Positions 1 to 64,000 of a DNA stretch of 64,000 nt are shown piece by piece; position 1 is the stretch's first letter, and each line of letters starts with the position of its first letter. The stretch is from positions 124,001 to 188,000 of the IMG/VR virus record IMGVR_UViG_3300023174_000036. One strand, given 5' to 3'. A program made the position numbers and the translations under genes. The notes beneath the pieces were generated by a model. It had not been told where the DNA came from, did not search any database, and was given only the letters and a program-made list of their open reading frames with translations.

Positions 1-1
1 A

Positions 2-817
2 TTGGGCGGATACGAAATTAGTGAATTTGTAAGAGCTGGCGCAACTAGTTTTACTTCTTCAATCAATTTTGCTGATGTAGGATACACAGTTGGTAATCCA
101 GTTGTCAAATTACGTGTATTCAATGACAGCGCCACTACTCCAACAATTTATAACCAGCAAGGTGACACTATTGTTTTTAAAACAACTGTTGCAAGTGCCG
201 AAAAGACTCCAATGAAACTGGTAGGTACTGATATTGTACCTGGTATAACTCTTACTTCCAACTTAGGATCTCCTACATTAAAGTTCAAAGACGTGTATGC
301 AAACTACATATACGCCACAATTGAACAAGCAGATAAATTAACTGTTAATGGTGTTTACAGATCTGCAAGTACTGACCCTGGCATTAACACTATTGCCGCT
401 AGAGATGGAATAGGAACTCTTTCAGCAATTTTATTCTCAGGAGTAGCAACACAAGCTAATTATGCTGACTTGGCAGAAAAATATCTTGCTGATGCTGAAT
501 ATGAAGTTGGTACAGTTTTAATGATTGGCGGTGAAAAAGAAGTTACTGCTTGTACCATTGGTAGTCGAGCAATTGGCCCAGTGTCTGCAAATCCTGCCTA
601 TTTGATGAATAAAGATTTAGAAAACGGAACAGTCATTGCATTAAAAGGAAGAGTTCCAGTGAAAGTTACTGGGCCTATTGTTAAAGGTCAGCATTTGGTT
701 GCTGGTTTAAACGGAACAGCACAGTCCGCTGGTGCTGGAAATCCAGACACGTTTGCTATAGCATTAGAAAGTAACATTGATCCTTTAGTTAAATTAGTTG
801 AATGCATAATATTATAA
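2..817 (+). CDS. tail fibre/baseplate-associated protein, C-terminal part (5' truncated by window)
   Basis: Open frame from window edge; Thr/Gly-rich beta-type sequence ending in a YADLAEKY...GRVPVKV domain typical of large-phage tail proteins; upstream of structural-looking genes. Confidence 0.65.
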   Translation: MGGYEISEFVRAGATSFTSSINFADVGYTVGNPVVKLRVFNDSATTPTIYNQQGDTIVFKTTVASAEKTPMKLVGTDIVPGITLTSNLGSPTLKFKDVYANYIYATIEQADKLTVNGVYRSASTDPGINTIAARDGIGTLSAILFSGVATQANYADLAEKYLADAEYEVGTVLMIGGEKEVTACTIGSRAIGPVSANPAYLMNKDLENGTVIALKGRVPVKVTGPIVKGQHLVAGLNGTAQSAGAGNPDTFAIALESNIDPLVKLVECIIL

Positions 818-827
818 AGGAATCACT

Positions 828-1709
828 ATGGCCGGCGCAAACACTGCTGTTTTAGCAACTGATTACAATACTATACAATCTAAAGTCAATAATATATTGG
901 GTACTGGCTCAGGTGACTACGGCTACGGGCAACCAGTTACTAGTAGCCAAGTTGCTAGAACAAACAGGATTACAGTGGCTCAATGGAACGCTTTAAGAAA
1001 TGATTTATTAAAAGCACGTAGACATCAAACTGCAACAGATGAAAGCGGACTTTTATCTATTGCATCGACTACGACTCGTATAAGAGAATCTGACAGATTG
1101 GCTTATAACACATTTTCTGATACTATCACCACAAACAGATTGGTAACACCTCCTAGTGATCAAGCGTCGCTGACAAATTTACAAACCGTAACCAGAACCT
1201 CCCCATGGGCAACTACTATTAGTCATCAGGTAACTGTAACTTTTGCATCAGCAGATGAAAGTAGATATTTTTTTAATAGCGGCAGTTCTATCAAATTTAG
1301 TTCTTCAATGACTGGATATTCCGCTGGTCTTAGTTTATTGGTCAATCAATCATGGGCCACCTTGCTAGCAAACATGGGAATTATTAGTTTTAATGCGTAC
1401 TCAACTACCAAAACCGGAACAGGAACTGCTCAAACAATTGGTTTTTATAATTTAACCACTACAAATCAATTGGTTTTCACTAAACTAGTTGAAGCAGGTA
1501 ACCAGTATACTCCTAATCGTTATGAGCTGTACGTAAGAAAATCTGGAAACAGCATCATTTTTACGCCAACTTGGAGTTATGTAGAAGATGGAAATTATGG
1601 AAATTTTGAACCAGCGGATGGCACATTGACCAGTCTGATTCAGGCATACACTGCTAGCGGAGCCAACGTTTCAGTAACACCTCCAACAAGTTCCACAACT
1701 AATTTATAA
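828..1709 (+). CDS. virion structural protein, paralog of N-terminal domain of 1781..4375
   Basis: RBS AAGGA; shares DYNxIQ..NN(I/V)LG.GSGD.GYGQ, QWN.LRNDLLKAR.HQ and KLVEAGNQYTPN with next ORF. Confidence 0.7.
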   Translation: MAGANTAVLATDYNTIQSKVNNILGTGSGDYGYGQPVTSSQVARTNRITVAQWNALRNDLLKARRHQTATDESGLLSIASTTTRIRESDRLAYNTFSDTITTNRLVTPPSDQASLTNLQTVTRTSPWATTISHQVTVTFASADESRYFFNSGSSIKFSSSMTGYSAGLSLLVNQSWATLLANMGIISFNAYSTTKTGTGTAQTIGFYNLTTTNQLVFTKLVEAGNQYTPNRYELYVRKSGNSIIFTPTWSYVEDGNYGNFEPADGTLTSLIQAYTASGANVSVTPPTSSTTNL

Positions 1710-1750
1710 AAATGTGTAAGTTAAGGTATTTTTTGATACCAATACTTTGA

Positions 1751-1759
1751 TAATAAATA
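1751..1759 (+). promoter_or_regulatory. T4-like late promoter (TAATAAATA)
   Basis: ATAAATA core about 20 nt upstream of ATG 1781, GGGG RBS between. Confidence 0.55.
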
Positions 1760-1780
1760 CACATATAATAGGGGACAGTA

Positions 1781-4375
1781 ATGGCAGCAGGCGTCGGATC
1801 TAAAGTAGAATATTTAGATTACAATCAAATACAAACTATATTAAACAATGTTCTTGGCTCGGGGTCAGGAGACTCGGGCTACGGACAAACAGTTAGTAGT
1901 AGTCAAGTTGCCCAAAATTCGCTAGTCACAGTTTCCCAATGGAATTCGTTAAGAAACGATCTTCTCAAAGCTAGACAGCATCAAAGCGGTGTGGATGAAT
2001 CTGGAAATTTGGGTCTTCCTACACTTGATATTAAATTAACTGAAGCAGACCGTGCGGCATATTTGAGCATGGCAAATTTGATTAACAATAATAGGAATGT
2101 TACACCACCTAGCGGTGAAGCCAGCTTTGTAACTCTAATAACATCAAACAGATCTTCTGGTTGGAATACCACAGTTGATCAATCAATAACTATAGAATTT
2201 GGAACAGCTGATAATCTTCGCTGGTTTTTTAATGCCGGCGGAAATTTTCAACTCAGTGCTTCTCTTACTAATTTTACCACAACTGGCGACAGTAGATTAG
2301 TGAATGAATCATGGGAAGTGTTATTAAAAAATATGGGAATAATAAAGTTGTCAAATTTGACAACTACCAATACAGGAACAGGAACTCCTGCCACTAATAT
2401 TGGTTTTGTCAACTTAACTTCAACTAACCGATTGATTTTTAGTAAACTAGTTGAAGCTGGAAATCAATATACTCCTAATCAGTACGATTTATATGCAAGA
2501 ATATCAGGCGGATCAGCATTGGTGCTCACACCAACTTGGAGTTATACAGATGCTGGTAATGACGGCGGCTATAGGATATTTGAGCCAGTTCTTGGAACTT
2601 TGAATAGTTTTTGTCAGATGTATATTGCTACTGGTGCAAACGTGGCTGTTGCATATCCTCAAGTGCAATTCAGTGGAGTTGCATGGACATATTCATCAGC
2701 ATATGCTACACCTCCACCGTCCTATAGCATCCGACCTAATGTTACATTAGTGAACGAAGGCAGCACAGTTACTTACACAGTGAGTACTGACAACATCATA
2801 AACGGAACAGTATTGTATTGGAAAAATTTAGGATCTTCTACGTCACAGGATTTTGTTGACGGAAACAATTCAGGAACTGTTACTATAACAGCCGATACTG
2901 GTACTATAACTAGACAAATACGCTCAGACACTATAACAGAAGGTACTGAAACTGTTATTTTACAATTGTTAACTGGGTCGCTCACTGGAGTTCCAGTAGC
3001 AACTGCTGATACTGTAACGATCAGCGACACATCATTGACTCCTGTTAGTTATTCAATAACGCCAAATGTTCTTTCTCAAGATGAAGGGTTGCCAGTTATC
3101 TTTACTATCACCACAACTGGAGTTACAACTGGAACAGTATTATATTGGATCAACACAGGTACAACCAACGGCACTGACTTTCCAAATAGTGTCAATGACG
3201 GAACTGTTGTTATAAACAATGGCACTGCTAGTATTACACGGCCAGCAACTGCTGATCTTACAACAGAAGGTCCTGAAACTCTTATTTTGGAATTGCGTTC
3301 CGGCAGTGTGAACGGGCCTTTGCTGGCAACCAGCAGTACAGTAACAATAAATGATGCTAGTACTACTCCATTATTACCAACTTACGATGTGGCACCAAGT
3401 ATATACAGTGTCAACGAAGGCAGCAGTTTGATATTTTATGTTACCACTTCGCGTGTGGCCAACGGAACTGTGCTGTATTGGACCATTAATAACAGTACAA
3501 GCAACAATGCAGATTTCAGTAGTAGTACCAACGGTTCAGTCACGATAAATTCAAACGCGGCGCAGTTCTCAGTAACGCCAACATCGGACTCAACCACAGA
3601 AGGCCCTGAAAGTTTTTCAGTATCGCTTAGAACTGTCAGTATTTCTGGACAGGTAGTAGCAACCAGTCCCACCGTAACCATCGGTGATACTAGTCAAACT
3701 CCACCTCCACCTCCACCACCCGCGCCTGACCCAACTCCAGCTCCAACATTGGCCGCTAGTGCAGTTGGGCCTTATTATAATTATGTGGTTTTTGGACCAG
3801 GCGCAAACACCAAAGCGTACTATATAGAAATTAGCGCCGCACCTGGCGGATTCGGACAATATTATAATGTGACTACTAGTTTTAGTCAACAAAGTGGATT
3901 TGGTTCAAGCCCTTCTGGGACATTCTTTGGCGGCATAACTCGTGCTCTTATTGGATTCAACGGACCTCACGCCGGTGGATATGTGTATATAACTGTGTCG
4001 GCATCTGGATATACTTCCTATAATACCAGCATATATGTTCCTGCTAATACGGTATATACACCATACACTGCTTCTAACGGGTTTACACAAGAATTTGGTG
4101 TATCTGCTGGTGTTGCTGCCAGTGTGGTTGCTTTCTATAATGGAAATGGCACGTTCTATGTAACTCATGATCCAGGAGTACCTCGTTATCAGCCGTATCG
4201 TGCTCCAGAGTCAGGCGGCGCCGCTTATTGGACTAACTATCTAATAACCAATGGGTTGACTACAAGTTCTCAACAATTCCTTGACGCATTTGGCTCCGCT
4301 CCGGAGACGTTTACAGGCCCAAAAAACAGTTTCCAATACGGCACTGGTTGGGGTGACTTTTCAGATAAACCATAA
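1781..4375 (+). CDS. modular tail fibre/adhesin: anchor domain, three Calx-beta/Ig-like repeats, Pro linker, distal domain
   Basis: Three ~105 aa repeats (V(N/D)EG...NGT.LYW...DF...TEG.E...VTI.D.S) followed by TPPPPPPPAPDPTPAP and a Tyr/Gly-rich C-terminal domain. Confidence 0.7.
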   Translation: MAAGVGSKVEYLDYNQIQTILNNVLGSGSGDSGYGQTVSSSQVAQNSLVTVSQWNSLRNDLLKARQHQSGVDESGNLGLPTLDIKLTEADRAAYLSMANLINNNRNVTPPSGEASFVTLITSNRSSGWNTTVDQSITIEFGTADNLRWFFNAGGNFQLSASLTNFTTTGDSRLVNESWEVLLKNMGIIKLSNLTTTNTGTGTPATNIGFVNLTSTNRLIFSKLVEAGNQYTPNQYDLYARISGGSALVLTPTWSYTDAGNDGGYRIFEPVLGTLNSFCQMYIATGANVAVAYPQVQFSGVAWTYSSAYATPPPSYSIRPNVTLVNEGSTVTYTVSTDNIINGTVLYWKNLGSSTSQDFVDGNNSGTVTITADTGTITRQIRSDTITEGTETVILQLLTGSLTGVPVATADTVTISDTSLTPVSYSITPNVLSQDEGLPVIFTITTTGVTTGTVLYWINTGTTNGTDFPNSVNDGTVVINNGTASITRPATADLTTEGPETLILELRSGSVNGPLLATSSTVTINDASTTPLLPTYDVAPSIYSVNEGSSLIFYVTTSRVANGTVLYWTINNSTSNNADFSSSTNGSVTINSNAAQFSVTPTSDSTTEGPESFSVSLRTVSISGQVVATSPTVTIGDTSQTPPPPPPPAPDPTPAPTLAASAVGPYYNYVVFGPGANTKAYYIEISAAPGGFGQYYNVTTSFSQQSGFGSSPSGTFFGGITRALIGFNGPHAGGYVYITVSASGYTSYNTSIYVPANTVYTPYTASNGFTQEFGVSAGVAASVVAFYNGNGTFYVTHDPGVPRYQPYRAPESGGAAYWTNYLITNGLTTSSQQFLDAFGSAPETFTGPKNSFQYGTGWGDFSDKP

Positions 4376-4384
4376 AGGATTAAC

Positions 4385-4636
4385 ATGTTAACAAGACAAC
4401 AAATTATCGATACATTTGTCGCTGGAATTAATGAAACGCCTGGCAATGAATTAATTGAAGCTTATCAAAATTTAAGATTTACGCAACAGCAACTGGATGA
4501 AGTAATTGCACGTAATCTTGCTACAAAAGCAGACCCAACATACGCTCAACGGGTAGCAGAAGATTACCAAAAGTACATGGCCGCAACTCCAGAAGAACAA
4601 GCGGCTTGGACACACGTTGAGCCCTTACAGTCCTGA
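4385..4636 (+). CDS. small hypothetical protein (possible fibre chaperone)
   Basis: AAGGA RBS, directly follows fibre gene. Confidence 0.55.
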   Translation: MLTRQQIIDTFVAGINETPGNELIEAYQNLRFTQQQLDEVIARNLATKADPTYAQRVAEDYQKYMAATPEEQAAWTHVEPLQS

Positions 4637-4671
4637 ACTAGTTATATTTCACAATAACTGATCTAATTTCC

Positions 4672-4700
4672 TTGACTAGATAATTATAATAGTGTATTAT
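4672..4700 (+). promoter_or_regulatory. sigma70-type promoter
   Basis: TTGACT-17 nt-TATTAT upstream of GGAG RBS and ATG 4722. Confidence 0.55.
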
Positions 4701-4721
4701 TACACTATCTCGGAGTTATCT

Positions 4722-5072
4722 ATGGACGAAAAAATTGAAAAAGCATTTGAAGTTGTCAACTATATGGCAACGCTGTCAAATCAAAGACGCTTGCTGGCTG
4801 AAGAAATAGATCAAAAATTAATCTATTATATCAACGGATCAACATTTAAAATTACACCTACTTTAATTAATTTTGCAAAATTGATGATTGATTTGAAGCA
4901 TACCGTTGATGCTGTATTCATTGACGATAACAACAATCCAGTTGTGGTAGAGGATGTAAAAAAATTCTTTGAAAGTATTACAAAACAATATTTTGAAGTA
5001 ACAGAAACTTACTCTGCTAGATTCCTGGCCATTAAATCTAAAAGAAAAATAAGCGATTTAATTGATCTATGA
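4722..5072 (+). CDS. hypothetical protein
   Basis: ORF track 4692..5072; start moved to ATG 4722 (MDEKIE) behind GGAG; ATGA overlap with next gene. Confidence 0.65.
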   Translation: MDEKIEKAFEVVNYMATLSNQRRLLAEEIDQKLIYYINGSTFKITPTLINFAKLMIDLKHTVDAVFIDDNNNPVVVEDVKKFFESITKQYFEVTETYSARFLAIKSKRKISDLIDL

Positions 5073-5926
5073 AAACAGTTGGTGCTGTAATTTTTGCTCA
5101 GAATAATTCTTCAGTTGATTACGTCAAACTGGCGATTTTTGCGGCTCAGCGTCTGCAAAAATTCTTAAAAATCCCAGTCAGCATCATAACAGATTCTGCA
5201 GATTGGATGTTAAAAACTTATCCCAAAGAATGTGGAATATTTGATCAACTTATCAGTATAGATAACACATCAGAACACAATCAAAAAAGATTCAACGACG
5301 GCACATTATCTTCAAAATTTTTAGAATGGAAAAATTTATCTAGGAATTCAGTGTATAATTTAACGCCGTACGATAAAACTTTGGTAATTGATAGTGATTA
5401 TATTATCAATTCAAGCATACTAACCAATGCATTAAATTCAGATCACAGTTTTCAGTTGTATAAAAACAGTGTTGGTATTGCATCCTGGAGAAATGATACT
5501 GAATTCAAAAAAATAAATCAATATTCTATTCCTTTTTATTGGGCCACTACTTTTGTTTTTGAAAAAACATTAGAAGTAGAATGTTTTTTTACCCTGGTAG
5601 AATATATTAAAAACAACTGGCAATACTTTAGAACATTGTACAGCATAGAAGTTCCTACATTTAGGAATGATTTTGCTTTTAGTATTGCTATACATTTAAT
5701 GAATGCAAAATCAGCAGGAATCTTTGCACAAGAATTGCCAGGAAAGATGTTTTATATATCCGATAGAGATTTATTAATTTCGTTAGATGACAGCAAGATG
5801 AAATTCTTAATTGAAAAAGAAAATTATCTAGGAGAATACACAGCAGTCAGTATCCAAGATACGGATGTACATATTATGAATAAACTTAGTCTTTCAAGGT
5901 TTATTGACGGAGGTTCAGGTGTCTAA
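5069..5926 (+). CDS. glycosyltransferase-like protein (GT-A, DxD motif)
   Basis: YDKTLVIDSDYII motif, FRNDFAFSIA; paralog of next ORF. Confidence 0.6.
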   Translation: MKTVGAVIFAQNNSSVDYVKLAIFAAQRLQKFLKIPVSIITDSADWMLKTYPKECGIFDQLISIDNTSEHNQKRFNDGTLSSKFLEWKNLSRNSVYNLTPYDKTLVIDSDYIINSSILTNALNSDHSFQLYKNSVGIASWRNDTEFKKINQYSIPFYWATTFVFEKTLEVECFFTLVEYIKNNWQYFRTLYSIEVPTFRNDFAFSIAIHLMNAKSAGIFAQELPGKMFYISDRDLLISLDDSKMKFLIEKENYLGEYTAVSIQDTDVHIMNKLSLSRFIDGGSGV

Positions 5927-6761
5927 AGGATTTGTAGTTCTTGCACAAAACAATGGTACTGTTGATTATATCAAACAGGCATATGCACTGGCCTTGAGTA
6001 TCAAAAGCAGTCAAAAAGAAATTACGAACATTTCATTAGTTACAAATGACAAAGTTCCAAAAAAATATAAATCAGTGTTTGATAAAATTATTCCAATACC
6101 GTGGAACGATGATGCTGTAGAAACACAGTGGAAAATTGAGAATCGATGGAAGCTGTATCATGCCAGCCCATATTACGAATCCATTGTGTTGGATGTGGAC
6201 ATGTTATTGTTAGAAGATATCAGTGGCTGGTGGGAATACTGTGGCAATTTCAATATTCGATTTTGTTCTAAAATTACCAACTATAAATTAGAAAATGTAG
6301 TTGATACTGTACATAGAAAATCTTTTGTAGCAAACAAACTTCCCAATGTGTATCATGCATTGCATTATTTTAAAAAATCCGATGAAGCTGCCAATTTTTA
6401 TAAAGTACTAGAATACGTTGTAAACAACTGGGCATTTTGTTATGGACAGATTGCACCCAACGAATATCAAAATTGGTTAAGCATGGATTTGGCTTGTGCA
6501 GTTGCAATAGAATTATCGGGTATGCAAGAATTGATAGACATTAATTCTCCCTTGCAATTTACTCATATGAAAACGCCTATACAAGGATGGTCAGTAACTC
6601 CGGAAAGCTGGCAAGACATGATAGCCTGGCACTTAACACCCGCTGGAAAATTAGTGGTTGGAAATATTTCTCAAGATAAATTATTTCACTATGTAGAGAA
6701 AAATTTTATAACAGACAATCTACTATTGGAATTAAAGGAATTGATCAATGCCAAGTCCTAA
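5904..6761 (+). CDS. glycosyltransferase-like protein (GT-A, DxD motif)
   Basis: SPYYESIVLDVDML motif, MDLACAVA; paralog of 5069..5926. Confidence 0.6.
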   Translation: MTEVQVSKGFVVLAQNNGTVDYIKQAYALALSIKSSQKEITNISLVTNDKVPKKYKSVFDKIIPIPWNDDAVETQWKIENRWKLYHASPYYESIVLDVDMLLLEDISGWWEYCGNFNIRFCSKITNYKLENVVDTVHRKSFVANKLPNVYHALHYFKKSDEAANFYKVLEYVVNNWAFCYGQIAPNEYQNWLSMDLACAVAIELSGMQELIDINSPLQFTHMKTPIQGWSVTPESWQDMIAWHLTPAGKLVVGNISQDKLFHYVEKNFITDNLLLELKELINAKS

Positions 6762-7338
6762 ATTATATGCATATTTTGATGTTAGCACAGGTAACTTGTT
6801 GGCATTTTCCAACGAAATAAGAACTGAATACGAATACAAACTAGAAGTAACTAAAGAACAGTATCATATGTTCGTTAGCGGCATTGAAAAATTTACTGAC
6901 TGGGTAGTTTCTAGAACAAAAAATGTTGATTTTGAATTTGAATTAGTACAAAAACATCAGCAAAGTGTACTTTTTAAAAATAATTTGTTTGAAAAAATAA
7001 CAAACCCTGCTGGAGATAATACAGAGTTAACAGTTCACTATGACATTCCAGGCAAAAATTGGATTGTTATTATTACAGATGAATTTAGACAACGTATATA
7101 TGATGAAACTGCGCAAACCGGCATACGTCATAAAAATGTTGAATTCTATATCACAGCGGCAAACGAACCAAATTTATTGATACAACAAATAAGTATAGAT
7201 ATTCAAAAATTAATCCAAGATAAGATAGTAATACCGTTTGTATCTAAATACGAATTAGACGCTAAAAAAATTAATATTTTTACAAGAAACCCATTTTTCT
7301 CTTACGGTATTCAAATATGGGACACAACAAATGAATAA
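6748..7338 (+). CDS. hypothetical protein
   Basis: 196 aa ORF translationally coupled within the GT operon. Confidence 0.65.
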   Translation: MPSPKLYAYFDVSTGNLLAFSNEIRTEYEYKLEVTKEQYHMFVSGIEKFTDWVVSRTKNVDFEFELVQKHQQSVLFKNNLFEKITNPAGDNTELTVHYDIPGKNWIVIITDEFRQRIYDETAQTGIRHKNVEFYITAANEPNLLIQQISIDIQKLIQDKIVIPFVSKYELDAKKINIFTRNPFFSYGIQIWDTTNE

Positions 7339-8230
7339 TGTTATTAAAGTTATAGAGCAAGATATTATTTTTCTTAGTTACGACGAACCAAATGCTGAAA
7401 AAAATTATGCAGACTTGTGCAACAAAGTGCCTTGGGCAAAACGTGTACATGGAGTCAAGGGCAGTGATGCCGCGCACAAAGCCTGCGCCGCATTAAGTGA
7501 TACTGAATACTTTGTTACAGTGGACGCTGATAATATTATTGATCCAAAATTTCTTGAAGTTGAAATAGATTTAGACGCTTTGGGATTAACTGCTGATCAT
7601 GTGTTCAGCTGGTGCGGTCGAGTTCACGTAAATGGTCTAATGTACGGCAATGGTGGTTTAAAAATGTGGACACGCAAGTTTGTAAACAATATGCGTACAC
7701 ATGAAAATTCAGATCCTAATGATGCCAAGGGATTAGTTGAATTTTGTTTTGATGACAAATATTATCAATTCAATGAAAACTACAGCGAGAGTTTTACCAA
7801 TGCCACACCATTTCAAGCCTGGCGTGCCGGATTTCGTGAAGGCGTAAAGATGTCATTGAATCAAGGTGCCAAAGTTGAAGATTTAAAAACTGTGTGGTGG
7901 CAAAATTACGACAGAATGTTAATATGGTGTAACATTGGTGCTGATGTAGAGAACGGTGAATGGAGTATGTACGGAGCAAGAGAAGGAGCATACTTGACTA
8001 ATTGCACCGATTGGGATTATTCTAATGTGCGAGACTTTGAATGGTTGACTAATGAGTGGGAAACAAAATACAGCAAAGTAACGACTGAAATGCTACCTTA
8101 TGAAATTATGGGCCTTGGTGAAACATTACGTCACGAGTGCGGTTTAGAGGTTGCAGACTTAGACTCTGATGGTAGTAAATTTTTTAAATCAGTTTATAAT
8201 AATTCCCCTAGAATCATACGGAGACGCTAA
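7331..8230 (+). CDS. glycosyltransferase family 2-like protein
   Basis: IFLSYDEPNA, RVHGVKG, YFVTVDADN, YGNGGLK, AWRAGFREG. Confidence 0.6.
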   Translation: MNNVIKVIEQDIIFLSYDEPNAEKNYADLCNKVPWAKRVHGVKGSDAAHKACAALSDTEYFVTVDADNIIDPKFLEVEIDLDALGLTADHVFSWCGRVHVNGLMYGNGGLKMWTRKFVNNMRTHENSDPNDAKGLVEFCFDDKYYQFNENYSESFTNATPFQAWRAGFREGVKMSLNQGAKVEDLKTVWWQNYDRMLIWCNIGADVENGEWSMYGAREGAYLTNCTDWDYSNVRDFEWLTNEWETKYSKVTTEMLPYEIMGLGETLRHECGLEVADLDSDGSKFFKSVYNNSPRIIRRR

Positions 8231-8973
8231 TGTACGATATTGTATTTTTATCATTTAATGAACCAAACGCTGACAATCTTTACTTTCAATTTTTAAAAAA
8301 AATTGTTAATATTCCAAATCAAATACATAGAATTCACGGAATCAAGGGCATACATCAAGCTCATATAGAAGCCGCAAAACAAGTAAAAACTTCAATGTTT
8401 TATGTAGTTGATGCAGATGCAGATCTATTGCCTAGTTTTAAATTTGATATAAAATTGGATCCTAGCGAAGAAGACATTGTACATGTATGGCGCAGTATCA
8501 ATCCTATTAACAATTTAGAATACGGTTATGGCGGAGTCAAATTATTGCCAACTCAATTGACATTAGATATGGATGTTAATTCTGCAGATATGACTACTAG
8601 CATATCCACTAGATTTAAGGCAATGACAACTGCGTCCAATTTAACAGCATTCAATATTAATCCATTATGCACATGGCGCAGTGCATTTAGAGAATGTGCC
8701 AAATTAGCCAGCAGAACTATTGCTGGACAATTAGACGATGAATCTGCGTATAGATTGAAAGTATGGACACACATTGGCGGCGATAATCCTTTTGGAGAAT
8801 ATGCCAAAGGCGGAGCAAGTGCTGGAGAGTGGTTTGGAAAAACTTATAAGGACGACAAAAAAATGCTAGCCAAGATAAATGATTATGCTTGGCTAGAATC
8901 TCAATTCAACAGTCATATTAAAATGTTTCCGCCAGAGACATTTAAAGGAGACTGGCCGCTAGAGGAAAAATAG
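8230..8973 (+). CDS. glycosyltransferase family 2-like protein, paralog of 7331..8230
   Basis: VFLSFNEPNA, RIHGIKG, FYVVDADA, YGYGGVK, TWRSAFRE. Confidence 0.6.
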   Translation: MYDIVFLSFNEPNADNLYFQFLKKIVNIPNQIHRIHGIKGIHQAHIEAAKQVKTSMFYVVDADADLLPSFKFDIKLDPSEEDIVHVWRSINPINNLEYGYGGVKLLPTQLTLDMDVNSADMTTSISTRFKAMTTASNLTAFNINPLCTWRSAFRECAKLASRTIAGQLDDESAYRLKVWTHIGGDNPFGEYAKGGASAGEWFGKTYKDDKKMLAKINDYAWLESQFNSHIKMFPPETFKGDWPLEEK

Positions 8974-9604
8974 TGGCTATTACTTTGGCACAAGCAACAG
9001 CAACTTCTTGATGTTCTTTCTGAGTACCGTTGGCACTGCGTAGTTCAATAAAATGAATCCAACTACGTAGAGTACCATTCATATATAAACGACTTTCAAT
9101 AAGTCCTTCTGGAAGCACAGCACGAGCTTGCTCTTTTGCTATGCCGTTTTTGATAGCCCATTCGTATTCACGTTTAGCGGCATAAATGACTCGTTGTTGA
9201 GCTCTGTACCATTCATTTTGTAACAGTTGATCATCCACTTCGATGCTGTTCTGTCTATTTTTGTCGTCTTGCAGTCTAGCTTCTCTTGTAACAAAATTGA
9301 GATCTTTCGTTGGGTCAGCATAGCGTTGAGAGAACTCTTGGAAACTGAAACTTCTGTGTCGCAAGATTTGGCGAGCAATATCTCTTGTGGTTGTGATTTC
9401 GATACAGGCGGAGACCATTTCAAGTGGGCTCCAGTGTTGGTGTTTGACCAAGTACTTGATGAGTTTTTCTGATGTGTCTGTGTTAAGTTGATTGGAAGGA
9501 TTGCTGACACGGGCGCAATACGCAATAAGTTCTTGCGCATCTGCAAGGCCCAAATCTCTAAATTCCGCTGTTGGCTGAGAATAGGATAATAGCTGAACAT
9601 TCAT
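8942..9604 (-). CDS. thyX: flavin-dependent thymidylate synthase
   Basis: ARVSNP, HWSPLE, RQILRHRSFSFQEFSQRY ThyX motif. Confidence 0.95.
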   Translation of the reverse strand: MNVQLLSYSQPTAEFRDLGLADAQELIAYCARVSNPSNQLNTDTSEKLIKYLVKHQHWSPLEMVSACIEITTTRDIARQILRHRSFSFQEFSQRYADPTKDLNFVTREARLQDDKNRQNSIEVDDQLLQNEWYRAQQRVIYAAKREYEWAIKNGIAKEQARAVLPEGLIESRLYMNGTLRSWIHFIELRSANGTQKEHQEVAVACAKVIATIFPLAASLL

Positions 9605-9607
9605 TAT

Positions 9608-9928
9608 TTATAACTTCTTTTTCTTTAAGAATTTTTGGGTTGATTTTACAATGTCTTTTTTAACACGTTCAGTGTCAAGTTTAAAATCAATATTATCAAT
9701 AGAATCTTCGTAAGTTTTTACAAGCTCACGAAGATTCAATTCAAAACTAGACCATCCTTCGTTACGAGTGACTGTAGTTACTTTGATTTCCCACGTTTTA
9801 CCATCTTTAAAATTAACCAAAACTGAATGCAAATACCCAAGAGGTAATACGTTAAGTTTTACTTCACCGAATACTTCGGGCCAATGTTCAATGATTTCTT
9901 TGGGAAAGATTTTTCCCTTGGACATCAT
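9608..9928 (-). CDS. hypothetical protein
   Basis: ORF in tightly packed minus-strand operon. Confidence 0.65.
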   Translation of the reverse strand: MMSKGKIFPKEIIEHWPEVFGEVKLNVLPLGYLHSVLVNFKDGKTWEIKVTTVTRNEGWSSFELNLRELVKTYEDSIDNIDFKLDTERVKKDIVKSTQKFLKKKKL

Positions 9929-10536
9929 TTTTGTTTTTTAGTTGGCACTAAGTCTTCGGCAAGTCTACGGAAATTTGCGGCTTCTTTAGCTAGTCTATCA
10001 GCTTGACTACGATACAATTTAGCCTGTGCTTCTGGGCTTGCATCAGCAACAGTTTCAACTTCATTAACTGATGACGATGTTGTTCGTGTAACATTGCTTT
10101 CTGCTTGTTTAGCATTGGGTGTTTCTGCTTGTTTAGCATCAGGAATACCTGATTTAACAGACAAATCGTCAATTGCTACACCGCGCTGTTCTGCAATAAC
10201 TTGGTTAAGTTCCGACAACAAAATTGATACGGATGTTGTTGGTTGCATTTCAACTTGATCTGTTGAAATCTTAATCAACTTACCTTGTGTATGCAATGCT
10301 GAGAGCATAATGCTACCATCTGGAAAATTACCTCTTGCCAATGCATCTGCAAATTCATGAGCATCTTGGCCAGTTGTGCTTTCCACAAGATTGATAATAG
10401 CATCATGATAGCTATCTGGTAAATTTTCTGTTGGCACAATTAAGCAGTTGTATGCATCACCGGGTAGTGTACGGTATGCAACAACACATTTCTTGTTGGT
10501 AGATTTTACTCTACCTACGTGTTTGAGTTCAGCCAT
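9925..10536 (-). CDS. hypothetical protein
   Basis: 203 aa ORF overlapping neighbours; coiled-coil-like C-terminus. Confidence 0.7.
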   Translation of the reverse strand: MAELKHVGRVKSTNKKCVVAYRTLPGDAYNCLIVPTENLPDSYHDAIINLVESTTGQDAHEFADALARGNFPDGSIMLSALHTQGKLIKISTDQVEMQPTTSVSILLSELNQVIAEQRGVAIDDLSVKSGIPDAKQAETPNAKQAESNVTRTTSSSVNEVETVADASPEAQAKLYRSQADRLAKEAANFRRLAEDLVPTKKQK

Positions 10537-10765
10537 TTTGTTTTTGTCCTTCAGCTTGTTTAGCTACTTGATCTAAAAAAGCTGTTAATTTTGTATAAGT
10601 TTGTCCAACTGCTGTCATTTCATTTGGTTTAAATGCACCACGTGAACTGGCAATATCAATGATAACTTTCATTGCATTTAAATCGTTAATAGTTAAATCG
10701 TTTGGATTTTCTGCCGGAGCTTCAGTTTTTGGTAGCTCTTGATTGTCTTGTACGGATTCAGTCAT
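10529..10765 (-). CDS. hypothetical protein
   Basis: AAGGAG RBS; LTINDL...SSRGAFKPNEM. Confidence 0.7.
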   Translation of the reverse strand: MTESVQDNQELPKTEAPAENPNDLTINDLNAMKVIIDIASSRGAFKPNEMTAVGQTYTKLTAFLDQVAKQAEGQKQNG

Positions 10766-10797
10766 AGTGTATCTCCTTCGGTTAAGTACATAGTTAA

Positions 10798-11085
10798 TTA
10801 TCTCGTTTCTAAAAGCGGGCAGGCAATCCTGAAGAAACTTAATTCTTTTTCGCTTTCAAAACCTATTCGTGTATTATGCACAATTGTGTTAGATTGGTCT
10901 AACCCAATGCTTTGTCCAATATAATACCTACTATTTAAATTATTAAAGATCCAATGATCTATATTCTTGAGTAAAATTGGATTGTATCGTTCTATAGTAG
11001 TGTATTTAAAATGAGGACAGGCAACCCTAACCCTCCGTAATTCGAAATAATTTAAAGGATTAGGTTTGCCGTTTTTCAAACTCAT
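10798..11085 (-). CDS. hypothetical protein
   Basis: ORF packed between VWA gene and downstream genes. Confidence 0.6.
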   Translation of the reverse strand: MSLKNGKPNPLNYFELRRVRVACPHFKYTTIERYNPILLKNIDHWIFNNLNSRYYIGQSIGLDQSNTIVHNTRIGFESEKELSFFRIACPLLETR

Positions 11086-11086
11086 A

Positions 11087-12268
11087 TTATGCGTTTTCAG
11101 TCACTTCTTCGTAGTATGCAAATTCACCGAATGGTGGAACAATAGTTGTATTCCCGTGAATGATGAATACTGTATCGCAGTAATTTTCATCGCCCCAAGA
11201 GCCCCAGGGATACCCGTCTGTAAACATGATAAACTTTTTAGGTTGAATATCGTTAGCTTTCATGTATTCCCAGTTAGCATCAAACTCAGTGCCACCGCCA
11301 CCCATAACTTTGTAGTCATCAAACTCGTCCATGCTATAGCCATCGTAGTCGGCTTCGTTATATACTTTAGTATCAAAACACCATACTTTAATGTTAAAGT
11401 CTTGATACTCTTGCATAATACCTTTGATCTCTGTTAAGAAATCCTTAGCTTGGTCGTCTCCAATAGACCCTGACATATCAATTGCTACACAAATGTCAAT
11501 TGTTTCTTTAAAGTTAGTTCCTGGAAGAATAGCACCCATGTGCCAGCCTTTGCGATTTGGACGCATAAAACTAAAGTCGTCTCGGATAGTACTTTGGATT
11601 TGCTGACGAATAATTTCACGCCAGTTCATCTTAGGCTCGGTGAGTTCTTTAATCATTCGTTGGATACTTGCAGGTGTATTTCCTGCACCCGCGGCCTGAG
11701 CGGCTTGCAAAGTAGCTTCACGAATCTCGTCACGAATTTTCTTCAACTCGTCTTTGCTGTACTGCGGCTGTCCGTCTTTACCGTTCTCACCCCAGTCAAC
11801 GTGTTCGTCTAACAACTGACCAAGTGCATCTAATTCTTCTTCGTCGTGTTTGTTGTAAATTTCGTCATAGACTTCTTCTGCACCTTTGCCGTAATACTTG
11901 GCATCGTGGAAGATTTTAATCTCTGGAGGTTGCTCGCCAATGCGATCACGCACCAATTGTCCGTTAACACAATAGTCAGCGGCAATATTCCAAATACGTT
12001 TATTTCGACCTTCCACACGAGTCATATGATCAAACACGTTATGCAAAATTTCATGTGCAATAACAAATTCGATTTGTTTAGTAGTTAAAGGTGTAAAAAA
12101 TTCACGATTAAAATAAATTGTACGCCCGTCTGTAGCGGCAGTGGGAAGCCAGTCGCTTGCTTCTTCAATTTTTAGGCGTGTAGCCATATTGCCAAAGAAT
12201 GGATGGCGGAGTAGTAGACCTACACGGGCTACGATAATTTTGTCGATAATTGGATCTGCGTGTGACAT
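11087..12268 (-). CDS. metallopeptidase-like (HExxH) plus VWA domain protein
   Basis: TAATDG, AHEILH zincin motif, C-terminal IDMSGS MIDAS, GGGGTEF, FTDG. Confidence 0.85.
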   Translation of the reverse strand: MSHADPIIDKIIVARVGLLLRHPFFGNMATRLKIEEASDWLPTAATDGRTIYFNREFFTPLTTKQIEFVIAHEILHNVFDHMTRVEGRNKRIWNIAADYCVNGQLVRDRIGEQPPEIKIFHDAKYYGKGAEEVYDEIYNKHDEEELDALGQLLDEHVDWGENGKDGQPQYSKDELKKIRDEIREATLQAAQAAGAGNTPASIQRMIKELTEPKMNWREIIRQQIQSTIRDDFSFMRPNRKGWHMGAILPGTNFKETIDICVAIDMSGSIGDDQAKDFLTEIKGIMQEYQDFNIKVWCFDTKVYNEADYDGYSMDEFDDYKVMGGGGTEFDANWEYMKANDIQPKKFIMFTDGYPWGSWGDENYCDTVFIIHGNTTIVPPFGEFAYYEEVTENA

Positions 12269-12297
12269 ATTTGCTCCTGAATTTACTGTATGTATAT

Positions 12298-12326
12298 ATT
12301 ATAACACCGCCCGAAGGCGGTGTCAA
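12298..12326 (-). promoter_or_regulatory. perfect sigma70 promoter with extended -10
   Basis: Minus strand TTGACA-ccgccttcgggcggtgt(17)-TATAAT, TG at -15/-14. Confidence 0.8.
12304..12323 (-). terminator. UUCG hairpin between MoxR and VWA genes (terminator or processing site)
   Basis: ACACCGCC-TTCG-GGCGGTGT perfect 8 bp stem; only a weak U tail. Confidence 0.45.
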
Positions 12327-12341
12327 TCACTGCATTTTCAA

Positions 12342-13436
12342 TTACTTAGTCTTGTCAGTGGCTTGTGCAATGTACTTGCCAAACTTTTTATGGAACTCGT
12401 CAAAACATGCAATTTCGTCCGGATCCAGTGGCAATTTGTAAGTGCTCAATGCCAACTTAGTTCCCATGATAACCAATTCTGTTTCAAAGTTATTCATCAT
12501 AAATTCGAAGAAATTGTTAGTTTGCTCGCTCCAGTTTTTGGCTTTCTTGTCGCAAGATTCTTTCAATTCGTAGCACAATGACACAGTCAAAGAGTACATG
12601 GCAGAAATTTCTTTACTATCCATTTTCTTAACTTTGCCACTCAAAATATCGCTTGGATTTGGCATTTTGCTAGCATGTTTACGGTGAGCCATAAACTTAA
12701 GAGCAAGCCCTTCACCAACAGAACCTGACACCAAATCAGTCAATGTATCTGCATCGCAGTCGTCATCGTGCAACAATTCGCTAACAAAAGACCAGCTACG
12801 TGGAGTAGCAAATGCACGTGAGCTAGACTTAGGATCAAAGTCATACAAGTCTTTCTTAGAGAAACTCAAGAAACCAACTACGTCCTTATGCACTTTGTTT
12901 TCAGCGGCCCACTCAAAGTAGTCATCCCACTCAACAGTCATTTCCAAGTGAACAAAACGGTTAGCCAACGGAGCAGGCATACGGAATGTAACACCCTTGT
13001 CAGTTTCACGATTACCAGCCGCAACCATTACCACATTGTCTGGCAGTTTGTAAGTACCAACTCGGCGATTCAAAATCAATTGATAAGCCGCGGCCTGTAC
13101 GCTGGGAGCCGCACTATTCATTTCGTCCATGAACAAAATAATAGTTTTATGATGTTTTGCCATTACTTCGTCTGGCAATTCGCTAGGAGGAGCCCAAACC
13201 ATTTTGCTTGTGTTTGAGTCAAAATATGGAATACCTTTAATATCAGTAGGTTCCCACAATGACAAACGAACGTCAATAACGTGAGCTTCTAGCTCAGTAC
13301 CGAGTTGTTTAATAATATCCGACTTGCCAATTCCGGGAGGACCCCACAGGAAAATTGGACGCTGATTCTTAAACGCTTTGCGCAAAGACTTTTTAGCACC
13401 TTTAGGGCCTACGGTGCGGCTAATAATTTCTGCCAT
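12342..13436 (-). CDS. MoxR-like AAA+ ATPase
   Basis: GPPGIGKS Walker A, LFMDEMN Walker B, PAPLANRF, TPRSW. Confidence 0.9.
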   Translation of the reverse strand: MAEIISRTVGPKGAKKSLRKAFKNQRPIFLWGPPGIGKSDIIKQLGTELEAHVIDVRLSLWEPTDIKGIPYFDSNTSKMVWAPPSELPDEVMAKHHKTIILFMDEMNSAAPSVQAAAYQLILNRRVGTYKLPDNVVMVAAGNRETDKGVTFRMPAPLANRFVHLEMTVEWDDYFEWAAENKVHKDVVGFLSFSKKDLYDFDPKSSSRAFATPRSWSFVSELLHDDDCDADTLTDLVSGSVGEGLALKFMAHRKHASKMPNPSDILSGKVKKMDSKEISAMYSLTVSLCYELKESCDKKAKNWSEQTNNFFEFMMNNFETELVIMGTKLALSTYKLPLDPDEIACFDEFHKKFGKYIAQATDKTK

Positions 13437-13488
13437 TTTACATTTCCTATCTTAAGTTAGCGGGGTTAAAAAATTAAGCTATGTGTAT

Positions 13489-13517
13489 ATTATATGGCCT
13501 AACCGCAACAAAGTCAA
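13489..13517 (-). promoter_or_regulatory. sigma70-type promoter
   Basis: TTGACT-17-TATAAT upstream of MoxR gene. Confidence 0.75.
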
Positions 13518-13555
13518 GTAAATTTTCAAGCAGTATTCTTGAATCTAGCCAAAAA

Positions 13556-13945
13556 TTAAGATTCTTTTTGGCGTTCGCTCATGGCCTTAACCAAACCAAA
13601 TTTGCGGATATCGTCCGAAAACAAATACAGTTCAAAACTCTTACGTTCGGAAAACACTGTAATACTTTGGTTTGTTAAGTAGTAAGGACAATCGATATAT
13701 TTTTCCAAAAATATGATTGTTTGAGGACTGAGCTCAATTGGCTCAGTGAATGGGATTTCATACATCTGAATTTCTAAAATGGTTGTTAGAAATTCATAAC
13801 CTTCGTCGCTTAGTCTAAATGCATTGGGTTTATTGACTCGATTTGATTGCCACCATTTTCTATTGTACAGTTCGATATTTGCATCATCTATACTTTTACC
13901 CCATTGTTGTAAAAATATTTTGGTTAGCAAATTTCGATCAATCAT
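13556..13945 (-). CDS. hypothetical protein
   Basis: 129 aa ORF, ATGA-coupled. Confidence 0.65.
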   Translation of the reverse strand: MIDRNLLTKIFLQQWGKSIDDANIELYNRKWWQSNRVNKPNAFRLSDEGYEFLTTILEIQMYEIPFTEPIELSPQTIIFLEKYIDCPYYLTNQSITVFSERKSFELYLFSDDIRKFGLVKAMSERQKES

Positions 13946-14226
13946 GGTACTACAGTGCCTTGTGTCAATTTTATCACTTGGAAGTCTTCAGTGCCAAACG
14001 TTAAATTTAATTTCTTAGCAAGGTTCAATGCGTGACCAGGATTACTGAAACTGGTCTTTTTATATTTAGGACCGGGATAGCTGGTAAGACTGTTAAACGA
14101 TTTTAAATTGAAAGGCTCGTTCTTATAGAACACGGCCCAAATGGCTTCAGATTCTAAAATCTGCTCAGATTTGTAAGTTTTTTTGTTAGTATACTCTAAC
14201 AACACTTTAGGCTTGGGTCTTGACAT
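13942..14226 (-). CDS. hypothetical protein
   Basis: ORF track 13942..14253; likely start MSRPKPK at 14226; late promoter ATAAATA at 14255..14261. Confidence 0.65.
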   Translation of the reverse strand: MSRPKPKVLLEYTNKKTYKSEQILESEAIWAVFYKNEPFNLKSFNSLTSYPGPKYKKTSFSNPGHALNLAKKLNLTFGTEDFQVIKLTQGTVVP

Positions 14227-14264
14227 AATATGCGTCTCTCGATAAGTACGCATATATTTATCTT

Positions 14265-14513
14265 TTATTTAGGCTCTACAAAGCCTCCGCCATCCATAGT
14301 AACAGTTATTACTTCTGTATTTTGAGTATTTTTAAGAGCACTGTACAATGTTTCCCAGTCCCTATTCAGTTTATCCAACGTTTCAGTTAGTGCTAGATTT
14401 AATAACCTTGCTTGCTGTATGGTCAATTTAACTTCTTTTTGTTGATTAAGTTCAGCTACTCTAAGTAGCTGAACAAATTGTGTTATTGGAGTTAGATTAA
14501 TAGGATTTTGCAT
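14265..14513 (-). CDS. hypothetical protein
   Basis: ORF in packed operon. Confidence 0.55.
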   Translation of the reverse strand: MQNPINLTPITQFVQLLRVAELNQQKEVKLTIQQARLLNLALTETLDKLNRDWETLYSALKNTQNTEVITVTMDGGGFVEPK

Positions 14514-15072
14514 TTGCCAACACTGCCTTCATTTCTAGTTTATCTTTAAAAGGACCTTTAAATGGATATCGTTCAATGGTAATAGCTTTAGGACAAAAAC
14601 TCTTAACCCACCCTTTATTAAATTTAATAATGTAATAGCCCGCACAGTATAAACTTTTACTGGCATTTGATTTTGTAAATAATGCCAATTTACGTCTCAC
14701 ATCGTACATACTATTAAACGGCTCACACAATGTTGGGTATCCGTGACATTCAAAATTTTCTTCTTCGGATGCAGTAACTTTGACTTTGACTTTGCTACTA
14801 GATAGAAAGAAACCATCACCAAACTGTTTGGTTAAATCTTGCTTTTTGTTGAACATTACCTCGCCGGTAGTGCTACTCAAAATAAATTTGTTATTTTCTT
14901 TTTTATGTAATGTGGCAATTTTGGATCCATCTTTTTCAACAATCCAAAATTTTCCATCCACAATAGGTTTTGCGTATATTTCTGTCATTATTCTTCCTTG
15001 TATTTTGCTTGGAACGGTTCTGCATATGTTTGTATATTGTCCGCAATCTTTTTCATATCCCACGTATTGCAA
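14497..15072 (-). CDS. hypothetical protein (true start probably MTEIYAKP)
   Basis: Coding-like sequence downstream of RNase H. Confidence 0.6.
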   Translation of the reverse strand: MQYVGYEKDCGQYTNICRTVPSKIQGRIMTEIYAKPIVDGKFWIVEKDGSKIATLHKKENNKFILSSTTGEVMFNKKQDLTKQFGDGFFLSSSKVKVKVTASEEENFECHGYPTLCEPFNSMYDVRRKLALFTKSNASKSLYCAGYYIIKFNKGWVKSFCPKAITIERYPFKGPFKDKLEMKAVLANAKSY

Positions 15073-15974
15073 AATTTTAACATGCGAATTCCCACTTGAT
15101 CTACAGATTTAGAAACAGCATTTGCTTTCACAGTTTCCATAATCTTTTCTTTAATCTCAGCGGGCTGTGCAGTCAAGTCGCACAACTGTATGTTGCGTTG
15201 ATAATCCTCTAGCACACGATGTTCTAAACCGTTATGGTCGGTCCAACGCTGAAGCATGAGATTGTTCCACGAGTAGCCTTTGCTTTTACGATCTTCAAAC
15301 GCTTCAATTAGACCAACTTTGTTTTTACTGCCTTTAGTACGTACACCAGGATATGCAGAAAAGACGTTGTCGCTGGTATCGCCCCGCATACATTTTTCAA
15401 ACAGCATCCATTCGGGATCTTGTGCGGCCTTAGGCTCACCGGTCTTTTTATCCTTAACAGGTTTACCTTTAGCATCAAAGGTGCCTTCGTGTGTAATATG
15501 CAAATCGCCTACGCCATTATATTGGCTCACATTAGCGTTAATCAATTGTGCAAAATCCCCATCTGTGCTGATGATAACATGTTTTGTATCTGGATGTGCT
15601 TGTACCCAGCCAGCAATTAAGTCATCTGCTTCTAGATTAGGATGTTGCATCACAGTGCAGTTGGTCTTTTCTGTGACAAACTTTTTGAATTCGTCAAATG
15701 CTTCCCAAAACAACTTGTCTTCTTCTTGTTGTTTTTCAGTTAACGCATCTCTAGCTTCTTTACGATTGGCCTTATACGGAGTATAAAAGTCCTTGCGCCA
15801 GCTACGACCTTCGAGGCAGAACACCACATGACTACCACCAAAGTCTTGCCATGCTTTTTTAATAGAGTTGAAAGTAATATGAAAAGCCATGCCAAGTTTG
15901 ATATCAGCACTGCCTTGCACCACATGTCTAGCACGAAAGAACGTGTTAGCAGTATCAACTATAATATGTGTCAT
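14988..15974 (-). CDS. rnh: T4 RNase H-like 5'-3' exonuclease
   Basis: IVDTAN, YKANR, LEADDLIA, ISTDGDFAQL, GDTSDNV 5' nuclease motifs. Confidence 0.9.
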   Translation of the reverse strand: MTHIIVDTANTFFRARHVVQGSADIKLGMAFHITFNSIKKAWQDFGGSHVVFCLEGRSWRKDFYTPYKANRKEARDALTEKQQEEDKLFWEAFDEFKKFVTEKTNCTVMQHPNLEADDLIAGWVQAHPDTKHVIISTDGDFAQLINANVSQYNGVGDLHITHEGTFDAKGKPVKDKKTGEPKAAQDPEWMLFEKCMRGDTSDNVFSAYPGVRTKGSKNKVGLIEAFEDRKSKGYSWNNLMLQRWTDHNGLEHRVLEDYQRNIQLCDLTAQPAEIKEKIMETVKANAVSKSVDQVGIRMLKFCNTWDMKKIADNIQTYAEPFQAKYKEE

Positions 15975-16417
15975 TCTACCTCTGCTTTGCCATCGGCAAG
16001 TTTTGTTACATTAATATATCCAGCACCTACACGTCCGGGATCGGCTACTCCAGCTTCGCCCAACATGTTTCTTGCCAAATCTCTAAACCAACGATCTACA
16101 ATTTCTTCATCAGGATCTCCATCGTAGCCGTATCCTGCACGTTTTAATTCTAGCACAAATATCTCATTCCAGTCAAGCTCAAAAAAACCGTTACGGATAT
16201 TATCTTTGTTTACATGAGTGTCCAGCACAGCTACCCACGGCTCGCCTTTGGCAGTAGCACGTTCTTTTGGTGTTAGTTTAGCTTGAGCTTCTAATTCTTG
16301 AGCTTTGGTTGTTTCTGCTTGTGCTAGAGCCAGTGCTTCTTGCGCTTGAGTTTTTTCAGCTTCAAGTTTATCAATACCAAATAATCGTTTGATTAATTTT
16401 TTCATCAAGTTCCCCAC
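15971..16417 (-). CDS. hypothetical protein
   Basis: Packed ORF with FFELDWN motif. Confidence 0.65.
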   Translation of the reverse strand: MGNLMKKLIKRLFGIDKLEAEKTQAQEALALAQAETTKAQELEAQAKLTPKERATAKGEPWVAVLDTHVNKDNIRNGFFELDWNEIFVLELKRAGYGYDGDPDEEIVDRWFRDLARNMLGEAGVADPGRVGAGYINVTKLADGKAEVE

Positions 16418-17262
16418 TCGTTTTTAAACAACGGCACTTGTAGTCTATCGCTGTAGCGCAAGCCATTTTTCATAGCAAGTTCTGCAACACGGCGATTGTT
16501 CAAAGTATAAACGCTTTCAACACCACCAACAGGCATTAAGTATACTGGACCAGTAAATCCATTTTCTCTATAAATGTCTGCGGTTTCAATTGCTTCTTCT
16601 GCATCTTCTTCAGTTGCAACAACAAATTTCAAATATACATAACCCACATCTTGATAGTCATTAACAACTTCGGGTTTAATAGCTTCGTGTCTTGCCTCAC
16701 CACTGCAACTTAATTTGGCACTAACACTAAATGTCACACACCGTTCACCAGGCATACGCATGGTCCAATCCTGCAAGTATTCTTTAAATTCGGGTGTTAA
16801 TGGTTGAGTTCCATTGGTTTCAAAAGTAATTTCCTTTAACTGATTCATATAAACATGATCCAGTAAATCAGGATAAGCACGTTGCCAACCCAACAACGGT
16901 TCACCGCCAGTAATAACCAAATGCTCGTCGACCCATGTTTTATGTGGAAGTATTTCTACAATCTGTTCTGCAATGCCATCTGTTTCCATCAAAGGGCTTA
17001 GGTCTTTAAAACGTGGATCCCAACTTGCATAACTATCACACCCTGTACTTACTAATGGTAAGTCGTTGTAAGTTTTAAATTCTGCAATGCGTTCTGCAAT
17101 TGGTTCTATTTCATTACTTAGTTGACCTTTAGGCATGCCAAATCCAGAACATTTAAAGTTACAACCAAATGTACGTAGAAACACCGACGGGACGCCCATA
17201 TAGCGTCCTTCTCCTTGAATTGAATAAAACAATTCAGCAACTTTTAATTTACTCATACACAA
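16405..17262 (-). CDS. queE: 7-carboxy-7-deazaguanine synthase (radical SAM)
   Basis: ELFYSIQGEG, FLRTFGCNFKC...CDS split CxxxCxxC, ITGGEP, FETNGT, QVPLF. Confidence 0.9.
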   Translation of the reverse strand: MCMSKLKVAELFYSIQGEGRYMGVPSVFLRTFGCNFKCSGFGMPKGQLSNEIEPIAERIAEFKTYNDLPLVSTGCDSYASWDPRFKDLSPLMETDGIAEQIVEILPHKTWVDEHLVITGGEPLLGWQRAYPDLLDHVYMNQLKEITFETNGTQPLTPEFKEYLQDWTMRMPGERCVTFSVSAKLSCSGEARHEAIKPEVVNDYQDVGYVYLKFVVATEEDAEEAIETADIYRENGFTGPVYLMPVGGVESVYTLNNRRVAELAMKNGLRYSDRLQVPLFKNEWGT

Positions 17263-17642
17263 TCCTGTTCTTTTGCCATTTTTGCTATTGTAGCACGTTC
17301 TTCTTTGTTTCGCCTAGCATTTTGAAACTCTTCAACATCTGTAATAGCACTTTTCAAAGTTTCTGCATAGTTAAGAGCTTGTTGTTTACTTAGATGTACT
17401 GAAGATTCAGTATCGATATAACCTTTGGTCAATAATGTCCAAATATGATACCATCGTGTTTTACTCCAATAATTTGTTTTGCCTGTAGTATAAATGGTCA
17501 CAACAATATCGCAATCATCTGCTTCTACCCACATGTTATGATTGTGATTTTCGTCATGACAATTACAAGCAATTCGGTAGACTTTACTGTCACCCCAATC
17601 GTTTGTTTTCATAATGCCTTCGGCCGGCACTTGTATTTTCAT
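17253..17642 (-). CDS. hypothetical protein
   Basis: 129 aa ORF coupled to queE. Confidence 0.6.
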   Translation of the reverse strand: MKIQVPAEGIMKTNDWGDSKVYRIACNCHDENHNHNMWVEADDCDIVVTIYTTGKTNYWSKTRWYHIWTLLTKGYIDTESSVHLSKQQALNYAETLKSAITDVEEFQNARRNKEERATIAKMAKEQDCV

Positions 17643-17953
17643 CGTAGTGACTCCAACATTGAAATTTTAGCAATCTTTTCGCCAAAGTCTTCGTCTTTAC
17701 CAATAATGTATACCTGGCGATCATTACGATCAGTTTTAGGATCATAACGATTAAATTCTACAACTTTACCACCGACTGCACTATACACTTTAAATTGAAG
17801 TGTGGGTTCGCTGTCAATGCCTGAGCGTGTGCTAGCGGTATTCATACCGCGACTCAATTTAGGAGTTGGATAACAATCTTCTTCACGAGCCTGACCAGCG
17901 TTTTCCCAATCTTCTCGCACCCACTTGACTATCATTCTTTTAAACCATTTCAT
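17639..17953 (-). CDS. hypothetical protein
   Basis: ATGA-coupled ORF. Confidence 0.6.
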   Translation of the reverse strand: MKWFKRMIVKWVREDWENAGQAREEDCYPTPKLSRGMNTASTRSGIDSEPTLQFKVYSAVGGKVVEFNRYDPKTDRNDRQVYIIGKDEDFGEKIAKISMLESLR

Positions 17954-18144
17954 AATGACATGATCCTTTCTATTACTTTCTTCGCATCAGCAAATTCACC
18001 ACGATCCAACCTAGCTTCAATTTGAATTTCGTATTCTTCGCGAAGGTGTCTAAGATAAGGACGCATTTGGTAAGTGGCATACGGTTGCGTCCACTTAATA
18101 GTATAAAGATATTTTGGATTCATTCTACATCCTCTTCGAACCAT
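17950..18144 (-). CDS. hypothetical protein
   Basis: Small ORF, probable start MNPKY at 18123. Confidence 0.5.
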   Translation of the reverse strand: MVRRGCRMNPKYLYTIKWTQPYATYQMRPYLRHLREEYEIQIEARLDRGEFADAKKVIERIMSL

Positions 18145-18338
18145 TCGTCTACCATTTCTTCTGCTTCCGCTTGCGTAAGTGCAGGCACAAATAATCGAGC
18201 AGGTTGTCCTATTGTATGTTGTATATTAAATCTAACAATACCACCAGGTATGCTATTAAAATCTCGTTCAACTACAAACTCTTTTAGATTTTTTGCACGA
18301 TGTATTAATTGATTAGTTAAATCTTGGGCTGTTGTCAT
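18120..18338 (-). CDS. hypothetical protein
   Basis: ATGA-coupled to folE. Confidence 0.55.
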   Translation of the reverse strand: MTTAQDLTNQLIHRAKNLKEFVVERDFNSIPGGIVRFNIQHTIGQPARLFVPALTQAEAEEMVDEWFEEDVE

Positions 18339-19171
18339 CTTGGGGCAAACTCCTGTTGCATTTTAATATTGTCAAAAAATTCTTTCTTCGCTCCAGGGTC
18401 AGTCTTAAATGTACCTTGTAGCACCGTAGTCTGTGTAAGACTTGAGTGTGCCATAATTCCACGATTCTCACAACACCCATGTATAGCCTGAATATATACG
18501 CCTAAGTTTTCAGCGCCTGTGGCTTTTTGGATCTCTCTAGCAATGTCATTACAAAGTTCCTCCTGGAGAGTACCTCTACGGGCACACCACTGGGCGATAC
18601 GTGTGTACTTGCTGAGTCCGATGAGTTTCTCAGCCGCAATAATACCAATATAAGCAACGCCAGTAACGGGTTGGTGATGATGGCTACACATACTGCGAAG
18701 CTCGCTACGAACAACCAGCATACCTTCGTAGCGATCCTTCGTATCGTTTGGAAATGCTGTTGCGTCTGGTGCTGGTTCATATCTACCTGCCATTATTTCA
18801 TTAAAGTACATCTTGGCAAGTCTACGTGCTGTGCCTTTTGAGTTTGGATCGTTTTCTCGATCAATAAGCAATCGATCGAGCACTAGTTCAAATGCTTCTG
18901 TTGCCTCGTCAATTAGTTTTTCTTTATCGCCTTCGTGAAGATAATCACTGATATTATCTCCAGCCCAAAACCGTTTTTTATCGCGTTTCATTTTAAAACG
19001 AAGATGATCGCCGAGGTATGCTTCTTGATATCCGCCATCTCCAGCCATAGCGTCTAGTGCTGTTTCTTTTTTAATATATACAGGCTTACCTAGTGGCTCG
19101 TATTTGTCCTCAATAAATTCTCGACCATCGGGGGCGTTCATTACCGGATCTGTTTTAAATTCTCTAGTCAT
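18335..19171 (-). CDS. folE: GTP cyclohydrolase I
   Basis: SMCSHHHQP, IGLSKY.RI, QEEL, HGCCENRG. Confidence 0.93.
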   Translation of the reverse strand: MTREFKTDPVMNAPDGREFIEDKYEPLGKPVYIKKETALDAMAGDGGYQEAYLGDHLRFKMKRDKKRFWAGDNISDYLHEGDKEKLIDEATEAFELVLDRLLIDRENDPNSKGTARRLAKMYFNEIMAGRYEPAPDATAFPNDTKDRYEGMLVVRSELRSMCSHHHQPVTGVAYIGIIAAEKLIGLSKYTRIAQWCARRGTLQEELCNDIAREIQKATGAENLGVYIQAIHGCCENRGIMAHSSLTQTTVLQGTFKTDPGAKKEFFDNIKMQQEFAPR

Positions 19172-19189
19172 TATTACTCCTATGTTTGT

Positions 19190-19218
19190 ATTATATAGGT
19201 TTATTTAGGTTTTTGCAA
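19190..19218 (-). promoter_or_regulatory. sigma70-type promoter for folE operon
   Basis: TTGCAA-17-TATAAT then AGGAG RBS. Confidence 0.65.
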
Positions 19219-19416
19219 GATATTTTCTGCTCGAAGTTTTCGACATTGTTCCTTAACTTCTAACGGAAAGTCCGGACTAATCTCTGATATTGAACAGTTA
19301 TACGCTATCACATCGCCTTTTTTTGGAAGTGATAAAAATATTATCGGAATTGCTATTAAAAATGCAACAGCAACTACGGCTATTTCTACAGTCTCTCGCT
19401 TAGTAAAATTCTGCAT
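19201..19416 (-). CDS. small membrane protein
   Basis: Single hydrophobic segment IAVVAVAFLIAIPIIFLSL. Confidence 0.5.
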   Translation of the reverse strand: MQNFTKRETVEIAVVAVAFLIAIPIIFLSLPKKGDVIAYNCSISEISPDFPLEVKEQCRKLRAENILQKPK

Positions 19417-19589
19417 AAGTCAGCATCCTTTTCGTTTTTAAAATTAAAAAACATAGCATCATGTTTTGGATGAGTTGAATATCTTTCACCAGGCAATCCG
19501 AATACTTCTAACACAATAGCACAGGTTTCATTCCACCAAAATCCATTTTGGTTATCCCATACTACGGAGACTGTATTTTCCGTAATCAC
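19386..19589 (-). CDS. hypothetical protein
   Basis: Small coupled ORF. Confidence 0.5.
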   Translation of the reverse strand: MITENTVSVVWDNQNGFWWNETCAIVLEVFGLPGERYSTHPKHDAMFFNFKNEKDADLCRILLSERL

Positions 19590-19786
19590 TCAGCCCGCCC
19601 GCTGGTGCAACTGTCATTCCACAATTCTTGTGCTTGTTTTTTATATTCATTTAATTCGTAGTCGTGTTTGGCTGTTTGATATTGCTCTTCGGTTAGCCCG
19701 TGCCAACCACAGCACTTGCCTGTTGGACTACGCCCACAACCGCATTTGCCAAACTCTTCTGGATTTTCTTTAACTCTTATTTGCAT
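19586..19786 (-). CDS. CDGSH-like Fe-S/Zn-binding small protein
   Basis: CGCGRSPTGKCCGWH resembles CxCxxS...CDGSH; start moved to MQIRV at 19786. Confidence 0.5.
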   Translation of the reverse strand: MQIRVKENPEEFGKCGCGRSPTGKCCGWHGLTEEQYQTAKHDYELNEYKKQAQELWNDSCTSGRAE

Positions 19787-20153
19787 TTTTATAGTTTCCT
19801 TTTTCTGGTATAACATGTCTAACTCCTCCACGGGGATCTTGCATATCTCCCTTACGTCTTGGAATCATATGAACGTGTGGATACATTACTGTTTGACCAG
19901 CAGCCTCGCCACAGTTTTGTCCGACATTGAAAGCGTCCCACTTGCCTGATTCGACACCCATGTAGCCAAATTTGTATGCGGCTTTGTAGCAGTCCCAGAG
20001 ATGGTCCCAGTCTTCTTTGGTAGGCACAAAAAGCAAATGTCCTTCTGTGACAGGGTATGCATCTCGAAAGACCCAATAGTCTTTAGTTCGGTATTCAATA
20101 CCGGTCCACGGTGCTCTGTTTTCATCAAGTGCTCTTTCAAGATCTGTCGCCAT
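19770..20153 (-). CDS. HIT family hydrolase
   Basis: YPVTEGHLLFVP, NCGEAAGQTVMYPHVHMIPR histidine-triad motif. Confidence 0.9.
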   Translation of the reverse strand: MATDLERALDENRAPWTGIEYRTKDYWVFRDAYPVTEGHLLFVPTKEDWDHLWDCYKAAYKFGYMGVESGKWDAFNVGQNCGEAAGQTVMYPHVHMIPRRKGDMQDPRGGVRHVIPEKGNYKNANKS

Positions 20154-20322
20154 GGGTCATTGAGTTAAGTTGGTCTTCTAAATATTTTTTATATTCTGTT
20201 AATGCTTCAACTTTGCGCGGACTAGAGCCGTCTGCTTGCAATTTTTTAATATCGTTTTCAACTATATCAATCTTAGTTTGAAAATCAGCAATCAATATTT
20301 CTGGTGGAGTTGGATTTGCCAT
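20137..20322 (-). CDS. hypothetical protein
   Basis: AAGGA RBS, coiled-coil-like. Confidence 0.55.
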   Translation of the reverse strand: MANPTPPEILIADFQTKIDIVENDIKKLQADGSSPRKVEALTEYKKYLEDQLNSMTHGDRS

Positions 20323-20331
20323 ATTATTCCT

Positions 20332-20592
20332 TTACTTGTTTGTACCAATTCGTAAGCCTGTTATGCTTCCAAATAGTAAGAAAAATGCACACCATGTTTC
20401 TACTGTTAATGGTATCTGCAACACAGGAAATAGTGTGTTTAAGCTCCATATTCCTACAATGGGGCCAAACACAACAACAATCACAATTAGTGCAATGCCT
20501 AAAATTAATTTAATAAATGCTGATGTCATAACCAAAAATCCTCCCAAGGATAAACTAACCAACAATCTTCTTCTGCTTTGTTTACAGTCCAT
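20332..20592 (-). CDS. small membrane protein
   Basis: Two hydrophobic segments; likely start MTSAFIK. Confidence 0.55.
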   Translation of the reverse strand: MDCKQSRRRLLVSLSLGGFLVMTSAFIKLILGIALIVIVVVFGPIVGIWSLNTLFPVLQIPLTVETWCAFFLLFGSITGLRIGTNK

Positions 20593-21017
20593 ACATAATA
20601 GTCTGGATCTTTAAACTGACTTGATTGATTGTGTGTTAAAACTGCAAACCGAACATTATCTCCCCAGATGCCTTCCCATTTAGGATCGTCGGAAAAACAA
20701 CCACTTGGCCAATCTTGTTTAATCCAATTAACAGTGGATCCTTGATCGTTAATATCATCGACTATAAGAATCTTTTTACCGTTAAATGCATCTTCGGCCA
20801 TACCCAAATTACTAACACAATCGCCGCCGTCTCGAAGACTAACATCTAAACTGTTCATTTTAGTGCCAGTATATTGACTAAGCAAATTAGCAGGAACAAG
20901 TCCACCTCTAGTAATGCCTACTATATAATCCGGACGCCAATAATGAACGTGCATCTGCCTAGCAATTTCTAAACATGCACCTTCTACTTGTTGCCAAGTA
21001 TAATGAATTTTTTTCAC
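20526..21017 (-). CDS. type I phosphoribosyltransferase
   Basis: IVGITRGGLVPA, ILIVDDINDQGST PRPP-binding motif, WLVYPWE. Confidence 0.9.
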   Translation of the reverse strand: MKKIHYTWQQVEGACLEIARQMHVHYWRPDYIVGITRGGLVPANLLSQYTGTKMNSLDVSLRDGGDCVSNLGMAEDAFNGKKILIVDDINDQGSTVNWIKQDWPSGCFSDDPKWEGIWGDNVRFAVLTHNQSSQFKDPDYYVWTVNKAEEDCWLVYPWEDFWL

Positions 21018-21250
21018 GCTGTTAGCCCGTTTGCAAGTGATTGCAGTTCTTCTTTAGTCATAAAGAAGTTATAGGTTTGTGAATCACGCACAAGTCCATC
21101 TTCGTCTAAGGACTCTTGAATAATGTCCAAACTAAACAAACCCTTTGGAGCAAGTACTTCGTGTTTTTCTAATCGTACTCTAGATCCGGCGTTTTCTCTA
21201 ACAGTTATTTTTTTAGCAGTATGCGCTACTGATTCATGCAGTTCTTTCAT
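21014..21250 (-). CDS. hypothetical protein
   Basis: Coupled ORF. Confidence 0.55.
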   Translation of the reverse strand: MKELHESVAHTAKKITVRENAGSRVRLEKHEVLAPKGLFSLDIIQESLDEDGLVRDSQTYNFFMTKEELQSLANGLTA

Positions 21251-21663
21251 TATTCATCTCCTTTAATTGATTCGAATGTTCTATACTTACCCAATGCCGT
21301 AATGTATTCATCATACAGTTTCTTTAGCTTCGGATGCTTCTTTTCAAGTATAACATCTCTTTCAGGAATTTGCAAGACTTTTTCAATGGTGTTTAACCGT
21401 TCTTCTAAGTCTCGACCATTAATAACCATTCGACCTTTGACTTCTAATTCTGGAGGATTATTTTTGGCAACCAATACATCGGGAGTTATCCAATGTGGAT
21501 GAGCACCGGTTCCTGTAGTGGTATAAATCTGACCACTAACACCGCCAGCTGGGTAAACTGTTCCAACTGTTAGCGGAGTTGCAGGCGGAATAGCACCGTA
21601 TCCGACAGACACAGTGCTACCAACTAATCCATTACTGACGACGTTCTTCAAGGTAGTTGTCAT
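21250..21663 (-). CDS. hypothetical protein
   Basis: Thr/Gly-rich N-terminus, C-terminal HPKLKKLYDEY resembling YPGLKIAYEKF of 22053..22475. Confidence 0.6.
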   Translation of the reverse strand: MTTTLKNVVSNGLVGSTVSVGYGAIPPATPLTVGTVYPAGGVSGQIYTTTGTGAHPHWITPDVLVAKNNPPELEVKGRMVINGRDLEERLNTIEKVLQIPERDVILEKKHPKLKKLYDEYITALGKYRTFESIKGDE

Positions 21664-22087
21664 TATGAATCCATTTGTCTTTAACGAGGAATCCCCATTC
21701 TCTCGTTTGTGGACCTGGCATAAACAAGGTCCAAGGCGTTACGCCTTCTTTTAATTCAATTCGGTGATAGCTATTAGCACTACAAAATCTAAAATGTCCA
21801 GGTCCGCGCCATTTACGTATTTCGCAATTTCCACTGAGTACCCACTCATAATACCCGCCTGCTAGTATTAGTGTAAAGTACGGCCACGGATGATCGTGTA
21901 CATCACCGGGATCACCTTTGTGAAACTTGTGTAAGAACACATTGAATGGAAATGTTTTTCGATCTTTTAAAAACAAATAATAACGAGTTAACAACGGCTC
22001 GTTACACTGACGATCCATAATAACTCGTTTGCGATCATGTCGCTCTAACCAGTTAAGGCTTAGGTCTTTTATCTTTTGGAGTATCAT
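21632..22087 (-). CDS. cupin domain protein
   Basis: LHKF...HDHPWPYFTLILAGGYYE...SYHRIEL cupin motifs. Confidence 0.75.
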   Translation of the reverse strand: MILQKIKDLSLNWLERHDRKRVIMDRQCNEPLLTRYYLFLKDRKTFPFNVFLHKFHKGDPGDVHDHPWPYFTLILAGGYYEWVLSGNCEIRKWRGPGHFRFCSANSYHRIELKEGVTPWTLFMPGPQTREWGFLVKDKWIHNDNYLEERRQ

Positions 22088-22475
22088 AGTGATCTGTTAC
22101 TAGTTTATAAGTTGTTACAAATTTTTCGTAGGCTATCTTTAATCCAGGATATTCTTCACACATTTTTTCAATACGTTTAAAATCAGGAAAACAATTGACC
22201 CACTCTTCCGGAAAATTTATTGTAAACGAAGAAGTATCTATGCTAGTTATTGCACCAAGTTGTGCAGTAGTCAATCCTGCAATTTGTGTAGTAGTAATTG
22301 TTGAAATCGATGAACTACTATAATAACTAGGATAAGATACTACACAAGGATTATAACCAGTTAATGTAATAGTATCACTGTTATATGTATTGTGACAGTT
22401 TATACCACTTAAATCAATAGTGTACGTATCATTTAATGTTATCGATGAGTCCGGTTGCTGAGAAGAACTGCTCAT
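22053..22475 (-). CDS. hypothetical protein
   Basis: Ser/Thr-rich, C-terminal MCEEYPGLKIAYEKF. Confidence 0.6.
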   Translation of the reverse strand: MSSSSQQPDSSITLNDTYTIDLSGINCHNTYNSDTITLTGYNPCVVSYPSYYSSSSISTITTTQIAGLTTAQLGAITSIDTSSFTINFPEEWVNCFPDFKRIEKMCEEYPGLKIAYEKFVTTYKLVTDHYDTPKDKRPKP

Positions 22476-23541
22476 GTAATGCCTCCGTTTGTTTATGTAT
22501 AGACGGAATCATATGCGTGTAGTTATCCATATATTGGATTATCTTTGCGCATAAATTTGGTCTATATGTTGTGTAGGACTCAAAATTTTCAGTCCATTCA
22601 CTAGGATATTTAAATGTATCAAAGTACATTTCAGTATAACTAAGTCTATCAGGCACTAGTGGTATAGCATCAACTACTGCACCTTCGTAGCAACTAATGC
22701 CTAAAGTTTCTTGTAAGTTAGCACTAAACACCATCTTTGCTTCGCCTAACAAGTTATGATATTCATTTTTTGTTAGATATTGATCTTGGCAAACTACAAA
22801 TTCGTATTGTGGTAAATGAGTAGCGAGATCTCTAAAAATTTCAACTTGTTTTTCTGGAGCAATCCTGTGCGGAAATAAAATTAAGTCACGCTTAGGCATA
22901 CCCTTGTACGGTAACAAAGTATCGTGCATATATTCCATGGGCCAACCAGTACGTATAATTTTAGTATACTCGCCGGCTAGTATCTCACTCAGTTCCTCTT
23001 CATACCAGGGATTTTCTGTTTGGAACCCGCCATTAAGTAATTCCCTATGAAATAACTCAATATGAAAATTGGTAGCAAAATAGTTGTGATCAAATGCGTG
23101 GAAGAAACTTTTCTCCGCATTACGTACCCAAGGTTTGCCTCCAACAAGACGTCCTAGGAAATCTTGAGGATCATAACTGCCAGCATGCCATAAGCCATGT
23201 AAGGTCCAGTTAAAGCCTAATAGGTCCGACATATATTTCAGTTGGATCACAGTGGGGTTCCACGCATCTGTAAAGATAAAGTGATCGTCGGGACTGGTCT
23301 TGCCTTGATTGTGCTGTTCCAAGAACGCACACATTTGAGCACTCTTCCAATAGTTAGTATCGGAGAAGTTTAAGAACGCACCCGGAGTCAGTTGGCTGTT
23401 CTTCTGAACACCATCTACTTGAACCACATTAAACTTGTCGCCTAACTTGTTCTTGAGTAGTGCTGGCACATGACTGTGCCACTGTGCTGTATAGCGAGTC
23501 TCAATGGGCTCCAGTGAGAATATCCATATTGTTGATTTCAA
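22429..23541 (-). CDS. GT-B fold glycosyltransferase-like protein (TTG start)
   Basis: FPHRIAPEKQ and LQETLGISCYEG resemble GT4 nucleotide-sugar binding motifs; AGGAG RBS. Confidence 0.7.
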   Translation of the reverse strand: MKSTIWIFSLEPIETRYTAQWHSHVPALLKNKLGDKFNVVQVDGVQKNSQLTPGAFLNFSDTNYWKSAQMCAFLEQHNQGKTSPDDHFIFTDAWNPTVIQLKYMSDLLGFNWTLHGLWHAGSYDPQDFLGRLVGGKPWVRNAEKSFFHAFDHNYFATNFHIELFHRELLNGGFQTENPWYEEELSEILAGEYTKIIRTGWPMEYMHDTLLPYKGMPKRDLILFPHRIAPEKQVEIFRDLATHLPQYEFVVCQDQYLTKNEYHNLLGEAKMVFSANLQETLGISCYEGAVVDAIPLVPDRLSYTEMYFDTFKYPSEWTENFESYTTYRPNLCAKIIQYMDNYTHMIPSIHKQTEALHEQFFSATGLIDNIK

Positions 23542-23559
23542 AGTTGTCTCCTATACTAC

Positions 23560-23588
23560 ATTATATAGTAAAGTGGGGTATAGGTCAA
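23560..23588 (-). promoter_or_regulatory. sigma70-type promoter for the glycosyltransferase
   Basis: TTGACC-17-TATAAT then AGGAG. Confidence 0.75.
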
Positions 23589-23606
23589 ATATATTTTGCT
23601 CATTCT

Positions 23607-23852
23607 TCAACTCCACCTTAACGCAAACCATGTGGCCAACTTGGGATCTTTGACTGTGATGGTGGGCACATATTTTGGTGCTAGGTTAAACCCTTCAAAC
23701 GCTTCATGTCCTTGTGGATACATCCGCTCACGCTTATAGAACCAAGTATAATCGTCGCTGTCATAAATGCTGGTCATGTTGCCTCTACCAATATTTTTAT
23801 ACAACCATTCAATACACCCTTCGGGTACACCTTGTGGAAACTCTACTCTCAT
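23607..23852 (-). CDS. hypothetical protein (island cassette)
   Basis: 81 aa ORF ending in junction repeat. Confidence 0.6.
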   Translation of the reverse strand: MRVEFPQGVPEGCIEWLYKNIGRGNMTSIYDSDDYTWFYKRERMYPQGHEAFEGFNLAPKYVPTITVKDPKLATWFALRWS

Positions 23853-24160
23853 ATATTTCCTAATCCAACTCTACTATAACCTAACTTGGACTTAATCTCT
23901 TTACGGTCTCGGTTCTTCTCTGGTTTCCATGCTCTAGGATCAACAGTTTCGCCCGTTAGTTCATAACGAAAATCTGGATCGTAGACCATATAGCCTAACT
24001 TGTTCCATTTGATTACGCCCGCATCAAAAAGAAAGACGCATCCACGACACATACAAAAACTGGCACCATTATCCGACCACACATTACCATTGACTGTGCC
24101 CACATACTTCACAACTTTTCCTGTGTTCATTTCTTTAAGTGCTTCGTAGTAATCAATCAT
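23849..24160 (-). CDS. hypothetical protein (island cassette)
   Basis: 103 aa ORF starting at junction variant. Confidence 0.6.
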   Translation of the reverse strand: MIDYYEALKEMNTGKVVKYVGTVNGNVWSDNGASFCMCRGCVFLFDAGVIKWNKLGYMVYDPDFRYELTGETVDPRAWKPEKNRDRKEIKSKLGYSRVGLGNI

Positions 24161-24303
24161 TCTTGTTCCATCTTACTAAAGTCAGGATCCCGGCTGTACC
24201 CGATATTAAAGTTACCGAGTTTCCACCAAAGATAGCGTCCACCATAATCACAGGTTTGTACTGTAAATCCAAGAAACTTAAAATGTGTAGTCCATTCAAT
24301 CAT
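24157..24303 (-). CDS. 48 aa hypothetical protein (not in ORF track)
   Basis: MIEWTTHFKFLGFTVQTCDYGGRYLWWKLGNFNIGYSRDPDFSKMEQE between two junction repeats. Confidence 0.55.
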   Translation of the reverse strand: MIEWTTHFKFLGFTVQTCDYGGRYLWWKLGNFNIGYSRDPDFSKMEQE

Positions 24304-24616
24304 TCTTCACTCCTAGTAATTCTTTGATCAGGGTCTTTTTATCTTCAGTTGACATACCATCAACTCCGAAATGTTCTTTAATCCTGTCCTTGATAACTTC
24401 AGAAACATTGCCATTGATACCGTCTTCACGAGTATACCAAACCTGTTCAATACATTCTCGAACAATCAACTCGGCGAACTTTTCAAACGAATCGTTTGAA
24501 TCAAAAATCACACCGGCATCTTCTTCGTATTCTTTGCCTTCTAAATTGTTATAGTTGATCCTACGCATAAAGTCAGCACCAGCCTGTACAGCAAGTTCTC
24601 GAATTCGTTCGTTCAT
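24296..24616 (-). CDS. hypothetical protein, MNERI(R/K)ELA family
   Basis: Shares MNERI.ELA, FAELIVRECI, IKEHFGV with next ORF. Confidence 0.75.
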   Translation of the reverse strand: MNERIRELAVQAGADFMRRINYNNLEGKEYEEDAGVIFDSNDSFEKFAELIVRECIEQVWYTREDGINGNVSEVIKDRIKEHFGVDGMSTEDKKTLIKELLGVKND

Positions 24617-24828
24617 TCTTCAACTCCGAAATGTTCTTTAATCTGGTCAATACACTGAGAACCACCGTTAAGCCAAGTGTCAACTGATTTAGGGACAGGA
24701 TCACTAATAACTTGTTCACAACATCCGATACATTCCCGAACAATCAACTCGGCGAAATATTCAATAGATTCTTCATCCTTTCTTAGGAAATTAGCCTGTA
24801 AAGCAAGTTCTTTAATTCGTTCGTTCAT
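24613..24828 (-). CDS. hypothetical protein, MNERI(R/K)ELA family
   Basis: Tandem paralog of 24296..24616. Confidence 0.75.
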   Translation of the reverse strand: MNERIKELALQANFLRKDEESIEYFAELIVRECIGCCEQVISDPVPKSVDTWLNGGSQCIDQIKEHFGVEE

Positions 24829-24831
24829 TCT

Positions 24832-24990
24832 TCAACTCCCGACTGTTAATCGTTTAGTCACCTTGCTATACCTTAGCCAAACGATTTTTGATCCATAACG
24901 GAACCTAAATCCAAGGCTACTTTTATCACCGATCGGATAAAAGTTAAAACCATTGCGGATCACTCCGCCTTCCTCTGTGATATGTATCAT
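24832..24990 (-). CDS. 52 aa hypothetical protein (not in ORF track)
   Basis: MIHITEEGGVIRNGFNFYPIG...VGS; ATGA overlap with endonuclease stop, ends in junction repeat. Confidence 0.55.
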   Translation of the reverse strand: MIHITEEGGVIRNGFNFYPIGDKSSLGFRFRYGSKIVWLRYSKVTKRLTVGS

Positions 24991-25587
24991 TTCTTTTCCT
25001 TACAGTTATCAAAGTGGTATCTCTTCATACCGCTAACTCCGCCTTGTTTAGCACAGTGAGGACAAACAAGTACAGGTTGTAGTGTTCCTTTCAGCGAAGT
25101 AGAAACACCCAATCTACCAGAAGGCAATCCCTTCCTACGCTTATTTGATTCTGATATATGTGGAGCAGGACCAGTTGCCTTGCCCTTGTTCCAAGGTGTT
25201 ATACCTTTCTTATGGATAGCATTGGCTTTACTTGTACTGGGCATTTTAACTCCAGCAGGAGCACCATCTAATCCATTCTCCGGAATCATATTAGCCCATA
25301 CTTTCTTGCCACGGGAATCTACAGCATCTACTATGTTATGGAATTCACTAAAGAATGTAGCAAACTCTACCAACTGATCCATGTCAGTAAATTCTTCACA
25401 CCATACAGTTGTGATATCTTCGCTGTGTTCTTTTAAGTGTCTCAACCAATACTTACCAGAACCCAAATAGGTCTGTGGGTCCTTGGTAGTCTTGCCAAAG
25501 TATCGTAGTCCAGTGGTATTGTGTTGCTTGATATAAAGCCAGGTTGGCTTAAATTCCGGTGATGGAATATTACTATAAATATTCATG
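24987..25587 (-). mobile_element. GIY-YIG (Seg-like) homing endonuclease gene with NUMOD3-like repeats
   Basis: WLYIKQHNTTGLRYFGKT, YLGSGKYW, PWNKGK, ISESNK, C-terminal CPHC...HFDNC; likely start MNIYSN at 25587 behind AGGA. Confidence 0.8.
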
Positions 25588-25649
25588 CTGATAGTTCCTA
25601 ATAAACTGTTAGAGTCAGTGGATGTTGGTAGCATCGCGACTGGCACTTT

Positions 25650-25657
25650 TATTTATA
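25650..25657 (-). promoter_or_regulatory. canonical T4 late promoter TATAAATA driving the endonuclease
   Basis: Exact TATAAATA overlapping the stop codon of the truncated GT fragment. Confidence 0.7.
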
Positions 25658-25928
25658 CAGAACAGTTAGAAAGAATAAGACTGTCGCCGGAATGAACGGC
25701 TCCGTTACAAAATAAACGGCCCATTTGCTCAACCTGACTAGCCTTGTATATATTGGTACCACCAAAATTAAGGAAAGCACCAGGAGTAGTGGCTGTAGGA
25801 ATATCCTCAGGGCCAGAGATAATTTGAACATGGTGTCCTGCCTTTTTAAGAAGTTTAGGCACATGGGATTTCCATTGTCCCGTGTACCGTGTTTCAACAG
25901 CTTCTAGATCAATTATGAATATGTTCAT
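25653..25928 (-). pseudogene. orphan N-terminal fragment of a glycosyltransferase homologous to 22429..23541
   Basis: LEAVETRYTGQWKSHVPKLL and TPGAFLNFGGTN match LEPIETRYTAQWHSHVPALL and TPGAFLNFSDTN; frame ends after about 82 homologous residues. Confidence 0.8.
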
Positions 25929-26173
25929 TGGTTTCTGTTAACAAACGGACGATTGCCTTGATAAGGTTTTTTCTCGCCGGTCCATGCTTTCTTTGGACGC
26001 TTGCTCTTTTCGTAGTTGCGCCACACCCAACTTTCTCTATTGTACAAGTCGGCTTCGTTGTAAGGGAACAATTCAATCCTACAGAAGTTAAGAAAAGATT
26101 CTAGTTCATCGAAAATCTTAACGATATCCGGGCGAGTTTCAAAATAATTGATGTCTTTGTAATTCTTAGCCAT
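25925..26173 (-). CDS. hypothetical protein
   Basis: AAGGA RBS, ATGA-coupled to GT fragment. Confidence 0.65.
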   Translation of the reverse strand: MAKNYKDINYFETRPDIVKIFDELESFLNFCRIELFPYNEADLYNRESWVWRNYEKSKRPKKAWTGEKKPYQGNRPFVNRNQ

Positions 26174-26184
26174 TGTAGCTTTCC

Positions 26185-26589
26185 TTAGTACTTAATAAAT
26201 GAACCATTTTCTCCGTCTTCGGAGACTTCAATCCAGACCTCACGGTCTGGATACTTTTGTGAAATAGTGTCGTACAATTCGTCCGACATCATTTCGCAAC
26301 TCTTGTGATCTAGCGACAAAACACCTTGTGTGCTAGAATACAGTTGTTCAAGCCATCGCTTGAATTGTATGAATTCCACATCTCGGTCATTGTGGGTAAC
26401 ACTAAGCCATACCCTAAAATGAAAGATGTGACGATGAGGATAACCCAGAAACGATACATCATATTCATCTCCTGTAGCTAAGTTAGGGTTTGTTAATGCC
26501 GCTGGGTATTTGTGAATACCCTCCTTACGAAATGTAACCCAAATCATTTTGTTAGGGCGGATGTCTTGTTTAATAATCATTTTAGTCAA
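26185..26589 (-). CDS. QueD-like T-fold protein (DpdL-like candidate)
   Basis: FLGYPHRHIFHFRV, DVEFI.FK, SCEMM, EVSEDGENG; lacks the CxxxHGH of canonical QueD. Confidence 0.65.
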   Translation of the reverse strand: MTKMIIKQDIRPNKMIWVTFRKEGIHKYPAALTNPNLATGDEYDVSFLGYPHRHIFHFRVWLSVTHNDRDVEFIQFKRWLEQLYSSTQGVLSLDHKSCEMMSDELYDTISQKYPDREVWIEVSEDGENGSFIKY

Positions 26590-27130
26590 AGAACCTTTCT
26601 CTAGATTGAGATGTACGAGAGATGCTTATAATTTTTTTCATAGATTTAACTGGAATTCTAATCCTAACAGAATTTTCATGGCCCCAGCAATCTCCAACTA
26701 GATACTTATTAGGTCCATAAATGTCTTTAGAAGAATTGCCTTGCAATACTTGTTTGGCAATATAATTATAGTCTTGTTCAAATTTTTCTTGTATTTCGTT
26801 ATCAGTCATATCAACATTTATAGGTTCTTTAGTAATCCTAAAAATTGGATCTGTTAAAACTACTTCTTGTTTCTGAACTTTTTTATAGATATCAGTTTTA
26901 TTCCACGGCAAAGTTTTTATATTATCTATAGTTATAGAACCTTGAGAGTACGACGAATTGCTGTATATACTATGACTTTTTATTTCAGTACCTTCTGTTG
27001 GCATATCTACAGGCCCAACACGATCTATAATATTTCCTGCTTTTTCGTATGCGTCTTCGATAAATCGACCGTCAGAGCCGTCATTTCTTTTTTTTGGTAG
27101 CAGTGTTCCTGCCGGTATACGTTTAATCAT
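26582..27130 (-). CDS. PD-(D/E)XK nuclease-like protein
   Basis: GRFIE...G...GPVDM...TEIKS spacing like MutH/NaeI-type nucleases; start moved to MIKRIP at 27130. Confidence 0.45.
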   Translation of the reverse strand: MIKRIPAGTLLPKKRNDGSDGRFIEDAYEKAGNIIDRVGPVDMPTEGTEIKSHSIYSNSSYSQGSITIDNIKTLPWNKTDIYKKVQKQEVVLTDPIFRITKEPINVDMTDNEIQEKFEQDYNYIAKQVLQGNSSKDIYGPNKYLVGDCWGHENSVRIRIPVKSMKKIISISRTSQSRERFFD

Positions 27131-27666
27131 AATGTTGTATCTTGTGTGTACTGATCCCAATGAGTATACTTGTCTTTACTCATTAAGCTCTGTAGGTGAT
27201 GTGTCCACACACCTGGATTTGTAGCACCCCAAGTTCGGTCGTCCAGTTTAAGTGTGGCATTATAGTTGAGTTGATTAATGTAAGGTAACTTGACACTAAT
27301 CATAGGGACAAAGCGAGGATATTCGTTATAAGCAGATTCCAATACACCTTCAATGTGTTCAACACCGAAGTCCAATGAAACCCAATAGTCGGCTTTAAGG
27401 CAACCAATAATAACTTCATCCCACGCTTTATATTCTTCTTGCGAGATAGATTTGGGATTAAAACTTTGACTAGTGCCAAAGTAAATGTGTTTAATGCGTT
27501 TAGACTCGTCTAACAGTGCTTGAGTGTCGTCTGCCTTACGCAAAATTTCTTCAAGTGGAGGAGTGCCCACTACAAATAGTGTAAACATACCATAACAAAT
27601 AGTATGCTCGACTTCATAACCTGTAAAGTATACGACGTCTTGTCGTTCTTCAGTGTTTAGTCCCAT
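27127..27666 (-). CDS. conserved-looking hypothetical protein in modification cluster
   Basis: FTGYEVEHT, HIYFGTSQSF, KLDD...ATNPGVW. Confidence 0.65.
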   Translation of the reverse strand: MGLNTEERQDVVYFTGYEVEHTICYGMFTLFVVGTPPLEEILRKADDTQALLDESKRIKHIYFGTSQSFNPKSISQEEYKAWDEVIIGCLKADYWVSLDFGVEHIEGVLESAYNEYPRFVPMISVKLPYINQLNYNATLKLDDRTWGATNPGVWTHHLQSLMSKDKYTHWDQYTQDTTL

Positions 27667-28547
27667 TTGATATAACCTCTGCTGTAACCGTTTGGACGAT
27701 CCTTACCATCCGCAAACGCTTGTTGCCACTCTATGTTTCTATTATAACCTCTAGTCCAAAAAGAATCAACCTCAAGTTCACCGTTTTCAATCATCCAACG
27801 TGCTTGATGCATGGCTGTGATAAATCGAGACGTTCTTGGACTAGGTTTAACTGTGGTAACAGCTTTCCAAAGTTGCTGTTGTGCTTCTTCTTTGGTTACT
27901 GCTTTACCAACGGCATCTATAATTAGTGCTTCGTTATTTAGGTTAATATCTGTACCTATATCATATTTTCCTGATAAGTCCACGACAATGTCATAACTTT
28001 CACTGGTCCACAATAACAAAGTGTCTCCCCAGAGATCTATGTTATTAGATCCCAATGCGTCAACATCCATATCTGGAAAATGATGTTTTAAATTATTAAA
28101 AACAACCCAAGCAAGAAATCCGCTACCTAAGATCAAACATTTACCTTTGGATCTGCGTTCAAATTCTTCGTATGCTTGACTAACACAATTAATACCACAA
28201 GCAACTGGTTCTAAAATATATTTTGGATGTGCTTCTGGAACTTGTACATATTCATTGGCACGTACATTATAAAAGTCTGCGTATGCTGGTTCACCCCGAG
28301 TAGCAACAAAGTCGCCTTTTGCAAGACCAGTGACACCAGCACCCATTTCAATTACTTGACCCAAGCCTTCGTGTCCTTGCATACTAAGTGGCAATGGTCC
28401 AAAATTACCTTGCATCATATCAATGTCGCTACGACATACGCCTGTCATGATAGCTTGTACACGAATATCAGTAGGCCCTAGTGGAGGCAATTCATAGGTT
28501 ACTTCTTCAAAGTAACCTTGACCTGTAGTTTGCAAACAGCGTGTCAT
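27657..28547 (-). CDS. Zn-dependent alcohol dehydrogenase (MDR) family protein
   Basis: GVCRSD, GHEGLG, LEPVAC, LILGSGFL. Confidence 0.85.
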   Translation of the reverse strand: MTRCLQTTGQGYFEEVTYELPPLGPTDIRVQAIMTGVCRSDIDMMQGNFGPLPLSMQGHEGLGQVIEMGAGVTGLAKGDFVATRGEPAYADFYNVRANEYVQVPEAHPKYILEPVACGINCVSQAYEEFERRSKGKCLILGSGFLAWVVFNNLKHHFPDMDVDALGSNNIDLWGDTLLLWTSESYDIVVDLSGKYDIGTDINLNNEALIIDAVGKAVTKEEAQQQLWKAVTTVKPSPRTSRFITAMHQARWMIENGELEVDSFWTRGYNRNIEWQQAFADGKDRPNGYSRGYIKWD

Positions 28548-29428
28548 AGATTTTCGATCCTTTCATGGATCCACGAATCTTGTTTATATTGCTCAAGCCA
28601 AAAAGTCTGATTATCTATATTTTTAATAGCATCAGAAATCATATTCTGATAAGCATATTCTGGACAAAGGCCTAACTCAACAGTAATCACGCTGTCGTCT
28701 TCCATAACAAATTCGATATTTCTTTTATCAGATTTTAAATCTCGCCAATCAGCAGTTAGTTGCCATTTGTCTGTAAAATTAATTTGACAAAAATCATCTA
28801 CATCATACGTGCCATTAACATTAACAGTTCCGTAATCTGTGCCAGTCAATTGACCCAGTGTCCACCTTTTAAATGCAGTTTGCTTAGTCAAGTTAGCTCT
28901 AATCCAGTCTGGTGCCAATGCTATGAACCAACTTAACAAGTGAGGCATTAAATCTCTACTAACACCACCAAATGCCAGTTCTTTATTAGTAAACCAACTA
29001 CCTGGATTTGGTATACGATCTTTGTTAATCCAATTAAGATTAACTTTTTTAGATTTATTTGCTAAATCTTTTAGCTCAACAATGTTGTCTCGCCACATAT
29101 TATTTTTGACCATCATAAAACGTGTAAACGGTCTGGTCTTAATCATACCAGTCCAGTCGTTACTTGTTTTGAATCCTGGCTTTTCAACAAACACTATTTT
29201 AGTATAAGGTGCTACCTGTTCGGCTATGTCTTTATGCGTAAAATTTGGCGTACAAATATGTGCAGTATCAAAAATACTATATTTTCTAATAGCATCTGCA
29301 ACACTAGTAAACTCAGCACCTTTGGAAGGATCCATATCTACTGTAATAACTGTGTGCCCAATATTTTCTAGGACAGTCTTGTATAACTGTCCAATACCCA
29401 TACCGATAACGAGACTACGCTTGTTCAT
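28544..29428 (-). CDS. Gfo/Idh/MocA family oxidoreductase
   Basis: VIGMGIG Rossmann, ICTPNFTH, VEKP, GGVSRDLMPH. Confidence 0.85.
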   Translation of the reverse strand: MNKRSLVIGMGIGQLYKTVLENIGHTVITVDMDPSKGAEFTSVADAIRKYSIFDTAHICTPNFTHKDIAEQVAPYTKIVFVEKPGFKTSNDWTGMIKTRPFTRFMMVKNNMWRDNIVELKDLANKSKKVNLNWINKDRIPNPGSWFTNKELAFGGVSRDLMPHLLSWFIALAPDWIRANLTKQTAFKRWTLGQLTGTDYGTVNVNGTYDVDDFCQINFTDKWQLTADWRDLKSDKRNIEFVMEDDSVITVELGLCPEYAYQNMISDAIKNIDNQTFWLEQYKQDSWIHERIENL

Positions 29429-29660
29429 TTTTCTTTTCCTCGTAGACTCTAAACATTCGAGTCACTTCTTCCATTTGTTTTTGGAACACTTCAGGCGCAC
29501 CGATTGCCGCAATTTGCATATCATATTCGCTAGGATAGTGACGCAACATACTACGTGCTTCGTCTTTAACGGCTTTGGGAACTCGAGGAGTGGTTAAGAT
29601 CTTTAGTAAAAATCTTTGAGTCTGTACTACTGCTCGATATCTTTCGTCGGGTAAAGTCAT
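29415..29660 (-). CDS. hypothetical protein (BPSL0761-like)
   Basis: MTLPDERYRAV...EARSMLRHYP; start moved to 29660. Confidence 0.55.
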   Translation of the reverse strand: MTLPDERYRAVVQTQRFLLKILTTPRVPKAVKDEARSMLRHYPSEYDMQIAAIGAPEVFQKQMEEVTRMFRVYEEKKNEQA

Positions 29661-29697
29661 TTTATAGCTCTTTTTGTGAAAGTTTTCGCGGGTGATG

Positions 29698-31431
29698 TTA
29701 TTCGTGTACACTAGCTTCTAATTCGTCTAGTTTGTTATCATCAAATTCAAGGTCGTCTTCTAATTGTACAATATCTTCTTGGACTTCTTCAAAGAATTTG
29801 GAGTACATAGTTGATGCATTAACTGTTTTCTTACCAGTTGCGCCACGTGTACCAGGTATAGCTTGCCAAAATTTATCATAATAATCAATAATTGCCATTG
29901 CTGAATCTCTATCTGGCGCACTAAAGATAGCGTCTACAACATCTCTAAATTTATTTGGTAACGGAGAGTAATCTGTAAATGGTTTTGGTATAGCTGTAGT
30001 AACATCTAACATGCCAGGACATAACCCAGCATCATATTGACGATTGGCTTCTTGTACGCTGTTCAAATGTAGCCACACATTATGACCCATCATAATAGCA
30101 TAGGTAAAACTATCCCAACTTGTTTTACCAACTTTACCGATTTTGTTTACATCGTTAGGACCATAGATGCAAATGTCTTTAACTTCCACACCGTCCATTA
30201 GCGGACTAGTAGTAAACGATTTAAAATGACCATCTTGCACAACCACATCTTGGAACAGTCTAGTGTCTTTGCTGTACTTTTTGTTGTCTAAACTTGGCAA
30301 CATACGGTAGAGCCATTTTTCTCTATCTGTAATTTCTGTTTGAACATAAATTTGTCCATTAGCTGTAGCAAGAAAAGGACTAGCACAATCAAAACTAATT
30401 GTAAAACTGGGATTATGATATTTTCGAATAGCACGTTGTATATCTGTCAGCAACAACGCCCATTCTAATTTACTTGTTCCAAGAAAGTGCATCCAGTCTT
30501 GATGACCTTGTTCTAACAAACCGTCAAACTTTAATGCAACAAGTCTACGCAGTACTAGATCTACGTCACACATATTCTGCCCACCCATGGCCCAGCCATT
30601 AAATGGCTTGTCATATTTCTTTGGGTCGCAAAAGTCTTTCATTTGTTGATACCAGTCTTCTGCTTGGTCGTGGTTTTCGCCTTGTAATACATTTAAGAAT
30701 TTACAAGCGCCTGTGCGATGTTTGATAAAATATTCGTTATTATATTTGGTAGCCGCGACAGCTTGTGGATAATTACCAACGCCGCTATTTTTAGCACCAA
30801 CAGGACTTCGACCAACCCATGCTGGAATATCTAGCACCATGCCATAATCCATTAGTGCATCCATCCATGCTAGTACTTGTTCACGTTTTTTCTGTGCCGC
30901 ATCTAATTGTGCTTGATACAGTTTAACATGATCAATCTTAGTATACTTAGGATTACCGTTTTTATCTGTCTTAGGATGACCTGTTGGGTGTAATTGAGGA
31001 ACTAGTTCAACACCTTTGGCAACGGCTTCGGCCATACGTTGTGCTACTACTGGACCGTTAGGATCATTCCATTCGCCTGCCCATACGCCTTTACCAATCT
31101 GGAAACCTCCAGAGTCGCCTAACACCCAACTAGTGCTACGGTCTCTGTTACGAAACATGTCTTCACTAGGATCTGGTTTAGTCAAATCTAAGTTAGCATG
31201 ACCAGCAGAATACAAACAATGGTCAAAGTAAAATGCCGCATTGGGATTCAAATAGTTCATAGCTTCAATGCCCATAGGCCCAAAGCTAGCAGGAATACGT
31301 GCAGGATCCACGTAGTTGCTATATCTCTGTTTACCTATATATGTACTATAGAATCCTGAAGTTGCCGGCAAAAAGTAAGCATACGGTTCACCAGAGGCAT
31401 CAAATTGTGCTTTCGTTAGATTTTTATTCAT
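29698..31431 (-). CDS. dpdA: DpdA-like DNA guanine transglycosylase (TGT fold)
   Basis: LGDSGGFQ, MVLDIP, NVLQG, AMGG, HFLGTS, SFDCASP TGT motifs; no C-terminal Zn cluster of tRNA TGT; queE/folE context. Confidence 0.8.
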   Translation of the reverse strand: MNKNLTKAQFDASGEPYAYFLPATSGFYSTYIGKQRYSNYVDPARIPASFGPMGIEAMNYLNPNAAFYFDHCLYSAGHANLDLTKPDPSEDMFRNRDRSTSWVLGDSGGFQIGKGVWAGEWNDPNGPVVAQRMAEAVAKGVELVPQLHPTGHPKTDKNGNPKYTKIDHVKLYQAQLDAAQKKREQVLAWMDALMDYGMVLDIPAWVGRSPVGAKNSGVGNYPQAVAATKYNNEYFIKHRTGACKFLNVLQGENHDQAEDWYQQMKDFCDPKKYDKPFNGWAMGGQNMCDVDLVLRRLVALKFDGLLEQGHQDWMHFLGTSKLEWALLLTDIQRAIRKYHNPSFTISFDCASPFLATANGQIYVQTEITDREKWLYRMLPSLDNKKYSKDTRLFQDVVVQDGHFKSFTTSPLMDGVEVKDICIYGPNDVNKIGKVGKTSWDSFTYAIMMGHNVWLHLNSVQEANRQYDAGLCPGMLDVTTAIPKPFTDYSPLPNKFRDVVDAIFSAPDRDSAMAIIDYYDKFWQAIPGTRGATGKKTVNASTMYSKFFEEVQEDIVQLEDDLEFDDNKLDELEASVHE

Positions 31432-32174
31432 TACTTAGACTGTGCTGGAAGAATATAATCGTATACTGCAACACCGCTGTCGATGTTAATGTTCAACAAC
31501 CCACCATCTGCAATACGCATAGTAGCAGTACCGCTTAGTCCAAGAATACTTTGAACTTGATTAACGGGCCACGACCATGTTTGTTTTAGTTTGCCTTTGA
31601 CATTTGCTTGGAAAATAAAACTACCAGCGTGTGTGCTTGAATCACCAAAGCTAAACACCAAATGACCGTCTTCTGTTTTAACTTGAAAAACAGTTTCTTC
31701 TGAATGTGCATTTGATTGGAATTTCAATTTCTGTATACTGGCAACAGCAGGCGTAAATTCAATATCCCACTGTGCGCCTTTGAACTTGGCCGACTTCAAT
31801 TTGTCGTTAATAATGTCCTGGTTCATGAAACGATAATCGTTTTCAAAGTCAGCAGTTGCATTGATAAAATGCAAACCTGTTGGAACTTCTTCTCCGTTAC
31901 GTTGCTGTTTAACTACCTTGATAGTTGCACCTTCTTTGTACTCTGGACACTTGAGGTGAATATCTAGCTTGTTCAAGTTAGGCATGCCAAAGGTGCCTTC
32001 AAAGTCACTGACTGGTTCGTGCGCTTTGGCATTCAAAATAACGCTACGATCTTCAGCCATAGATTCGATTGTAGTTTCTTTGTCTGTTGCACTTACCTTG
32101 ACCAAAGGTAAAAAGCCCAAACTGTGTGTATGTGCTACTAGGTCTTGTAAAAAGTCTTTCATGAGATTCTCCAT
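31431..32174 (-). CDS. probable DNA sliding clamp/processivity factor
   Basis: About 245 aa alpha/beta pattern, SMAEDRSVI, ends YDYILPAQ like PCNA/gp45; near PolB. Confidence 0.55.
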   Translation of the reverse strand: MENLMKDFLQDLVAHTHSLGFLPLVKVSATDKETTIESMAEDRSVILNAKAHEPVSDFEGTFGMPNLNKLDIHLKCPEYKEGATIKVVKQQRNGEEVPTGLHFINATADFENDYRFMNQDIINDKLKSAKFKGAQWDIEFTPAVASIQKLKFQSNAHSEETVFQVKTEDGHLVFSFGDSSTHAGSFIFQANVKGKLKQTWSWPVNQVQSILGLSGTATMRIADGGLLNINIDSGVAVYDYILPAQSK

Positions 32175-32182
32175 ATGTTATG

Positions 32183-32211
32183 ATTATACTTAGGTTTTTT
32201 GATTATGTCAA
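32183..32211 (-). promoter_or_regulatory. perfect sigma70 promoter for clamp-dpdA operon
   Basis: TTGACA-17-TATAAT. Confidence 0.8.
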
Positions 32212-32981
32212 GCATTTTTTCTTACCGTTTCATTGTATTCCGCCGAAGCTTCTAAAATACTAAACGGTGCATTGATAGTTTTGGCATATTTTATAAATGC
32301 TTGAGTGTCTTTAGGAAAACACGCACCACCAAAACCACGTTCCCCATCAAGCCCAGGTACTAAGGTATGACTGGAACCAATTCTTTGATCATGTGTAATC
32401 ATTTGACGCACTATTGAATAGTCTGCACCATTTGCCTCACATATATCAAACAGTTGATTAAAAAAGGCTACTTTTGCCGCTAGGAAAGAGTTTATACTGT
32501 ACTTGGTCATAGCCGCTTCTAATTTAGTACATTGAAAAAACAGTTTACAATTAGGCAATACTGAACTAAAAGTCTCCTGCCAAAATCCTTCAGGATCTTC
32601 ACCGCCAATAATCATAAACTTTTGTTCGGCAAAGTCCTTAGCAGAAGTAGCCGCCCGTAAAAATTCTGGACTATACACAACGGAATGATCTTTATATACA
32701 TCATCGAATGCTTCCAGCGCACTAGGTGTTACAGTGCTTTTAATCATTACCGGCATAAAAATTGGCACTGTATCTAAAATATCAGCGATGTTTCGGACAT
32801 CACATATGCCATCTTCTGTGGTAGGAGTATTCACACAGATAATTAATCCGTCTGCATCTGGATGATCTTTTATTTGTTCTTCGGTATATTTTGGATCAAC
32901 AATTACAATTTCGTGTTTAGTTTGTAATGTTTGTCCAACTGCTTTGCCAACAAATCCGTATCCTGCAATTATAATTTTCAT
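32208..32981 (-). CDS. UDP-glucose/GDP-mannose dehydrogenase family protein (short form)
   Basis: IAGYGFVG, ICVNTP, IKSTV, SPEFL, TKYSINSFLA.K, FGGACFPKD; start moved to MKIII at 32981. Confidence 0.85.
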   Translation of the reverse strand: MKIIIAGYGFVGKAVGQTLQTKHEIVIVDPKYTEEQIKDHPDADGLIICVNTPTTEDGICDVRNIADILDTVPIFMPVMIKSTVTPSALEAFDDVYKDHSVVYSPEFLRAATSAKDFAEQKFMIIGGEDPEGFWQETFSSVLPNCKLFFQCTKLEAAMTKYSINSFLAAKVAFFNQLFDICEANGADYSIVRQMITHDQRIGSSHTLVPGLDGERGFGGACFPKDTQAFIKYAKTINAPFSILEASAEYNETVRKNA

Positions 32982-32982
32982 A

Positions 32983-35664
32983 TTAGAACTCGAAAAAACT
33001 GTTAAAGGTATTCTTTTCTTCTGTGCTGTTGATATCCCAGTTAAGAACACCAATTAAGTTGTCTAATTTATTATCAATAATTGTCTGTTCCATTTCGGCA
33101 TGATCAAATGCTAAATCTTTAAACCACTGCGGAAGTCGCAACTCGTCTACCGGATAAGCAACACTAGTAAAACCTAGTGCATTAGGTTTTAGTTTACATA
33201 CAATAACTTTAGCACCGTCTGTAATAGCCATGCTATACTTGTCTCCGTACATGCGTTTTAATGTGTTCCAATTAATACTTGCACGAACGTGACCAGGCAT
33301 ATTAGTCTTGCCAGCTTTGGCTTCTTTGGCTTGGTAGTCTGTAATGTTGTTGGCACGTTTTGGACTGCCTTTTTCCCAACCGGGACGAGCTTTAAATCGA
33401 ATTCTAAATTCACTAATATGATCCAATACTTGTTGTTCAGTTGCACCTGTCAATACTAGTTCAAGTACATCACTTAAAAAGTTTTGAATAAATTCAGGCG
33501 TGTCACTACGCTTGAGGTCCAACCCCATGGCTTTAATTTTGCCGGGTTTACCTTCAACGTCTGTACGTTTGCCTTCTTTGTCGTAATACAACACAGCATA
33601 ACGCTTCTTGGTAATAAACAAACTTTTACTACCAACAATCTCACGACCTGCTTTGATAACTTCTCCACGCGACTTGGGCACGTGAAACGAATCCAACATA
33701 AACTGTGGAAATGTACTGTTAACTTCCTCACCAATTTGGTCGTACAACTGAACAACTGATTCTTTAGTCCACGGCAACTGCCCTGCATTGATTTCTTTTT
33801 CCAATGTTTTATATGCTGAGAAATAACATGAGTCTGTATCACCGTAGATAATAGCTTTGCCTGTGTGATTGTATTCACCCGCAATAATCTCATTAACTTT
33901 ACTGGCCATGTGTTTAGCAATAGCACGACCTGTTAGTGTAGTTGATTGTCCGATACGCTTGTCAAAGAATCTACAACCGTTGTTAAGAATAGCACCATAC
34001 AAACTGTTCAAGTTAATTTTCTTGACTAGTTGTCGTTTGTCCCAGTATTCTTCTTCAACCTTATTGCCGGCTTTGATAGCTTCTTTAAGTTTAGCCTGCA
34101 TCTCTTTACGTTCAGCATACCAACGCTTTAACAAGCCAGGAATAATACCTTCTTTTTCATACGTGAAAATTGTGCCGTTGGCACTGAGGATCCACGGCTG
34201 GTTGCTTTCGTAAATTAATCTATACACTTCTGCGGCACTGACAACATCAGTGTCGCCGTTCTCCCAGTCAATAGTAATGTCTGTGCCAATTTCTTGATTT
34301 ATCACAGCAGTATACTCTAATGATCCAAACACACCTTCCCATGCCGCCGCAAAACTCTTACCTTTTGCTACAAGATTATCAATGTATTCTTGCGTAAGTG
34401 TTTGACGTAACTGCCCTACAATGGTCTCTGGCCCCATGTTAAGTGCTCTAATAGCACTAGGATACAGTGAGTTAATGTCTAGTGAACCGATCCAATCATG
34501 GATGCCTTCTTTAGGATAAGCAACATACGCACCTGCGGCCCCCTCGTTGCCTTCTCTGTCGTCCATTTTAGTTCTGTTGGGAACTTGGAAACCTCTGCGG
34601 TGTGCTTCGTTAATAATAGCCTGCTCAGTCACAGCCACAGCACCCATTGTAGTCTGTAACAACACAGTACATTCATGTGCCAGCGTGTTAGCAAGGTCCA
34701 TGAATTTTAATTTCTTGTCTAATTTTTCAAGAAGCATACAGTCATTGATGTTGTATTCAATGAAAGTTCTAAAATCATTGTTGTACAACTGATCCAATGT
34801 GCCTTCGTATTGCGTCTTACGCTCACCTAGTTCGTATTCAGCAATAGCATCCAGTCGATAGGTATGACGTTCTTCATAAGTATACTTTCGATACAGTTCA
34901 AGACTATCCAAGTGTACACGACCAATAAAGTCGTATGTAACAGCTTGTCTTCCATATTTTTCATATTCACGTTTCTTTGGCAATTGGTCAAACAAACAAA
35001 AACGTCTTGTATCTTCTTTGCTTAATGCCTTGGTCACACGATTAACCGTGTAGGGAATATCAAAGCCTTCGCTGTTCCAACCACTCAGTACATCAGCATC
35101 TTTGATCAAATCCAAGAACACATCCAACATCTCTGCTTCTGTTTCATACAGCATTACGTTGTCAAAGTCTTTGACCATTTCTTTGGCATCCGCCATGTTG
35201 AGTTTCTTGGGTGGCACAGCCAAACATATCATTGTTTCCATCCATTGTAGGTAAACAGCAATCGCAGTGATTGGCATAAATGCATCATCGGGTGACGCAT
35301 AGCCACGCTCTGGGTCGAAGTCTACTTCAATATCGAAAAATGCTACATTTAGTTTGGGAGGTTCTGCGTTTAGATAGTTTTCGCTTAGACAAACAAAGAT
35401 GGGGTTAATGTCTGCTTCAAACAGTTTTTTGCTTGAATTAATAGCTTGTTCTTTTCTTAGCTCTTTGGTATTTTTACAAATAATACGTGTGAGTGGATCA
35501 CCGTAAATACTTTGAAATTTGCCCTTGGGGTCTTTAAAGTAAAACGTGTGTTTGACAGGAATGTCACGGAACTCACGTTCTTGTTTTTTATTACGTTCGA
35601 CCACTTTAATAACGTCATTCTCGCGGTCAAACCATGCGTCTACATAGCTCAATATATTCTCCAT
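32983..35664 (-). CDS. family B DNA polymerase (T4 gp43-like)
   Basis: FFDIEV exonuclease, DINSLYPS, KINLNSLYG, YGDTDS, KKRY; true start may be TTG 35652. Confidence 0.97.
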   Translation of the reverse strand: MENILSYVDAWFDRENDVIKVVERNKKQEREFRDIPVKHTFYFKDPKGKFQSIYGDPLTRIICKNTKELRKEQAINSSKKLFEADINPIFVCLSENYLNAEPPKLNVAFFDIEVDFDPERGYASPDDAFMPITAIAVYLQWMETMICLAVPPKKLNMADAKEMVKDFDNVMLYETEAEMLDVFLDLIKDADVLSGWNSEGFDIPYTVNRVTKALSKEDTRRFCLFDQLPKKREYEKYGRQAVTYDFIGRVHLDSLELYRKYTYEERHTYRLDAIAEYELGERKTQYEGTLDQLYNNDFRTFIEYNINDCMLLEKLDKKLKFMDLANTLAHECTVLLQTTMGAVAVTEQAIINEAHRRGFQVPNRTKMDDREGNEGAAGAYVAYPKEGIHDWIGSLDINSLYPSAIRALNMGPETIVGQLRQTLTQEYIDNLVAKGKSFAAAWEGVFGSLEYTAVINQEIGTDITIDWENGDTDVVSAAEVYRLIYESNQPWILSANGTIFTYEKEGIIPGLLKRWYAERKEMQAKLKEAIKAGNKVEEEYWDKRQLVKKINLNSLYGAILNNGCRFFDKRIGQSTTLTGRAIAKHMASKVNEIIAGEYNHTGKAIIYGDTDSCYFSAYKTLEKEINAGQLPWTKESVVQLYDQIGEEVNSTFPQFMLDSFHVPKSRGEVIKAGREIVGSKSLFITKKRYAVLYYDKEGKRTDVEGKPGKIKAMGLDLKRSDTPEFIQNFLSDVLELVLTGATEQQVLDHISEFRIRFKARPGWEKGSPKRANNITDYQAKEAKAGKTNMPGHVRASINWNTLKRMYGDKYSMAITDGAKVIVCKLKPNALGFTSVAYPVDELRLPQWFKDLAFDHAEMEQTIIDNKLDNLIGVLNWDINSTEEKNTFNSFFEF

Positions 35665-35733
35665 ATGTCATTTTTGGCTGACAAATACCCAACTTGCGGT
35701 TTATGGCCCGCTTGCCCTTGCATGTACTACTTA

Positions 35734-35991
35734 TTAGATACGTTTTGTAATATCTAAAATTGCTTCAATTTCTTCCCAGTCTGCATTATGTGCCTGCCAA
35801 TCGCCTTTGTGTGCAATTTTAATAGCTTTGTTAATAACACTGGGTTTAACTTGTAATTCTTCTGCCACTGCCTGTACTGTTTCTTTTAAGCCTACTTGCA
35901 AGTCTTCAATTTCACGTAATACTGTTGATCCTTCGGTAATCAATCTTTCTAGTTTTGCCTTTTCTTCTGCGCCGTATGAACGTCCTGACAT
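35734..35991 (-). CDS. small dsDNA-binding protein (T4 DsbA/GapR-like)
   Basis: LREIEDL...LKE...AEEL...VINKAIKIA helical pattern. Confidence 0.55.
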   Translation of the reverse strand: MSGRSYGAEEKAKLERLITEGSTVLREIEDLQVGLKETVQAVAEELQVKPSVINKAIKIAHKGDWQAHNADWEEIEAILDITKRI

Positions 35992-36016
35992 GTAAGTCTC
36001 CTAATGTATATTGCCT

Positions 36017-36045
36017 ATTGTACAGTACTTATGTTGTTAATGCAA
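36017..36045 (-). promoter_or_regulatory. sigma70-type promoter
   Basis: TTGCAT-17-TACAAT upstream of AGGAG. Confidence 0.55.
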
Positions 36046-36065
36046 CCTCAATGATATTTTTGAGG

Positions 36066-36093
36066 TGAAAATGGCGGAATCAATCCGCCATAA
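36066..36093 (-). terminator. intrinsic terminator after head-protein array
   Basis: ATGGCGGA-TTGAT-TCCGCCAT followed by TTT on minus strand. Confidence 0.6.
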
Positions 36094-36477
36094 TCAATAT
36101 TTGATACTTTTAATTCTTTCCAATACTGCATCGTCTTGCGCTTTGACTGATTCATCCATTCCTGCTATACCTTTTACAACGCCCTTGCCAAATCGCCATG
36201 CTTTGTCAGCAACATCGCCGATTAGTTCTCCAGTCCCAACCACAACATCTTTAGCCACTTTTCCTGTTTTTTTACCTGCTTCATCCGCAGTTAACTCTGG
36301 CTCTGTTACTTTAGGAGCCTGACCGCTGACAGGTTCGCCGTTAATAGTGGCAACTGTTTTATCTGGATATTTCTCTTTGGCTTTTTTAACTAATAGTTCG
36401 TTGGTATATCTATCATCAGCGTTCCAAACTACAGATGTTTTATCGGTAAATTCAATTGTAAATTTTTTTGTTCCCAC
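36094..36477 (-). CDS. probable internal head protein
   Basis: MDES motif and terminal LERIKSI like neighbours. Confidence 0.5.
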   Translation of the reverse strand: MGTKKFTIEFTDKTSVVWNADDRYTNELLVKKAKEKYPDKTVATINGEPVSGQAPKVTEPELTADEAGKKTGKVAKDVVVGTGELIGDVADKAWRFGKGVVKGIAGMDESVKAQDDAVLERIKSIKY

Positions 36478-36490
36478 GCCAGCCCCTTAT

Positions 36491-38224
36491 TTAATTTTTG
36501 CCAGATCGGTCTGTTAGCCTTGCATGTTTCAATAATTCTGCATTGGTCATCTTGGAGTACTTATCTACCTGTCCAGCATCATACGGAATATTTTCCACTG
36601 TTCCACGTTTAACAAAGGTGCCGTCTTCATCGTAGCCGTCCGGACCATACCATCTTCTATAGTTGTTACCAATGTTTTTCCATCCACCTTTTTCAGTTGA
36701 TGTAACACTTGCGCCTTGATTAGTTTGCCCTAATTTTGCTCTAACCGCCGCTAATCGTTTTTGTATTGCAGGATCTTTGGATTTTGCTAACTCTGCAATA
36801 AGAGCATCAATTTGTGCTTTTAATTTTGCTAACTCTGCGGCTTGTTCTGCTGTAGGTTTATTAGCAACAACAGTTTCTTTGTCTTTTACTTTTCCTGCTT
36901 GATTAACTTCGGCTTTTTTCTCAGCATCAGTCTTTCCTTCAGGACCATTAGCAGTCTTACCATCAGTCTTACCATCAGTCTTACCATCAGTCTTACCATC
37001 AGTCTTACCATCAGTCTTACCATCAGTCTTACCATCAGTCTTACCATCAGTTTTACCATCAGTATTGGCATCTGTACTGTCATCAGTTTTATCATCTGTT
37101 GGGTTGTCTAATACTTCTTCTGGTTCAGGTAATGGTTTATCTCGCATAGCAAGGTATGCGCCGCCAGCAGCCAAAGCTACAGGAATACTGATTAATCCAC
37201 CGACTTTAAGTTTTCTACCTAACCAGCGCCAGAATCCAACTTCTTTTTCAGTGCCTTCAATTCCTTCCCATGCACCTTTATAAGATGGGTCATCTTTTAA
37301 TGTACGCTCTAATTGTTCGCTAGGAGTTTCGTTAGGTTTCTTAGGTAGCAACTCGCCTTCTTTAACTTTTATTGTACCGTCATCGAGTGCTGGCTTAACA
37401 GCATCTTTTTCTTTTGCAATTTCTTTTTTAACAAGTACTTCTTCACCAGTTTTAGGAGCAGTTGGTTCTTCTTTTGGTGATGTTGTAGATTTTGGACGTT
37501 TTGCTAATTCAAGTTCGTATTCTTTTCTTGTTACTGCTGGAATGTCTTTATTTTTTAATGCGGCTTCGAGTTCTTCTCGACTCATGCCTTGAGCTTTTTT
37601 TCTTGCAACTTCTGCACTATCAAATTTATCTTTAGGTGCTTCTGCCGGCGGCGCTGACCCTTTTTTCTTGGCTAGTTCATCAGCAAATGCTTTTCGTTCT
37701 ATTGCAGTGCCTTCTCCGGATGCAATTCTTTTTTCTAATTCAGGAATACTTAATTTTTCAGCTTTTGCAGTTGCTTCAGCGGCAGGGTCTAAGGCAGGGC
37801 CTGTTGGTTCAGCAACTGTTTTGCCAGCATTAGCACTAGTACTTTTTACCACTCTGCCTTCGTTTGCGGCTGTTTCAACTTCAGTTTTGATAACATCAGC
37901 TGTTCTGGTTGTGATTTTTTTGGGTACTTTACCGTTAACGGTTTTAATGGCATACAGTTCAGTTCCAGGCATGTGTTCCCATACTTCGGTAATTTCACGC
38001 TCAGCGAGGACCTTGACGCCCTTATCTACTTTTGGTACCATTTTCACACTAGTAATTTCAACACGCGGCCCTAGTTCTTTTATTAACTCTTTGCCGCTTT
38101 TGCCAATTAGTCTTTTTACAAATTGTTCGCCGGTTTCTCCAACAGCGCCTTCGGTTAGGGTTTTGTTTTCAATACTGTCAAGAATACGTTTAAGTTCTGA
38201 CATGTGTGTAGTTAAATTTGTCAT
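36491..38224 (-). CDS. probable internal head/ejection protein with one TM segment and DGKT repeat
   Basis: N-terminal LKRILDSIE..LTEG; hydrophobic GGLISIPVALAAGGAYLAM; (DGKT)x9. Confidence 0.55.
   Translation of the reverse strand: MTNLTTHMSELKRILDSIENKTLTEGAVGETGEQFVKRLIGKSGKELIKELGPRVEITSVKMVPKVDKGVKVLAEREITEVWEHMPGTELYAIKTVNGKVPKKITTRTADVIKTEVETAANEGRVVKSTSANAGKTVAEPTGPALDPAAEATAKAEKLSIPELEKRIASGEGTAIERKAFADELAKKKGSAPPAEAPKDKFDSAEVARKKAQGMSREELEAALKNKDIPAVTRKEYELELAKRPKSTTSPKEEPTAPKTGEEVLVKKEIAKEKDAVKPALDDGTIKVKEGELLPKKPNETPSEQLERTLKDDPSYKGAWEGIEGTEKEVGFWRWLGRKLKVGGLISIPVALAAGGAYLAMRDKPLPEPEEVLDNPTDDKTDDSTDANTDGKTDGKTDGKTDGKTDGKTDGKTDGKTDGKTDGKTANGPEGKTDAEKKAEVNQAGKVKDKETVVANKPTAEQAAELAKLKAQIDALIAELAKSKDPAIQKRLAAVRAKLGQTNQGASVTSTEKGGWKNIGNNYRRWYGPDGYDEDGTFVKRGTVENIPYDAGQVDKYSKMTNAELLKHARLTDRSGKN
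36952..37059 (-). repeat. 12 bp coding tandem repeat (CAGTCTTACCAT)x9
   Basis: Eight identical units plus one single-mismatch unit; encodes DGKT. Confidence 0.95.
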
Positions 38225-39861
38225 TGTAGGCCTTCCTCTAACCCTGTTTTTTTCCTTGCCCAGTCTATGCCAGGTTGTATAGTGTCCAAGGCCTTATCAA
38301 CCCCTTTACCTATGGCTTTGTATGTATCTGGTAAAAATTCTTTTAATATCAAAGCCGCACCATTGAATCCTGCAGAAATTAAAGCTGAAATTAACAAAGC
38401 CAATTTTGACAAATTACCTGTTAAGCCTTTATAAAATGCATCTGCATGTACTTTAAGTGCGGCGCTTACTGCTTCAGCAGCCTTTGTGGGATTTAATTTT
38501 ACTAATTCCCAATAAGGTTTACCCCAGATTTTTACCATACTTTGAATGCCACGAGCTATTCTAATAATCCATCTAACAAATATTGCACCAGCTCCTGCAT
38601 ATCCAACCACTGCAGAACCACCTGCGGTAAATGGAGCCATAATAGTTCCCACAAGTACAAACCCAGCCGCAATGCCTAAATCTATTCCAAGATCTTTAAA
38701 GCTGTATACTCCGGGTATAATTTCGTCTTCCCAAGACAAAGTGCCTTCGTTCCATATGGCATTAGGGATAGTTGTTACTATATTTTTCTCTTTCCATGTA
38801 CGGCGATCAACTCTGCCAGATTTAGTATCATCTGGATCTCCGTATTTGCTTTGTAAATACGCATCCACATCAAAGTCATCATCGTCTTTTTTAGATTTTG
38901 TATCTTTGGGTTTGTCATACTTAGACGACAAATTCAAATCAGCTTCAGCTTCTAGCAATGAGTAAGGATGATTTTTTCTATAACCAAAACTTTCAATCAG
39001 TTCTGCAATTGAAGTTTTTTTTTGATAACCAAAACTTTCAACTAGTGAAGCGGCTAGGTTAGATTCTTTAACAACACCGGGCACTGCTATTTGTTTTGCG
39101 TTGTCCCATGTAGCTCCAGCATTTGGCGCCACAGTTTGCCCGCCCGTGGCTTTTGTGCCACCCCATGTGGGATCAAATGCATGTGCATTGGCATCATCGC
39201 TATCGTCCATGGGGTCTCTAGTTGAAGTAACTTTTGCGGCCTGATCTTTTTTAGCACCAGTGTTGATATCTTCTTTAAGTTTGAGATACTGATCAACCAA
39301 GCCTTCCAGTTGAGTCATTTTTGCTTCTTCATCTGCTGATGAAACTTTAGCGGCTTGTGCCGCATCAACTGGCGCTGTTGTATTAGCCGCCACATCTGCT
39401 GATTGTTTTTTAACAGCATCAAATTCTTTTTGTGCTCCACCGCTGGATAACCAGTTGGTTAATCCTGCTGGGCCCTTTGCATTTGCAGGGATTAATCCCT
39501 TAGCGGCTAGCGGCTTCCAATCATCTGGACTTGGTGGAACGACCCGAGGATTTTCTCCAGGGTGCATTTCGCTATTAGAACTCCACGTTCTATTTCCGTA
39601 GGCCACAACAAAATCGCCTTCGCTGTTGAATAAGCCTTCAAAATTGTTTTGCTGTGCCAGTTTAGCTAACGCAATGTTACCAGCAACACGAGGATCCCAT
39701 GTGGTAAATCCAGTCCAACCGCCTTTGGCTTTTTCAGCAACAGCTTTGTCCATTGCGGCTTTTTCTACAGCGGCAATGCTTTGCAAGGTAAGAGAACCTT
39801 CTGCTTCATTGATATGATCTAATTTATTAATGAGTTCTCTAAAGTTCATTTCTTTTTCCAA
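38221..39861 (-). CDS. probable internal head/ejection protein with hydrophobic hairpins
   Basis: MNFRELINKLDHINEAE; VKES, LVES, LIES, LLEAE; C-terminal hydrophobic segments. Confidence 0.55.
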   Translation of the reverse strand: MEKEMNFRELINKLDHINEAEGSLTLQSIAAVEKAAMDKAVAEKAKGGWTGFTTWDPRVAGNIALAKLAQQNNFEGLFNSEGDFVVAYGNRTWSSNSEMHPGENPRVVPPSPDDWKPLAAKGLIPANAKGPAGLTNWLSSGGAQKEFDAVKKQSADVAANTTAPVDAAQAAKVSSADEEAKMTQLEGLVDQYLKLKEDINTGAKKDQAAKVTSTRDPMDDSDDANAHAFDPTWGGTKATGGQTVAPNAGATWDNAKQIAVPGVVKESNLAASLVESFGYQKKTSIAELIESFGYRKNHPYSLLEAEADLNLSSKYDKPKDTKSKKDDDDFDVDAYLQSKYGDPDDTKSGRVDRRTWKEKNIVTTIPNAIWNEGTLSWEDEIIPGVYSFKDLGIDLGIAAGFVLVGTIMAPFTAGGSAVVGYAGAGAIFVRWIIRIARGIQSMVKIWGKPYWELVKLNPTKAAEAVSAALKVHADAFYKGLTGNLSKLALLISALISAGFNGAALILKEFLPDTYKAIGKGVDKALDTIQPGIDWARKKTGLEEGLQ

Positions 39862-41232
39862 TTATTTTTTCTTTGTAATACTTGCGCCTTGACCAGACTT
39901 TAAATCATTAGAAATTTCTTTTTCGTCAAATGGTCTTGGTATTGAGCTAACCGCTTTATCCACTGCTTGTCTTGCATTTGCACCTGCTGACACCAAGGTA
40001 TTGGTAACTTTATTTACCACTGAGTTAGCACCTTGCTCTCCAATGTGTGGATTAATACCTTTGCTCTGCACTCCGCCTTTACGACGTTTTGCGGCAAGCT
40101 CACCAATACCATGACGAATTTGTTCTAGATTTTGTTCAAGACCCATGAACATGCCGCCTTTGGCTTTCTTACAAATTTCTTCCCAAGCAAGCAGACTATC
40201 GCTTTCTGCTAGTTCAGCTAATTCTTTTAATTGTGCGCGAGCTTGTGCAATGCGACCTTTCAAGCTCATTGGGTTTGCTTTCTCGTGTCCGTATATGTGC
40301 GGATCATTGGGATCTCCAGTCATTTCAATCGGAGTCTCCGATACTGTTTGTGCAGATTCTTTCATCAGCACTCGTTCAGCAATGGTCTTGGCATATTGAT
40401 TAATCAATGCACGTTTTTCTTCTTTGCGTTGCATAATCTCAGTTTCAGCTTCAACAAAGTATTTGTCAATTAGTCGTTCACGTGGTTGTGGTTTTGTTTT
40501 AGGTTGCTGATAATGTTGCATGGCCATTTGCACTGGCAATGCAACCTTGTGTGGATTAGTGCCTTCACTTAGTATACTAACATCATTTTTATCTACAATA
40601 GATAAGAATTTACTTAGACTGTTTTCTTGGACTGGCGCACCATTAACTTGCGCCATTGCACGACCATATGTGGCTTCTTTATCTTTGTTACCCATAGCGT
40701 ATAAATCTTTATTTGACACAATATTGTTAGCTTCCTCGCCACGGCCCTGCCATGATTTAGATGTTATTCCTTTGGCATCTCGACCCATTGCCATCTTACC
40801 TACACCTAAATCGTATTCAGTATTATGTGATACCACTTTACCTTTAGCATCAACAGTTTGGGTAGTATTCATTGGGCCAGCATTATAATTTTGTGTAGTT
40901 TGATTATTAGTCAAATCAATTGTTTGACTTGCTCCAGTGAATTGAGGTGTAGTGTATTTTATAGCCTTACCTGACTTATCATAGATAAATGTTCCAAACC
41001 CACCAGCATAAGTTTTAGTACCATCTGGATTTGTTGTTAATTTAGATCCATCGCCTTGGTCGCCATCTTGTGCAGGCAGTTGCGGTATGGGAGGAACTTT
41101 GACTGGTTTAACGGCTGGTTGATTAATCTCAGCTTCTTTGACCACACGAAGAAACTTAGACATGCTGTCAGCACCTTCTACAGGCTTTGAAGCAACACCG
41201 TCCATTGCCTGTAAAATTTTCTTCATGTCCAT
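39862..41232 (-). CDS. probable internal head protein
   Basis: MKKILQAMD, repeated SKFL.(V/I)V...E, ILSEG, MKES, VSET. Confidence 0.55.
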   Translation of the reverse strand: MDMKKILQAMDGVASKPVEGADSMSKFLRVVKEAEINQPAVKPVKVPPIPQLPAQDGDQGDGSKLTTNPDGTKTYAGGFGTFIYDKSGKAIKYTTPQFTGASQTIDLTNNQTTQNYNAGPMNTTQTVDAKGKVVSHNTEYDLGVGKMAMGRDAKGITSKSWQGRGEEANNIVSNKDLYAMGNKDKEATYGRAMAQVNGAPVQENSLSKFLSIVDKNDVSILSEGTNPHKVALPVQMAMQHYQQPKTKPQPRERLIDKYFVEAETEIMQRKEEKRALINQYAKTIAERVLMKESAQTVSETPIEMTGDPNDPHIYGHEKANPMSLKGRIAQARAQLKELAELAESDSLLAWEEICKKAKGGMFMGLEQNLEQIRHGIGELAAKRRKGGVQSKGINPHIGEQGANSVVNKVTNTLVSAGANARQAVDKAVSSIPRPFDEKEISNDLKSGQGASITKKK

Positions 41233-41236
41233 GCTA

Positions 41237-42148
41237 TTAACCTTTTAATACTCTGCTGGTTATATCTTTAATGCGAGTTAATTCTGAATTTTCTTTTAAA
41301 CTTCTAAACTGTGCAGTACCGCCGGGCATTATTGGCCCGCCATGCAAGTTGTCGCGTTCTTGTCCTGCTTTGTTGTACCACTTACCATCTTGACCTTTTG
41401 TCAGTGGTTCTCCAGTTTGATAATCTTTAGGAACAAATGGCGCAGATGGAGCAGGTTCTGGCTCGCGTTGTCTAGGTTCGCGGACATTCCATCCTGCGGC
41501 TTTCATTGCGGCAAGTGTTTGCTTTCCTGGCATTCCGGCAGTTGCTTTGCCATTTTCAATCTTGATATGTGAACCAAACCCAATGGTATGGATATTGTCT
41601 GTTAATTCAAGCCAATATATTTTACCTTGTGTATCAAATACAGTAGGATAATTCTGCCCATCATAGTTAGTTGTTGTTAAAGTAAATCCATTTCCTAAAT
41701 CCTGATCAGCACCTTCTTCTAAACCAATAGCACCTTTAATTTTATCTACTATGCTTGGCTTTTGCATACTTGGCGGTAAGCAATTGTTTGGTAATGTCTT
41801 AACAACACTTGGATTTCTCGCCATCCATTCTTTAGCAGGTAACACAGGAATGTAATTTCCTTTAGAATCTAACGGTGCTCCGTTTCCGGCACCAGGTTCC
41901 CCAGCCATAGCTTCTGCACTGCGAAGATTTTCAATACGCCATTTAATTTGATTTCTTTCCCACGGCTCACGGGCACGTGATAACAAATCATTAAGTTGCC
42001 TAAATTGTGGATTTTTATTGTTATAGTCTTTATCAGCTTGATCAGCTTCTGCACGATCGTCCCCAGGCCATCCAGGCTGACCATTTAGCTCAGATAATCG
42101 AGTATTATACTCAAAAATAAATCCTGGTTCAACATCAGTTATACGCAT
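41237..42148 (-). CDS. probable internal head protein
   Basis: MRITDV, LEEG, terminal LKENSELTRIKDIT. Confidence 0.55.
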   Translation of the reverse strand: MRITDVEPGFIFEYNTRLSELNGQPGWPGDDRAEADQADKDYNNKNPQFRQLNDLLSRAREPWERNQIKWRIENLRSAEAMAGEPGAGNGAPLDSKGNYIPVLPAKEWMARNPSVVKTLPNNCLPPSMQKPSIVDKIKGAIGLEEGADQDLGNGFTLTTTNYDGQNYPTVFDTQGKIYWLELTDNIHTIGFGSHIKIENGKATAGMPGKQTLAAMKAAGWNVREPRQREPEPAPSAPFVPKDYQTGEPLTKGQDGKWYNKAGQERDNLHGGPIMPGGTAQFRSLKENSELTRIKDITSRVLKG

Positions 42149-42152
42149 ACTA

Positions 42153-43958
42153 TTAACCGTTCAAACGTGTCAAGAATTGTTTCATGCGATCTAAGTCCGC
42201 TGATTCTTTAACAGGGTATGTTTTTCCATCCACTTTGAATTCAGTCTTGCCAGCTTTTCTAGCCGCGTCTAATTCTCCTGAAAATTCGTTACCCTCATCA
42301 GCCACATCATTGCCTTTGGTAGGTTTGTCTTTTTTCTGAACAGCTGATTTTTCGGCAATGTATGCTTGTGTTTCTTTAATGTTCTTCCACATAGCGGCAG
42401 CGGCAATCTTTTCACCTTTCTCACCACCACCAGCAGCCTTGGCCACTTTGTCAAAACTCTTACCTGGCTTGCCAATGTCTTTGCCTGCTTTAGCATCTTT
42501 AACTACAGCTGACTTCTTAGCCTTGCTTAGACCTGCACTTGGTTTGGCGGCCTCTGGTAAATTTGGACGAGGATGAGTGCCTTGTGCTGATTTGATACTG
42601 CCTTTTAAACTACTGACGTGATTTCTACTTGGCATGCCTTTGCGTTTGCCGTGTGTGTTCATCGAACCAGCACCGCCGCGGCCGTATCCTTTGACTAGTG
42701 GATCATTGTGGTCAAATTCGCCACCGCCCTTTAGATTCTTTTCGCCCGGATAGTCATCTGGTTTTGGACCATTGTAATAATCATCATCATGATAATCATA
42801 CTGGTCATAATCACGCGGCTCTTGAGTATACAATTTGTCTTTGTGTTTAGGATCACGCCACTTGGCAGCTTCTTTAACTGTCTTGCCGCCTTTTTCATCT
42901 TTACCAAGACGTCCGGCAATAACATCACCGCGTGTTACTTTGTCGTATGGTTTGGCATTGTTGGCCAAGTTGCCATCGCCTTTCTTTTTAGCTTCGTAAA
43001 CGCCTGTGCCATAAGTTTCGTCAACTTCTTTGGCTTTCTTTGGTTTAGCAGGAGCACCATCTCTGTTGTCAAACTTCTCGCTGTCCTTCATGCCCCAAGT
43101 CTTGGCACTCTTTGGACTTTGCTTTTGTGCTGGAGCTCGCTTTGCTTTCTCTTCAGCTGATTGTGCTTTGGCATGACTTGCTTTGCCTTTGCCTGATTTA
43201 GCCATCGAATCCAGCTCGTCGCCGTCATCTTTGTAGCTGGTATTTTTATGAATTACACCTGTGTCAGTTTTAGTTAATTCGCCAGTGGCTGTTTTCTTTG
43301 TGGAACCCACTTTGGCATTTGCATCAAAATCTTCGTCCACTTCTTCGTCGTCTGGAATACCATTGTGGTTACGGTCAAGACGTTTGCTGGCAGCATGGAA
43401 CGCTTTGGCTTGACGATTGTATTTTTCAACTTTTGATTTAACATGATCTGGAATTGCTTTAGGCTCTTCGTAAACCATTCCACTGCCGCCACATTCTGTA
43501 CATTCACGATGTCCACCACTCAAAATACCTTCGGCAATTTTGTCGTCGGCATCGGCTTTGATTTTTTCTGCGTGTACTTTCTTAAGCTCTTTAACTTTAG
43601 ATTTAGCCTCCATCAGGCGATTATTAATAATACGCTTTTGGCTTTCGGTATAAACTTCGCTGTCTTCAAGAGCTTTGCCATACTGGCTAAACTTCATTTC
43701 ATATTCAAGATAATGGTAAACGGATGCAATATAGTCAGCGGCTTTGGTAATCTTGGCTTGCACCCAGGCTTCCATCTGATCTTCATCATTAATCTGTTTA
43801 AACAGCTTGTGTGAATAGTTTGCAATCTTGTATAAATCAGCTTTGGCCATTGCACCTTCGCGATCGGACTGTCCGGGCTGTAATCCAATTACATTTTCCG
43901 CGTCTTGCGACATGATTTCTGGCTCTGCTGGTCCCATTGGGTTCATTTGATCTGACAT
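42153..43958 (-). CDS. probable internal head protein, Lys/Asp-rich
   Basis: Late promoter at 43983..43989; IAEG, VDED, VDET, VKEA, LPEA, terminal VKESADLDRMK. Confidence 0.6.
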   Translation of the reverse strand: MSDQMNPMGPAEPEIMSQDAENVIGLQPGQSDREGAMAKADLYKIANYSHKLFKQINDEDQMEAWVQAKITKAADYIASVYHYLEYEMKFSQYGKALEDSEVYTESQKRIINNRLMEAKSKVKELKKVHAEKIKADADDKIAEGILSGGHRECTECGGSGMVYEEPKAIPDHVKSKVEKYNRQAKAFHAASKRLDRNHNGIPDDEEVDEDFDANAKVGSTKKTATGELTKTDTGVIHKNTSYKDDGDELDSMAKSGKGKASHAKAQSAEEKAKRAPAQKQSPKSAKTWGMKDSEKFDNRDGAPAKPKKAKEVDETYGTGVYEAKKKGDGNLANNAKPYDKVTRGDVIAGRLGKDEKGGKTVKEAAKWRDPKHKDKLYTQEPRDYDQYDYHDDDYYNGPKPDDYPGEKNLKGGGEFDHNDPLVKGYGRGGAGSMNTHGKRKGMPSRNHVSSLKGSIKSAQGTHPRPNLPEAAKPSAGLSKAKKSAVVKDAKAGKDIGKPGKSFDKVAKAAGGGEKGEKIAAAAMWKNIKETQAYIAEKSAVQKKDKPTKGNDVADEGNEFSGELDAARKAGKTEFKVDGKTYPVKESADLDRMKQFLTRLNG

Positions 43959-43985
43959 ATTTGTAACTCCGTTAACTTGTAATAT

Positions 43986-44588
43986 TTATCTTTTGACGCT
44001 GCCGCCGCCCAATAGGTTGGCACCCTTCATATCAAGGGCATTTTTAGCAGTACCATCTTTGTTCTTAGGCTGTTTTACTGGTTTGTTCTTGTATACTGCA
44101 CCAACGCCCACATTGGCCGCAGTAGTCATGTTTCCAGGTGCGCTGGCGAATTCTTTTAGGGTTTCACTGACCGGAGCGCCAGTTTCGTGTACTGAAGCTT
44201 TTTTACCTTTGTTTTGCAAACTTCTAGCCACAGCTTCTGCGTGTGATTTGCTACCAAACACCTTCCAAGTTTTACCATCTATTGCAACTGCGTAATTGTT
44301 AGTTTCATGGCCTAATTCGTGTTCCATCTCACGACGTTTGAATTCACGTTTTTCGCGATCCCCAAATCCAGTACGATTGTCATCGTAGTTACGATAGCTT
44401 TCAGCCACACTTTCCTTCTTGGCAGTTTTGGCCGCATCTTTCCATGCTTGTGCTGTGGGCGCTTTAGGACTATCAGCATCTCTACTAGTGCCTGCTTTTT
44501 TACGTTTGTTCACATAGTAGTATAGTCCTTTCTTTTCACTTTCTACTATATCTTTTTTAACACTTTCATCTAATTCATGCATTTTCAT
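43986..44588 (-). CDS. probable internal head protein
   Basis: MKMHELDES, IVES, VAES, VSET, LKE. Confidence 0.55.
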   Translation of the reverse strand: MKMHELDESVKKDIVESEKKGLYYYVNKRKKAGTSRDADSPKAPTAQAWKDAAKTAKKESVAESYRNYDDNRTGFGDREKREFKRREMEHELGHETNNYAVAIDGKTWKVFGSKSHAEAVARSLQNKGKKASVHETGAPVSETLKEFASAPGNMTTAANVGVGAVYKNKPVKQPKNKDGTAKNALDMKGANLLGGGSVKR

Positions 44589-44896
44589 AATTTTTTCTCC
44601 CCAGTCATGTATGGTAAACTAAACCATAATTTGAACCATTCAGGAGTTCCTGGTTTAATATTGTTTTTGCGCTGTATCTCACCGTTGTTATCGCCGGTTA
44701 CACTGATGTTGCTGCCTAAGCTAGCACGATACTCGTGTAGTCTTGCTTCACCACCTAGACCACCTAGACCAGCCAGTGCTTTTAATTCGTGTATAGGATC
44801 ATTGGGATCGAGATAACAATCGTCATCTGCACTTTGATTCAAATCCTGTGTAGTGATCCTATATTGTTTCATTTTAAACTTGCTCTTAACATCCAA
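44585..44896 (-). CDS. hypothetical protein
   Basis: Ends PGTPEWFKLWFSLPYMTG. Confidence 0.6.
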   Translation of the reverse strand: MDVKSKFKMKQYRITTQDLNQSADDDCYLDPNDPIHELKALAGLGGLGGEARLHEYRASLGSNISVTGDNNGEIQRKNNIKPGTPEWFKLWFSLPYMTGEKKL

Positions 44897-45306
44897 CTGT
44901 GTTTCTTATGCGCATCCTGACGATCTGCAAAGAAGTTACTTAGTCCGTGATCACCAGCATCTTCGGCCATGGCAAACACTATCTTGAACATGTTGGCCAT
45001 TTTATCACTATCAGCTAACAGTTCGCGTAACATACTTTGAAAATCTGGAACTGAGTTCTCATCTTCAATCTTGCTCAGCATACTAAATTTGCTGTAACTA
45101 GCAGGCGCATAAATTTGCAAAGCACGTAGTTCTTCTGCAAATTTATCAACTACTCCATACACTTCGTCATATATTCTTTCAAACAACAAATGATGCTGAT
45201 AAAACAACGGCCCTTCGGTATTCCAGTGAAAGTTTTGCGCCTTTAATGCAAATGAATATTCGCTGGCAAATGCTGTTTTTAATGCTAAATGATATTTTTC
45301 GTCCAC
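44869..45306 (-). CDS. dps: Dps/ferritin-like DNA-protection protein
   Basis: KAQNFHWNTEG..FY..H.LFE.IY....D.FAE.LR, HKKHSWML. Confidence 0.9.
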   Translation of the reverse strand: MDEKYHLALKTAFASEYSFALKAQNFHWNTEGPLFYQHHLLFERIYDEVYGVVDKFAEELRALQIYAPASYSKFSMLSKIEDENSVPDFQSMLRELLADSDKMANMFKIVFAMAEDAGDHGLSNFFADRQDAHKKHSWMLRASLK

Positions 45307-45307
45307 T

Positions 45308-46411
45308 TTAAACTCCGTATTTGTTTCGTTTAGGTTTTGCTACAGGACTGACTTTATGAGTAGAATCCAATTCTCGACTCTTCATATCGCCTTTATTTGT
45401 ATCCTTGTAACTAGCACCAACAACCTTATATGCTTGTTTAAGCATGTCTTGTTCTTCTTGTGTATAAGGATGAGTTGTTTTTTGTTTACCAATCCAGCTC
45501 TTGGCCTTCATCTCAATAGGGTCTTTGCCGTTAGCACCAGCCACGGCCATGCCTAATCGATATGCGGTGTAATCACCGCTAACATGCTCGCTATCACCGT
45601 AAGTATTAACACCTCTAGTGGGCTGTTGTTGTCGCTTGGTCATTTTAGCCTGCGATGACTCTAGCATTGCAGTCATTTCTCTAATTTGTTCTGCTAGTTG
45701 AAATGCACGAAGATTTTTCTTTGGTGTATTCTTGTTTACGTCAACTGTGGTGTTTTGTTTTGTAATAATACCAACACCTGCGGCATCTTCTTTGGCTTTA
45801 ACTGCTTTTTTAACTTTTTCTGGATACTGATTTAAATAATATGCAACCACATCAAATATAGGTTTTGCTTCACCATCAACTTCGACGGTCACACTAGGAT
45901 CAATGCCCATGTCTTTATAGAACGCATTACGGTCACCGGTTCTTACAGCCTTACGCAAATCCGTTGCACTTGCCAATCGTTCTGTTGCAACATGCTCAAT
46001 ATTTTTAAATTTATACATACCATGTTCGCTTTCAGCGCCATTGTATTTGACCAATACGTCAGCTAACCATGTTTCATCGGTATATACTTTCAAATGTACA
46101 TTTTCACCATACTTGTCGTAAACACTGGTGGCTAATGTTAGCAAACTTTGTTCAGGAACAACATGACCTGCAACTGGCGGAAATACTGCGGCCATGCATT
46201 GTAATTTAACATCATAGGGTAATGGATCTTTAGGGCCGCTAGTGCTGTCGTTAGTTCCTACATACCAAATTGGATTTTTGCTGGCTGCTTTCCATACACC
46301 TTTGTGACCTTTGTGCGGAGGATTAAAGCGTCCAAATGAAATCCCAATAGTCTTTATACTATTAGTTGGTTGCTCACCTTCAAACATTTCTCTTAACTTC
46401 ATGGTACCCAC
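45308..46411 (-). CDS. cytidyltransferase-like (HIGH) domain fused to head-protein-like C-terminal domain
   Basis: SFGRFNPPHKGH, DPL, ASAT.LR. Confidence 0.7.
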   Translation of the reverse strand: MGTMKLREMFEGEQPTNSIKTIGISFGRFNPPHKGHKGVWKAASKNPIWYVGTNDSTSGPKDPLPYDVKLQCMAAVFPPVAGHVVPEQSLLTLATSVYDKYGENVHLKVYTDETWLADVLVKYNGAESEHGMYKFKNIEHVATERLASATDLRKAVRTGDRNAFYKDMGIDPSVTVEVDGEAKPIFDVVAYYLNQYPEKVKKAVKAKEDAAGVGIITKQNTTVDVNKNTPKKNLRAFQLAEQIREMTAMLESSQAKMTKRQQQPTRGVNTYGDSEHVSGDYTAYRLGMAVAGANGKDPIEMKAKSWIGKQKTTHPYTQEEQDMLKQAYKVVGASYKDTNKGDMKSRELDSTHKVSPVAKPKRNKYGV

Positions 46412-47613
46412 CTTGATAATGTTTCCCCGCTACCGTGTTGAACGTTATCTCGTGGAACAAATTTAGTATGCATATCACCTGCTGAATCGTACTGTACCCA
46501 TCCTTCTGAATTGATAACTTTAATTTCTGGAGGATTCATTTCTAATTGCGATAACAGTTGATTTTTCAAATTCATAATTCGCTTAACATAATTAAACACA
46601 GTAGTAACGCCAGCCGGAACAGCATCTATACGGGATCTAATATTCAACTTCATGCTGTCGGATTTGACCATACCACTTGCACCTGTATCAACCCAAGTTA
46701 TAAAATCATCACCAACATTGGCCAACTGTCCTGATTTGGATTTTTCATTCATGTAACGATATATAATACCTTTGAAGTTTGATACTTTTGGAATAGGTGA
46801 CAAGAACGCATCAATAGTTGCTTTATCTTGTTTGAGATCCATTTCAATTTTATCAATAACTTTGGTATCCATTTTTGGTTGTACTTTGGCATAGTATGGA
46901 CTCAATACAATTAACTCAGGTATTGGATTCATATATGTAGTAAAATCTCTAACTGGTTTTTGTTCACTATCACCAGCACCAAATTTATCAAAGCTACCGT
47001 GTGCGGCAACCATGGCCTGTGCACCTTCCGCAATACGCTGACCCAGTGTAGAGTCGACAGCAATGTGATATTGTGTTTGACTTTTTAAATTAGGATTTAA
47101 TTCATACACACCATCCACTTCTTCTGGGGGTGTTGTAAATAGACCATCGGCATAAAAATAAATTTCTTTACCTTTACGTGGAACTTTGGTAGAAGCTTTG
47201 AAAATCTCATACAAGTGACTAAACTCTGTGGCAAACTGTTGGCGCTCTGCTTGTTTGGCAGGATCGTTGCCAGCATCACCGCTTTTGTTCAAAATAAAAT
47301 TATAAATGCCACGCACACTGGTAAAATCGCTTATATCGCTAGTGCCTGTTCCACCGCGACTCCAACCGTTGTGACCGCATAAGATAAACTGTCCGTCTTT
47401 AGTGTAGCCCCAATAAATTTGCGGTGCTCCGTCCCATTTAAATCTGGTATTTTCTGAACTAGCAGTTCCAGCTTTACGTATATGCTCAAGAGCTTTGATT
47501 ACACCAGCAGTGCCGTGTAAAAAAGTCAAATCTTCTACGTGGTTAAATGCTCTGCCAACTTTTGCTTTGACAGGTTCAACAGCCTCACGTATAAACAATT
47601 CTCTTAGTAACAC
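46399..47613 (-). CDS. conserved phage protein with ligase-like KxDG motif (DUF6267-like)
   Basis: NHVEDL, FKWDGAPQIYWG, YADGLF, terminal EGWV...KFVPR. Confidence 0.55.
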   Translation of the reverse strand: MLLRELFIREAVEPVKAKVGRAFNHVEDLTFLHGTAGVIKALEHIRKAGTASSENTRFKWDGAPQIYWGYTKDGQFILCGHNGWSRGGTGTSDISDFTSVRGIYNFILNKSGDAGNDPAKQAERQQFATEFSHLYEIFKASTKVPRKGKEIYFYADGLFTTPPEEVDGVYELNPNLKSQTQYHIAVDSTLGQRIAEGAQAMVAAHGSFDKFGAGDSEQKPVRDFTTYMNPIPELIVLSPYYAKVQPKMDTKVIDKIEMDLKQDKATIDAFLSPIPKVSNFKGIIYRYMNEKSKSGQLANVGDDFITWVDTGASGMVKSDSMKLNIRSRIDAVPAGVTTVFNYVKRIMNLKNQLLSQLEMNPPEIKVINSEGWVQYDSAGDMHTKFVPRDNVQHGSGETLSRWVP

Positions 47614-47615
47614 AA

Positions 47616-48008
47616 TTAGTCCTTGTACTTGCCATCAGCTAGATGTTGTTTAAAGTCTTCTTGCATTTTTTTGCAAATACTAGTAACAGTTTTGTCGTCT
47701 AACGATTCAGGCAGTTCACGTATAGGGAATCGTTTAACATATTGCTGATAGCTACTTACAACTGCTGGCTTAAAAACATCAGGATTTATTGAACGATTGC
47801 TGTTGGCCCTATCAAGGCAGCGGGCAATGCTGGGATAAACATGACGTCGATACACATCATCGTCATGATTCATGAAATGAGTCAAGTCTTCTACAAGGTC
47901 ATAGTCCAGTTCTCTACCCTTTTCAGTAGATTTAACAAAATCTAAATCTTTAAAGAATTTATTTTCTAATAGTTCACGTATACGCATTATAAAGCCCGGT
48001 TTTAACAA
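47616..48008 (-). CDS. hypothetical late protein
   Basis: MRIRELLE; late promoter ATAAATA at 48046..48052. Confidence 0.6.
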   Translation of the reverse strand: MLKPGFIMRIRELLENKFFKDLDFVKSTEKGRELDYDLVEDLTHFMNHDDDVYRRHVYPSIARCLDRANSNRSINPDVFKPAVVSSYQQYVKRFPIRELPESLDDKTVTSICKKMQEDFKQHLADGKYKD

Positions 48009-48071
48009 AAATTACATACATGGCGGCAGATGCTCGCCTTTAGAGTATTTATCGTAAAACACAATTACTGT

Positions 48072-48719
48072 TTAGGCTTTCTCGTTTACGACCCGCTCAA
48101 CTTTGGAAATTACGCCGCTAAGATGCATCTTTGCCATGAGCAAATTATTATCACCTGTAATGTAAAAGTAACTGCCGCCCCAGCTATTGTTTCTTAACAG
48201 CTGAATTTTACAAGATTTAGTTAGTTTTATCTTGGAATTATTACTAGCCCATGTGATAAAAGTGCTGTATTCTTGCGAAGTTTTGCCCAGTGTTACCCTG
48301 TAATCGTATTTTATCTTGGGCAAAATAACTGTGTTTTCTTCTAGAGTTGTGCCGGTTGCCGGCTTGCAAATATACTTTACTCGAGATGCATCCAATTTGA
48401 TTAATTTGTCAACATCTTGTTTGTTATTAGTATACACTGTGACCCATGGAGTTTCTACACGTATTTCTATGTTGTCTAACGCAGAAAGCACATGCTCTAA
48501 CTTGATAGCATATTGCAACTCTTCTTCAGTTTTGATAGTCCAACGTTTTCTAGAATACACATCAGTTTCTAATTTTACATTTTTTATGCGGTCAGCAATA
48601 ACATCGCTGGGTGCGTTTCTAAATAAATGAGCGCCAGAAAATACCAATACAATTTTGTACTGGTACTTTCCGTAAAACAGTTTTTTAGTCTGCTTGAACT
48701 GCATGGTCAGTAGTTTCAA
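48072..48719 (-). CDS. hypothetical protein
   Basis: 215 aa ORF overlapping clpA end. Confidence 0.6.
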   Translation of the reverse strand: MKLLTMQFKQTKKLFYGKYQYKIVLVFSGAHLFRNAPSDVIADRIKNVKLETDVYSRKRWTIKTEEELQYAIKLEHVLSALDNIEIRVETPWVTVYTNNKQDVDKLIKLDASRVKYICKPATGTTLEENTVILPKIKYDYRVTLGKTSQEYSTFITWASNNSKIKLTKSCKIQLLRNNSWGGSYFYITGDNNLLMAKMHLSGVISKVERVVNEKA

Positions 48720-50961
48720 TTGCCAACATTGGCGCTTTAGATGTTTTACCTTTAGCTACCAATGCTATTTTATCTTCACTAATAGAGATAGTAAGCCACC
48801 CGCCGTTCTTGAGGTCTCCAAACAACATCATGCGAGCAAGGTCACGTTTAATTTCCTTGTCAATAACACGTTGTAATGGACGAGCACCCATTTTAGGATC
48901 AAAGCCTTTGGCAATAAGCCAGTTGGTAGCCTCGTTATTAATTTTGATACGAATACCTTTTTCTTTAACTTGATCACGCATTTCGTCAATGAACTTGGTA
49001 ACAACTTTGACCATTGTTTCTTTATTGAGTTTGTTGAATGTAATAACTGCATCAAGTCGATTTCGAAACTCTGGAGTAAAAAACTTTTTCAAGTCTTTAT
49101 CGCTGTAGTCTTTACTTTGTGATCCAAATCCAATAGTATTCTTTTCAGCATCCTGCGCACCTGCATTGGTGGTGAGAATCAATACAATGTTACGGCAATC
49201 AGCTTTTTTACCATTCGAACCAGTAATAAAACCGTTATCCATAATTTGCAACAATACTGTGCTGACATCTGGATGTGACTTTTCAACTTCGTCAAACAAC
49301 AAAACAGCATTAGGGTTTTCTTGAATCTGTGTAATCAACAAGCCAGCATTTTCTTCAAAGCCAACATACCCTGGTGGACTACCAATCAGTTTGGAGATGC
49401 TATGCTTCTCTTGGTATTCTGACATGTCAAACCGCAACAGTTTGACACCCAAGTGCTTGGCCAGCGACTTGGCAGTTTCGGTCTTACCGCAACCAGTTGG
49501 CCCCATGAATATAAATGATCCAACAGGTTTGTTTTCACTCTTAAGTCCTGCCTGTGCAACAATGATCTTGTCCACAATTTCTTCCACAGCGGTGTCTTGT
49601 CCAAACACATCTGCGCTGACATTGTCTTGCAATTTGGAAATACTTGCACTTTCAGTTTCAGAAACTTGTTCTTCAGGAATTTGTACCATCTTAGCAAGTT
49701 CGTATTGAATTTCACGTTCGGTAATGATACGCTCGTCTGCAAGTTTGAGATTGAAACGACTACAAGCCAAGTCAATCAAATCAATGGCCTTATCTGGAAG
49801 TTTCTTATCTGTTTGATATTTTACACTTAGCTTGATTGCTGAATGTAATGCATCGTCTTTAATTTTAACATTATGGAATCCTTCATAGTATTTTTTAATA
49901 CCCTTAAGGATCTGTGTAGTAACTTCAATTGTTGGTTCATCAACAGTAATACGTTGGAAACGACGCATCAATGCACGATCCTTTTCAAAGTGCTTGCGAT
50001 ATTCTTCCCATGTTGTACTAGCAACAACTTTGATATTGCCTTTGCTCAATGCAGGTTTCATCATGTTGGCAAGGTCGTTTGCACTGTTACCAGCAGATCC
50101 TGCACCAGAGATCATGTGTGCTTCGTCGATAAACAACACAGTCTTGCCTTTCTTTTGAAGAGCTTTGATAACTGCTTTAAATCTTTCTTCAAAGTCTCCG
50201 CGATATTTAGATCCAGCTAGCATAGCTGAGATATCTAAATTATAAACAGTGTAGTCTTTTAAGAAGTCTGGAACAGCACCCTTGACAATATTGTAGGCTA
50301 GTCCTTCTGCTATGGCAGTCTTACCTACACCCGGATCTCCAACTAAGATAACATTATTTTTATTACGACGACCCATTGCAAGTGCAATATTTTCCAGTTC
50401 GTCAACACGACCAATAACTGGGTCAATTTTATTTTTTTCTACTTGAGCATTTAAGTTTGTAGTAAACGCCTGCAGAGCTTTACTTGGTTGACCGCCTTCT
50501 TGAGGTTGTTCTTCCTCTTCAGGATCATCCACGCTGTTATTCAAGAAGTCAGCAAACTTGTCTCTATCAATGCCAGCTTTTGCAATATAAAAATATGCCC
50601 AACTGCGTTTTTCACCCATCATTGCAACAAACACATCAGTGGGCTCAATGCGCTGGCGTCCGTTGAACAACACTTGTGTAAACGCACGATTCAACACACG
50701 CTCCACGCTTTGTGTTTTCTTAGGCTTGACCACAACATCTTGCACAGTGATTTCACCGCATTTGTTTTTCAAATAATCAGTTAATTCTGATTTCATTGTT
50801 TCAGGCTTGGAACCAAAACTTTGTAAACAACTAACAAACGATTCTTCAGTCAGCATAGCTAGAAAGATATGTTCGATTGTTAAATATTCATGATGCAGTT
50901 TTTTAGCAGTCTCTAATGCTTTTTCAAATACTGCCTGCAAATTATCACTTGGTTCTACCAT
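48685..50961 (-). CDS. clpA: ATP-dependent Clp protease ATP-binding subunit
   Basis: N-domain HEYLTIEH, GDPGVGKT, FIDEAH, RRFQ, GPTGCGKT, FDMSEY, LLFDEVEK, GARPL. Confidence 0.93.
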   Translation of the reverse strand: MVEPSDNLQAVFEKALETAKKLHHEYLTIEHIFLAMLTEESFVSCLQSFGSKPETMKSELTDYLKNKCGEITVQDVVVKPKKTQSVERVLNRAFTQVLFNGRQRIEPTDVFVAMMGEKRSWAYFYIAKAGIDRDKFADFLNNSVDDPEEEEQPQEGGQPSKALQAFTTNLNAQVEKNKIDPVIGRVDELENIALAMGRRNKNNVILVGDPGVGKTAIAEGLAYNIVKGAVPDFLKDYTVYNLDISAMLAGSKYRGDFEERFKAVIKALQKKGKTVLFIDEAHMISGAGSAGNSANDLANMMKPALSKGNIKVVASTTWEEYRKHFEKDRALMRRFQRITVDEPTIEVTTQILKGIKKYYEGFHNVKIKDDALHSAIKLSVKYQTDKKLPDKAIDLIDLACSRFNLKLADERIITEREIQYELAKMVQIPEEQVSETESASISKLQDNVSADVFGQDTAVEEIVDKIIVAQAGLKSENKPVGSFIFMGPTGCGKTETAKSLAKHLGVKLLRFDMSEYQEKHSISKLIGSPPGYVGFEENAGLLITQIQENPNAVLLFDEVEKSHPDVSTVLLQIMDNGFITGSNGKKADCRNIVLILTTNAGAQDAEKNTIGFGSQSKDYSDKDLKKFFTPEFRNRLDAVITFNKLNKETMVKVVTKFIDEMRDQVKEKGIRIKINNEATNWLIAKGFDPKMGARPLQRVIDKEIKRDLARMMLFGDLKNGGWLTISISEDKIALVAKGKTSKAPMLAIETTDHAVQAD

Positions 50962-51448
50962 TTAATTTCCTCTGTTTTTTAATTGCCATTGCTAGTTTAA
51001 GTGGACTTAGTCCATCTGTAAAACATACGCCATCCAAATGATCTAGTTCGTGTAAGAAACATCTGGCATCTAGACCCTCTAATTGTATTATACGCTCTTG
51101 GCCTGTATTGTCAAGGTATTTTGCAATCAAACTTGTACTGCGTTCAACTTTTAACCATAAATCCGGAAAACTCAAACATCCTTCGTCTCCTATGGCTTTT
51201 TCATTATTTACTTCAAGGATAATGGGATTAAACAGCCCACACTCTCGACCATCCTGAGTACGCATGACAAATACACGTTTCAACAATCCAACTTGTTGTG
51301 CGGCAAGTCCTATACCGTTTGATATCTTCATTAAACTAAGCATCTCTTGCTCGACACGTGCCGCTTGTTCACAATCTTCTGCACTTTCAAATTGCCAAGG
51401 CGTTGCTGATTGTTTTAATATTGGATTAGGATGTTTTATTAATTTCAT
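50945..51448 (-). CDS. def: peptide deformylase
   Basis: [23 protein letters not shown]. Confidence 0.95.
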
Positions 51449-52277
51449 TGTTAATTGAGCGAAGTCTTTCTACTAACGAAGGATCTGTAACGGCCGGAGT
51501 TCGGATTTTAATAACAGATACAAAACGACCTTTGTGCCCAGTGTTTACATTTGGAAATCCATTACCGTGACTGGCAAATTCTGAACCGTCTTCAATACCA
51601 GCACGTAAATCAAGATCCAATGCTTGTCCTGACAATGTTTTTACTTGTTTTCTACAACCAACCATAGCGTCAATGGGACTAATGTACACTTTTGTGTAAA
51701 TGTCATCGCCCACACGGGTAAAGTTAGCATCGGGCAATATCACAATAGTAACATTTAAATTACCACGGGGTGCATTTGGAATACTGTCGTCACCAAGTCC
51801 TTGATATCTGATAGTTTCAGCATGTCCAATACCAGGCGGCACATTAATAACAACAGTTTGTGTACGTCCACTAGGCAATTTATAATTTGCTTCTAGTTGT
51901 TTGCCTACAAACGAATCCATTAACGTAATTTGACATTGGATATTTAAATCTCTATTTCGGCCACGGCCACCGTGTCTGCCAAAAATATCTCCAAACGGAT
52001 GTCCAGCAAATGGATTGTTTTGCCCAAATGCTTGTTCAAACGGATCCCAACCACCAGTATGAAAACGTACTTGTGGGCCACCCATTCTTTGTTGGTCGTA
52101 TTCAGCACGTTTATTTTGATCACTTAGTGTGTCGTATGCCACACTAATATCTTTAAACTTGGCTTGATCACCGCCTTTGTCCGGGTGATGCTTATTGGCC
52201 AAACTTCTGTAGGCTTTTTTAATTTCTTCAGGAGTTGCTTGTTCATTAACTCCAAGGGTTTGATAATAATCAGTCAT
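51426..52277 (-). CDS. DnaJ/CbpA-like co-chaperone (no Zn finger)
   Basis: [16 protein letters not shown]-domain, G/F linker, C-terminal DnaJ domains; late promoter at 52297..52303. Confidence 0.9.
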
Positions 52278-52289
52278 TGATGTAATTCC

Positions 52290-52967
52290 TTAAGGATATT
52301 TATGAATAACATTTTCATCGTTATGAAAGTTAAATGCCACGGTCATTCTTTCACCGTCCGCAGTAAAAGGATTAACCAAATGAGACATCCAACCGGGAAA
52401 AATTAATACATCTCCAGGTTTTCCTCTAAAAGAAAAACTAGTTGAATCTAGAAAGTTTTTGTTTGCACTGTATATAAAATGAGTCACACCCGGCAAATAA
52501 CTTCCACCTTTAATTTTAGAAAGTTCTTCTAATGCATCAATTTCTTCGGCTATGCTAGGATCTTCTTTTAGATATATAATACCGGATAATGGACTTTTAT
52601 TATGATCGTGTAAACAATTATAGTCGTGTTTTCGAGTAATATTTAACCAAGCAGATGCAATTGCTAATTTTGTTTCTTTAACTGACTGATCCGCAGTATG
52701 ATGACTTTGTAAATAATATTCCCCTAATGCTACTAAAAACGATTGTAAATTTGATTCAACAAAAAAATCATAATTCAGCAACAGTTGATTTGTATTTTTC
52801 CCTACAAGATATTCTGACCAGTCGTATTCTTTAAGATATGCTTCGTCTTGTGTCTTTGCCTTCATTGCTTCGCTTTCGGCAAGCACGGCCGCAAGTATAT
52901 CATCGGGTAAATGAAATTTTAAAAATACGGGCCCAAAAGGGCTAATCATAATCGGTTGTTCAGTCAT
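52290..52967 (-). CDS. 2OG-Fe(II) oxygenase-like protein
   Basis: AWLN, HDH...LSGIIYL, IFPGWMSHLVNP, ERMTVAFN. Confidence 0.75.
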   Translation of the reverse strand: MTEQPIMISPFGPVFLKFHLPDDILAAVLAESEAMKAKTQDEAYLKEYDWSEYLVGKNTNQLLLNYDFFVESNLQSFLVALGEYYLQSHHTADQSVKETKLAIASAWLNITRKHDYNCLHDHNKSPLSGIIYLKEDPSIAEEIDALEELSKIKGGSYLPGVTHFIYSANKNFLDSTSFSFRGKPGDVLIFPGWMSHLVNPFTADGERMTVAFNFHNDENVIHKYP

Positions 52968-52991
52968 AATAATGGGTCAAGTAATACAGTA

Positions 52992-53020
52992 ATTATACTA
53001 TATTAGACTTGACCCGTCAA
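52992..53020 (-). promoter_or_regulatory. sigma70-type promoter
   Basis: TTGACG-17-TATAAT. Confidence 0.65.
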
Positions 53021-53033
53021 GAGTCTGAGCTAA

Positions 53034-53246
53034 TTATTTCTTTTTAGCTGGCTCTGGAACTGCGTGACCTTCGGCTTTTTCATGTACTTTGATCTTCTTG
53101 CACACTTGAACTGGCTTACCGTCCTTACCATTTACAACTTTACCAGCCTTGTCCAATTTGTCTTTACAAACTTCTTTGGTCTCGCCACCGGCATATGCAC
53201 ATACAGCAATACCAAAACTCATCATCAATGCTAAAATTAATTTCAT
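53034..53246 (-). CDS. small secreted protein
   Basis: Signal peptide MKLILALMMSFGIAVCAYA; two Cys, Lys-rich. Confidence 0.65.
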   Translation of the reverse strand: MKLILALMMSFGIAVCAYAGGETKEVCKDKLDKAGKVVNGKDGKPVQVCKKIKVHEKAEGHAVPEPAKKK

Positions 53247-53256
53247 TTTATTTTCC

Positions 53257-53814
53257 TTATAAAACAGGATCTGGATCCTGAGGTACTATTTTCTTACCAC
53301 CAGCTGTTGTTGTTACTCCTGTTGGAGTTGTCCCCCAACTTGGTGCTGGTGTAAAACTTGTTGTTGGCGCTGAAGGTATGCTTCCAAACCCGCCTCCGCC
53401 AAAGCCACTTGGCGCTGGTTGGTTGAACCCTGTTGGTGCTGGAGTACTGAAGCCCCCAGGCGAGGCACCAAATCCTGTTTGAGGTGAGCCAAATGTTGTT
53501 GTGACGCTCTGTGATACGGGTGCAAGTCCACCATTATTTGCTCCGCCTAATTTTTCTTGTGTACGACCAAATGCCGCAATACCTAAAACAGCACCCATTG
53601 CAATGTGGAATAAACCAGCACCTTGTAGTGTTAGCGGATTCCACTGTGTGATTTGTGTGTGGGTCATTGTTTGTAACAGACTCCATAAGATTGGAAATAC
53701 CACCATGTCCATAGTACAAACCAACATGTACATCCAACCCATCATTGGACGCCATTTGCTGTTCATCCAATCTTCTTTCTTTTGCTCGCTTGCGCTTTTG
53801 ACTTCTTCTGACAT
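53257..53814 (-). CDS. probable holin with low-complexity C-terminal tail
   Basis: KWRPMMGW then hydrophobic segments and MGAVLGIAAFGRTQEK, like 3TM holins; inside lysis cluster. Confidence 0.65.
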   Translation of the reverse strand: MSEEVKSASEQKKEDWMNSKWRPMMGWMYMLVCTMDMVVFPILWSLLQTMTHTQITQWNPLTLQGAGLFHIAMGAVLGIAAFGRTQEKLGGANNGGLAPVSQSVTTTFGSPQTGFGASPGGFSTPAPTGFNQPAPSGFGGGGFGSIPSAPTTSFTPAPSWGTTPTGVTTTAGGKKIVPQDPDPVL

Positions 53815-53838
53815 TTAGTTCGCTCCTAAATTATACTA

Positions 53839-54459
53839 CTATTTAACTGATTCAAAGATTTTTTTCTGTTCCTTGTACCATTCTTGCCATGCTTCTAATT
53901 TGGCTGCGTTTTCGTGACAGCTTCCGTAGTTTTCAACGACTCTGTCGAGGAGTTGACTGGCTTTAACTTCGCTGGGGGTTCCATCAGTTGCGGCGGCACG
54001 TCCGGCCACTTCATTACGACTGGCGCTGTCGTGCAAGCTGACAGTAGACTTAGGCAAGCTACAACTAGCATCCAACTGCTTGCCGGCAACTTCTTTAATG
54101 ATTTCTCTGTTGACATAAACATTTTCCTTGACTACTTTAATTTTTTCAACTATTTTAGTTTCTATAACTTTGTTAACTTGCTGACTTTTTTCTTCTGCAA
54201 TTTTAACTTTGGCTTCTAATTCTTGGACTCTGGCCAACCATGCTTGTTGTACGCCGTGCCCACCGTAAAAATACGCTCCTACTACTAACAATACAACACC
54301 AACTAATTCCGCTGGTAATTTATATTGACCCATTAAAGGAAGCCACTTTACCAGTTTACTAGCAATGTAAAGTGCAACACCTGCTGTTAGGATTATATAA
54401 TAAATCCAAACAAACAAATTATCTGGAATGAGACTTAGCATCCATCCAAGTTGGCCCAT
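53839..54459 (-). CDS. i-spanin (Rz-like)
   Basis: N-terminal TM segments, coiled coil, C-terminal NY..CHEN..KL.AWQEW. Confidence 0.7.
   Translation of the reverse strand: MGQLGWMLSLIPDNLFVWIYYIILTAGVALYIASKLVKWLPLMGQYKLPAELVGVVLLVVGAYFYGGHGVQQAWLARVQELEAKVKIAEEKSQQVNKVIETKIVEKIKVVKENVYVNREIIKEVAGKQLDASCSLPKSTVSLHDSASRNEVAGRAAATDGTPSEVKASQLLDRVVENYGSCHENAAKLEAWQEWYKEQKKIFESVK
53895..54071 (-). CDS. o-spanin (Rz1-like lipoprotein) embedded in i-spanin
   Basis: MLVVACLSLLSAC lipobox then Pro-rich WPDVPPQLMEPP in alternate frame. Confidence 0.75.
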   Translation of the reverse strand: MLVVACLSLLSACTTAPVVMKWPDVPPQLMEPPAKLKPVNSSTESLKTTEAVTKTQPN

Positions 54460-54460
54460 G

Positions 54461-55090
54461 TTAGCTTCCTAAAATGTGCATGGCATGATTATAATGCTTG
54501 ATGCGATCATCTAAACCCAATGTGCCACCATTAATACGTTTAGTCAATGTTAGCATGTCTCCACTGTCTGCCCATTGATTCAAGTTGTTGGTTTCCCAAA
54601 ACCAGCAAGCACTTTGTACAGCGCCTTCAAATGTTCCAAGAAATTCTGGAATCTCTTCCACAGGAGTTTCGATACTTTCTGCAAATCGAGTATAGTTGTC
54701 TTTGCCGGTTAATTGAATTAGACCACGACCACAATAACGGAAACCGTCGCCTGATGCCTCAGGACCGTTACCCATACGCCCGCCGTATGCGCGATTAGCA
54801 ATGCGTTCTGGTTGTTGTGCATACTGTCGAGCTACATCAATATTGGGAAAATAACGTGGCCACACTTTCATCAATGTTTCTGCACGATAGTTTAAATTTT
54901 CCTTTAATGCTTTATAACCGCCTGACTCGTGTGCTGTTTGCGCTAAAAAAGCCGCTACACGTGGCACTGTGTTAATGTCATAGTCTGGAAGTAGCAATGC
55001 TAGTGCTTCATACCAATGATTAACATACTGATTATTTGTGATAATTTGTGATAATTTATTTTCTGTAAATTCAAAATCAAAGTTTGACAT
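54461..55090 (-). CDS. endolysin, glycoside hydrolase family 19
   Basis: AQTAHESGG, GRGLIQLTGKDNY, TKRINGG. Confidence 0.9.
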   Translation of the reverse strand: MSNFDFEFTENKLSQIITNNQYVNHWYEALALLLPDYDINTVPRVAAFLAQTAHESGGYKALKENLNYRAETLMKVWPRYFPNIDVARQYAQQPERIANRAYGGRMGNGPEASGDGFRYCGRGLIQLTGKDNYTRFAESIETPVEEIPEFLGTFEGAVQSACWFWETNNLNQWADSGDMLTLTKRINGGTLGLDDRIKHYNHAMHILGS

Positions 55091-55092
55091 TA

Positions 55093-55824
55093 TTAAATCC
55101 TTTCAAGTGCAACGGCCCATCCGTTGTTTTCAAATATAAACTTACTATTAATTTTGGTAATATTGTAGTTACCAATTGTTTTAGTTAGAAATAATACTTC
55201 TGAGATATCTTTTCCTTCTAACATAATAGGCCCTTGTATATTATTGTATACATCGTGCCTTGATCCACTGTCAACGATATTAAACGATACTGGTTGATTA
55301 ACAGATCGTCTAAATGTAATAGACTCGTCTAGTACTGTTACTTTATCAGCATAACTTTTAGCAAAAAACTCACTGAAGTTATTCAATCCAGTTCTTTCTG
55401 TGGCAATTTTATAAGAATTTTTATCTGTGGGAACGATCGATGTAATATTTTCTTTAGTTGCTTCTTGGCTTTTGAAATTTTTAAAATAACGGAATCTCAT
55501 ATAATCAAATTCTGTTAACTTAGTAACTCCGTTGATAATTTCCATAATTTGTTCAGCCGCATGCCTACCGCGTTCTAATTCTACAAAAACTAAAAATTCG
55601 CCGTCGTCTGTTTCGCCTGGTGTGACATCTGCGTCAAGTACAAAATCGTAGCCCATCTCAATAAAATTTTCTAAATCTTTAGCAGGATCTTCTTCGGCCA
55701 CTACAAAACTTAAAACAATAACTTCTTCGTCGTTGCCAACTTTACTTTTGTAGCTGTCAATTCCAAATACTTTTTTAATCATGTGGCGCAAGTCGCCTGC
55801 TCTCAAACTTTCAGTAATTTTCAT
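55093..55824 (-). CDS. hypothetical protein
   Basis: MKITESL; 243 aa. Confidence 0.65.
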   Translation of the reverse strand: MKITESLRAGDLRHMIKKVFGIDSYKSKVGNDEEVIVLSFVVAEEDPAKDLENFIEMGYDFVLDADVTPGETDDGEFLVFVELERGRHAAEQIMEIINGVTKLTEFDYMRFRYFKNFKSQEATKENITSIVPTDKNSYKIATERTGLNNFSEFFAKSYADKVTVLDESITFRRSVNQPVSFNIVDSGSRHDVYNNIQGPIMLEGKDISEVLFLTKTIGNYNITKINSKFIFENNGWAVALERI

Positions 55825-55832
55825 ATTGATCC

Positions 55833-56423
55833 TTACGCTACCGGAGCCATTCCACCCGCTGGAGCGCCACCTGGCATACCACCACCTGCTGGAGCGCCGC
55901 CCGGCGGAGCCATTCCACCAGGAGCTGCCGGAGTGGTAGGAGCCGCTGTTGCTGGACCCTGAGCTTCACTTGGAGCAGTTCCTGATTGATTTTCGTTTTT
56001 CATCTTGTCCATGTAGCCTTTGTAAACATCAAACGCTACTTTTTTTGGCATTTGAATTTCAACAAGCCAGATAGGCTTACGATCTAATTTGCCTTTTTTA
56101 CTGCCTGGACGAATATCTTCATGTGTGCGGATTTTACGTGGTTCAAGTAAATGACTTTTTTGATATCTTACTTTGCAACCTAAATCTATTAGTCTCTTGC
56201 CTGCATTGGGATCAGGCATCTTGTCTTGAGGCCACATAAAACTAGCAGTTATCCAGTGACGGTCAACTCGAGGCCCATATGCCAACTCGCCGTCAACCCA
56301 GTTTTCAAATACGTAAGTGTCCATCTCGTCGAGAACACGCTCAAAATCTTTTAAAACAGCTAGATTAGAGTTGTTTTCATACAGTGTTTGTATATTGTTA
56401 ATGACGTCTATTATATCATGCAT
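55833..56423 (-). CDS. hypothetical protein with Pro/Gly/Ala tail
   Basis: 196 aa; late-promoter-like TAAATAAGTA upstream. Confidence 0.65.
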   Translation of the reverse strand: MHDIIDVINNIQTLYENNSNLAVLKDFERVLDEMDTYVFENWVDGELAYGPRVDRHWITASFMWPQDKMPDPNAGKRLIDLGCKVRYQKSHLLEPRKIRTHEDIRPGSKKGKLDRKPIWLVEIQMPKKVAFDVYKGYMDKMKNENQSGTAPSEAQGPATAAPTTPAAPGGMAPPGGAPAGGGMPGGAPAGGMAPVA

Positions 56424-56504
56424 TATGGTAAGTCCCAGAAGTTTCTATACTTATTTAGCTGGTTTTAAACGATAACATAACAGTTTATTATTCTGCGGAT
56501 CGAG

Positions 56505-56587
56505 TAAATAAAAATGTAGGACCTCTGTAGTTATCAAGGGCGGTCGCTACAAGTCCTACTTAACCAAGTAAAGTAGGAGCAACTTAG
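56505..56587 (+). promoter_or_regulatory. structured phoH leader with alternative pairings
   Basis: TAAATA then GTAGGAC/GTCCTAC and TGTAG/CTACA stems, or TCCTACTT/AAGTAGGA covering the AGGAG RBS. Confidence 0.55.
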
Positions 56588-57322
56588 ATGAGTAAACAGC
56601 GAGTAACGCAACGAGTGAAAAAACGTTTTACATCAGAAGTTAACATAATTGATTTTCAACCATACTTGCCTCAAAAGAAGCAACGTGTACAATTATCACC
56701 AAGAAACTCTAATCAAGAATTATACGTAAGAAAATTGCAAGATGATGCTAAAAGCATTATTTTAGCCATTGGTCCAGCCGGCACAGGTAAAACTATGCTA
56801 GCCGTACAGAACGGGATTAGATTATTTCAAGAGGGTAAAGTTGACAAGATCATTGTGACAAGACCCGCCGTGAGTGTAGATGAAGATTTGGGATTTTTGC
56901 CAGGAACGCTGAATGAAAAAATGGCGCCTTGGACAAGACCTATATTTGACGTCTTAGGAGAGTATTACCAGCAAAAAGACATTGCAAAGATGTTGGAGGA
57001 TGGAACTATCGAAATAAGCCCGCTCGCTTATATGCGAGGCCGCACATTTAAAAACGCTTACATTATCGCTGACGAATGTCAGAATACAACTGTAAACCAA
57101 ATGAAAATGTTGTTGACCAGACTTGGAGATAATTCTAGAATGGTAGTGACAGGAGATTTAGCTCAAGCAGATAGATTAAACGATAATGGATTAATCAATT
57201 TTTGTAATTTACTTGGAGGGAAGCCAGGATTGAAACATATTGACATTGTTCAATTTAATGCCAAAGATATTGAACGTCATAATGCTGTTAAGGAGGTTTT
57301 AGCATTATACGGTGATTCATAA
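56588..57322 (+). CDS. phoH: PhoH family ATPase
   Basis: GPAGTGKT, TRPAV, LGFLPG, YMRGRTF, DECQN, GDLAQAD. Confidence 0.95.
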   Translation: MSKQRVTQRVKKRFTSEVNIIDFQPYLPQKKQRVQLSPRNSNQELYVRKLQDDAKSIILAIGPAGTGKTMLAVQNGIRLFQEGKVDKIIVTRPAVSVDEDLGFLPGTLNEKMAPWTRPIFDVLGEYYQQKDIAKMLEDGTIEISPLAYMRGRTFKNAYIIADECQNTTVNQMKMLLTRLGDNSRMVVTGDLAQADRLNDNGLINFCNLLGGKPGLKHIDIVQFNAKDIERHNAVKEVLALYGDS

Positions 57323-57347
57323 AAAAAGGACCTTCGGGTCCTTTTTT
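57321..57347. terminator. bidirectional intrinsic terminator
   Basis: AAAAAAAGGACC-TTCG-GGTCCTTTTTT between convergent phoH and dCMP deaminase. Confidence 0.9.
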
Positions 57348-57774
57348 ACAGTTGTGTTACAGTTATTCCTGATCGTTCAAGGAACGTAACACCATCAGTA
57401 CTACGATAACTGTTACGATAGAATACACTGCGAATGCCACTTTGAAATATAAGTTTTGCACAGTCCAAGCATGGGCTATGAGTAACAAACAATACAGCCC
57501 CATCACCAGATTCTGTACTTTTCGCAAGTTTAGCAATAGCATTAGTTTCTGCATGTAACACCTCTGGTTTACTTTTTAATGTAACTGTATCATCACTATG
57601 TTGGATAACGTACTCGCAATCGTTATCCCATCCTGCGGGCATGCCATTATAGCCAATACTGATAATACGATCATCCTTGACCACAATAGCACCAACATGA
57701 AGCCTACGTGCTGAACTAAGTTCAGCAAATCGTTCAGCAACATCCATGTAGGCATTTATGAATTTTTCTTTCAT
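57346..57774 (-). CDS. dCMP deaminase
   Basis: [25 protein letters not shown]. Confidence 0.9.
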
Positions 57775-58094
57775 TCTTCTAGCAAGTCTAATTTATTAGG
57801 TTTGTTATTCCATTCTTCTGCATCAGGTAGCGCAGGTTTACGTTTAGTAATGGTAGGCCATTTTTTAGCAAGCCGTGTATTAAGCTCAGTCCAAAACACA
57901 ACATCAACAGTTTTATCAGTATCGGGAACAATAGCATCGATCGGGCACTCAGGAACGCACACACCACAGTCAATACATTCGTCTGGATCGATAACAAGAA
58001 AGTTAGGACCTTCTTTAAAACAATCAACAGGACAAACTTCTACACAATCAGTATGTTTGCATTTAATACAATTCTCTAATACCAAATATGTCAT
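57771..58094 (-). CDS. fdxA: 7Fe ferredoxin (FdxA type)
   Basis: [30 protein letters not shown]. Confidence 0.92.
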
Positions 58095-59047
58095 AGGTGA
58101 CTCAGTCTAATTAGGGTTGCCGCAAGATTAATTTCTGGATCAATAATTAATGTATGATCTACCAGTCCTTGTTTAATAATAAGAATTGCCTTGTCTTGAA
58201 CGGTTTCATCTCCAAAAATTTCCACATTATCATATAACCAACGGAATATTTCCTCCATCTCTTCTGGCCGTGCTTGACTACAAACAAGTTTACGACCTTC
58301 TGTAATTTTTCCTGCTTTAAACAATCGAACCATGTCTAACTTATAATCAGCTTGTCCGCTATCTGCTTTCTCAGGAGTATGCAATTTTCCATCCATACTG
58401 TTCATTTGTGTAGTGTTAATACACTTGCGAAGGTCAGGGTAAGTTGCTTTGACAAAGGTGTCCAATGTGTCCAAATCAAACTCTACGGATTCCTCCATAA
58501 GAATAGTAGCAACACGGGCAGTAAATTCTGCAATGTCAACACGTTCGATATGAAAACCTTGGCAACGACTGTGCAGTGCAGGAATAATCCTATTGGGATA
58601 ATTACAAGTAAGAATAAAACGTGCAGTGGTATGATACTCTTCCATAACTCCACGCAATGCCGCTTGTGCATTGGGACTCAAATAGTCTGCTTCGTCTAAC
58701 AGCACAACTTTAAAGTCTCCAAATGGAATCATCTGTACAAAGTTCACAATCTTATCACGAACATCCTCAACTGAGTTTGTACGTGATGCGTTGATTTCCA
58801 AAACATCTAGATCATTAATTTGTAGTTCATTGAACAACACTCTGGCAAGAGTAGTTTTACCAATGCCAGCATTACCGCTAAACAACAAATGCGGGATACT
58901 TTTTTGTTTAATCCAAGATTCTACTTGCTCTTTTTGATGATTATCTCTAAACACATAGCCGTCAATAGTGTTAGGACGGTATTTCTCAACCCATAATTCT
59001 TTCATTTTAAACCATTTCCTCGTAAATGCCAAGTGCTTCTGCAACAA
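58091..59047 (-). CDS. clamp loader small subunit (RFC/gp44-like)
   Basis: [29 protein letters not shown]; start likely MKELWVEK. Confidence 0.9.
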
Positions 59048-59270
59048 TTAATAGTACGCCAGCAACAGTAAATTCACCAAAGCACAATGCAATGCCAGCA
59101 ATAATTCTAAAGAAGCTTTTTACAAAGCTAATATATTTGTGTTTAGTTGGATCTGGGTGTTCAACTTCGCTAGTAGTTTTTTTCTCTACAGCATCTAAAC
59201 GACCCATAAGGTCTTGCATTAGTTGAATATTTGCTTCGTAGTCTTGCTTTGCTTGATCTTTAGCGTTCAT
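59007..59270 (-). CDS. small membrane protein
   Basis: AGGAG RBS; coiled coil plus hydrophobic C-terminus. Confidence 0.55.
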   Translation of the reverse strand: MNAKDQAKQDYEANIQLMQDLMGRLDAVEKKTTSEVEHPDPTKHKYISFVKSFFRIIAGIALCFGEFTVAGVLLIVAEALGIYEEMV

Positions 59271-59301
59271 AGTATCTCCTTAATTAGAAACTCTTGCTCT
59301 A

Positions 59302-59330
59302 ATTGTACTATGAACGTTAGCGATAGTCAA
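59302..59330 (-). promoter_or_regulatory. sigma70-type promoter
   Basis: TTGACT-17-TACAAT. Confidence 0.65.
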
Positions 59331-59342
59331 GGAAAATATTAC

Positions 59343-59903
59343 TCAAATATTAAATGAAAATGTTTTTCTAGGATTATCGTTTAATTTTTGTGGAACTTCA
59401 TGTTCTATCCACGAATTCCACATCACAATCTTTCCAGCTTGAGGCTCAATAAATTTTGTATTTTGTATTTCACCATTAAATACCGATATCGGTTTTGGAT
59501 TAAACAACACTAATGGCGGAACATCTTTGCCCACTTCTAAATAAATGATTCCAGAAAATGTACATCGATGATGCATGTGCCTTCTTAGATAAGCATTTTT
59601 ATTCATAGAACTAAAAAAACCGTAAGGTTTAAATTCTATTTGATTGTAATCCATTTCTGAAGCTTCAGCCAGTTGAACAGCATAGGTCATGATGATCATA
59701 CTCAATGTCTGTTGTACAACCGGATCCGACATTACAACAGGATTAAGATCATCTGATCCCAGCGTTGACGGAAAATTATCAATATTAAGTAAATTGTCCT
59801 TAGTTAGCGACGTATACTTATTACACAGCGGAAGCAATGTGTTTGCCAACTCAATATTTGAGTCCTGAAGCACAAATGTTGGAAATACAGACTCAATTAT
59901 CAT
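59343..59903 (-). CDS. 2OG-Fe(II) oxygenase-like protein
   Basis: HMH...FSGIIYL, MWNSWIEHEVP, RKTFSFN. Confidence 0.75.
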   Translation of the reverse strand: MIIESVFPTFVLQDSNIELANTLLPLCNKYTSLTKDNLLNIDNFPSTLGSDDLNPVVMSDPVVQQTLSMIIMTYAVQLAEASEMDYNQIEFKPYGFFSSMNKNAYLRRHMHHRCTFSGIIYLEVGKDVPPLVLFNPKPISVFNGEIQNTKFIEPQAGKIVMWNSWIEHEVPQKLNDNPRKTFSFNI

Positions 59904-60314
59904 TTATTGTTCAAAACTTGGTCTTGAAAACGAAGCTGGATCAAATGTTGCGTGTGTTACGGTACTGTGAGCGCCGTGAATAATTTGATCAGGTTTTTCA
60001 TCAGTGACCATTAATATACCATTTGGGTCAGCACGACGAATAATCATATCGTTGCCATCGTCGTCTAGCACTGTAAATCCTCTACTCCACCGGCCATGTT
60101 CGAGTAAGATCCACTCGCCTACTTTTACATCAATTTGTTCCGGCCCAACGGAATACACTCGACCCCATCGACTTTTAACACCCTCGCTTTTACCATCATC
60201 GCTGGGTAGAACAATTCCGCCTTTAGTTACTTGCGCACCAAAATCCATATCAACAATAACAATATTATCGCGAATTGGTCTTAGTTTGCTGGCATATACT
60301 GGTGTTCTTTTCAT
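59904..60314 (-). CDS. groES: GroES-like co-chaperonin
   Basis: LRPIRDNIVI, TKGGIVLP, VYSVGP, VKVG. Confidence 0.8.
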   Translation of the reverse strand: MKRTPVYASKLRPIRDNIVIVDMDFGAQVTKGGIVLPSDDGKSEGVKSRWGRVYSVGPEQIDVKVGEWILLEHGRWSRGFTVLDDDGNDMIIRRADPNGILMVTDEKPDQIIHGAHSTVTHATFDPASFSRPSFEQ

Positions 60315-60613
60315 TCGTTGCCTTCTGGATCCATGTCTGCTACATTTTTCTTAGCAATCACTGGTTTTGCAGTAGCAACTTCTTCGACTTGACGTACATT
60401 AATTTGATCAGGTACGATTCTGTTGGCTTCTGCTTCTCTTAGAATATCTTCGCGCTTTCTAACGATCTTGCCGCCTGGCCCTAGTTCGTCACCACGTGCA
60501 TTTACCTTAAGATTACCCACAGCTGGCGTGAGTTCGTTTATGTTTACTAAACGATTCATATCAACTTCTTTGCCTTGCATTGAACGATATATTTGTTTTG
60601 GTTGTTGTTCCAT
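60311..60613 (-). CDS. hypothetical protein
   Basis: YRSMQGK.VDM, AVGNLKVNARGDELGPGG. Confidence 0.65.
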   Translation of the reverse strand: MEQQPKQIYRSMQGKEVDMNRLVNINELTPAVGNLKVNARGDELGPGGKIVRKREDILREAEANRIVPDQINVRQVEEVATAKPVIAKKNVADMDPEGNE

Positions 60614-60640
60614 TTTAAATCTCCTTAATTATACTAGTAC

Positions 60641-61153
60641 TTATCTCAGGAATTCCTGCCAGTCAAGATTATATTTAATACTATCAATATGGTGTACCCC
60701 TATCAAATAGAGTATGTAACTGGCCACACTGGATCCTCTACCCACACCCCAAACCACATTGTTTTTATTGCAAGTATCCACAAAATATTTGAGCCAACGT
60801 AATAAATCCAGCATATTGCGCTCTTTGAATGCCACTAGTTCTTCAGTAACTCTAGTGTGTTGCGGATCCCAAGGGGGTGTTTGTTGCCAAATCCACGCTT
60901 CTATATCCAGTGTTTTGTATTCTTCAGGCATGTACCAATTTGATTGGCAAGCTGAATCGTAGTCACCGACTTCAAAGTGGGTATCGTAAGGTTCTAGGAA
61001 TTTAAATCCTATTTTGGATTCCAGTTGTTTGATTGCGTCAGATCGTTGATCAACTAGTAAGGTATCCGTTGCATCAAATTGATAACTTTGATACAACGCA
61101 TCAAACAGATCTTGTTCTGAAAATATGGGATTACTGTATTTGTCTAGGCGCAT
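60641..61153 (-). CDS. DNA polymerase III alpha (DnaE) fragment-like protein
   Basis: RVTEEL..F, WGVGRGSSVASYILYLIG motif; only 170 aa. Confidence 0.75.
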   Translation of the reverse strand: MRLDKYSNPIFSEQDLFDALYQSYQFDATDTLLVDQRSDAIKQLESKIGFKFLEPYDTHFEVGDYDSACQSNWYMPEEYKTLDIEAWIWQQTPPWDPQHTRVTEELVAFKERNMLDLLRWLKYFVDTCNKNNVVWGVGRGSSVASYILYLIGVHHIDSIKYNLDWQEFLR

Positions 61154-61160
61154 AGCCTAT

Positions 61161-61189
61161 ATTTTACTGTATGTTGATTAGCTTGTCAA
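61161..61189 (-). promoter_or_regulatory. sigma70-type promoter
   Basis: TTGACA-17-TAAAAT. Confidence 0.65.
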
Positions 61190-61394
61190 GGTTTTTATCG
61201 CGATTATCAACCATTTTTTGCCATTCAGCACGTTGCCTTCTGGCTTGCTCAGTTTTATATGTGTCCAAAGCCAATGATACTTGTTGTCGCAAATCTGGAT
61301 TTGCGGATTGAAAATATTTTTTAGTGAGATCGTTGATTTTAAAATCAATCTCACTGTCTTTTAAATTTTCTAAATTTGATATTAATGGATGCAT
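61164..61394 (-). CDS. hypothetical protein
   Basis: Coiled-coil 76 aa ORF. Confidence 0.6.
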   Translation of the reverse strand: MHPLISNLENLKDSEIDFKINDLTKKYFQSANPDLRQQVSLALDTYKTEQARRQRAEWQKMVDNRDKNLDKLINIQ

Positions 61395-62485
61395 TAATTG
61401 TATTCGCCTAAATATCGAAGATACACATTGAGACCGCCGTCAATACTCCATGCTTCTATAACTTTAACGTTATCATTAGTTATGGTTGTTAACACAGCAG
61501 TTGCAGTTGCTTGTACTCCAGTCACCGCAGGAGCTCCTATAGTAACTTGCGGTGGCACAGTAGTCCAGCCGTCTCCGCCATCTGTAACAACTATGCTGTC
61601 AATAGCACATACCAAATCTACTCTTGCTCCTGAACCTATACCGGTTAATGCTGTGACAGTTTTTGAACCAGCCAGTGGTGTTGTCAACGGGCCGTTAACA
61701 CTGACGCTGACGTTGGTAATACCACCTGAACCGTTAACTCCGGTTACTGATAACACAATACTTGTGTCTTGGTTTACAACTAGCAAATCGCCGTTGGCAT
61801 AATTAGAACCAAGTGAACCTGAACTAACAGTTGCTGACAGAACTTTGTATTTGGCAGTTGCGGTTGCAACTGTACCGCCAGCTAATGTTGGACTAGTAAA
61901 TGAAACAGTAGTTGGTGTAATATATTTACTACCTGGTTCAGTAACAGTAATGCTTCTAACACTTTCTCCACCAACTTTAAATCCATAAGTTGTGCTGTTT
62001 GGCAATGTGGGATATGCCACATCATATCTAATAGATCCGCCACCGCTGGTTGCAAATCCTGGTGTTCGCACTCCGTTTTGATCGCTGGCAATCAATACAC
62101 GAATTAATCCCATTTTGCCCGCAGTTGGCCATCCTGTAAATGTTAAAGTTGCATCTCCTGCTAGAATGAATCTCTGCACAGGACCGTTAATTAAATCTAC
62201 ATTAGAAGCTGTTGAAACAGTGCCTCCGCTAAAATACACGCCGTAAAATCTATTGTACAAGCCATTGCTTATAGTGCTACCATTTAGGTCGTTGTTAACA
62301 ACTGCGTTGGTTGCGAGGTTGGCTTTCAACACTGCATTGGTTTGCAATGCGGTAAGTTCAGTTTTGGCAATGGCTAATCCTGCTGAAATAGCTGTAAAAT
62401 TATCACGAAACCCTTGGCTGTTATTGTCAACACCTGCAACTGGGTAAGATGTGTTAATTGTTCCGACATTTATTTGACTGGTCAT
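61394..62485 (-). CDS. tail/baseplate structural protein
   Basis: YPVAGVDNNSQGFRDNF; ITVTEPGSKY...ATATA repeats; late promoter at 62516..62522. Confidence 0.65.
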   Translation of the reverse strand: MTSQINVGTINTSYPVAGVDNNSQGFRDNFTAISAGLAIAKTELTALQTNAVLKANLATNAVVNNDLNGSTISNGLYNRFYGVYFSGGTVSTASNVDLINGPVQRFILAGDATLTFTGWPTAGKMGLIRVLIASDQNGVRTPGFATSGGGSIRYDVAYPTLPNSTTYGFKVGGESVRSITVTEPGSKYITPTTVSFTSPTLAGGTVATATAKYKVLSATVSSGSLGSNYANGDLLVVNQDTSIVLSVTGVNGSGGITNVSVSVNGPLTTPLAGSKTVTALTGIGSGARVDLVCAIDSIVVTDGGDGWTTVPPQVTIGAPAVTGVQATATAVLTTITNDNVKVIEAWSIDGGLNVYLRYLGEYN

Positions 62486-63999
62486 ACTGTTATCCTATCG
62501 TTTCTAAATACAAGATATTTATCGTTAATCGAACCGGTGACAGAATCTATTATGTATCTGTCCACTGTGTAATCTAAAGATTTAAAATCAAATTCGCTGT
62601 GTTGGATATTTAATAAAATATCAGCACTTTTGCCCGCTTCGCAGTAACAAATTGGAATAGCCAACACAAATCCTAATTCTTGACTATTCCCAGGTTGTAT
62701 ACTACGCATCCATAAAGGCATGTAGTTCCTCTCTGTTGCACCAGTATCTTTAATCCTGCTACGCCAATTGGTAATACTGTTTGGAAAATAGGTATTGACA
62801 TTGGGATTTGAAACTTCGTAACCTGTGCTGTCGGCTGTGATTATTGGCTCCGGCCTAATGTTTTCCGGACTGTCGGCACCTAATGAATCCAAAGTTCTAC
62901 TCCAAATATTGGTACTGCTATCGATAGTTATAGTATCGCTAGACAGCCCTGGTAATTGAATATTTCTTGGCAAATATTTGCCGTTTGGCTCTTGCGGGTC
63001 CACAACACTGACATATATCACTTCATATACTGTATCGGTAGTACCGGGCTGAATAGCAACTGCGGATTTAACCGGACCAAAAGCAAATCGTTTTCTTTTG
63101 TGATTCAAACCAATTGCACCAACAAACCTAGCGGCATCTTTGGTTTCTATACCAGCATATACCATCATGTTTAAATCAGTCTGAACTCCAAAATTAGCAT
63201 CATTGGTTCTATAAATGCTACTAGGTGTAAAAATAGAAGTATCGGTAATGAATGATTTCCAAAGAGCTCGTTGTGATTGTTTTAAGAACGGCTTGGTTCT
63301 GATATTGCTGAAACTTATATCGTTTGGGGTATCAATGTACAAGGTAAATGCGCGAGTAGTTGCACTATAGTCATATTGATCTCTAGCTTGCACGGTAAAC
63401 GTATATTGCTTGTCTATACTGGTAGTATCAAAATCAAAAGTTATAAATTTTCTACTTGAGCCAACTGTGTCGTAAAATCTCGTAAGGCCTTTGGATCCAG
63501 AAACAGCATCATAAAATTGATTGACCTTGCCTATAATTTCTCCGTCATAGTTTAGTGATAAACCTGGAGGCAGTGATCCACTTGTTAACGTATAAGAAAT
63601 AATTGCATCAGGTATGGTACTTGAAGCGGCCACATGCAAATTAGAAATAAAATTTGCATTGATGTTGCCCAAGTTGGCATCAGTTAGCCACGTTATTACA
63701 CTGTCAATCTCGCCAATAATACCAATAGTAAATGTTCTGGATGCAGTCGCACTGTCTTGTTTGTCTCCAAATCTAGTAGCAGTGATGGTGAAGTTATAAG
63801 TTTTTGTGATAGCTGGCTGATATGGAACCAGTCCGTATACCGTAGCAGTTTGTATATCAAAATTGGTACCTTTGGGTAACACACTCAAAGTTCCAATATA
63901 AAAACTGGTTCCTGTTGGTATGCTTACTTGTAGCGGTGTTAAGATAGTGAGACGATAACGTCCATTGCCTAAATTCTCCACCACACTGATTTTATAAAG
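62482..63999 (-). CDS. large baseplate/structural protein, C-terminal part (5' end outside window)
   Basis: Frame open to window edge; GSLPPGLSL Ig-like (He_PIG-type) repeat, YTFTVQA. Confidence 0.65.
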   Translation of the reverse strand, partial: LYKISVVENLGNGRYRLTILTPLQVSIPTGTSFYIGTLSVLPKGTNFDIQTATVYGLVPYQPAITKTYNFTITATRFGDKQDSATASRTFTIGIIGEIDSVITWLTDANLGNINANFISNLHVAASSTIPDAIISYTLTSGSLPPGLSLNYDGEIIGKVNQFYDAVSGSKGLTRFYDTVGSSRKFITFDFDTTSIDKQYTFTVQARDQYDYSATTRAFTLYIDTPNDISFSNIRTKPFLKQSQRALWKSFITDTSIFTPSSIYRTNDANFGVQTDLNMMVYAGIETKDAARFVGAIGLNHKRKRFAFGPVKSAVAIQPGTTDTVYEVIYVSVVDPQEPNGKYLPRNIQLPGLSSDTITIDSSTNIWSRTLDSLGADSPENIRPEPIITADSTGYEVSNPNVNTYFPNSITNWRSRIKDTGATERNYMPLWMRSIQPGNSQELGFVLAIPICYCEAGKSADILLNIQHSEFDFKSLDYTVDRYIIDSVTGSINDKYLVFRNDRITV

Positions 64000-64000
64000 T

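What the first reader, a model, noticed from the sequence alone, without database searches (positions are those of the whole stretch)
45308..47613. Coupled HIGH nucleotidyltransferase and KxDG ligase-like genes, both with head-targeting N-termini
46399..47613 has KWDG, matching motif I of covalent nucleotidyltransferases (ligases, capping enzymes), plus later EG.V...K motifs. It overlaps a cytidyltransferase-like FGRFNPPHKGH protein fused to a head-protein domain. Both begin (M)xLRE(L/M)F. Inference: an injected two-enzyme nucleotide-transfer module, for example RNA repair, NAD-related or anti-defence chemistry, with no characterised function that I know of.
Basis: partly seen in the sequence, partly recalled or inferred. 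Interest (0 to 1): 0.62.

Follow-up and report, generated by a model that had tools for sequence, protein, structure and literature searches.

The report
Capsid-tagged ligase-like and NMNAT-like enzyme pair
A giant T4-like phage carries two coupled genes, one for an uncharacterised enzyme with the fold and catalytic motifs of a nucleic-acid ligase and one for an NAD-synthesis-type adenylyltransferase; the pair is conserved across marine T4-like phages, and here both carry a short N-terminal tag resembling the signal phage T4 uses to load proteins into its head.

Summary
On the minus strand, 46399..47613 encodes a 404-aa DUF6267 protein and 45308..46402 a 364-aa HIGH-motif nucleotidyltransferase. 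The two genes are joined by an ATGA stop/start overlap.

- **DUF6267 protein.** The AlphaFold model (pLDDT 87) matches almost only polynucleotide ligases (Z 7.7 down to 5.0). K59-x-D-G, E370-G and K384/R388 are invariant down to 15% identity.
- **Partner enzyme.** It is closest to NadM/archaeal NMN adenylyltransferases (Z 13.1) and keeps the HxGH and SATxLR motifs.
- **Not a one-off.** DUF6267 and "cytitidyltransferase" sit side by side in at least 233 cyanomyovirus records. The four marine T4-like genomes I tested lack a canonical DNA ligase. Fused DUF6267–cytidylyltransferase proteins exist.
- **The N-terminal tag.** MxLRE(L/M)F-type tags are specific to this jumbo-phage lineage. They resemble the N-termini of T4 IPII/IPIII and Alt and contain (L/I)xE protease sites. 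Related tags mark a small gene beside the prohead protease and two cell-wall hydrolases. A cyanophage homologue of the transferase with a similar tag was found in virions by mass spectrometry.

Packaging of this pair, Lys-adenylylation and the substrate are all untested. The "head-protein domain" fusion is not supported. This phage also has an ordinary ATP-dependent DNA ligase. I rate it a new variant of a known kind, of moderate to high interest.

The parts
46399..47613 (-). Gene A: 404-aa DUF6267 protein, a divergent ligase-type (lysine-AMP) nucleotidyltransferase
   Evidence: Pfam DUF6267 E 1.1e-13. AF2 model pLDDT 87. VIA-align gives NgrRnl 5cot Z 7.7, REL1 7.4, T4 Rnl2 7.2, Trl1 6.5, T4 DNA ligase 6.3, and 26 of the top 28 rows are ligases.
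47584..47613 (-). N-terminal tag of gene A, (M)LLRELFIRE; contains LRE and IRE, which fit the (L/I)xE pattern
   Evidence: Residues 1-20 have pLDDT below 50. The extension is absent from cyanophage orthologues.
47428..47439 (-). Motif I, K59-W-D-G: the predicted AMP-accepting lysine, in a loop between two beta strands
   Evidence: Invariant in alignments A1 and A3. Strands 56-58 and 65-70 flank it in the model.
47530..47547 (-). Family-invariant N-terminal motif F-N-H-x-E-D (H25, E27, D28), function unknown
46543..46881 (-). Helical insertion (about residues 245-357) between the front and back halves of the nucleotidyltransferase domain; absent in roughly 295-aa family members
   Evidence: Secondary structure. 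S-SCSM1 ORF257 and S-RIM8 gp183 lack it.
46450..46506 (-). Motif IV-like E370-G and motif V-like K384-x-V-x-R388
   Evidence: Invariant across the family; coordinates verified.
46399..46402 (-). ATGA overlap: stop codon of gene A and start codon of gene B (translational coupling)
45308..46402 (-). Gene B: 364-aa protein with a HIGH-motif adenylyltransferase domain (NMNAT-like) and a C-terminal domain of unknown function
   Evidence: PHROG 3041/395 'cytidyltransferase' E 1e-14. JGI names close homologues NMN adenylyltransferase. Fold matches.
46373..46402 (-). N-terminal tag of gene B, MKLREMFEGE
   Evidence: The family consensus is MKLRELFEN.
45818..46360 (-). Nucleotidyltransferase domain (residues 15-195), with HKGH at 46304..46315 and SATDLR at 45953..45970
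   Evidence: pLDDT about 90. NadM 2qjo and archaeal NMNAT 1m8f at Z 13.1; PPAT at 11.2-12.0. Motifs invariant in A2.
45311..45817 (-). C-terminal half of gene B: a variable linker (including a GVGIITKQNTT... cassette found in only some homologues) and a conserved ~90-aa tail domain ending KPKRNKYGV; no known family
   Evidence: Low pLDDT. No Pfam or PHROG hit. A paralogous 127-aa gene lies at genome 334320..334703.
47616..47987 (-). Upstream 123-aa gene with the same kind of tag (MRIRELLENK); function unknown; conserved in synteny
44869..45306 (-). Dps/ferritin-like gene immediately downstream; it has no tag, and the adjacency is conserved in related jumbo phages
   Evidence: Pfam Ferritin E 3.9e-20; synteny; N-terminus.
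38221..39849 (-). 542-aa gene of unknown function further down the block, with a related tag (MNFRELINKL...INE)

Best explanation
Gene A is a divergent member of the covalent (lysine-AMP) nucleotidyltransferase superfamily, closest in shape to nick-sealing RNA ligases of the Rnl2/Rnl5/REL1 kind. It has a helical insertion and no OB domain. It most likely self-adenylylates on Lys59 and joins or repairs broken nucleic-acid ends. Gene B is a NadM/archaeal-type NMN-adenylyltransferase-like enzyme.

The two act as one module. They are translationally coupled here, adjacent in hundreds of marine T4-like phages, and fused into one polypeptide in some viruses. The most economical functional link is that the transferase makes or regenerates the ligase's adenylyl donor (NMN + ATP -> NAD+), or otherwise keeps NAD+ available.

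In this jumbo-phage lineage both proteins, and the 123-aa neighbour, have gained a short N-terminal propeptide of the T4 capsid-targeting type. They are therefore probably loaded into the prohead core, trimmed by the T4-type prohead protease at (L/I)xE, and ejected with the DNA, so they would act at the very start of infection.

What is shown: folds, motifs, coupling, conserved pairing, fusion, tag distribution. What is inferred: catalysis, substrate, the NAD link, packaging and ejection.
For: **Ligase fold.** 26 of the top 28 VIA-align rows are RNA or DNA ligases: Z 7.7 over 189 aa at rmsd 4.0 for 5cot, then 7.4 for 1xdn, 7.2 for 2hvq, 6.5 for 6n0t and 6.3 for 6dt1. Capping enzymes score 4.1-4.8. 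Foldseek's weak top hits are also ligases.

**Conserved residues.** H25, E27, D28, K59, D61, G62, Y182, H205, E370, G371, K384 and R388 are invariant in an alignment reaching 15% identity.

**Gene B.** GRFNPPHxGH and SATxLR are invariant. NadM and archaeal NMNATs score Z 13.1-12.6, PPAT 12.0-11.2. Foldseek E is 4e-5.

**Coupling and pairing.**
- ATGA overlap between the genes.
- Same order in related jumbo-phage contigs.
- Adjacent in S-H9-2, P-HM1 and S-RIM8, and one gene apart in Melnitz.
- The gene junction is conserved in 233 cyanophage records.

**Fusion.** The 764-position phrog_455 profile is DUF6267 at positions 17-342 followed by the transferase at 343-721. An ESM Atlas viral cluster with a 760-aa representative carries both PF19782 and PF01467.

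**The tag.**
- T4 IPII/IPIII begin MKTYQEFIAEA and Alt begins MELITELFDED. In T4 the first 10 residues of IPIII suffice for packaging and are removed by gp21 (PMC9026906).
- This genome has a T4-type prohead protease and gp23.
- A 79-aa MILRELFY gene lies between the portal gene and the core/protease genes.
- MRAKEFL/MRAKDFI tags sit on an M23 peptidase and a GH19-like protein, while the GH19 gene beside the holin is untagged.
- S-SCSM1 NMNAT is a homologue of gene B (hhalign E 1.7e-12), begins MKSFLQFLKEAAE, and is annotated as a virion protein from mass spectrometry (PMC9602691). S-CREM2 cytidylyltransferase is also reported in virions (PMC10665884).
Against: - The ligase Z-scores (under 8) lie in the range the tool warns can be a common arrangement. 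No sequence or profile method links DUF6267 to a named ligase family.
- The acidic residue of ligase motif III is not conserved.
- I could not superimpose K59 on a catalytic lysine residue by residue.
- There is no direct evidence that this pair is in virions. In S-SCSM1 the untagged, non-adjacent DUF6267 orthologue is not annotated as a virion protein.
- The authors of the virion proteomes caution that abundant soluble proteins may co-purify with virions.
- The transferase scores far below curated NMNAT thresholds (15.8 vs 341 bits), and PPAT fits nearly as well, so the substrate is open.
- The complex prediction gave no verdict.
- The phage already has a canonical ATP-dependent DNA ligase, so gene A is not needed for replication here.
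Confidence: 0.5

Rival explanations
1. The pair is a replication/repair enzyme set that works only inside the infected cell. DUF6267 is the DNA ligase that T4-like cyanophages otherwise lack, helped by the NMNAT-like enzyme. The N-terminal motif in the jumbo-phage lineage would then be something other than a packaging signal, for example a stability, chaperone or ClpA-recognition tag, given the neighbouring ClpA/DnaJ/deformylase genes.
For: In cyanophages and Melnitz the pair sits in the replication block between the gp41 helicase/MazG and the primase, near UvsX and the DNA polymerase. S-SCSM1, P-HM1, S-H9-2 and Melnitz have DUF6267 but no PF01068 or PF01653 ligase domain. Published comparisons list gp30 as a non-cyanophage core gene (PMC5349666; PMC2993671). 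In the window the pair lies between ClpA/DnaJ/PDF and DNA polymerase B.
Against: This phage has its own canonical ligase. The tag resembles the T4 capsid-targeting sequence and the Alt N-terminus, and also marks a gene in the head module and cell-wall hydrolases. A tagged homologue of gene B is found in virions. The best fold matches are RNA ligases rather than DNA ligases, and there is no OB domain.
Confidence: 0.25
2. The pair is an injected counter-defence module with two separate jobs. The ligase-like enzyme would re-join host-cleaved tRNA or other RNA (as T4 Rnl1 does with Pnk). The NMNAT-like enzyme would rebuild NAD+ depleted by NADase defence systems.
For: The closest folds are RNA ligases, including the tRNA ligase Trl1, T4 Rnl1 and T4 Rnl2. 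Gene B has an NMNAT-like fold. Delivery with the DNA would suit early counter-defence. Authors of cyanophage papers propose an NAD role for the transferase.
Against: No Nampt/NAPRTase-family enzyme is present to complete an NMN-based salvage route. I did not look for an end-healing kinase/phosphatase partner. Tight coupling and natural fusion of the two domains point to one shared job rather than two independent ones. In cyanophages the pair is a near-core gene set in the replication block, which is unusual for accessory counter-defence genes.
Confidence: 0.2
3. The pair is part of an oxidative-damage protection set for the phage genome. The ligase would seal single-strand breaks, working with the adjacent Dps-like DNA-protecting ferritin.
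For: A Dps/ferritin gene directly follows gene B, here and in related phages. A viral cluster fuses DUF6267 to a Cu/Zn superoxide dismutase domain. The family is concentrated in phages of phototrophs.
Against: The argument is purely associative. Dps carries no tag. The Dps adjacency is not seen in the cyanophage loci I examined. The SOD fusion was seen only as a cluster label, and I did not inspect its sequences.
Confidence: 0.12
4. Gene A is a non-catalytic internal head protein that merely keeps a ligase-like shape.
For: No sequence method places it in a ligase family. Motif III is degenerate. T4 Rnl1 also has a non-enzymatic assembly role (my own knowledge, not tested here).
Against: The lysine, aspartate and glycine of motif I, the EG of motif IV and the K/R of motif V are invariant across 15-19% identity, including untagged cyanophage members. 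That pattern is the signature of a maintained active site.
Confidence: 0.05

Closest known systems
Nick-sealing RNA ligases of the Rnl2/Rnl5/REL1 group (T4 Rnl2 2hvq/1s68, Naegleria NgrRnl 5cot, T. brucei REL1 1xdn)
   Same: These are the best structural matches to gene A (Z 7.7-7.1, 172-191 aligned residues). Shared features are a KxDG-type motif I in a strand-loop-strand, EG and K..(K/R) motifs near the C-terminal end of the domain, and no OB fold.
   Different: No detectable sequence similarity, and no hit to Pfam RNA_ligase in the genome. Gene A has a ~110-aa helical insertion inside the domain instead of a separate N- or C-terminal domain. The motif III acidic residue is not conserved. 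An invariant N-terminal H-x-E-D motif has no assigned role.
ATP-dependent DNA ligases (T4 gp30 6dt1, T7 1a0i, Chlorella virus 2q2t)
   Same: The nucleotidyltransferase fold (Z 6.3-5.6). In cyanophages the family's genomic position in the replication block would suit a gp30 substitute.
   Different: No OB domain and no PF01068 match. This phage has a separate true PF01068 ligase at genome 223765..224331.
NadM / archaeal NMN adenylyltransferases (2qjo, 1m8f, 1f9a), and phage NMNATs used for NAD+ reconstitution together with Nampt
   Same: Fold (Z 13.1-12.6 over ~145-150 residues, rmsd 2.5-2.8). The GRFxPxHxGH and SxTxxR signatures. JGI and the cyanophage authors name homologues NMNAT.
   Different: Only 15-19% identity. 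Scores lie far below the curated NMNAT model cut-offs. PPAT fits almost as well. Gene B has an extra C-terminal domain of unknown function. There is no Nudix domain and no Nampt in the genome.
T4 capsid-targeting-sequence proteins (IPI, IPII, IPIII) and Alt
   Same: A short N-terminal peptide shared by otherwise unrelated proteins. It is hydrophobic and acidic in pattern with (L/I)xE sites, as in Alt's MELITELFDE compared with MLLRELFIRE here. The genome has a T4-type prohead protease and gp23. Enzymes delivered with the DNA are a known theme, since Alt is an ADP-ribosyltransferase.
   Different: The cargo is unrelated to the IPs or Alt. Packaging and cleavage have not been shown for any protein of this phage. 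The tag consensus (M-x-x-R/K-E/D-L/F-F/L) differs from that of T4.
Cyanomyovirus gene pair T4-GC 71 (hypothetical protein) and T4-GC 190 ('cytitidyltransferase')
   Same: These are the orthologous families: Pfam DUF6267 E 6e-137 for PHM1_161, and phrog_3041/395 for the transferase. Same gene order and overlapping ends.
   Different: The cyanophage versions lack the N-terminal tag on DUF6267. Their transferase is often only ~185 aa, with the C-terminal parts encoded by separate genes. They share only 15-19% identity with gene A.

Membership tests
Covalent nucleotidyltransferase superfamily (polynucleotide ligases / capping enzymes) | Motif I KxDG with the nucleotide-accepting lysine | tested here: met
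   K59-W-D-G is invariant in 29 close and 10 distant family members. It lies in a loop between two strands in the model.
Covalent nucleotidyltransferase superfamily (polynucleotide ligases / capping enzymes) | Nucleotidyltransferase-domain fold | tested here: met
   26 of the top 28 VIA-align rows are ligases, Z 7.7-5.0, with 150-200 aligned residues. Each Z on its own is moderate. The case rests on the top of the list being nearly all ligases.
Covalent nucleotidyltransferase superfamily (polynucleotide ligases / capping enzymes) | Motifs III, IIIa, IV and V in order | tested here: inconclusive
   A motif IV-like E370-G and a motif V-like K384..R388 are invariant. The candidate motif III (YADG here) is not conserved in cyanophage members. 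Motif IIIa is not assigned.
Covalent nucleotidyltransferase superfamily (polynucleotide ligases / capping enzymes) | Formation of a covalent enzyme-(lysyl-N)-NMP intermediate | not testable with these tools
   Needs a label-transfer assay.
ATP-dependent DNA ligase (PF01068 type) | OB-fold domain after the nucleotidyltransferase domain, and a match to the family profile | tested here: not met
   The protein ends 16 residues after motif V, and the only extra element is a helical insert. Pfam finds only DUF6267. The PF01068 gene of this phage lies elsewhere.
Rnl2-type RNA ligase | Match to the RNA_ligase profile, and the Rnl2 C-terminal helical domain | tested here: not met
   No PF09414 match anywhere in the genome. 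The structural alignment covers only Rnl2 residues 6-233.
NMN adenylyltransferase (NadM/NadR/archaeal type) | (H/T)xGH and SxTxxR nucleotide-binding signatures on a Rossmann-like fold | tested here: met
   HKGH and SATDLR are invariant in A2. Z 13.1 to 2qjo, 1m8f and 1ej2.
NMN adenylyltransferase (NadM/NadR/archaeal type) | Score above the curated family thresholds | tested here: not met
   TIGR01526 scores 15.8 bits against a cut-off of 341. Pfam CTP_transf_like scores 15.2 against 21.
NMN adenylyltransferase (NadM/NadR/archaeal type) | Specificity for NMN or NaMN | not testable with these tools
   PPAT folds score within about 1 Z unit. An enzyme assay is needed.
Phage NAD+ reconstitution pathway of the Nampt + NMNAT type | A Nampt/NAPRTase-family partner in the same genome | tested here: not met
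   No PF04095 match at E <= 0.1 in the 356-kb record, which is estimated 96% complete.
T4-type capsid-targeted (CTS) internal or ejected proteins | A short N-terminal peptide shared by unrelated proteins of one phage, with (L/I)xE protease sites | tested here: met
   About ten genes carry M-x-x-[RK]-[ED]-[FLMI]-[FLMI] at their starts. LRE and IRE occur in gene A, and LRE in gene B.
T4-type capsid-targeted (CTS) internal or ejected proteins | T4-type prohead protease and scaffold-core assembly genes in the genome | tested here: met
   PF03420 E 6.5e-27 and PF07068 E 3.5e-82. The gene order is portal, 79-aa tagged gene, a 302-aa acidic ORF, protease, a 366-aa ORF, then MCP. The core and scaffold roles of the two unnamed ORFs are inferred from position.
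T4-type capsid-targeted (CTS) internal or ejected proteins | Presence in the virion with the N-terminus removed | not testable with these tools
   The only evidence is by proxy. The tagged NMNAT homologue of S-SCSM1 is annotated as a virion protein. The S-CREM2 cytidylyltransferase was found in virions.

The most novel reading that the evidence does not exclude
DUF6267 is the long-missing polynucleotide ligase of T4-like cyanophages and their marine relatives. It would work as a two-part, self-recharging machine: the adjacent or fused NMNAT-like enzyme regenerates the ligase's adenylyl donor (NAD+ from NMN and ATP) in place. In jumbo phages the whole module would be packed in the capsid and injected, so that nucleic-acid sealing starts before any phage gene is expressed.
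Probability: 0.2. Interest if true: 0.8.

Novelty: new variant of a known kind. Interest (0 to 1): 0.62.

Why it matters
DUF6267 is present in several hundred sequenced marine T4-like phages and hundreds of metagenomic protein clusters, yet it has no assigned function, and no paper in the searchable library mentions it.

- **A candidate for a missing enzyme.** Showing that it is a ligase-type enzyme offers a concrete, testable candidate for the DNA ligase these ecologically dominant phages appear to lack. It also gives a reason for the puzzling, conserved "cytitidyltransferase" next to it.
- **A new enzyme architecture.** A ligase coupled or fused to an NMNAT-like enzyme would be a new arrangement for nucleic-acid joining and could be useful as a reagent.
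- **A readable sorting signal.** The tag analysis suggests that capsid-delivered cargo can be read from sequence in T4-like jumbo phages. If so, the ejected-protein set of uncultured giant phages becomes predictable, and it would include nucleotide-handling enzymes as well as cell-wall hydrolases.

Tried and rejected
- **Sequence links to solved structures.** phmmer and a profile search of gene A against all PDB sequences gave nothing meaningful. hhalign of the family profile against T4 gp30 also gave nothing.
- **Isolated phage records.** blastn and tblastn of the window genes against isolated phages found no close relatives. Only a relaxed tblastn gave the first lead to cyanophages and Melnitz.
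- **Language-model look-alike search.** Uninformative.
- **Complex prediction.** The run for gene A (residues 21-404) with the gene B transferase domain (residues 14-196) returned 'no answer' with score 0.00. This is not evidence either way.
- **S-SCSM1 ORF90.** I tested whether this virion protein next to the NMNAT is a DUF6267 member. It is not. That phage's DUF6267 gene lies elsewhere and is not annotated as a virion protein.
- **Downstream proteins.** I compared the Lys-rich 601-aa protein (42153..43958), and separately the C-terminal half of gene B, with S-SCSM1 virion proteins. No similarity was found.
- **A fused gene in GenBank.** I looked for a single annotated fused gene across the DUF6267/transferase junction in cyanophage records. 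All 60 sampled records annotate two genes. Evidence for fusion therefore rests on the phrog_455 profile and the ESM Atlas cluster.
- **'Only ligase of this phage'.** Rejected, because a canonical PF01068 ligase is present.
- **Complete Nampt + NMNAT salvage pair.** Rejected, because no Nampt was found.
- **Not used.** The large representative-protein search, one remaining word search and the read-mapping tools were not needed for the claims made here.


Full report
**Setting.** The window is bases 124001-188000 of a 356,312-bp IMG/VR virus record estimated 96% complete. It is a T4-like jumbo phage.
- It has a T4-type family-B DNA polymerase (phrog_262, E 3e-198).
- It has a T4 gp23-type major capsid protein and a T4 gp21-type prohead protease.
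- The finding lies in a long minus-strand block: DnaJ, peptide deformylase, a ClpA/B-like ATPase, a 215-aa ORF, a 123-aa ORF, gene A, gene B, a Dps/ferritin-like gene, several charged proteins of unknown function, then the DNA polymerase.
- The same order occurs in related metagenomic jumbo-phage contigs of 67-223 kb.

**Observation.** Gene A (46399..47613) starts at a GTG behind an AAGGA site, and its homologues start at the same residue. Gene B most likely starts at the ATG at 46402, behind AAGGTGG. This start overlaps gene A's stop codon as ATGA, the classic arrangement for translational coupling.

The N-termini are (M)LLRELFIRE and MKLREMFEGE, and the upstream 123-aa gene begins MRIRELLENK. 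A strict version of this motif occurs at only four of 7,667 candidate starts in the whole genome, three of them these adjacent genes. The rate in shuffled genomes predicts about one hit over all starts. The three adjacent genes spell the shared residues with different codons, and the motif is kept in homologues at about 40% identity. It is therefore a selected protein feature.

**Gene A is ligase-like.**
- Pfam places it only in DUF6267 (E 1.1e-13). No paper in the searchable library mentions that family.
- Sequence and profile searches against PDB sequences find nothing.
- An AlphaFold model built on 29 homologues is confident (pLDDT 87, pTM 0.83) apart from residues 1-20, which are disordered.
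- Foldseek's weak top hits are ligases.
- The Foldseek-independent VIA-align search gives a list in which 26 of the top 28 rows are RNA or DNA ligases:

| Structure | Enzyme | Z |
|---|---|---|
| 5cot | Naegleria nick-sealing RNA ligase | 7.7 (189 aa, rmsd 4.0) |
| 1xdn | T. brucei REL1 | 7.4 |
| 2hvq | T4 Rnl2 | 7.2 |
| 6n0t | fungal tRNA ligase | 6.5 |
| 6dt1 | T4 DNA ligase | 6.3 |
| 9do4 | T4 Rnl1 | 6.0 |
| 1a0i | T7 DNA ligase | 5.9 |

- mRNA capping enzymes score 4.1-4.8. Each single Z is moderate, and the tool warns about Z below 8. What carries the argument is that the top of the list is almost entirely ligases.

The second line of evidence is conservation. An alignment that adds cyanophage, Melnitz and S-SCSM1 members (15-19% identity to gene A) leaves only 18 invariant positions. 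Among them are K59, D61 and G62 (motif I), E370-G371 (like motif IV) and K384/V386/R388 (like motif V), together with an N-terminal H25-x-E27-D28. In the model, K59 sits in a loop between strands 56-58 and 65-70, which is the usual setting of the ligase lysine.

Three differences from classical ligases are clear:
- There is no OB domain.
- A roughly 110-residue helical block (about 245-357) is inserted in the domain. Family members of about 295 aa lack it.
- The motif III acidic residue is not conserved.

I could not obtain a residue-by-residue superposition. The assignment of K59 as the nucleophile is therefore an inference from motif, position and conservation.

**Gene B is NMNAT-like.**
- Residues 15-195 are modelled with pLDDT of about 90, and the C-terminal half poorly.
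- Foldseek gives NadM, NadD and PPAT at E about 4e-5.
- VIA-align ranks NadM (2qjo) and archaeal NMNATs (1m8f, 1ej2, 1f9a) first at Z 13.1-12.7. PPAT follows at 12.0-11.2 and NadD at 11.3.
- Both signatures of this superfamily, HxGH and SxTxxR, are invariant in 25 homologues.
- JGI names close homologues NMN adenylyltransferase. Curated models are far from satisfied, with TIGR01526 at 15.8 bits against a cut-off of 341.
- The substrate is therefore open, with NMN or NaMN the leading guess.
- The C-terminal half matches no family. Its last ~90 residues have a paralogue, a 127-aa gene at genome 334320..334703.

**The pair is old and widespread.**
- Relaxed tblastn led to T4-like marine phages.
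- In Synechococcus phage S-H9-2, gp081 (DUF6267, Pfam E 1.8e-83) overlaps gp082, annotated "cytidyltransferase".
- In Prochlorococcus phage P-HM1 the pair is PHM1_161 (T4-GC 71) and PHM1_162 ("cytitidyltransferase", T4-GC 190).
- In S-RIM8 it is gp183/gp184. In Methylophilales phage Melnitz the two genes are separated by one small gene.
- DUF6267 is found in about 400 phage records. The junction between the two genes is conserved in 233 records.
- There the pair lies in the replication block, next to the gp41 helicase, MazG, UvsX and the primase.
- Two independent resources show the two domains in one chain. The 764-position phrog_455 profile is DUF6267 (positions 17-342) followed directly by the transferase (343-721). 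An ESM Atlas cluster of viral proteins, with a 760-aa representative, carries both Pfam families.
- Conserved adjacency, overlapping stop and start, and natural fusion together make a strong case that the two enzymes serve one process.
- A direct complex prediction gave no verdict, so I do not use it.

**Relation to DNA ligase.** S-SCSM1, P-HM1, S-H9-2 and Melnitz all have DUF6267 but no ATP- or NAD-dependent DNA ligase domain. This agrees with published lists in which gp30 is a non-cyanophage core gene. DUF6267 is thus a candidate for the missing ligase of these phages. The phage studied here does have a canonical PF01068 ligase at genome 223765..224331, so in this genome gene A must do something additional or different.

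**The N-terminal tag.**
- In T4, the first ten residues of IPIII suffice to load a protein into the prohead core, and gp21 then removes them. Alt likewise loses a short N-terminal propeptide (PMC9026906).
- Read from the T4 record, IPII and IPIII begin MKTYQEFIAEA, IPI begins MKTFKEFTST, and Alt begins MELITELFDED. The tags here have the same character and contain (L/I)xE sites. Compare Alt's LITELFDE with LLRELFIRE in gene A.
- Cyanophage DUF6267 proteins start directly at the H-x-E-D motif, with no such extension. The ~20-residue, disordered extension is therefore an addition in the jumbo-phage lineage.
- The fourth strict hit in the genome is a 79-aa gene (MILRELFY) between the portal gene and the ORFs next to the prohead protease. 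This is where T4 has gp67/gp68 (from my own knowledge of the T4 gene order).
- A slightly broader pattern adds a 542-aa gene in the same block (window 38221..39849). It also adds a trio at genome 333333..335350 that begin MRAKDFI, MRAKEFL and MRAKEFL.
- That trio is a GH19-like protein, the paralogue of gene B's tail domain, and an M23 peptidase with a peptidoglycan-binding domain. The GH19 gene next to the holin, the likely lysis enzyme, is untagged.
- The MRAxEFL form is also the N-terminus of many gene A homologues.
- The S-SCSM1 NMNAT is a homologue of gene B (hhalign E 1.7e-12) and begins MKSFLQFLKEAAE. It is annotated as a virion protein on the basis of mass spectrometry (PMC9602691). 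The S-CREM2 cytidylyltransferase was also detected in virions (PMC10665884).
- The authors of those studies caution that abundant soluble proteins may co-purify with virions.
- Taken together, packaging of genes A and B is a reasonable inference, which I put at about 0.55-0.6. It is not shown. In S-SCSM1 the untagged DUF6267 is not listed as a virion protein.

**Mechanism.** My best account has three parts.
1. A ligase-type enzyme self-adenylylates on Lys59 and seals nucleic-acid breaks.
2. It is functionally tied to an NMNAT-like enzyme. The simplest chemical link is donor supply: a ligase that uses NAD+ releases NMN, and the transferase would convert NMN and ATP back to NAD+.
3. In this lineage both are probably delivered with the DNA.

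The phage lacks a Nampt, which argues against a stand-alone NAD salvage pathway and mildly favours a local recycling role. Three alternatives remain open and are listed with their tests:
- a purely intracellular replication or repair role;
- two independent counter-defence jobs, RNA repair and NAD+ replenishment;
- an oxidative-damage theme, suggested by the adjacent Dps gene and by a viral DUF6267-superoxide dismutase fusion cluster.

**Novelty and verdict.** The gene pair itself has long been annotated in cyanophages, and the transferase has been discussed as an NMNAT. In the sources I could search, the following appear to be new:
- the ligase-type fold and active-site pattern of DUF6267;
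- its fusion and coupling to the transferase as a functional unit;
- the lineage-specific capsid-targeting-like tags.

I rate it a new variant of a known kind, with interest 0.62. Confidence is high for the folds and the conserved pairing, moderate for packaging, and low for the exact chemistry.

Noticed in passing
Genome 333333..335350, minus strand (outside the window; locus L026:511-2528): Three consecutive genes begin MRAKDFI, MRAKEFL and MRAKEFL. They are a GH19-like protein (328 aa), a 127-aa paralogue of the C-terminal tail of gene B, and an M23 peptidase with a peptidoglycan-binding domain (215 aa). They are likely capsid- or virion-delivered cell-wall hydrolases.
   Followed up: partly
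Genome 83446..83685, minus strand (outside the window; locus L013): A 79-aa gene beginning MILRELFY (phrog_13986, unknown function) lies between the portal gene and the ORFs next to the prohead protease. This is the position of T4 gp67/gp68.
   Followed up: partly
window 48685..52277 (-): A ClpA/B-like double AAA+ ATPase (758 aa), a peptide deformylase and a DnaJ with its C-terminal domain are encoded in a row just upstream of the finding. The arrangement is conserved in related jumbo-phage contigs. It looks like a phage-borne protein-quality-control set.
   Followed up: partly
window 44869..45306 (-): A Dps/ferritin-like gene (Pfam Ferritin E 3.9e-20) directly follows gene B with a 1-nt gap. 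The same adjacency occurs in related contigs L005 and L006.
   Followed up: partly
ESM Atlas clusters, not in the window: A cluster of 65 viral proteins (547-aa representative) fuses DUF6267 to a Cu/Zn superoxide dismutase domain. I saw this only as a cluster label and did not inspect the sequences.
   Followed up: no
window 53257..55090 (-): A likely lysis cassette: a GTA_holin_3TM-like protein (53257..53814), a hydrophobic 206-aa protein, and an untagged GH19 hydrolase (54461..55090).
   Followed up: partly
window 41237..44896 (-): A run of charged, low-complexity proteins with no family match: a Lys/Asp-rich 601-aa protein at 42153..43958, a 200-aa protein with a weak hit to phrog_22379 (the cyanophage 'possible cytitidyltransferase' tail), and a 303-aa protein. 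They could be further internal or ejected proteins, but they lack the tag.
   Followed up: partly
window 45311..45817 (-), alignment A2 columns ~265-300: A cassette, GVG(I/K)ITxQNTTxDVNxxTPxKNLRAF, is present in only some homologues of gene B and absent in others that are otherwise similar. It is a mobile-looking linker module of unknown role.
   Followed up: no
Methylophilales phage Melnitz, L007:4204-8867: Adjacent Melnitz genes begin MQGFKTFLSEAK, MKKFSELTSE and MKKFSEIIEA (the last is the 650-aa transferase). These are very close to the T4 IPIII tag MKTYQEFIAE, which suggests the same sorting logic in a cultured phage that could be tested.
   Followed up: partly
Genome 223765..224331, minus strand (outside the window; locus L009): A canonical ATP-dependent DNA ligase domain (PF01068, E 4.8e-22, in a 452-aa open frame) coexists with the DUF6267 gene in this phage.
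   Followed up: yes

What the first reader, a model, noticed from the sequence alone, without database searches (positions are those of the whole stretch)
56505..56590. Switch-like RNA leader upstream of phoH
After TAAATA, GTAGGAC(56516-22) pairs with GTCCTAC(56553-59) and TGTAG(56526-30) with CTACA(56547-51), enclosing TTATCAAGGGCGGTCG and leaving the RBS free. Alternatively TCCTACTT(56554-61) pairs with AAGTAGGA(56571-78) and buries AGGAG. Mutually exclusive folds like this are the hallmark of riboswitches and other translational switches. phoH is the only plus-strand gene in 55 kb and has its own terminator.
Basis: partly seen in the sequence, partly recalled or inferred. Interest (0 to 1): 0.62.

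Follow-up and report, generated by a model that had tools for sequence, protein, structure and literature searches.

The report
Conserved two-state phoH mRNA leader
The stretch in front of this giant phage's phoH gene is a strongly conserved, undescribed folded mRNA leader that can pair in two exclusive ways, one hiding the ribosome-binding site, but nothing here shows that it senses a small molecule.

Summary
The window lies in a 356 kb uncultured aquatic jumbo phage, and phoH is a lone plus-strand gene with its own promoters and a bidirectional terminator.

I collected 147 distinct phoH leaders from related viral contigs.
- **Position:** every leader starts 4-6 nt after an invariant TAAATA, which looks like a T4-type late promoter.
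- **Outer helix:** 146 of 147 form it, with compensatory changes at 4 of 7 pairs.
- **Conservation:** the leader is as conserved as codon positions 1-2.
- **Specificity:** it occurs only before phoH, once per genome, and matches no Rfam family.

The 3' arm (56553-61) can pair with the 5' end, leaving the ribosome site free. It can also pair with 56571-78, burying the site.

In this phage the predicted best fold switches from the 5'-arm:inner-copy hairpin to on to off as the transcript grows. Off is favoured at equilibrium behind a barrier of about 13 kcal/mol. The inner hairpin sequence differs between clades, which argues against a ligand pocket.

I favour a ligand-independent switch, set by folding kinetics or by a protein. 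It is a new RNA family of a known regulatory kind.

The parts
56464..56491 (+). Sigma-70-like promoter candidate (TTTAAA, 16 nt, TATTAT). It would give a transcript about 18 nt longer than the late one.
   Evidence: Consensus scan, 9 of 12 matches. The TTTATTATT and AAA..ATAAC blocks are moderately conserved in relatives. Function is inferred, not shown.
56452..56457 (-). TAAATA on the minus strand, a late-promoter-like hexamer for the divergent virion structural gene (55833-56423).
   Evidence: ACTTATTTAGCTGG is nearly invariant in relatives. It lies 29 nt upstream of the ATG. The gene matches phrog_12928, virion structural protein.
56505..56510 (+). TAAATA, a T4-type late-promoter-like hexamer. 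It predicts a transcription start at G56516, 5 nt downstream.
   Evidence: Conserved in all 94 aligned leaders (TAAGTA in five of them) and present in all distant clades, always 4-6 nt before the 5' arm. The same hexamer sits 11-60 nt upstream of about ten other genes in the window. ATAAATA also precedes phoH in PA5oct, Phosso and Atu_ph07. The start site itself is inferred from the T4 rule (my own knowledge) and is not mapped.
56516..56523 (+). Segment 1, the 5' arm GUAGGAC(C), a Shine-Dalgarno look-alike. It pairs with segment 3 (on state) or with segment 2 (off state).
56526..56531 (+). Segment 1', UGUAGU, the 5' strand of inner helix P2. It pairs with GCUACA 56546-56551 in the on state.
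   Evidence: 97.8% paired. One compensatory A-U to G-C change in L209/L228.
56533..56544 (+). P3, AUC 56533-35 with GGU 56542-44, closing the loop AAGGGC. The GGC is nearly invariant and unexplained.
   Evidence: RNAalifold and the MFE of the 44-nt domain. AUC changes to ACU in L218/L224 and keeps all three pairs with GGU.
56542..56550 (+). Segment 2, GGUCGCUAC, an inner near-copy of the 3' arm. It pairs with segment 1' in the on state or with segment 1 in the off state (with G56546 bulged).
   Evidence: MFE. 98% paired but invariant, so no covariation within the clade. An inner copy complementary to the 5' arm recurs in distant clades with a different sequence (CCUAC with GUAGG, CCUGC with GCAGG); p<0.05 against shuffles in 75% of 59 representatives.
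56553..56561 (+). Segment 3, (G)UCCUACUU, the anti-Shine-Dalgarno arm shared by the two exclusive helices.
   Evidence: Its variation is almost entirely C-to-U and A-to-G. That gives G.U pairs on the plus-strand RNA with either partner: 54 G.U cells against 9 other mismatches in helix 1.
56571..56579 (+). Segment 4, AAGUAGGAG, containing the ribosome-binding site AGGAG (56575-79). It pairs with segment 3 in the off state.
   Evidence: 98.4% paired. A U-A to A-U compensatory change is seen in 7 sequences (CUACAU/AUGUAG). The hairpin alone is -9.5 kcal/mol, z -3.5.
56588..57322 (+). phoH coding sequence (244 aa plus stop). A single-domain PhoH ATPase with no PIN domain.
   Evidence: Pfam PF02562, E 2.5e-73; phrog_170.
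57322..57347 (.). Bidirectional intrinsic terminator (A7 GGACC UUCG GGUCC U6), shared with the convergent dCMP deaminase gene.
   Evidence: -14.6 kcal/mol, z -5.8 on the plus strand; -13.2 kcal/mol, z -4.1 on the minus strand.

Best explanation
This is the 5' untranslated leader of the phoH mRNA. It begins at or next to the first base made from a T4-type late promoter, and it works as a four-segment translational switch that needs no small-molecule ligand.

**On fold.** Segment 1 (56516-22) pairs with segment 3 (56553-59), and 56526-31 pairs with 56546-51. This makes one long 5'-terminal hairpin that locks away the anti-Shine-Dalgarno arm and leaves AGGAG free.

**Off fold.** Segment 1 re-pairs with the inner copy (56542-50). 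Segment 3 is released and pairs with 56571-78, covering the ribosome-binding site.

**Predicted behaviour in this phage.** The on fold is the best structure while the chain is 44-60 nt long. The off fold becomes best once the ribosome site has been made, and the two are separated by a sizeable refolding barrier. So I expect translation mainly from young transcripts, followed by self-silencing. This is delayed-folding control, of the kind known for the phage MS2 maturation gene. A trans-acting factor such as the PhoH ATPase itself could shift the balance.

**What is shown:** the conservation, the helices and their covariation, the restriction to phoH, and the predicted energetics.

**What is inferred:** the transcription start, any effect on translation, and the trigger.
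For: **The pairings exist.** They are present at the stated coordinates.

**Distribution.**
- 434 phoH relatives were found in viral contigs, and a further 270 around a distant query.
- The core motif scan gave 119 hits. Every hit with readable downstream sequence precedes phoH, apart from one chance partial match.
- A covariance model finds only this one copy in the 356 kb genome (93 bits; the next hit is 20 bits).

**Conservation.** In the leader the commonest base averages 0.89 per column and 40% of columns are invariant. Codon position 3 gives 0.64 and 3%; the promoter region gives 0.73 and 7%.

**Helix 1 plus P2.** 98.3% of cells are paired, and 2 pairs show compensatory change. In distant clades 4 of 7 helix-1 pairs show compensatory change and 95.9% are paired. 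146 of 147 leaders form it.

**Ribosome-site helix.** 98.4% of cells are paired, with a compensatory U-A to A-U change in 7 sequences. Complementarity beyond the Shine-Dalgarno core beats shuffles in most representatives of the window's clade.

**5' arm with inner copy.** It beats shuffles in 75% of 59 representatives, including distant clades where the sequence differs.

**Energetics of the window's leader.**
- The best fold changes with chain length: the 5'-arm:inner-copy hairpin at 36-40 nt, the on fold at 44-60 nt (-19.0), and the off fold from 64 nt (-22).
- At equilibrium P(off helix) is 0.99.
- The best refolding path found has a barrier of about 13.6 kcal/mol.

**Across the clade.** 85 of 106 leaders in the window's clade are predicted to be off at equilibrium.
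Against: - No experiment of any kind exists, and the transcription start is not mapped. RNA-library contigs only show that the sequence is present.
- In 35 of 40 distant-clade leaders the on fold is predicted to dominate at equilibrium, and complementarity between the 3' arm and the ribosome site is patchy or absent. The off state may therefore be an elaboration of this clade. The ancestral role may simply be a 5'-terminal hairpin.
- Within the window's clade the 5'-arm:inner-copy helix is invariant, so it has no covariation support there.
- Nearest-neighbour energies and findpath barriers are rough. The temperatures of the host's habitat are unknown.
- The invariant GGC in the loop is not explained by either fold and could be a contact for a protein or ligand.
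Confidence: 0.5

Rival explanations
1. Protein-operated switch. A phage or host RNA-binding protein recognises the conserved hairpin and sets the on/off balance. The most interesting candidate is the PhoH ATPase encoded just downstream (autoregulation, or the leader as PhoH's RNA partner).
For: - The loop nucleotides GGC, and the P2/P3 sequence, are invariant beyond what pairing alone requires.
- The leader is lineage-specific and occurs only with phoH.
- A 2026 preprint reports lineage-specific structured RNAs next to PIN-PhoH (PhoH2) genes. It cites coupled RNA helicase and ribonuclease activities of mycobacterial PhoH2 (doi 10.64898/2026.10.21.760802).
Against: - This PhoH has no PIN domain.
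- There is no binding evidence.
- The enclosed hairpin differs between clades whose PhoH proteins are still about 60% identical.
- Dual-pairing constraints can explain most of the invariance.
Confidence: 0.2
2. Static elements, not a switch. The long hairpin at the 5' end protects the mRNA from 5'-end-dependent decay, as the ompA-type 5' stem-loop does. The ribosome-site hairpin simply keeps translation low. The shared 3' arm would then be incidental.
For: - The hairpin starts 4-6 nt after TAAATA in every clade, that is, at the predicted first base.
- The 5' end is paired in both folds.
- Distant clades mostly show only the 5' hairpin at equilibrium.
- PA5oct also has a hairpin right after ATAAATA.
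Against: - In the window's clade the ribosome-site hairpin and helix 1 cannot coexist, yet both show compensatory change.
- The L009-type change (A-to-G in the 5' arm with U-to-C in the 3' arm) keeps helix 1 at the cost of an end pair of the ribosome-site helix.
- A second, inner partner for the 5' arm is conserved across clades with different sequences. A plain stabiliser does not need one.
Confidence: 0.17
3. Small-molecule riboswitch. The on-fold hairpin is an aptamer, and ligand binding shifts the balance with the ribosome-site hairpin.
For: The folds are mutually exclusive, with an expression-platform-like ribosome-site hairpin. Within the clade, loop and junction nucleotides are very strongly conserved.
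Against: - No Rfam match at E up to 10 for the window, or up to 1 for eight distant leaders.
- The putative pocket is not conserved. Sister clades keep the outer helix but swap the inside for unrelated hairpins such as UUUCCUGCAAAGGAAA or UGCCUACAUUGGCA.
- The fold is a simple interrupted hairpin without a multi-helix junction.
- No literature report was found.
Confidence: 0.08
4. A DNA-level or transcription-level element. Either the inverted repeats form an operator for a DNA-binding repressor, or helix 1 followed by U residues acts as a transcription attenuator.
For: - The region holds inverted repeats next to two promoters.
- In 84 of 106 leaders of the window's clade a run of 3-6 U follows helix 1.
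Against: - Mismatches are strongly one-sided: 54 G.U against 9 others on the plus-strand RNA. That fits RNA pairing, not a DNA palindrome.
- Compensatory changes keep pairing rather than a half-site consensus.
- In the window only UU follows helix 1, and other clades mostly have 0-1 U.
- The U run matches an A run in the ribosome-site helix.
- Terminator logic would contradict the ribosome-site logic.
Confidence: 0.05

Closest known systems
Delayed-folding control of the phage MS2 maturation (A-protein) gene
   Same: The 5' leader of a phage mRNA contains an upstream segment complementary to the Shine-Dalgarno region. The equilibrium fold hides the ribosome site. A transient fold made during synthesis leaves it open, so only young chains are translated. 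No ligand is involved.
   Different: MS2 is an RNA phage and its leader is a cloverleaf with a long-range pairing. Here a DNA jumbo phage has a four-segment leader in which both the 5' arm and the 3' arm have two partners. The kinetics here are only predicted.
T4 late-gene translational control by mRNA structure (genes e, soc, 49 and I-TevI; cited from my own knowledge)
   Same: T4-type late-promoter context. A hairpin sequesters the ribosome site, and which transcript is made decides whether it is translated.
   Different: In T4 the late promoter lies inside the hairpin, so the late transcript lacks the 5' arm. Here TAAATA lies upstream of all segments, so both candidate transcripts carry the whole element.
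Translational riboswitches with an anti-SD / anti-anti-SD expression platform (for example the SAM-II, SAM-III and preQ1 classes in Rfam)
   Same: An anti-Shine-Dalgarno segment is shared by two exclusive helices, in a compact leader directly upstream of the regulated gene.
   Different: There is no match to any Rfam aptamer, no core conserved across clades, and no candidate ligand.
PhoH2-associated structured ncRNAs in bacteria (bioRxiv 10.64898/2026.10.21.760802)
   Same: Lineage-specific structured RNAs encoded immediately next to genes for PhoH-domain ATPases, with no known family annotation.
   Different: Those RNAs sit beside PIN-PhoH fusion genes in bacteria, and the lead example is a 357-nt multi-stem RNA. 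Here a phage gene encodes a single-domain PhoH, the leader is about 72 nt, and it overlaps the gene's own ribosome site.
5'-terminal stabilising stem-loops (E. coli ompA leader; cited from my own knowledge)
   Same: A hairpin starting at or within a few nucleotides of the predicted 5' end.
   Different: Such stabilisers need no second partner for either arm and no link to the ribosome site.

Membership tests
Any described RNA family (Rfam 15) | A score against a curated covariance model | tested here: not met
   No hit in 56430-56600 at E up to 10. No hit in the leaders of eight distant relatives at E up to 1. The only weak hits lie on the terminators.
Riboswitch (ligand-sensing leader) | An aptamer core, meaning unpaired junction and loop nucleotides, conserved across divergent lineages | tested here: not met
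   The core is conserved within the window's clade. It is replaced by unrelated hairpins in sister clades that keep the outer helix.
Riboswitch (ligand-sensing leader) | An expression platform that competes with the aptamer helix | tested here: met
   The 3' arm 56553-61 is shared by helix 1 and the ribosome-site helix. Both pair in over 98% of cells and both covary.
Riboswitch (ligand-sensing leader) | Direct, specific ligand binding | not testable with these tools
   Needs in-line probing, SHAPE or ITC.
Shine-Dalgarno-sequestering conformational switch / attenuator-type leader | An anti-SD segment complementary to the ribosome site beyond the SD core | tested here: met
   UCCUACUU pairs with AAGUAGGA. 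The duplex energy is -11.0 against a shuffle mean of -5.4 (p 0.013) in the window. p<0.05 in most representatives of the window's clade.
Shine-Dalgarno-sequestering conformational switch / attenuator-type leader | A competitor (anti-anti-SD) for the anti-SD segment, supported by covariation | tested here: met
   Helix 1 shows compensatory changes at 2 of 7 pairs in close relatives and 4 of 7 in distant ones.
Shine-Dalgarno-sequestering conformational switch / attenuator-type leader | A change in translation when the fold changes | not testable with these tools
   Needs reporter fusions or toeprinting.
Delayed-folding (kinetic-trap) control, MS2 type | The equilibrium fold hides the ribosome site, and an earlier-forming fold exposes it | tested here: inconclusive
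   Predicted for the window: on fold at 44-60 nt, off fold from 64 nt, P(off) 0.99, barrier about 13.6 kcal/mol. 85 of 106 leaders in the window's clade are predicted to be off at equilibrium, but only 5 of 40 in other clades. All of this is in silico.
T4-type late promoter | A TATAAATA-like element about 5-6 nt upstream of the start, recurring before late genes | tested here: met
   The TAAATA core is conserved. It recurs 11-60 nt upstream of about ten other genes, including virion structural, holin-like and neighbouring genes. I did not test whether a gp55-type sigma factor is present, and the start site is not mapped.
PhoH2-associated structured ncRNA | Adjacency to a PIN-PhoH fusion gene | tested here: not met
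   The protein has only the PhoH/AAA domains over residues 36-241 of its 244.
Intrinsic terminator / transcription attenuator | A stable stem immediately followed by a run of U | tested here: not met
   Only UU follows helix 1 in the window, and other clades have 0-1 U. The true terminator is at 57322-57347.

The most novel reading that the evidence does not exclude
The leader is the cognate RNA partner of the phage PhoH ATPase. PhoH would bind the conserved hairpin and use ATP to drive the exchange between the two folds, setting its own synthesis. It would be the phage, single-domain counterpart of the structured RNAs recently found beside bacterial PhoH2 genes. It would also give the first concrete RNA substrate for a protein family whose function in phages has stayed unknown, even though phoH is one of the commonest phage auxiliary and marker genes.
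Probability: 0.12. Interest if true: 0.8.

Novelty: new variant of a known kind. Interest (0 to 1): 0.6.

Why it matters
phoH is among the most widespread genes of aquatic phages and is widely used as a diversity marker. Its function and regulation in phages are nevertheless unknown.

This is a compact leader of about 72 nt under nucleotide-level selection as strong as that on the protein. It is present before phoH in hundreds of uncultured jumbo-phage contigs, and it has two evolutionarily maintained folds. That makes phoH regulation directly testable with a short synthetic RNA and a reporter, without culturing the phage.

If the switch is purely kinetic, it adds a DNA-phage example to a mechanism documented mainly in MS2. 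If PhoH acts on it, it would point to an RNA substrate for the family.

Tried and rejected
**Searches that found nothing useful**
- Rfam at permissive thresholds gave nothing in the leader.
- Literature searches found no report of a phage phoH leader. I tried phoH with riboswitch and phage, phoH with structured RNA, and a paper on about ten thousand viral structured RNAs.
- A scan of 185,579 prokaryote genomes for the core motif gave 66 hits. 64 lack the flanking arms and look like chance. The other two are short MAG contigs carrying the phage locus.
- The closest cultured phages are PA5oct, Phosso and Atu_ph07, with PhoH no more than 55% identical. All have ATAAATA before phoH but not this leader, so no published start-site data apply.
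- Metatranscriptome contigs contain the locus with zero differences (X5). One contig spans the divergent promoter region, so DNA carry-over cannot be excluded. Contigs also cannot show transcript ends.

**Ideas considered and dropped**
- An extra pairing of CCUC (56522-25) with the loop GAGG/GGGG. The register shifts between relatives, so I dropped it (reading).
- A leader peptide. The only candidate is a start-stop NUG-UAG at 56514-19. It has no ribosome site and lies at or upstream of the predicted start.
- Repeated GGA motifs as CsrA-type sites. Variants GUAGAAC, GUAGAGA and GUAGUAU lose GGA but keep the pairing.
- A temperature sensor. The relative energies of the two core folds barely change from 4 to 37 C.

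**Housekeeping**
- The promoter/terminator scan missed the obvious terminator, and folding confirmed it.
- The large protein searches, structure prediction and complex prediction were not needed.
- No alternative genetic code was used.

Full report
**1. The observation**

- GTAGGAC is at 56516-22 and GTCCTAC at 56553-59.
- TGTAG is at 56526-30 and CTACA at 56547-51.
- TCCTACTT is at 56554-61 and AAGTAGGA at 56571-78, with AGGAG at 56575-79.
- ATG is at 56588 and TAAATA at 56505-10.

The downstream gene is a 244-aa single-domain PhoH ATPase (Pfam E 2.5e-73). It is the only long plus-strand ORF from about 8.9 kb to the end of the window. It ends in a strong bidirectional terminator at 57322-57347.

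Folding energy alone is only moderately unusual. The 96-nt stretch has z -2.2, the 5' domain z -3.4 and the ribosome-site hairpin z -3.5.

**2. Context**

The window is part of a 356 kb viral record, estimated to be about 96% complete.

Neighbouring genes on the minus strand:
- two virion structural proteins, an endolysin and a holin-like protein on one side of phoH;
- dCMP deaminase, a ferredoxin, a clamp loader, a 2OG oxygenase, a family-B DNA polymerase and a ClpB-like ATPase elsewhere.

No cultured phage has a PhoH more than 55% identical. The nearest are the jumbo phages PA5oct, Phosso and Atu_ph07.

**3. The leader is a conserved, phoH-specific element**

- PhoH relatives occur on 434 viral contigs, and 270 more were found around a distant query.
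- I collected 147 distinct leaders from these.
- A scan for the core motif gave 119 hits, one per locus. Every hit with readable downstream sequence precedes phoH, apart from one chance partial match.
- A covariance model built from 94 leaders finds only this one copy in the phage's own genome (93 bits; the next hit is 20 bits, E 0.14).
- In 98 close relatives the commonest base in the leader averages 0.89 per column, and 40% of columns are invariant. That is similar to codon positions 1 and 2 (0.87 and 0.94). It is far above codon position 3 (0.64, 3% invariant) and the promoter region (0.73, 7% invariant).
- Rfam has nothing here or in distant relatives. I found no paper describing it.

**4. 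Where the RNA starts**

TAAATA is conserved across the leaders (TAAGTA in a few) and always lies 4-6 nt before the 5' arm. The same hexamer sits on the minus strand before the divergent structural gene, and 11-60 nt upstream of about ten other genes. ATAAATA also precedes phoH in PA5oct, Phosso and Atu_ph07.

By the T4 late-promoter rule (TATAAATA at -13 to -6; my own knowledge) the first transcribed base would be G56516, which is the first base of the 5' arm. This is an inference, because the start has not been mapped.

A sigma-70-like promoter candidate further upstream (56464-91) would add about 18 nt to the transcript.

**5. The helices**

*In 93 distinct close relatives:*
- Helix 1 (56516-22 with 56553-59) plus P2 (56526-31 with 56546-51) pair in 98.3% of cells. 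Two pairs show compensatory change: G-C to A-U in L007/L008, and A-U to G-C in the L009 type.
- The ribosome-site helix pairs in 98.4% of cells. It has a U-A to A-U compensatory change in seven sequences (CUACAU/AUGUAG).
- Non-canonical cells in helix 1 are 54 G.U against 9 others. This is the signature of an RNA on the plus strand, not of a DNA palindrome.

*In distant clades:*
- Helix 1 persists with different sequences. Examples are GCAGGG/CCCUGU, GUAGGG/UCCUUGC, GUAGAGA/CUUUAC, ACAGGAC/GUCCUG and GUAGUAU/GUACUAC.
- 4 of 7 pairs show compensatory changes and 95.9% are paired. That alignment was fitted to the model, so it leans slightly towards the structure.

AUC becomes ACU in two sister lineages and keeps all three pairs.

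**6.

The minimum-energy fold of the window is not a free 5' arm plus the ribosome-site hairpin. Instead GUAGGACC pairs with GGUC-G-CUAC (56542-50), an inner near-copy of the 3' arm, at the same time as the ribosome-site hairpin forms.

Within the clade this pairing is invariant, so it carries no covariation. Distant clades also hold an inner copy complementary to their own 5' arm: CCUAC with GUAGG, CCUGC with GCAGG, and CUUUAC with GUAGGG. This complementarity beats shuffles (p<0.05) in 75% of 59 representatives.

So there are four segments and two complete folds.
- **On:** 1:3 plus 1':2.
- **Off:** 1:2 plus 3:4.

Almost every nucleotide from 56516 to 56579 has a partner in both folds. That by itself explains much of the extreme conservation.

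**7. Energetics (predicted only)**

For the window's RNA the best fold changes with chain length.

| Chain length | Best fold | Energy (kcal/mol) |
|---|---|---|
| 36-40 nt | 1:2 hairpin | -12.5 |
| 44-60 nt | on fold | -19.0 (-17.8 at 44 nt) |
| 64 nt and longer | off fold | -22 |

- At equilibrium the off helix has probability 0.99 and helix 1 below 0.01.
- The best refolding path found has a barrier of about 13.6 kcal/mol. By a rough Arrhenius estimate (my own arithmetic and knowledge) that corresponds to minutes, comparable to mRNA lifetimes.
- 85 of 106 leaders in the window's clade are predicted off at equilibrium, and 21 on. In other clades 35 of 40 are on.
- Complementarity between the 3' arm and the ribosome site is significant in most of the window's clade but patchy elsewhere.
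- The relative stability of the two core folds hardly changes between 4 and 37 C.

**8. Interpretation**

The conserved core across all clades is a 5'-terminal interrupted hairpin whose 5' arm has a second, inner partner. The window's clade has added a strong ribosome-site helix that uses the same 3' arm.

The architecture is that of an attenuator-like translational switch. I favour a ligand-independent mode. The on fold forms during synthesis and the RNA then relaxes into the off fold, so translation is confined to young transcripts. This is what is known for the MS2 maturation gene.

A protein could set the balance. PhoH itself is the interesting candidate, given the recent report of lineage-specific structured RNAs beside bacterial PhoH2 genes.

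A classical riboswitch is unlikely because the inside of the hairpin is not conserved between clades. A purely static reading (5' stabiliser plus a weak ribosome-site hairpin) remains possible. It fits distant clades better than it fits this one.

A terminator or attenuator reading fails for the window, because only UU follows helix 1.

**9. Expression**

One lake metatranscriptome holds contigs identical to the window over 56164-56744, 56858-57211 and 57182-57327. This shows the sequence is present in an RNA library. It does not show transcript ends or strand, and one contig spans the divergent promoters, so DNA carry-over is possible.

**10. Verdict**

The 'switch-like leader' reading is supported by comparative evidence. 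The 'riboswitch' reading is not.

It is an undescribed RNA family of a familiar regulatory kind, tied to a gene whose role in phages is an open question.

Noticed in passing
window 57322-57347: Bidirectional intrinsic terminator (A7-GGACC-UUCG-GGUCC-U6) between the convergent phoH and dCMP deaminase genes. The consensus terminator scan missed it, and folding gives z -5.8 on the plus strand and -4.1 on the minus strand.
   Followed up: yes
window, minus strand: hexamers at 14266, 19202, 36488, 43983, 48046, 52297, 53840, 56452, 60672, 62516 (plus-strand coordinate of TATTTA): TAAATA lies 11-60 nt upstream of the start codons of about ten minus-strand genes. This looks like a T4-type late promoter set. 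I did not check for a gp55-type sigma factor in the genome.
   Followed up: partly
window 19171-19202 (-) and 62485-62516 (-): Two other short leaders that follow TAAATA begin with a segment complementary to their own ribosome site: CCUAU...AUAGGAG, and UAUCUU...AGGAUA. Sequestering the ribosome site with the 5' end may be a recurring theme in this phage's late mRNAs. I saw this by eye only.
   Followed up: no
window 56514-56519: A start-stop pair (AUG-UAG, or GUG-UAG / UUG-UAG in relatives) overlaps the first bases of the 5' arm. It has no ribosome site and lies at or before the predicted start, so it is probably meaningless. The UG before UAG is invariant in the clade.
   Followed up: partly
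L325 (contig JBBALS010000393.1, 2316 bp, Flavobacteriales MAG) and L334 (contig JBMOJS010000350.1, 2310 bp, Pseudobdellovibrionaceae MAG): Two short contigs binned into bacterial MAGs carry the complete phage phoH leader. Over the roughly 105 nt shown, L325 is identical to the window. This is most likely phage DNA mis-binned, and at best a weak hint about the host.
   Followed up: partly
L043 and L138 (relatives): These leaders carry GUAGAAC in the 5' arm and AAAGCAGGAG at the ribosome site, with an unchanged 3' arm. Each of the two competing helices therefore loses one pair. This could be a balanced weakening of both folds, or just drift.
   Followed up: no
window 48685-50961 (-), 57771-58094 (-), 59343-59903 (-): The phage encodes a full-length ClpB/ClpA-like double-AAA ATPase (758 aa), a 4Fe-4S ferredoxin with DUF3470, and a 2OG-Fe(II) oxygenase. 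These are auxiliary genes worth a look on their own.
   Followed up: no
window 56536-56541 (loop AAGGGC): The GGC at 56539-41 is almost invariant across the clade (one leader, L014, has GCC) but is unpaired in both folds. Neither fold explains it, so it may be a contact for a protein, a ligand or a tertiary interaction.
   Followed up: no
L347 (PA5oct MK797984.1, locus 400-485): PA5oct keeps the same synteny, with a virion structural gene divergent from phoH. It has ATAAATA followed 5 nt later by a hairpin (GUAAAGAU..AUCUUUAUAC), but no evident anti-Shine-Dalgarno arm.
   Followed up: partly
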